Source of the DNA: Ignisphaera sp.
Lineage (GTDB): Archaea > Thermoproteota > Thermoprotei_A > Sulfolobales > Ignisphaeraceae
Length of the DNA: 18,788 nucleotides
Assembly: GCA_038821645.1 (NCBI GenBank)
Contig: JAWBDT010000022.1
Coordinates: forward strand, 1-18,788
Reading direction: 5' to 3'
The notes below the pieces were generated by a model, which was not told the DNA's origin, made no database searches, and was given only the letters and a program-made list of their open reading frames with translations. The position numbers and the translations under genes were made by a program. Numbering within the stretch: the stretch's first letter is position 1; the number at the start of each line of letters is the position of its first letter. This document shows, one piece after another, positions 1 to 18,788 of this stretch.

Positions 1-21
1 CTATTTCATCAGCTAGTGCAG

Positions 22-836
22 GAAACTCCCAAAAGGGAGTAGAAAGATATGTAATAAAGTAATTGTGTCTTTGACAGAGACACAGATCTATAGAAACTCC
101 CAAAAGGGAGTAGAAAGTATGAGGTTCTTGGTGTAGTACGCTATCGTCATATTATATGGAAACTCCCAAAAGGGAGTAGAAAGAACGAATTCTATTAGCT
201 TTTTTAATTCAATATGATATTGATCTAGGAAACTCCCCAAAGGGAGTAGAAAGTTACACGGGCAAAGAAGTCGCTAGAATACTGGGAACAGTCAAGGAGG
301 AAACTCCCAAAAGGGAGTAGAAAGTTGATACAAAGTGACTTTAACGTCGGGTACGCTCTCGATGAGACCAAATATCTCGAAACTCCCAAAAGGGAGTAGA
401 AAGATTATGTCCATAGGCAAGAGATCTGGCGTCATCTGGATTCTCTTAAAGGAAACTCCCAAAAGGGAGTAGAAAGTTAAGCTTACAGTATATAGCATTG
501 AGATAGAATGTTGATTCCTTCTGGAAACTCCCAAAAGGGAGTAGAAAGCTGTATTGCTATAATTGCTACATGCGTTAGATGGACATGGATATCGAAACTC
601 CCAAAAGGGAGTAGAAAGCAACAATTCGCATGCATCAATGTATGGCGTTAAGTCAATATTTGAGAGACTCCCAAAAGGGAGTAGAAAGCTATTGATCTCA
701 AAGCTAAAACCTTGCCTGCATCAAGATATGATTTAGCATGAAACTCCCAAAAGGGAGTAGAAAGATCTTTATGTAGATAAAGGGTTCTATCTTCTAAAAT
801 ACTGTATCTAAGAAACTCCCAAAAGGGAGTAGAATG
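22..836 (+). CRISPR. CRISPR array, trailer end: 12 repeats GAAACTCCCAAAAGGGAGTAGAAAG (25 bp) and 11 complete spacers of 41-54 bp; probably continues left of the window
   Basis: Repeats start at 22, 93, 159, 229, 300, 379, 452, 524, 594, 664, 740 and 812. Internal hairpin ACTCCC-AAAA-GGGAGT. Single-base variants at 229 (loop CAAA) and 664 (GAGAC). The last copy ends GAATG. The GAAAG 3' end and the degenerate right-hand copy imply + strand transcription with the leader off-window to the left. Confidence 0.98.
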
Positions 837-902
837 GTGAATTCTATTGATACTAGAGCTAGAGGTCTATGGTTTTGGCTTGATCTAGAGATAGAAGTAG
901 AG

Positions 903-1649
903 TTATTTAACTGAATAGACTAGTGATCTAGGTTGATGAGTTTTAGTGTGTGTATGTATTGGGGGACCTATCAAGACTATATAGTTTCCGGATATGTTGT
1001 TTTCTTTTAGGATATTTTCGATATTGTTTAATGTGCATATGAATGTTTTCTGGTCTCTCCATGTAGCTCTATATACAATGGCTACTTCTGTATCTTTAGA
1101 GTATCCTGCTCTAATTAGTAGATCAATGATATTGTGTATACAAGAGCTGCCTAAGTATATTGCGATTGTTGAAACATCTCTAGCTGCTTGGAGAAGTTTA
1201 GCTATATCGTCTCTAATTGGTGTTCTACATGAAGGTCTTACTATAACTATAGTCTGGAGTTTTTCTGGTATAGTTAGAGATGTTTTTAGAACAGAAGCTG
1301 CAGCAGTCATTGCTGTTACACCGGGTATGATCTCGTAGTCTATTCCTGCTTTCTCGAGCTCACTTATCTCTTCTAGTAATGCTCCATAGATTGATGGATC
1401 TCCTGATTTCAGTCTCACAACAATTCTGCCTTCTCTAGCTTTTCTAACCATTATATCGACTATTTCTTCTAAACTCATTGCAGAACTTCTATAGATTTCG
1501 CATCCCTCTTTCACATACTTCAGTATCTCTGGATTTACAAGAGAATCAGCATATATAACTACATCTGCTTCTCTGATCACTTTAAGCGCTTTTAGTGTTA
1601 TTAACTCAGGATCTCCAGGACCAGCACCAACTATATATACTTTGCCCAT
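903..1649 (-). CDS. cbiF: Cobalt-precorrin-4 C11-methyltransferase
   Basis: GAGPGDPELIT, YADSLVN, RLKSGDPSIYG, PGVTA, QTIVI, VYRATW and C-terminal RSLVY, all CbiF/CobM-like; last gene of the cbi operon. Confidence 0.93.
   Translation of the reverse strand: MGKVYIVGAGPGDPELITLKALKVIREADVVIYADSLVNPEILKYVKEGCEIYRSSAMSLEEIVDIMVRKAREGRIVVRLKSGDPSIYGALLEEISELEKAGIDYEIIPGVTAMTAAASVLKTSLTIPEKLQTIVIVRPSCRTPIRDDIAKLLQAARDVSTIAIYLGSSCIHNIIDLLIRAGYSKDTEVAIVYRATWRDQKTFICTLNNIENILKENNISGNYIVLIGPPIHTHTKTHQPRSLVYSVK
1591..1648 (-). repeat. 58-bp perfect inverted repeat, left copy (5' end of cbiF)
   Basis: Reverse complement is identical to 12089-12146. Confidence 0.95.
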
Positions 1650-1655
1650 AGATAT

Positions 1656-2309
1656 TCATCTCCTAGCTATAACTAGAGAAATATAGTCTTCATCTATAAT
1701 ATCTCTACCTATCACCTCATCTTCTGTAAAACACCTCTTCGCATAAACTATCCTGAATCCCTTTTGAGCTAGAGATTCTGCAGCCTTAGCCATAATCTTA
1801 CCGCCTTTAACAACAACCACAGTATTGAAGTAGCCAACTACATCTCCTAGAGCCTCTACTCTAGCTGAAGGCACTATAGCTATAGCTTCATCACCTAAAG
1901 CAAGAGGCATTAAAACTCTATCAGCACATGCATATATTGCTGAAACTCCTGGCACAATCTCGATATACACATCATCTAGACATTTCATTGAAGCTAGTAG
2001 ATGTGCCGATGTACTATATAGAGAAGGTTCACCTAACACAGCTATAGCTATACAGCTAAACTTGTGAAGAGCATTACAAACCTCTCTAGCTGCTTTCTCA
2101 ACCCAAGTCTTATCACCCATAGATACACTAAGTTTAATCACTTTAGATGCAATAGATATCTTCTCGACAATAGATAACGCTATACTGTCATCAACCTTAC
2201 TACTCATAGGTATGAAAACCACTTCTGCTTCTCTAAGCCTATTCAATCCCTTAACTGTGATTAACTCTGGATCACCAGGTCCAAGACCAACTACATAAAG
2301 CTTTCTCAA
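1656..2309 (-). CDS. cbiL: Cobalt-precorrin-2 (factor II) C20-methyltransferase
   Basis: GLGPGDPELITVKG, VVFIP, SIALSIV, LGEPSLYST, PGVSA, PLALGDE; TTG start overlaps the cbiT stop (TTGA) with GGTGA upstream. Confidence 0.88.
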   Translation of the reverse strand: MRKLYVVGLGPGDPELITVKGLNRLREAEVVFIPMSSKVDDSIALSIVEKISIASKVIKLSVSMGDKTWVEKAAREVCNALHKFSCIAIAVLGEPSLYSTSAHLLASMKCLDDVYIEIVPGVSAIYACADRVLMPLALGDEAIAIVPSARVEALGDVVGYFNTVVVVKGGKIMAKAAESLAQKGFRIVYAKRCFTEDEVIGRDIIDEDYISLVIARR

Positions 2310-2899
2310 GTCTTTTCACCAGCAATAATGAATACAGGATTGCCTCCCCTAAGAAATAACCCATAGCCTAGAGGCTCACCTCTAGCCACTTGAACCATAA
2401 CCACCTCTAGCTTCATGCCAAGCTTCTTCATAATCGATAAAGCTGTATAAATATTCTCTAGCAGAGTTAGATTCAAAACAATCCTTCTACCATACCTCAA
2501 TCTATCAAACGCTACAGCTATTATCTCATCCAATCTACCAGAGCTACCCCCAATAAATACAGCATCTAGCTCTCTAGGAAGTAGAGATAAAGCATTTGGA
2601 GCCTCACCATGTATAAACCTTATAACTCTATCCACACCAAATCTTGTAGCATTTCTTTTCGCAATCTCTATAGCCTTCTCATTTCTATCGATAGCATATA
2701 CAACACCTTTAGAGCCAACAATATTAGCTAACTCGATAGCAATACTACCTGTTCCACAACCAATATCTACAACCACATCACCTTCTCTAATCCTCATCTT
2801 CGATATAGAGATAACCCTGACCTCCTCTTTAGTCATAACTATACCCTCAAGCTTATCAAACATTTCATCAGGTATACCATAGGTTCTATAGCTCCACAT
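2306..2899 (-). CDS. cbiT: Cobalt-precorrin-6B C15-methyltransferase (decarboxylating)
   Basis: GIPDEMF, MTKEEVR, class I SAM motif DIGCGTGSI, VFIGGS, GGNPVFI. Start is ATG 2899 (TGATG overlap) or TTG 2902. Confidence 0.93.
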   Translation of the reverse strand: MWSYRTYGIPDEMFDKLEGIVMTKEEVRVISISKMRIREGDVVVDIGCGTGSIAIELANIVGSKGVVYAIDRNEKAIEIAKRNATRFGVDRVIRFIHGEAPNALSLLPRELDAVFIGGSSGRLDEIIAVAFDRLRYGRRIVLNLTLLENIYTALSIMKKLGMKLEVVMVQVARGEPLGYGLFLRGGNPVFIIAGEKT

Positions 2900-3954
2900 C
2901 AAGTCTCAGCCCTAGCCAAGATACCTCCATCATAACTGAATACCAGTATCTCGATAATAGAGTTACTACACAATCTACGTAAATGGTTTAGAGCCTTTCT
3001 AGCCACATAGCTAAAGACAAGTGAAGCACTACTCCCTATAGTATCTAGAGCTTCTCTCACAGAAGAAGCTGCAGAAACCCTCTTAACAACATCTATATCT
3101 AGACCTACTGCAACACATGCATGAGTTAAAGCCTCTATTCTTGCATCACCTACTCTACTACTTGTATTCATTATACCAACACTTAGCTTCAGAACCTTAG
3201 AAGGCTGAATAGCTACAACTATACGAGAAAAACCTGCTTTCGAAGCTTCACTAACAGCAAATCCCACACTATCACCAACCTTAACTATAATCTCTGGACT
3301 GTATATCTGTGATGCATAATCGAAGGTTCTATTCCCTGTTGCTAAAACTATAACTGTGCTTCTAGATCTAACAATACTTATCTCTAGAGATATTCTATGT
3401 ACATCATCTTCAGCACTCACTGGCCACTCGATACCCGTGGTACCTAGAATGGATATACCATCAACTATACCTAGAGACTCATTCAAAGTCTTCTTCGCAA
3501 TCTCTTCACCATTTGGAACCTCTATAACTACATCTAAACCTATACCTTTTGCTACTTCTCTAATAGCTTCAATAATCATGCTTCTAGCTGTTGGCGATAT
3601 AGCGCTTTCACCAACAGGTATCTGGAGACCTGATCGAGCCACAATCCCCACCCCTCTACCACCAACAACATTAACAATATCATCTTTTCTCTGCTTAACA
3701 CATACAACAATAGAGATACCATCAAGAACATCAACATTATCGCCAGAAAACTTTCTAACAGAAGCACAAACACTATCACCATATACAAAGATCTGCTCTA
3801 CAGGTATCTCTAGTCTAAGCCCCACAGGTGTTGGAATTGTTACAGAACTGGGCTTCACTCTATGGAGAAGAAATACTGTAGCTGCTTTAGCTGCTGCAGC
3901 AGCTGCTGCTCCAGTTGTTATACCGAATCTTTTAAAGAACTGAACTATACTCAA
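2899..3954 (-). CDS. cbiD: Cobalt-precorrin-5B C1-methyltransferase
   Basis: GITTGAAAAAAAKAA, KFSGDNVDV, GGRGVG, KTLNESLGIVDGISILGTTG: CbiD family motifs. Confidence 0.95.
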   Translation of the reverse strand: MSIVQFFKRFGITTGAAAAAAAKAATVFLLHRVKPSSVTIPTPVGLRLEIPVEQIFVYGDSVCASVRKFSGDNVDVLDGISIVVCVKQRKDDIVNVVGGRGVGIVARSGLQIPVGESAISPTARSMIIEAIREVAKGIGLDVVIEVPNGEEIAKKTLNESLGIVDGISILGTTGIEWPVSAEDDVHRISLEISIVRSRSTVIVLATGNRTFDYASQIYSPEIIVKVGDSVGFAVSEASKAGFSRIVVAIQPSKVLKLSVGIMNTSSRVGDARIEALTHACVAVGLDIDVVKRVSAASSVREALDTIGSSASLVFSYVARKALNHLRRLCSNSIIEILVFSYDGGILARAET

Positions 3955-4694
3955 AGCCTATACCCTCTCTGAGTCACCATATAGTTTCTATAGATGATTG
4001 TCTTCGAAGAACCAACTATAATCGTTGTCCCCATATCTATATAGTCGCGATATTCAATCCAATCCTTTAGCCTAGTCACAAATACCTTCTCACCATCTCT
4101 ATAAACATTTCTAGCAATACCGACAGGAGTATCGCTAGATCTAAACCTTGCTACAGTATTCATAGCCTGTTCCACAAGATCAAGTTTAACCGGATTATAG
4201 AACACTATAACGAAATCTCCTTTTGCAGCATGCTCTACCTTGCTCAAGATAACTTCTCTAGGGATAAGGATATCGCTTAAATTAATTACAGCAAAATCAG
4301 ATGCTAGTGGTGCTCCAAGTTTTGCAGCAGCAGCTAAAGCAGCTGTAACACCAGGGATTATAGTTACATCAACATCTATACCGTTTTTAGCTATATATTC
4401 AAGCAGAATACCAGCCATACCATAGACTTGTGGATCTCCACCCGATACTAATGCAACTATCTCGCCATTTAGAGCATACTCTACTGCTTTTTTCACTCTC
4501 TCGACTTCTTCCCTCATACCATACTCAACAACCCTCTTATTCACTAGCACATCCCTAATGAAATCTATGTACCTTTTATACCCAAGCACTACACTACTTT
4601 CTTCAATAGCCTTGAGAACAGCAATAGTTCTAAGCTCTAGTGCTCCAGGACCTATCCCAACAACATATATCTTGCCTCTACATCTGTTTAACAT
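3951..4694 (-). CDS. cbiH: Cobalt-precorrin-3 (factor III) C17-methyltransferase
   Basis: GIGPG, GYKRY, GMREEVER, SGGDPQVYGMAG, GAPLASDFAVINLSD, FYNP, IDMGTTIIVG, C-terminal TQRGY. Confidence 0.93.
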   Translation of the reverse strand: MLNRCRGKIYVVGIGPGALELRTIAVLKAIEESSVVLGYKRYIDFIRDVLVNKRVVEYGMREEVERVKKAVEYALNGEIVALVSGGDPQVYGMAGILLEYIAKNGIDVDVTIIPGVTAALAAAAKLGAPLASDFAVINLSDILIPREVILSKVEHAAKGDFVIVFYNPVKLDLVEQAMNTVARFRSSDTPVGIARNVYRDGEKVFVTRLKDWIEYRDYIDMGTTIIVGSSKTIIYRNYMVTQRGYRL

Positions 4695-5718
4695 ACTCTA
4701 CAACACCATTGAAAATAGCTACAGCAAGCGAACTTCCACCATAGCTACCTCGAACAGTTATACATGGGATACCAGATCTTATTAATCTCTCTTTAACTAC
4801 TACAGCATTAACAAACCCCGGTGGTGTAGCTATAGCGAAGGGAATCTCGATTAAAGACTTGTTAACCATTTCTAAGACTTGTGAAAGTGCTAGTGGTGAA
4901 TTACCTATGATAGGTATAAATATTCTGTATCTCGAAGCTGCAACAACCATTGATGCAGCAGTTCTAGCCATATTCATTTCTTTTGCTAGCTTAACTGTAT
5001 CTTCATGATCTATAAACGTATACTTCTCTCTCCACCTAATACCTGAATAAACCATCTTAACATCTGTAACCACAGGTATCTTCTGATTAATCAAAACCTC
5101 TCTAGCTACATCTAGAAACCTTGGATGTATATAGGTATGGTACGCTAGATCAAGATTACCGCTAGCAAACACAACTCTAGCCATAACCATTTTCTCGAAA
5201 TCGCTAGTCTCTATAATAGTGTTAAGCAGTAGATTGATTCTCTCTAGAGACTCTGTCTCTATTCTAGAGACATTCTTCTCGACAGAGAGAACCTTCTGCT
5301 TCAACATACTGATAGACCTATTTATACTGTTAGCTATCATAAGCTTAAACAGTGTTGTACTAGAGATAGGTGAGGTAATGTATAGATTGAAGATATATCC
5401 TTTCCACATAACCTTCATCCACTGATCAAACACAAGATTATCCATAAACTTACCCACTATATCGCGAACAACATGCTTACCCTTGGCTATGAATAGAAGA
5501 ACCATAACGATATTCGTAACACCTCTCTCTAGAACTTCTTCCAAAACCTCTTCCCAGTGAGGAACAGACACATTTCCCACTTTTTCGTTATACGCTAAAT
5601 GTATCTCTAGATCTTGTTCAACAATAAACATTTTCATAGATTCAATAACGTTCTTAAGATCTCTGTAGACCTCGATTGAGCTTGATCCATGTGCAATAAC
5701 AATTATTGAGACCTTCAT
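4678..5718 (-). CDS. cbiC: Fusion of short CbiX cobaltochelatase (N-terminal) and CbiC cobalt-precorrin-8 methylmutase (C-terminal)
   Basis: N-domain has AHGS and LFIAKGKHVVRDI (CbiX metal-binding His motifs). C-domain has IETESL, VTDVKMV, IGNSPLAL, PPGFV, GGSSLAVAIFN. Start is placed at ATG 5718 (TGATG overlap with cbiE, GAGGTG upstream) rather than the ORF-track 5736. Confidence 0.9.
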   Translation of the reverse strand: MKVSIIVIAHGSSSIEVYRDLKNVIESMKMFIVEQDLEIHLAYNEKVGNVSVPHWEEVLEEVLERGVTNIVMVLLFIAKGKHVVRDIVGKFMDNLVFDQWMKVMWKGYIFNLYITSPISSTTLFKLMIANSINRSISMLKQKVLSVEKNVSRIETESLERINLLLNTIIETSDFEKMVMARVVFASGNLDLAYHTYIHPRFLDVAREVLINQKIPVVTDVKMVYSGIRWREKYTFIDHEDTVKLAKEMNMARTAASMVVAASRYRIFIPIIGNSPLALSQVLEMVNKSLIEIPFAIATPPGFVNAVVVKERLIRSGIPCITVRGSYGGSSLAVAIFNGVVEYVKQM

Positions 5719-6395
5719 CAATACACCTCTGTACAAGGCTCTATAACGAGAATTGTATAAGCATCTAGATCTCTATCCATTGAGAGCATTTCCGAAAGCT
5801 TGAATTTAACCACATTTTCTTCTGAAAAAGATAGTCTCTGAAACATATATACAGTAGAGTCACAGACCATCTTCTCGCTTATCTTCTTAACCATAGCAAT
5901 CACATCAACAAAATTTGTTCTAGGGTAGATGATTAGATATCTGTTTAGCCTAAGGATATCCTCTATAGATGCTAGATCCTCTTCGATATTTTTAGATGAA
6001 TGGAGAGATAGAACAACAGTATTACCTAGATCTATATGTAGTTTTGCAAGAACTAGATTAACTGAAGAGACTCCCGAGATAATAATATGGTCTACTCTAT
6101 ACATTCTACAGAAACTGATTACAGTATTCATCAAGTTTCTCTCAGATACAAATGGATCACCCCTCAGAAGAAGACAAACATCTTCTGAATATGCTCTTTT
6201 CACAATACTCTCCACAAACTCATGTACACGTCTGCTATCTATCTCGATAACCTCTTTTCTCCCGATCAACCATCTAAATTGCTCTAGAATCTTCCTCCAT
6301 GCAGCAACAGTAACACACTTAGCTATAGCCTTTAGAGCCTTGATGGTTATATACTCAGGATCTCCTGGTCCTACCCCAACTACATATAGAACCAT
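5718..6395 (-). CDS. cbiE: Cobalt-precorrin-7 C5-methyltransferase
   Basis: GVGPGDPEYIT, RGDPFVS, SGVSSV, VLSLH, QRLSFSEE; the remaining class III methyltransferase role in the operon. Confidence 0.82.
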   Translation of the reverse strand: MVLYVVGVGPGDPEYITIKALKAIAKCVTVAAWRKILEQFRWLIGRKEVIEIDSRRVHEFVESIVKRAYSEDVCLLLRGDPFVSERNLMNTVISFCRMYRVDHIIISGVSSVNLVLAKLHIDLGNTVVLSLHSSKNIEEDLASIEDILRLNRYLIIYPRTNFVDVIAMVKKISEKMVCDSTVYMFQRLSFSEENVVKFKLSEMLSMDRDLDAYTILVIEPCTEVY

Positions 6396-7402
6396 TAATG
6401 ATCACGACACGAAGCCATAGCTATAGTAACATTCCTTCTAAACACACGTTTCCTAAAGATGAGATGAGCCTTACCGCTACATCCATAGATTGCACAAGCT
6501 TCTGCAACACCTCTAAACCCATACTTAACTATATTTGGAGAAGGTGGTGTTAGACATATATCATCTATACTGTTTATCTCATCAAGTTTCACAAGCTTAA
6601 AAGGTACACCAAGAATATTGGCAACTTCTTTAACTATAGGTTTTATAGAAACAATACATTTGATTGATGATAAATCTATATTTACCTCATCTAGAGCTTC
6701 CCTAATAGCTATAGCAACTTCATTTGCATCTGTATCGTTATGAGCACCTACACCTATAGATATTGTGTAAGGTTTACACCAAACTATTCTAGCATTCTCT
6801 AGATCAATATCTATATCACTATTTTTTGAACGAACAAAGAAAATATACCTACATTTACCGCCATCAACTATATACTTCCCTCTAACAATCGAGGGCATAC
6901 TATCGATACCATATACACATATCTCTTCACCTCTCAGTAGAGCTGAATCAAGTATCTGAACATCATCAATATTCTCTATATGGCAATGAAGAATCCTTGC
7001 CAACTGTTCAATACTTGTAATCCCTCGAGAATCTGAAGCTGTTGTTATAACAGGTTCTAGCTTAAGTATTCTCGACAACTCTAACGCAATCTCGTTTGCA
7101 CCCCAATGAGCACCAATAACCGGTATCACGAATCTACCGCTAGGATCTACAACAATAACTGGAGGATCAATAGATTTATGTACAAGTTTTCCACATAGAG
7201 TTCTAACAGCAACACCAATAGGAGAAATAAATATGAGTGCATCATAACACTTTAATAGGTTATCAATATCGAAGCTCTTTATGGATCCAATAACTATTGG
7301 AACCCCATAGCTAGATATCTGAGTCCCAATATTTTTCGCAATAGTCTTTTCACTATCTGATGTATATAAAATAGCCATTCCTCTCCAAAGAGTCTCCAGC
7401 AA
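6395..7402 (-). CDS. cbiG: Cobalt-precorrin-5A hydrolase
   Basis: GVAVR, KSIDPPVIVVD, GAHWGANE, PVITTASD, IGVGA, GVAEACA, VTIAMA. Confidence 0.93.
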   Translation of the reverse strand: MLETLWRGMAILYTSDSEKTIAKNIGTQISSYGVPIVIGSIKSFDIDNLLKCYDALIFISPIGVAVRTLCGKLVHKSIDPPVIVVDPSGRFVIPVIGAHWGANEIALELSRILKLEPVITTASDSRGITSIEQLARILHCHIENIDDVQILDSALLRGEEICVYGIDSMPSIVRGKYIVDGGKCRYIFFVRSKNSDIDIDLENARIVWCKPYTISIGVGAHNDTDANEVAIAIREALDEVNIDLSSIKCIVSIKPIVKEVANILGVPFKLVKLDEINSIDDICLTPPSPNIVKYGFRGVAEACAIYGCSGKAHLIFRKRVFRRNVTIAMASCRDH

Positions 7403-7591
7403 CTCTTATCAACCACACTATATGTGTACAGGCTAGCCATATATAACCCTATTCTATTTAACTCACTCTTAACTCTAAATCTCTTTATAGTTGATGGTGA
7501 ACAGAACTATGAATATTTCTGGTATATAGTTTGTAAACAATAGCTTTATATTCTGATTTAAATTCATCTGAAATATGGCTAGGGTAACCAC
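7403..7591. promoter_or_regulatory. Divergent promoter region for the cbiG and hemA operons
   Basis: TATA-like TTTATATT at 7545-7552 (+) after an A-rich BRE-like stretch; TTATATAT at 7446-7439 (-). Exact promoter positions are inferred. Confidence 0.6.
7422..7442 (-). promoter_or_regulatory. Candidate 21-bp operator, copy 1 (cbiG): ATATGGCTAGCCTGTACACAT
   Basis: 14 of 21 positions are identical across the three copies, each at an operon start. Confidence 0.6.
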
Positions 7592-7593
7592 AT
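7573..7593 (+). promoter_or_regulatory. Candidate 21-bp operator, copy 2 (hemA): ATATGGCTAGGGTAACCACAT
   Basis: Begins 20 nt downstream of the TATA-like box and overlaps the hemA ATG. Confidence 0.65.
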
Positions 7594-8860
7594 GATTAAT
7601 ACAATAGCGCTCTCACAATCTTTAGCAGCATATACATTAACATTCAGAAAACTATCGCCAGATATTCTTGCCTCTCTAAGAACAAAACATAGAGACCTCT
7701 ATAGAGCTATGTGTAGCAATGGAATTAGCTGTGTAGTTCTATCAACATGCCTAAGATTCGAAGTCTATATACATACAGAAGGAGAGGATAGATGGAACTT
7801 TATAGAAAAACATCTAGAGAATATGTTAGGAGACTACAAGATTTACATAGATAAGCATGTGGGTATTGATGCCATAAGATATCTATTCGAGGTTTCATCA
7901 GGTCTTCATTCACAAATTGTTGGTGAATGGGAAATACTTGAGCAAGTTGAAGAAGCACTAAAACGCTCTATAGAGTTTTCCTGTAGCTCATGGCTTCTCG
8001 AAAAATTGTTTCGAAAAGCTGTTGATGTTGGGCGAAAAGTTAGGATCCAGTTCATGGGTCTAGAGACACATGATAGAGGATATCCACAGATTGGTATCAA
8101 GATTCTGTCTAAAGCTCTAGGTGATTTAAACGATAAGAGGCTTATGTTCATAGGCTCTGGCCATGCAATTCGTAGAGCTATTAGATACCTCATGAAATAC
8201 TATAGACCTTCCATAGTTGTGGTCATTAGTGAAGACATCAATAAGGCTACCAGTATCTGTAGCATGTATGGAGAAAGCTGTATACCGCTTCCATTTAGCG
8301 ATCTAATTGAATGGCTAACGAAAATCGATGGAATATTTATAGCTATCTCAAATCTTGGTAATGAGTACTTAAGCAAGATAAGACAAGCTGTTGAATCTCT
8401 GAAAATACCTGTAGTTGATATTTCATTACCTCCTATAGTAAAAGAGATTCATGAAAAGATATACACTTTCTATGATATCCAAAGATATGCTGAAGAAGCT
8501 AACGAGACTACTGTCTCGTGTATAGACAAGATAAAAAAGACAATAGATAGAGAGGTAGAAGCTTTTCTACTGAGTATAGCTAGAGACATGGTGACAAATC
8601 GCTTAGCATCAATAATGAAGGCTGCTGAAGTACTAGCTATATATTCTGCTGAAAAACTGGTTAAAGAGCTTAGAATATCTGAAGAGAGTAGAGAGATAGT
8701 TGTAGCTGCTTTTCGTAATTATGCACACAAAATCTTGATCCCATTGATAGATACAATGTTGCAGAAAAGCTTACAGAACGAGAAGTATGGTGAATACATA
8801 AACTCTATACTCACTCATTTCGAAAACAAGCTGAATTCTCTCATTGATTCGGTGAAGTAG
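7592..8860 (+). CDS. hemA: Glutamyl-tRNA reductase (divergent)
   Basis: STCLRFEVY (catalytic Cys), SGLHSQIVGEWEILEQV, AVDVGRKVR, Rossmann-like FIGSG, VDISLP; first gene of the hem operon. Confidence 0.9.
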   Translation: MINTIALSQSLAAYTLTFRKLSPDILASLRTKHRDLYRAMCSNGISCVVLSTCLRFEVYIHTEGEDRWNFIEKHLENMLGDYKIYIDKHVGIDAIRYLFEVSSGLHSQIVGEWEILEQVEEALKRSIEFSCSSWLLEKLFRKAVDVGRKVRIQFMGLETHDRGYPQIGIKILSKALGDLNDKRLMFIGSGHAIRRAIRYLMKYYRPSIVVVISEDINKATSICSMYGESCIPLPFSDLIEWLTKIDGIFIAISNLGNEYLSKIRQAVESLKIPVVDISLPPIVKEIHEKIYTFYDIQRYAEEANETTVSCIDKIKKTIDREVEAFLLSIARDMVTNRLASIMKAAEVLAIYSAEKLVKELRISEESREIVVAAFRNYAHKILIPLIDTMLQKSLQNEKYGEYINSILTHFENKLNSLIDSVK

Positions 8861-9880
8861 ATGAATCCTATATACACATCACTTAGATTCCCCTACACAC
8901 GTCCACGTAGATTAAGACGAAGAGAAGCTATAAGAGATCTAGTGGCACAGGTTTCGATAGATCCAAGAAAACTTGTGCTACCTATATTCATAAACGATAG
9001 TGTATCTAGTCCAACACCGATCAATGCTTTGAAAGGACATAAATACTATCCCCCTCAGTCAAAAGAACTAATAGAGCTGATACAAAGAGCTTTAGAGCTA
9101 GATGTTCACAGCTTCCTCTTATTCGGTATACCTTCCTTTAAAGATGCTGTAGGAAGTGCTGCTTTCAGTAGAGAAGGACCTATACAGAAAGCTCTGAGAT
9201 TCATCAGATCTGAACTAAATGATGAACCCATACTCTTTGCAGATCTATGTATATGCAGCTATACTGACCACGGTCACTGTGGACTAATTATGAATAAGAA
9301 TGGGTCTATTGTCATAGATAACGATAGCACTCTTGATGTCTATAAGAAGATTGCTGTAAGTCTTGCTGAAAATGGTGCAGACTTTGTTGCTCCCTCTGGT
9401 ATGATGGATGGACAGGTTAGAGCTATAAGAGAAGCTCTAGATAGCCATGGATTTACAGATATAGGTATCATGAGTTACTCAGTTAAGTATGCAAGTAGCT
9501 TCTACACACCATTTAGATTAGCCATGGATTCTAGTCCAAGGTTTGGAGATAGAAGGTCTTACCAAATGGATTTCAGGAATGCTGAAGAAGCTGTAAAAGA
9601 AGCTATAATTGATGTTGAAGAGGGAGCAGATATAATTATGGTGAAGCCTGCGCTTATGTATCTAGATGTGATCTACATGCTGAAGAAGGTTCTACAGTAT
9701 GTGCCTTTAGCAGCCTATAGCGTAAGTGGAGAGTATATGATGATAGAGCTCATGATAGAGAATGGTTATCTAGATAGAGATAGAGGTTTACTAGAGATAG
9801 CTACAGCTGTGTTTAGAGCTGGAGCCGATATAATGATAACATATCATGCACTCGATATAGCTATGATTCTTAGTAGGTGA
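8861..9880 (+). CDS. hemB: Porphobilinogen synthase (ALA dehydratase), Zn-type
   Basis: RPRRLR, DLCICSYTDHGHCG zinc site, APSGMMDG, SYSVKY, DRRSYQMD, MVKP, SGEY. Confidence 0.98.
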   Translation: MNPIYTSLRFPYTRPRRLRRREAIRDLVAQVSIDPRKLVLPIFINDSVSSPTPINALKGHKYYPPQSKELIELIQRALELDVHSFLLFGIPSFKDAVGSAAFSREGPIQKALRFIRSELNDEPILFADLCICSYTDHGHCGLIMNKNGSIVIDNDSTLDVYKKIAVSLAENGADFVAPSGMMDGQVRAIREALDSHGFTDIGIMSYSVKYASSFYTPFRLAMDSSPRFGDRRSYQMDFRNAEEAVKEAIIDVEEGADIIMVKPALMYLDVIYMLKKVLQYVPLAAYSVSGEYMMIELMIENGYLDRDRGLLEIATAVFRAGADIMITYHALDIAMILSR

Positions 9881-9885
9881 ACTAG

Positions 9886-11184
9886 ATGAATCGAAGCAAT
9901 AGAAGTTACGAACTGTATAGAGAAGCATGTGTATTATTCCCAGGTTGTGTAAATAGCCCTATAAGAGCTGCTGTAGAGCCTTATCCATTTTTTGTAGAGA
10001 AAGCTAATGGAGCATATATCTATACAGTCGATGGAGAAACACTTATAGACTATGTACTAGGCTACGGTACTCTGATTCTAGGCCACAGACATCCATACAT
10101 AGAGAAGGTTCTGAAGAACCAGATAGAGAAAGGATGGCTCTACACTACCCCAATAGAAGCAGAAGTTTTGCTAGGGAAGAAGATCCAGAGCTATGTAATG
10201 AGGAATGGAATGATTAGATTCGTTAATAGTGGAGCTGAAGCTACACTACTTGCCATAAGGCTAGCTAGAGCATATACCCGACGTAAATACATAATCAAGT
10301 TTAATGGATGTTACCATGGTGCTCACGACTTTGTGCTTGTATCTGCAGGTAGTGCTGCTCAACACTATGGTATACCGACTAGCGAAGGTGTTCTAGAAGA
10401 TGTTGCGAAATATACACTTGTAGCAGAATTCAATGATCTATCTACTGTAGAATATATATTCAGGAATATGGGTGAACAAATAGCTGCCATAATAACAGAA
10501 CCTGTTCTAGGTAATATGGGTGTGATACCTCCTGATAAAGATTTCCTAAAAGGTCTTAGAGAGCTATGCGATAGATACAGCTCTCTACTGATATTCGATG
10601 AGGTTATAACAGGCTTTAGACTTGGATTAGGTGGTGCTCAACAATACTATAGCGTTTCAGCAGATATTGTTACACTAGGCAAAATAGTTGGTGGTGGTTT
10701 CCCTATAGGGGTTGTGGTAGCTAGAAAAGATATAGCATCACTTATAGCGCCTCAAGGAAAAGTATTCAATGCAGGAACATTCAATGCTCATCCAATCTCT
10801 ATGATCGCTGGTTATGCAACTATAGAGGTTCTCGAGAAAGAACCTGTACATTATTACGCTAGATTAGCTGCTGAAAAGATTGTTAAAGCATTTCAAGAAG
10901 CTTCTAAAGAAAATAACATAGATATCCAGATAAATCATGTAGAGAGTATGTTCCAAGTATTCTTCATAGATAAGCCTGTGAAAAATGCTAGCGATGCTAG
11001 AAATAGTAATAGTGTATTGTATAAGAAGATGCAGATAGAGCTCCAGAAGAGAGGAGTGTTTATTGCTCCAAGTCAATTCGAAGCAATATTCACAAGCTAT
11101 GCCCATGTAGATGAAGTTGTATCTAAAACCATAGACTCTATCCATACAGTATTTAAAACAATTAAGAATATGAGTAGCGGTTAA
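9886..11184 (+). CDS. hemL: Glutamate-1-semialdehyde 2,1-aminomutase
   Basis: PGCVNSPIRA, RFVNSGAEA, GCYHG, FDEVITGFR, PLP lysine in LGKIVGGGFP, AGTF, PSQFE. Confidence 0.98.
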   Translation: MNRSNRSYELYREACVLFPGCVNSPIRAAVEPYPFFVEKANGAYIYTVDGETLIDYVLGYGTLILGHRHPYIEKVLKNQIEKGWLYTTPIEAEVLLGKKIQSYVMRNGMIRFVNSGAEATLLAIRLARAYTRRKYIIKFNGCYHGAHDFVLVSAGSAAQHYGIPTSEGVLEDVAKYTLVAEFNDLSTVEYIFRNMGEQIAAIITEPVLGNMGVIPPDKDFLKGLRELCDRYSSLLIFDEVITGFRLGLGGAQQYYSVSADIVTLGKIVGGGFPIGVVVARKDIASLIAPQGKVFNAGTFNAHPISMIAGYATIEVLEKEPVHYYARLAAEKIVKAFQEASKENNIDIQINHVESMFQVFFIDKPVKNASDARNSNSVLYKKMQIELQKRGVFIAPSQFEAIFTSYAHVDEVVSKTIDSIHTVFKTIKNMSSG

Positions 11185-11188
11185 AAGA

Positions 11189-12082
11189 ATGAGAAAGATT
11201 AAGGTAGCTACAAGAGGGAGTAGACTCAGTTTGATACAAACTGATATAGCTATCAGCTACATGAAGCAGATGATTCCTGAAGCAGAATTTGAGAAAGTAG
11301 TTATTAAGACTGTAGGCGATATTGTTACTGATAAACCGATACACGAGATAGGGGTTGTTGGAGCATTTGAGAAAGATGTTGATAAAGCTGTATTGAATGG
11401 ATTAGCTGATGTAGCTATACATAGTCTAAAGGATATACCTAGCGAAATTCCATATGGTATGGATATAGTTTTTGTAACTCCGAGAGATAGCCCAAACGAT
11501 GCCTTAATCCATAGATCAGGTGAAGTAGTTTCACCCTATGATCTCCCTTCTGGTACAGTTATCGGGACATCTAGTCTGAGGAGGAGGCTACAGATTCTCT
11601 CTATAAATAATGGATTGATTGTAAAAAACCTCAGAGGCAATATCGATACAAGAGTAGCTAAGCTAATGAACAACGAATACGACGCTATTATAGTAGCTGA
11701 ATGTGCTGTCAAGCGACTTAACCTAGACATAAAATACTATAGACTACCAATCATACCCTTTACACCAGCACCAGGACAAGGCATAATAGCTGTTGTAGCT
11801 CCATCTGATAGCTGGATAGCTAGAGTTCTTAAAGATAAGTCAGATAGATATGCATGGGCTATGATGAAATGCGAAAGAACATTTCTAGAAACACTAAGAG
11901 CTGGATGTAGAACAGCTCTAGGATTTGTATGTATAAGCCATCAATCTAACACACTTACAGCAGTAGCAAATGTATTTGTAGATGAGGGTAAAGGTATATG
12001 GATTCAGAGTAGAGCAGATATAGATAAAGCAGAAAGACTTGGAGAAAGAATGGCTGAAGAAGTTAAGAGTCTTCTGAGTTGA
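11189..12082 (+). CDS. hemC: Hydroxymethylbilane synthase (porphobilinogen deaminase)
   Basis: ATRGSRL, KTVGD, HSLKD, GTSSLRR, LRGNIDTR, PAPGQG, cofactor Cys in AGCR. Confidence 0.97.
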   Translation: MRKIKVATRGSRLSLIQTDIAISYMKQMIPEAEFEKVVIKTVGDIVTDKPIHEIGVVGAFEKDVDKAVLNGLADVAIHSLKDIPSEIPYGMDIVFVTPRDSPNDALIHRSGEVVSPYDLPSGTVIGTSSLRRRLQILSINNGLIVKNLRGNIDTRVAKLMNNEYDAIIVAECAVKRLNLDIKYYRLPIIPFTPAPGQGIIAVVAPSDSWIARVLKDKSDRYAWAMMKCERTFLETLRAGCRTALGFVCISHQSNTLTAVANVFVDEGKGIWIQSRADIDKAERLGERMAEEVKSLLS

Positions 12083-12825
12083 GGAACTTGGGCAAAGTAT
12101 ATATAGTTGGTGCTGGTCCTGGAGATCCTGAGTTAATAACACTAAAGGCGCTTAAATTGATCAAGGAGGCAGATGTTATACTATACGATAGACTAGTTTC
12201 TCCACAACTGTTATCATATGCAAAAGAGAGTGCTATAAAGATCTACGTAGGCAAAGAGCCTGGTGAAAGCCATAAGCAACAGGAAATCAATAAGATGTTG
12301 GTAGAATTCGCTAAAAGAGGTTTAACTGTAGTTAGGCTAAAGAATGGAGATCCTATGGTATTTGGACGTGGAGCAGAAGAATGTCTATATGTTGCTGAAC
12401 ATGGTATATGTTGTGAAGTAGTTCCAGGAGTCTCAAGCTTTCTTGCAGCTTCAGCTGTTTCTGGTGTACCTCTAACTGCTAGAGGATATTCATCGAGTTT
12501 TGCTGTTGTTACATCACATGAAGATCCAGCCAAAGGCTTTAGATCTGTAGACTTATCTAGAATAGCTGGTGCTGTAGATGTTGTAGTTGTGCTTATGGGT
12601 GCCAGTAAAGCTTATGAGGTTCTAGAAGAGATAGGGAAGATCATGGGATATGATACCCATGGTGTTATAGCAATTAATGTCACTCTACCTGGGCAAACAA
12701 TAATCAGAGGCTCTCTCAGAGATTTGATAAAGATGGTTAGAGAGAAAGGTGTAGAGAGACCAGCTGTAATAATAGTCGGTAAATCTGCTAAACTTAGCGA
12801 AAAACTCTATAGTGTTTGTAGATGA
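12079..12825 (+). CDS. cobA: Uroporphyrinogen-III C-methyltransferase (SUMT)
   Basis: GAGPGDPELITLKA, YDRLV, VGKEPG, QQEIN, RLKNGDPMVFGRGAEE, PLTARG, VLMG. Start is TTG 12079 or TTG 12088. Confidence 0.95.
   Translation: MRNLGKVYIVGAGPGDPELITLKALKLIKEADVILYDRLVSPQLLSYAKESAIKIYVGKEPGESHKQQEINKMLVEFAKRGLTVVRLKNGDPMVFGRGAEECLYVAEHGICCEVVPGVSSFLAASAVSGVPLTARGYSSSFAVVTSHEDPAKGFRSVDLSRIAGAVDVVVVLMGASKAYEVLEEIGKIMGYDTHGVIAINVTLPGQTIIRGSLRDLIKMVREKGVERPAVIIVGKSAKLSEKLYSVCR
12089..12146 (+). repeat. 58-bp perfect inverted repeat, right copy (5' end of cobA)
   Basis: TGGGCAAAGTATATATAGTTGGTGCTGGTCCTGGAGATCCTGAGTTAATAACACTAAA matches cbiF 1648-1591. Confidence 0.95.
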
Positions 12826-13568
12826 AGTGCCGTATTGCTGTATTTTCTCCCGATACAAAGATACCTAACAAGCTCTTAGATATCGGTAGCATTCTCTGGT
12901 TACCGCTTATAGAGCTTGAGCCTATCAATGGCTCATCTATAGAAGCAATCATGTATCTTAAGAGATGTCCTATAGCAGTTGTTGTTAGCCCAAGAACTAT
13001 AGAGATTCTGGTTAGAGATGCTGAGAATAATAAGTTGATGAATGTATTGATCGAGGCTATAAAGAGAAGCACAGTTGTTGTCATAGGTAGAGGAACTGCT
13101 GAAAGTATTCGAAACTATTTACAGATAGAGCCGCACATTGTTTCCCCAAAACCTTTTACTGAAGAGTTGATGAAGTATCTAGAGTCTATGGGTATTAAAT
13201 GTGTAACTCTGTTTAAAGCTGAAGGAGGTGTTATTGATGTTGATCGATACCCTAGTATGAGTATATATGTTGTTAAGGTCTATAGATATAGAGTTGTTGA
13301 AGAGAATCTAGAGCTTGTGAAGAAGCTTATCGAGAGAAGAGGTATAGATGTATTAGCTGTAACTAGCTACACTATAGCAAAGATCTTGTGTAGAAAAGTA
13401 GAGAGCCTCAATAATCTACCTCTAGCTGTATTAGGTAGAACTACAGCAAAAGCTGTTACAGAATTCTGTAGAGATGTAGATAGTGTTCTAGTTGGCGATG
13501 GAACTATAGAGATGTTTAGAGAAATCATCATGAATATATGTTCAGAAGCAAGAAGAGTATTTTGGTAA
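12822..13568 (+). CDS. hemD: Uroporphyrinogen-III synthase
   Basis: PLIELEP, VVSPRT, VIGRGTA, KVYRY, AVTS, LGRTTAKA follow the HemD pattern; lies after hemC-cobA. Confidence 0.85.
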   Translation: MKCRIAVFSPDTKIPNKLLDIGSILWLPLIELEPINGSSIEAIMYLKRCPIAVVVSPRTIEILVRDAENNKLMNVLIEAIKRSTVVVIGRGTAESIRNYLQIEPHIVSPKPFTEELMKYLESMGIKCVTLFKAEGGVIDVDRYPSMSIYVVKVYRYRVVEENLELVKKLIERRGIDVLAVTSYTIAKILCRKVESLNNLPLAVLGRTTAKAVTEFCRDVDSVLVGDGTIEMFREIIMNICSEARRVFW

Positions 13569-13578
13569 GGTTAGACAA

Positions 13579-14268
13579 ATGTATATACCTCTATTCATCG
13601 ATTTCTCTAACCTAAAGGTACTAGTCATAGGATGTGGTAGCGTTGGTTTAAGGAGAGCTTCTCTCTTCAGTAATGCTGGTGCTAAGGTTACTACGGTATG
13701 TAGAGAATCTGAGAAAAGGATTGAAGGAGTTAATGTAGTGTCAATCGATATCAAGGAAAACGATATAGAGACCATTAAACAGTTGGTGAAAGACCATCAT
13801 CTAGTGGTGATAGCTATAGATAGTGAATCTCTTGCATCAGCTATAGCTAGAATAGCTATATCTCTAGGCAAACTGGTTAATAATGCTGTAGACTCTAGGC
13901 TAGGCAACACAATAGTTCCGTTAAGATTATCGCTAAATGGTATAGATATAGGTATAACGAGTTACGGTATTTCTGTTGAAGCTCTTCGAAGAATGGCTAG
14001 AAAGATAGAGATACTTCTAGAAAGCGATATAGAGATCAAGACCCTCATACATATCTGTAGAGTATTGAAGAAATGTGTAAAGATTTTTGTTCAAAACCAT
14101 AAAGAGCGTATGAATCTCTATAGATCTATATTTACAGATGATGAGTTTAATAGATATGTATCGAAAGGAGATACTGTTTCAGCATTTTCAAGAGCTATCG
14201 ATATAGCTAGAAGCTTTGGATTTGAAATTAAGGAGTGCATAGAAAGAGGCTTAGATCAAGACAACTAG
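13579..14268 (+). CDS. sirC: Precorrin-2 dehydrogenase (SirC / CysG N-terminal / Met8-like)
   Basis: YIPLFIDF, Rossmann motif VIGCGSVGLRR, LVNNAVD, IGITSYG. Stop overlaps the convergent cbiO stop (CTAG 14265-14268). Confidence 0.88.
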   Translation: MYIPLFIDFSNLKVLVIGCGSVGLRRASLFSNAGAKVTTVCRESEKRIEGVNVVSIDIKENDIETIKQLVKDHHLVVIAIDSESLASAIARIAISLGKLVNNAVDSRLGNTIVPLRLSLNGIDIGITSYGISVEALRRMARKIEILLESDIEIKTLIHICRVLKKCVKIFVQNHKERMNLYRSIFTDDEFNRYVSKGDTVSAFSRAIDIARSFGFEIKECIERGLDQDN

Positions 14269-14948
14269 ATATATGTCTTTACAGACCTTATCTTCACTAT
14301 AGATCCATTCTCTAGCCTAATGAAGCTATCCGCAATATCTCTATAAAGCTTCAGATTATGTGTTGCAATAACAGTTAAACCACCTTTCATCTTGTGCTCT
14401 ACAACTAATTTAAGAAGCTTATCCACAAACCTCTTAGCCAAACCTGTGTGAGGCTCATCTAGAAGAAGTATAGGTGGTGAATACATCAGTATCGATATTA
14501 GTGCCACTAACTTCTTATAGCCATAGCTAAGAGTGTAGGGCTTTTGACTCAAGATAGATGTGTTTAGAGAGAAATAGTTTAGCCAATAGCTTAATCTATC
14601 AGCTATAATCTTCTCGCTACTCTCTATCTGTTTAATTGAATACACAAGTTCATCATAAACAGAGGGATTGAAAAGCATTGCATCAGGATTCTGAAACAAT
14701 ATACCTATATATCTCCTCATATCTCTATTCCTAAATATCGAAACATTATTTATAGTGACATCACCTTTGACAGGCTTAAGTAATCCAGCTAAAACCATTA
14801 ATAGAGTTGATTTTCCAGCACCATTAGGTCCAGTAATTATATAGATGTTACCGCTATACAGATATAGATCGATACCTTTCAACGTATACAAATCTTGTGA
14901 TCCAGGGTATTTGTACCATAGATTCTCTACACGAATAGCTATATCCAT
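14265..14948 (-). CDS. cbiO: ECF Co/Ni transporter ATPase
   Basis: Walker A GPNGAGKS, FQNPD, LSYGYKK signature, LLLDEP, ATH. Confidence 0.9.
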   Translation of the reverse strand: MDIAIRVENLWYKYPGSQDLYTLKGIDLYLYSGNIYIITGPNGAGKSTLLMVLAGLLKPVKGDVTINNVSIFRNRDMRRYIGILFQNPDAMLFNPSVYDELVYSIKQIESSEKIIADRLSYWLNYFSLNTSILSQKPYTLSYGYKKLVALISILMYSPPILLLDEPHTGLAKRFVDKLLKLVVEHKMKGGLTVIATHNLKLYRDIADSFIRLENGSIVKIRSVKTYI

Positions 14949-15700
14949 TTGCTGTACACCGCTATAGCAATTGATATAGAAAGAAGTAGAAGAATATAGT
15001 CTAGTACACTCAATCTACTTCTAGTAGCGCTTCTTCCTCTATCAATATTATCCACAATAGTTCTAGACTCTATAGCTAGAACCATTTGTTGCGATAACTC
15101 GATACCGTGGAATACAGTATCACCTAAACAGGCTACAAGGATCTTCAGAAGATTTAGTCTATTCAGCTTCAGGGTTCTAGATGTTCTAGCAAGTATGAGA
15201 GAAGTTATGTGGATAATGACTTTAGGGAGCAATAGAAATGTTATTGTAAAGAGGTAGCCAAAGAATCTAGATATCTTGAATAACGTCTTCGATACCCCAT
15301 CTATACCTATAGCCATTATCAGCATTATGGATACTGTAGAGATAGTTATAGCGTTAAGTAGAATATGTAGTAGCGATAGAGCTATAGCAACAATATCGTT
15401 AAACAATATATAGTTAACAACAATTGCAGGCAAAGCAATTAGTATTAGAAACACAAGCAGATCTACATACGTATGTACAGTATCTCTAGGGCTTCTACCT
15501 ATCAAGAGCATTACTGTAAACGATATGGATAAGATAGCCAGCTTGCTAAACACATCTCCATAGAGTGATGAAGATACTAGAAGTATAAACACAACTATAG
15601 CTATAACCACATTTAACCTCTTTCTAGGTCTGCTATATAGAGATTCAAGAACCTCATAAAGCTCATTAGCTATACTGTATAAGATTTCTGGAACACTCAT
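14939..15700 (-). CDS. cbiQ: ECF Co/Ni transporter transmembrane T component
   Basis: Several hydrophobic segments, two xSRT coupling-type motifs (ARTSRT, AIESRT), and position between the S component and the ATPase. Confidence 0.72.
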   Translation of the reverse strand: MSVPEILYSIANELYEVLESLYSRPRKRLNVVIAIVVFILLVSSSLYGDVFSKLAILSISFTVMLLIGRSPRDTVHTYVDLLVFLILIALPAIVVNYILFNDIVAIALSLLHILLNAITISTVSIMLIMAIGIDGVSKTLFKISRFFGYLFTITFLLLPKVIIHITSLILARTSRTLKLNRLNLLKILVACLGDTVFHGIELSQQMVLAIESRTIVDNIDRGRSATRSRLSVLDYILLLLSISIAIAVYSKWI

Positions 15701-15736
15701 AGCTATATCCTTAGAGAACTCTTCATAAAATCTGTT

Positions 15737-16012
15737 CTACGACTTTCTACGCATTATGTAGAGTATTATGTAGTAGATCGATATAATGATTAGAGACCCA
15801 AAGGCAGCTGAAACCATATAGCCTAAATAAGCATCTAGGCCTGGTACCATATATTCTCTAAATGGTGAATAGATTAAACCAGTAGCATTAACTATATCAG
15901 CTAGAGACTCCATATATTCTTCTGATTCAAGGATCTCTGGCAACACGATCCCAAAGATAGGGCTAACTAAGATCAATAACGACAACACTATGATGATCTT
16001 TCTCGAAATCAT
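15737..16012 (-). CDS. Small two-TM auxiliary subunit of the metal ECF transporter (NikN/PDGLE-like; CbiN role)
   Basis: TM-loop-TM layout; loop SPFREYMVPG resembles the P-x-x-D-Y-x-x-P-G motif of PDGLE/NikN domains; ATGA-coupled to cbiM. Confidence 0.75.
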   Translation of the reverse strand: MISRKIIIVLSLLILVSPIFGIVLPEILESEEYMESLADIVNATGLIYSPFREYMVPGLDAYLGYMVSAAFGSLIIISIYYIILYIMRRKS

Positions 16013-16656
16013 GCTCTACCACCTTCAAAGAGTATCAATGGATTTCTACTACGAATATATTCAGCAACACCCATAGTAATTAAGCCCTCTAGCGGCCCTA
16101 GTAATGCATGTGTTACAAACATTACCGTAGGAGTTATCCTAAGGTTGTAGAGATTTGATCCAAGTATTTCGCCCGACAATCCCAATATAAATCCTGCTGT
16201 CAAACCTGTGAGTATTGTTGATAAGTATCCAGTAATAAAAGTTGCGATATAGAATGGAGCTCTAGTCTTCTTCAAAAATGTGTAGACTAGATAGCTACAC
16301 CAAACACCTATAACTCCAGCTGAAATTATGTTTGCACCAAATGCTGTTATCCCACCATCATGGAATATGAATGTCTGGACAGCGAGTACTGTAGCCATAA
16401 CTATAAGCCCGCCAAGAGGTCCTGAGACAATACCTGCTAGTCCACCGCCAACGAAATGTAGAGTTGAGCCACCTGGTACAGGCCATTTAATTAATTGAGC
16501 AACAAATATTGAGCTAGCTAATCCAGCAATCTTAGCTATCTCGAATTCTGAAACCATGCTTCTGTATCTCATTATGGTGTAGCTTAGTATAAGTATAGCT
16601 ATTCCATATGTAGCGATTATTGTATATGGATCTAGCAGACCATCCGGGATATGCAT
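16009..16656 (-). CDS. cbiM: ECF Co/Ni transporter substrate-binding S component (CbiM/NikM family)
   Basis: N-terminal MHIPDG metal site, PGGSTLHFVGG, GPLGG, QTFIFHDGGITAFGAN, H...EGLIT; about 7 TM segments. Confidence 0.95.
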   Translation of the reverse strand: MHIPDGLLDPYTIIATYGIAILILSYTIMRYRSMVSEFEIAKIAGLASSIFVAQLIKWPVPGGSTLHFVGGGLAGIVSGPLGGLIVMATVLAVQTFIFHDGGITAFGANIISAGVIGVWCSYLVYTFLKKTRAPFYIATFITGYLSTILTGLTAGFILGLSGEILGSNLYNLRITPTVMFVTHALLGPLEGLITMGVAEYIRSRNPLILFEGGRA

Positions 16657-16677
16657 ATGTGGCCACCTAAGCCATAT
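16657..16677 (-). promoter_or_regulatory. Candidate 21-bp operator, copy 3 (cbiM): ATATGGC-TTAGGTG-GCCACAT
   Basis: Most symmetric copy (6 of 7 arm positions pair); abuts the ATG and contains the GGTG Shine-Dalgarno-like site. Confidence 0.65.
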
Positions 16678-16697
16678 AGTCGTTTAGAAGAGTGTTG

Positions 16698-16705
16698 TTA
16701 ATAAA
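16698..16705 (-). promoter_or_regulatory. Putative TATA box (TTTATTAA) of the cbiM operon
   Basis: Archaeal TATA-like sequence 20 nt upstream of the candidate operator, the same spacing as at hemA. Confidence 0.5.
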
Positions 16706-17385
16706 TCCATATGCACTAATCCTATACACTAAGGTGCACAAGAAGCTTTACATAGAATCTCGATATAAGTATAGAACATACCAAGTGTTTCGCTAAAGAA
16801 ATATCCCTAATTTAATTACCTAGAGGAAGTACTAGTACTACAACAATATAGTTGTTCTAGACAAGATATAGCCACAAGGTATATACACATATCGTTTGTA
16901 TAACATAGATGGATACATATCTAGGTATAGAGACTATATAGATAAATACAGATAAATACAGTATCTAGAAGCTATATATCATAATGTGTCTAGATCTAGA
17001 CAGCATAAGGTACCACGAAATACTGTCTTCATAGAGCTAATACCATTCACTATATAGAGATATGTCGACTAGAAATCTACAGTATATCTCCTACACAACT
17101 GGTTCTACAGAATCTCATAATCTTAGTCACTCTATAGATAGTTCTTCTCGAAACCCTCTAACCTTATCTATAGACATAAAACATATATGCATATATATAT
17201 TTATATAGAATCATCATTATTATTAGCTGAAGGAGTATTCAGTATACCTCTTTAGTAATTAGACTAGAAGATTGTTGTAAGCAACTATGCTGTATCTATT
17301 CACAAGCTCTTACTGTATCTATTTCATAGATTGGTTATAGCTTGATGCACTAGTTGTTGTGGATTAATCAATATTTAGACCGTTT

Positions 17386-18788
17386 TTAGACTGTTTTGAG
17401 TATGTTTTTTAGATGTTTATATATATTTTCAATTGTTTCAGTATCTTTATATCCTATGTAGAGTTCATTGTTTTGTTTACATATCTTTACGAAATCTCTT
17501 AGTAGACCTGCATGAGCTATCAAATTCCTCTCTGATATTCGTTGACTATGTTGTTTATCGGTATTTTCAACAGTTTTTAGTTCTGAAATTTCTCTATATT
17601 CTCTACATTCATTTTCTTTTATCTTGTCTTTACTTAAGTACTCTATGATACTGATTTCATTTTGGATCAAGTAGTTTAATGCAAAGTTGATTCTTGTGTA
17701 GATGTTTTCAGCCAAGTATTTGAGTAGAGATAGTTTAAACATGATACTGTTTTTTGCTTGAGATCTAGTATTCTGATCGATTTCGTATATAGGATTCTGA
17801 TGCTTATCTATAAGATTCTCCACATGTCTACAAACAGAATCAGTTATCAGTAGACTCCACAGAGTATTCAACTTAATTGATATACTTCTCTCGATACATT
17901 TATCTCTAATCTTCACGTTCTCTATCCACATATTCTTGATCTTCGATAAAAGTTCCTGAAAATCTTTAATACATTTACTATCACTACTACACATATCTTT
18001 ACGATTTTTCCAGTAATTCTGATAATCATAGCATGAATATAGTAATGCTAGAGGTGATGGTGAGTAAAGTGATGCTAGAACATTCTTGATGATGCCCTTG
18101 AGCTTGTTATCTATAACGCTACGAAGATTCTTTGTAGACTCATTATCTAAATTTTTATCGTTTCTTTTAGCTTCTTCAACACATCTACTATTCTTACTAA
18201 ATGAAACAAAGTCTTTTAGATCATCTGGTCGAGGAATCTCTATTTCTGTAACCTGTTTCTCGAAAACTCTATTGATGTTTAGCTCAGGCTTGTCAGAGCT
18301 ACTTTTTGGTGGATATGGATCTGAGTTGTATATCTCGAGAAATACATTAATGTTGTAGCGTAGCCTAAGAATTTGAGCAACAATTTCTGAAACCTTTGCT
18401 GTTAATACAGGTGAATAGTTTATACCGTGAGTTGAATCAAATACTACAGTAATATTATCACAATTTCTAACTAAAGACTTATCTAGATTAGCCAAATCTT
18501 CACCTAAGCTAATCAGGGATAGAGCTACATAATCTTCAACACTACCAACAAACCTAAACAAACCACCAGGAGACCCCAAAGCCGGTAGTACTACAACTTT
18601 CACTACATTACGTAGACTATTTATAATATCCTTATAACTAGACCCTTCTATAATATCCTTATAACTAGACCCTTCGAAAGATTTTTCGAGAAGTTCTTTA
18701 TAAACATGCTCATAAAATTTAGATACACCCTCAATCAGCCTATGATAGTCACTAAAACAACCATCACCAAAACGATAACCATTTTCAA
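17386..18788 (-). CDS. csx1: CRISPR-associated CARF-HEPN ribonuclease Csx1 (DxTHG family); 5' end lies outside the window
   Basis: VVLPALG, DSTHGINY (DxTHG), YNSDP and HEPN RxxxxH motif RNLIAHAG. The frame stays open upstream of the ORF-track GTG 18603 to the window edge (ENGYRFGDGCFSDYHRLIEG...). Confidence 0.92.
   Translation of the reverse strand, partial: ENGYRFGDGCFSDYHRLIEGVSKFYEHVYKELLEKSFEGSSYKDIIEGSSYKDIINSLRNVVKVVVLPALGSPGGLFRFVGSVEDYVALSLISLGEDLANLDKSLVRNCDNITVVFDSTHGINYSPVLTAKVSEIVAQILRLRYNINVFLEIYNSDPYPPKSSSDKPELNINRVFEKQVTEIEIPRPDDLKDFVSFSKNSRCVEEAKRNDKNLDNESTKNLRSVIDNKLKGIIKNVLASLYSPSPLALLYSCYDYQNYWKNRKDMCSSDSKCIKDFQELLSKIKNMWIENVKIRDKCIERSISIKLNTLWSLLITDSVCRHVENLIDKHQNPIYEIDQNTRSQAKNSIMFKLSLLKYLAENIYTRINFALNYLIQNEISIIEYLSKDKIKENECREYREISELKTVENTDKQHSQRISERNLIAHAGLLRDFVKICKQNNELYIGYKDTETIENIYKHLKNILKTV
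18622..18675. repeat. Perfect 27-bp tandem duplication inside csx1 (EGSSYKDII x2)
   Basis: TATAATATCCTTATAACTAGACCCTTC at 18622-18648 and 18649-18675. Confidence 0.95.

Follow-up and report, generated by a model that had tools for sequence, protein, structure and literature searches.

A 21-bp palindrome, ATRTGG-N9-CCAYAT, is found at the promoters of the three B12-related operons of the window (the whole 18,788-nt stretch of Ignisphaera sp. DNA analysed here), and all five of its high-scoring copies in the genome sit at B12-related promoters. We read this palindrome, with a probability of roughly 80% and on the basis of sequence comparison, as the corrinoid-regulon operator of a dimeric winged-helix regulator, whose effect would be set by the placement of the operator in each promoter. 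The genome analysed (G000; 1.57 Mb, 35% G+C) is that of a hot-spring archaeon; the regulon marked by the operator extends from glutamyl-tRNA reductase, by way of corrin synthesis, cobalt uptake and B12 uptake and salvage, to B12-using enzymes.

The palindrome at the promoters of the window

In an ungapped alignment the three window copies are identical at positions 1-8, 13 and 17-21, i.e. at 14 of 21 positions; the initial annotation had arrived at the same count, and its coordinates and strands for the three sites are those listed in Table 1. The copy ahead of cbiG is the most degenerate and has the likely ATG (7378) 43 nt downstream. The hemA copy takes its last two bases from the AT of the start codon at 7592, and the ATG of cbiM (16656) directly adjoins the cbiM copy. 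When ATRTGG-N9-CCAYAT was searched with at most one mismatch, four matches were obtained in the whole window against 0.22 expected, and none of 200 window shuffles contained four or more. The fourth match (7857-7877, within hemA) is taken as a chance occurrence because it lacks the inner TA..TA bases of the half-sites and scores below 12 bits by matrix; the earlier statement that there is no full copy elsewhere in the window therefore holds.

Table 1. Operators, candidate TATA boxes and operons of the window
Feature	Position	Strand	Sequence or basis	Remark
Operator copy, cbiG (cbi operon) promoter	7422-7442	-	ATATGGCTAGCCTGTACACAT	25.9 bits (symmetrised matrix)
Operator copy, hemA promoter	7573-7593	+	ATATGGCTAGGGTAACCACAT	29.7 bits (symmetrised matrix)
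Operator copy, cbiM promoter	16657-16677	-	ATATGGCTTAGGTGGCCACAT	25.0 bits (symmetrised matrix)
Candidate TATA box, cbi operon	7454-7461	-	TTAAATAG	11 nt before operator
Alternative candidate TATA box, cbi operon		-	TTATATAT	overlaps operator 5' end
Candidate TATA box 1, hemA	7545-7552	+	TTTATATT	20 nt before operator
Candidate TATA box 2, hemA	7557-7564	+	TTTAAATT	8 nt before operator
Candidate TATA box, cbiM	16698-16705	-	TTTATTAA	20 nt before operator
cbi operon	903-7378	-	Pfam	
hem operon	7592-14268	+	Pfam	
cbiM-cbiN-cbiQ-cbiO cobalt/nickel ECF-type uptake operon	14265-16656	-	Pfam	

The cbi operon comprises, in order, cbiG, a tetrapyrrole methylase, a cbiX-cbiC fusion, a methylase, cbiD, a cbiT-like methyltransferase and two further methylases. 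The hem operon is made up of hemA, hemB, hemL, hemC, cobA (of the uroporphyrinogen-III methylase type), hemD and a precorrin-2 dehydrogenase-like gene (NAD_binding_7). In the uptake operon CbiQ had no Pfam match, and is named from its gene position and from the BLAST match of a relative's protein (locus L039) to the window protein.

The 20-nt spacing from a TATA-like octamer, proposed in the initial annotation for hemA and cbiM, is exact at both, and hemA has a second candidate box. At cbiG the operator had been placed over a TATA-like box; such an overlapping box does exist, and a box 11 nt upstream is a second candidate. A start codon follows within 60 nt downstream for 42 of 47 sites, and in 21 of these 42 the operator ends at -2 to 0 of that codon. 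A peak of A+T (0.78-0.92) was observed at 21-14 nt upstream of the operator in the promoter set from this genome's relatives, and the gap between TATA boxes predicted from sequence and the operator is 13-16 nt in 14 of 36 promoters; from this spacing and the A+T peak the transcription start is therefore expected inside the operator. The majority of sites lie between a predicted TATA box and the start codon, a placement that would suit a repressor. The earlier placement of the operator over the transcription start, while predicted to be correct for most promoters, fails at those of corrinoid-protein genes, where the operator is 5-10 nt upstream of the BRE/TATA and may serve activation.

Regulon content and alternative readings

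A matrix built from the three window sites only gave, as its best new matches in the genome, C24:6980 and C12:37718 (22.6 bits each), followed by a match of 19.9 bits inside an ORF. With the symmetrised matrix the five sites score 25-32 bits and the next genomic match 18.7 bits, the maximum scores in three simulated genomes being 17.6-20.3 bits; the exact palindrome occurs five times in the genome against ca. 0.4 expected from composition. It had been predicted that such a scan would find promoters of B12 uptake or B12-dependent genes, and the two new matches are indeed a btuF and a corrinoid-protein promoter. The C24 site, a perfect palindrome, precedes a btuFCD-cobT-cbiZ uptake and salvage operon (Peripla_BP_2, FecCD, ABC ATPase, then DBI_PRT-like cobT and cbiZ), and the C12 operon encodes a B12-binding plus B12-binding_2 protein and a URO-D-like (MtaA-like) methyltransferase; the remaining three copies mark the divergent cbi and hem operons and cbiMNQO. 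The regulon is incompletely seen in this genome, as the cobS-cbiB promoter runs off a contig end. Matrix scan and conservation alike support the original proposal that a dimeric regulator, with its gene beyond the window, would link tetrapyrrole supply, corrin synthesis and metal uptake through a single operator. The regulon is wider than was then envisaged, and as B12 uptake and salvage and B12-dependent enzymes also fall within it, a corrinoid is a likelier effector than Co2+.

The motif is kept at orthologous promoters of relatives, as the operator proposal had anticipated; the orthologous cbiM site, for example, is present in L039. Each of the 16 other genomes of the genus that were searched has a loose pattern, in 1-6 copies compared to 0-2 for a reversed control. 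Of 121 genomes of the order, 52 have a refined pattern; in its extended form the consensus reads ATRTGG(C/T/A)TAG-N-CTA(G/A/T)CCAYAT. Forty loci of relatives were picked by motif quality before their genes were seen, and at 38 of them the site is beside B12 uptake, salvage, cobalt-uptake, corrinoid-enzyme or related genes (btuFCD-like, cobT-cbiZ-cobY-cobD, corrinoid protein/URO-D, cbiM, cobN, NicO and a PP-loop pair). Several of the "btuF-like" neighbours have only 24-31% identity to the G000 protein and could serve iron-chelate import instead. Membership of the regulon also makes it likely that the PP-loop ATPase pair and the additional binding-protein paralogues, which are unannotated, take part in corrinoid metabolism.

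It might be argued that the motif arises by chance or is a generic promoter feature, such as an initiator or start-codon context, that needs no dedicated regulator, as its ends are A+T-rich and overlap start codons in a genome of low G+C content. This is hardly credible given just five high-scoring copies in 1.57 Mb, all above the simulated-genome scores, the far fewer matches of the reversed pattern in relatives, and the recurrence of the same gene set beside the site in different families. Another possibility is an RNA hairpin at the 5' end of the mRNA, covering the start codon or ribosome-binding site and controlling translation or stability; the initial annotation had raised a hairpin over the ribosome-binding site. 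In its favor, the start codon marks the end of roughly every second site, a perfect copy would form a 9-bp stem, and the three window copies share one orientation to transcription. That fixed orientation dissolves in relatives, where the A/G difference between half-sites flips among orthologous btuF sites (ATATGG...CCACAT, ATGTGG...CCATAT, ATATGG...CCATAT). Positions 3/19 of 42 sites are A/T in 13, A/C in 12, G/T in 11, G/C in 2 and other in 4, so that A/C pairs, mismatched in the sense RNA, are as frequent as G/T pairs; mean pairing is the same on either strand (7.93 vs. 7.88 of 9), 15 of the 42 sites mismatch without compensation at positions 7/15, and changes at positions 10/12 are likewise uncompensated. 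Moreover, the TATA spacing predicts a transcript start inside the palindrome in most promoters, and at corrinoid-protein promoters the palindrome is upstream of the TATA box and hence outside the gene's transcript. The window, L001 and L002 gave no match at gathering score to any Rfam family, the cobalamin riboswitch RF00174 included. Because the half-sites vary independently and nothing matches Rfam, we favor a DNA operator and consider a hairpin very improbable.

A DNA operator might also be read by a metal-sensing repressor, either the DtxR-family protein of G000 or another cobalt sensor, with Co2+ or Fe2+ rather than the finished corrinoid as signal. One full DtxR homologue is encoded in G000, the inner 19 bp of the operator presumably resemble a DtxR/IdeR box, metal importers belong to the regulon (cbiMNQO here, NicO in L065), and FecCD-type transporters are typical of iron regulons. 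In genus g31, in addition, one site has a btuF-like operon on one side and, on the other, a znuA-type operon with a terminal DtxR-like gene; this site, however, ends in the ATG of the btuF-like gene and is 82 nt from znuA. The DtxR C-terminal domain (PF02742) is present in 106 of 121 genomes of the order and is also common in motif-less families (11 of 13 genomes in f8, 13 of 13 in f10), so that its distribution does not track the motif, and no operator was found upstream of the G000 DtxR gene. Corrinoid genes, not metal-homeostasis genes, dominate the regulon, and a sensor of iron or manganese would have no reason to control cobT-cbiZ-cobY-cobD salvage and corrinoid-dependent methyltransferase genes. 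We therefore regard a metal-sensing repressor as unlikely.

A candidate regulator and its proposed action

For the corrinoid-regulon operator, the protein that we favor as cognate regulator, with modest confidence and from sequence evidence, is one with PH0730-like_N and DUF4443 domains (PF14544, 58 bits, and PF22167, 32 bits, each above cut-off). It is encoded at G000:C2:47646-48299, on a contig other than that of the window, by the only DUF4443 gene of the genome. Its AF2 model has a pLDDT of 93, and its N-terminal domain is a winged helix of the DtxR/MntR/CggR type. The only solved homologue is PH0730 of Pyrococcus horikoshii (PDB 2p8t; 22% identity, profile E 4.8e-29, Foldseek E 1.2e-09), a structural-genomics "hypothetical protein" whose entry title gives no function, ligand or DNA site.

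Among 70 CbiB-positive genomes of the order, which are related and not independent, the motif is present in 36 of the 44 with DUF4443 compared to 3 of the 26 without. Two families that have CbiB (10 of 13 genomes in f8, 9 of 14 in f2) lack DUF4443 throughout, and the motif was found in none of the 13 and one of the 14, respectively. At the stringency used, 16 of 62 DUF4443-positive genomes have no motif, and three motif-positive genomes of g31 have no detected DUF4443. As DUF4443 is so common (236 of 301 genomes of a phylum sample) and related genomes are not independent, this co-occurrence is weak evidence. Among 20 diverse loci from the phylum, three (L104, L113 and L109) show operon linkage, the gene being inside a btu or cob operon; the DUF4443 genes of the order do not adjoin B12 genes, the G000 copy being beside an HMG-CoA reductase gene. 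The operator was absent from all 30 DUF4443 loci of the order that were fetched, which gives no sign of autoregulation. In L102 the DUF4443 gene, and in L119 an HTH gene preceding the DUF4443 gene, has a palindrome of the TTGGAT..ATCCAA type upstream. The DUF4443 alignment contains neither an invariant histidine nor a recognisable B12-binding domain, so that corrinoid binding by the candidate is something we purely infer.

In the proposed mechanism a dimeric winged-helix regulator, encoded elsewhere in the genome, would bind each operator copy. At synthesis, uptake and salvage promoters, where the operator is between TATA box and start codon and covers the start of transcription as predicted, the regulator once bound would block RNA polymerase recruitment and thus repress, presumably when corrinoid is abundant. 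Bound at a corrinoid-protein promoter, it could act as an activator or could occlude TFB. The more specific proposal, that the DUF4443 protein is the archaeal B12 sensor and through one operator represses synthesis, cobalt uptake, B12 uptake and salvage while activating B12-dependent methyltransferase genes, is offered tentatively. If true, this would be a corrinoid-responsive transcription factor of a new class, one that lacks a canonical B12-binding domain and is widespread in Thermoproteota to judge by the 236 of 301 sampled genomes. What the locus offers is a clear-cut operator together with a single concrete candidate regulator. In family f13, to which cultivable Sulfolobus-type species appear to belong, 11 of 13 genomes have the motif and all 13 have DUF4443, and DUF4443 is also present in the Sulfolobus acidocaldarius control genome; as both motif and DUF4443 reach f13, the question is directly testable in a genetically tractable archaeon.

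Relation to known regulatory systems

No paper on DUF4443 or the CBL-box, or naming an archaeal B12 regulator protein, was found in the literature searched. In 2003 Rodionov, Vitreschak, Mironov and Gelfand reportedly predicted, in J Biol Chem, that certain archaea use a "CBL-box" as binding signal for a B12 regulator, itself hypothetical. This is the nearest counterpart known to us of the Sulfolobales cobalamin regulator mentioned in the initial annotation. The CBL-box and the present palindrome, each the presumed site of a hypothetical or putative regulator, are alike in being conserved DNA signals 5' of archaeal cobalamin synthesis and transport genes, recognised by comparative genomics, a likeness drawn from the general description of the CBL-box; the palindrome stands at cobalamin synthesis and transport genes and is conserved at their orthologous promoters. 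Beyond the CBL-box, the present analysis brings in the hem operon, cbiMNQO and the corrinoid-protein genes, distinguishes two placements of the operator and names a candidate regulator.

The two placements have parallels among archaeal regulators, although the protein families and regulons are others and the placement here comes from predicted promoters. MDR1 of Archaeoglobus and LrpA and Phr of Pyrococcus are repressors with promoter-proximal operators, where, as proposed here, RNA polymerase recruitment is blocked from a palindrome that follows the TATA box and covers the start. SurR and TrmBL1 are dual regulators whose effect is set by site position, a site upstream of BRE/TATA, as at the corrinoid-protein promoters here, being linked to activation. 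The metalloregulators DtxR, IdeR and MntR have a winged helix resembling that of the candidate and bind 19-bp boxes, whereas their C-terminal part is a metal-binding dimerisation domain and that of the candidate is DUF4443 (GAD-like).

Bacterial B12 genes are controlled by riboswitches. The bacterial cobalamin riboswitch (RF00174) regulons are similar in gene content, with B12 synthesis, cobalt uptake, btuFCD-type uptake and salvage, and presumably in their logic of end-product feedback, but the bacterial element is a structured leader of ca. 200 nt and the one described here a short DNA palindrome on the promoter. If the operator reading is right, the part that B12 riboswitches play in bacteria would fall to a protein switch in archaea.

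Predicted operator copies and their operons in the source genome

The three 21-bp sites of the window, which is contig C22 of a 1.57-Mb hot-spring metagenome genome (G000; 35% G+C, 31 contigs), were found at the positions and on the strands claimed by the initial annotation, and 14 of 21 positions are common to all three. With up to one mismatch allowed, the pattern ATRTGG-N9-CCAYAT matched the window four times against 0.22 expected, and four matches were reached in 0 of 200 shuffles; the fourth, at 7857-7877 inside hemA, is without the inner half-site bases and was taken as chance.

The initial annotation had predicted that a matrix built from these sites would find others before btuF or genes of B12-dependent enzymes. 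A matrix of the three window sites alone, run across the whole genome, gave as its best new matches one site on contig C24 and one on C12, at 22.6 bits each; the next match (19.9 bits) lies within an ORF. A second, symmetrised matrix from all five sites scored them at 25-32 bits, compared with 18.7 bits for the next match in the genome and maxima of 17.6-20.3 in three simulated genomes. Weaker matches at C9:11046 (in a long membrane-protein-like ORF) and C3:127606 (in a 436-aa ORF) were taken as chance. On C24 the site lies 12 nt upstream of the ATG of an operon whose products are a binding protein (Peripla_BP_2), a permease (FecCD) and an ABC ATPase, together with a DBI_PRT-like CobT and CbiZ. 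The C12 site has fdhD on one side and, on the other, an operon that encodes a B12-binding corrinoid protein, a methyltransferase of URO-D-like (MtaA) type and a transporter of the MFS family. As these are btuF-type and corrinoid-protein operons, the scan prediction was borne out. The cbiA and cbiP steps were not located in G000, where the GATase_3 profile gave weak matches only, and the cobS-cbiB promoter is truncated by the end of contig C19. Directly after cobS-cbiB lies a PP-loop ATPase gene pair (Asn_synthase-like and Diphthami_syn_2-like), which is also seen at loci L041, L043, L044, L061, L104 and L109, with an operator upstream in four relatives; the pair may carry out an unassigned step in corrinoid metabolism.

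Coordinates of operator copies, operons and associated features (window positions unless a contig or locus is named)
Feature	Position	Strand	Sequence or content
cbiG operator	7442-7422	-	ATATGGCTAGCCTGTACACAT
hemA operator	7573-7593	+	ATATGGCTAGGGTAACCACAT
cbiM operator	16677-16657	-	ATATGGCTTAGGTGGCCACAT
C24 operator	C24:6980		ATATGGCTAGTCTAGCCATAT, perfect palindrome
C12 operator	C12:37718-37738 (= L002:7718-7738)	-	ATATGGTTAGTCTAGCCACAT
cbi operon	903-7378	-	Pfam: CbiG, CbiX-CbiC fusion, CbiD, CbiT-like methyltransferase, five tetrapyrrole methylases
hem operon	7592-14268	+	Pfam: glutamyl-tRNA reductase through precorrin-2-dehydrogenase-like protein
cbiMNQO operon	14265-16656	-	Pfam
CbiX-CbiC ORF	4678-5736	-	
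97-nt inverted match	1552-1648, 12089-12185		91% identity
CRISPR array	17-845		12 copies of ~25-nt repeat GAAACTCCCAAAAGGGAGTAGAAAG, spacing ~71 nt
Csx1 gene	17386-18603	-	CARF-HEPN
PP-loop ATPase pair, G000	C19:26698-28064	-	
PP-loop ATPase pair, relative	L041:7503-8848		
DUF4443 gene, G000	C2:47646-48299		218 aa
Operator upstream of BRE/TATA at corrinoid-protein genes	L002, L052, L054, L032, L047		
DUF4443 gene in btu operon	L104		rSAM-btuC-btuD-DUF4443-...-PP-loop pair
DUF4443 gene in btu operon	L113		btuF-rSAM-btuC-btuD-DUF4443
DUF4443 gene in cob operon	L109		cobT-cobS-cobY-cbiZ-DUF4443
g31 locus L069	G062:C16:116200-124300		

Several other features of the window were recorded. A short CbiX-type cobaltochelatase domain and CbiC (precorrin-8X methylmutase) share a single ORF. 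The inverted match links the 5' end of the last cbi-operon gene with that of cobA in the hem operon, both of them tetrapyrrole methylase genes; the remainder of both genes is far more diverged, which suggests recent gene conversion between the paralogues. The CRISPR array extends to the window start, so that an ORF listed at 292-624 is spurious, and the Csx1 gene lies at the opposite end.

Conservation and promoter placement in relatives

Conservation of the motif in related genomes, proposed initially as a check, was seen in both the genus and the order samples. The loose pattern occurs in every one of the 16 other genus members searched (1-6 copies, versus 0-2 for the reversed control), the majority of copies resembling ATRTGGCTAGSSYTAGCCAYAT. 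A refined pattern, ATRTGGNTANNNTANCCAYAT with at most one mismatch, was found in 52 of 121 genomes sampled across the order, unevenly by family: it is frequent in f1 (13/13), f13 (11/13), f12 (3/3), f7 (6/8) and f6 (8/13), and rare or not found in f8 (0/13), f11 (0/8), f10 (1/13) and f2 (1/14). The seventh base, C in the family of G000, is mostly A in other families (ATATGGATAG...).

Forty loci were selected by the fit of the inner bases, with their genes unseen at selection and matches with poor inner bases left out. In 38 of them the site adjoins one of the following: btuFCD-like genes, commonly accompanied by a radical-SAM gene; a salvage operon made up of cobT-cbiZ-cobY-cobD; genes for corrinoid proteins or URO-D; cbiM; cobN; a NicO Ni/Co permease gene; or the recurrent PP-loop pair. 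The two exceptions are a one-mismatch match in an ORF (L033) and a locus truncated by a contig end (L049). For some of the btuF-like proteins, identity to the G000 protein is no more than 24-31%, and their substrate is therefore uncertain. A second, shorter Peripla_BP_2 paralogue (~260 aa, 26-31% identical to BtuF) has its own operator, often abutting the TATA box of that gene, at L031, L035, L037, L038, L043, L046, L048 and L056, and may be a separate corrinoid-binding protein. Named relatives matched by hemB are a Desulfurococcales archaeon (59%) and an Acidilobaceae archaeon (55%), the nearest, and Vulcanisaeta (53%); no operator lies within 2.5 kb of hemB in these three, whose hemA promoters may fall outside the loci examined.

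Of 47 distinct sites, 42 precede a start codon by 60 nt or less. Half of these (21) end at -2 to 0, so that the ATG either shares the last AT of the operator or comes immediately after it; the start-codon assignments gain credibility from the N-termini they give, which in the binding proteins look like signal peptides. A+T content peaks (0.78-0.92) between 21 and 14 nt before the operator, where sequences like AAAGCTTTAAAA occur, and in 14 of 36 promoters the best TATA-like octamer is 13-16 nt from the operator. Since about 23 nt usually separate the end of an archaeal TATA box from +1, these gaps place the predicted transcription start inside the operator. The 20-nt spacing reported initially for hemA and cbiM is real, but it is not unique, as TTTAAATT, for instance, lies 8 nt upstream of the hemA site; in every reading, whichever TATA box is used, the predicted start region would be covered by the operator. 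Archaeal repressors that block polymerase recruitment have their sites in this same position.

A second class comprises the corrinoid-protein promoters of five species (G000, G006, G011, G012 and G015), in which the operator stands 5-10 nt upstream of the BRE/TATA, with ~25-35 nt between the TATA box and the ATG downstream of it; two URO-D-like genes (L053, L055) have the same layout. In archaea, a site just upstream of the BRE/TATA is linked with activation, and this placement points to a possible position-dependent dual regulation, the alternative being that the BRE is occluded.

Probable DNA element and candidate regulator

The initial annotation had also left room for the palindrome to act as a 5'-UTR RNA hairpin, which the fixed orientation would allow. 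Among the relatives, the half-site difference (A or G at position 3) has no fixed orientation: read in the sense direction, positions 3/19 are A/T in 13 sites, A/C in 12, G/T in 11, G/C in 2 and other in 4, the RNA-mismatching A/C being as common as the wobble G/T. Positions 7/15 are mismatched, and uncompensated, in 15 of 42 sites, and mean pairing is equal for both strands. No Rfam family, the cobalamin riboswitch included, matches the window or two other loci. The predicted position of the transcription start within the palindrome, and the promoter class with the operator ahead of the TATA box, likewise argue that the palindrome is a DNA element. The probability that a protein-read B12 operator exists is put at about 0.85.

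The candidate regulator is a protein with a PH0730-like_N winged helix and a DUF4443 domain, each above its cut-off in the single G000 gene, which adjoins an HMG-CoA reductase gene. In the order sample DUF4443 is present in 62 of 121 genomes; 46 genomes combine it with the motif and 53 have neither, the motif occurring alone in 6 and DUF4443 alone in 16. CbiB, found in 70 of the 121, was added to separate co-occurrence from mere B12 capability: of the CbiB-positive genomes that have DUF4443, 36 of 44 carry the motif, versus 3 of 26 of those that lack it, related genomes not being independent. The three motif carriers without DUF4443 are all from genus g31, sister genomes of which score only marginally for DUF4443. 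DUF4443 occurs, moreover, in 236 of 301 genomes of the phylum sample, and being so widespread its co-occurrence with the motif is weak evidence. In 3 of 20 diverse phylum loci the DUF4443 gene is part of a btu or cob operon, and TTGGAT...ATCCAA-type palindromes are found upstream of a DUF4443 gene (L102), a neighbouring HTH-DUF4443 pair (L119) and a DUF4430 surface protein gene (L112). A related-locus search with the G000 protein alone found nothing, and at 30 order loci the ~1.5 kb around the DUF4443 gene held no operator, and hence no sign of autoregulation.

The protein has a confident AlphaFold model (pLDDT 93), in which the N-terminal winged helix is similar to those of DtxR/MntR and CggR and the C-terminal domain looks like the insertion domain found in bacterial aspartyl-tRNA synthetase. 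Among solved structures the nearest relative is PH0730 (2p8t), an uncharacterised protein. The alignment contains neither an invariant histidine nor a known B12-binding motif. As for other regulators, the DtxR C-terminal domain, in contrast to DUF4443, is found in 106 of 121 order genomes, motif-less families included, and no operator lies upstream of the G000 DtxR gene. A wHTH protein beside cobT (L070) was rejected: it is membrane-anchored, and the 3' end of its gene, not the promoter, faces the site. We would give slightly better than even odds to the DUF4443 protein as the regulator reading the operator.

Two further observations concern families and genera lacking a clear DUF4443 match. 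Families f8 and f2 have CbiB in 10/13 and 9/14 genomes with neither operator nor DUF4443, and their B12 genes must be under some other control. In genus g31, where DUF4443 is marginal or undetected, the end of the operator at L069 lies in the start codon (ATG) of a btuF-like gene, and this intergenic region also borders a znuA-type ABC operon ending in a DtxR-like gene.

Relation to known systems

Rodionov and colleagues (J Biol Chem 2003) reportedly proposed, for some archaea, a 'CBL-box' belonging to a hypothetical B12 regulator. No mention of DUF4443, 'CBL-box' or 'hypothetical B12 regulator' was found in the full-text literature searched; the passages of PMC8123684 that were read hold nothing on archaeal operators, and those of PMC2667541 and PMC5397151 have no bearing on the question. 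This kind of operator is thus already known, but purely as a prediction. Added here are the inclusion of the hem operon and the entire de novo pathway in the regulon, the two operator placements, and the span of the system across an order that includes Sulfolobus-type species.
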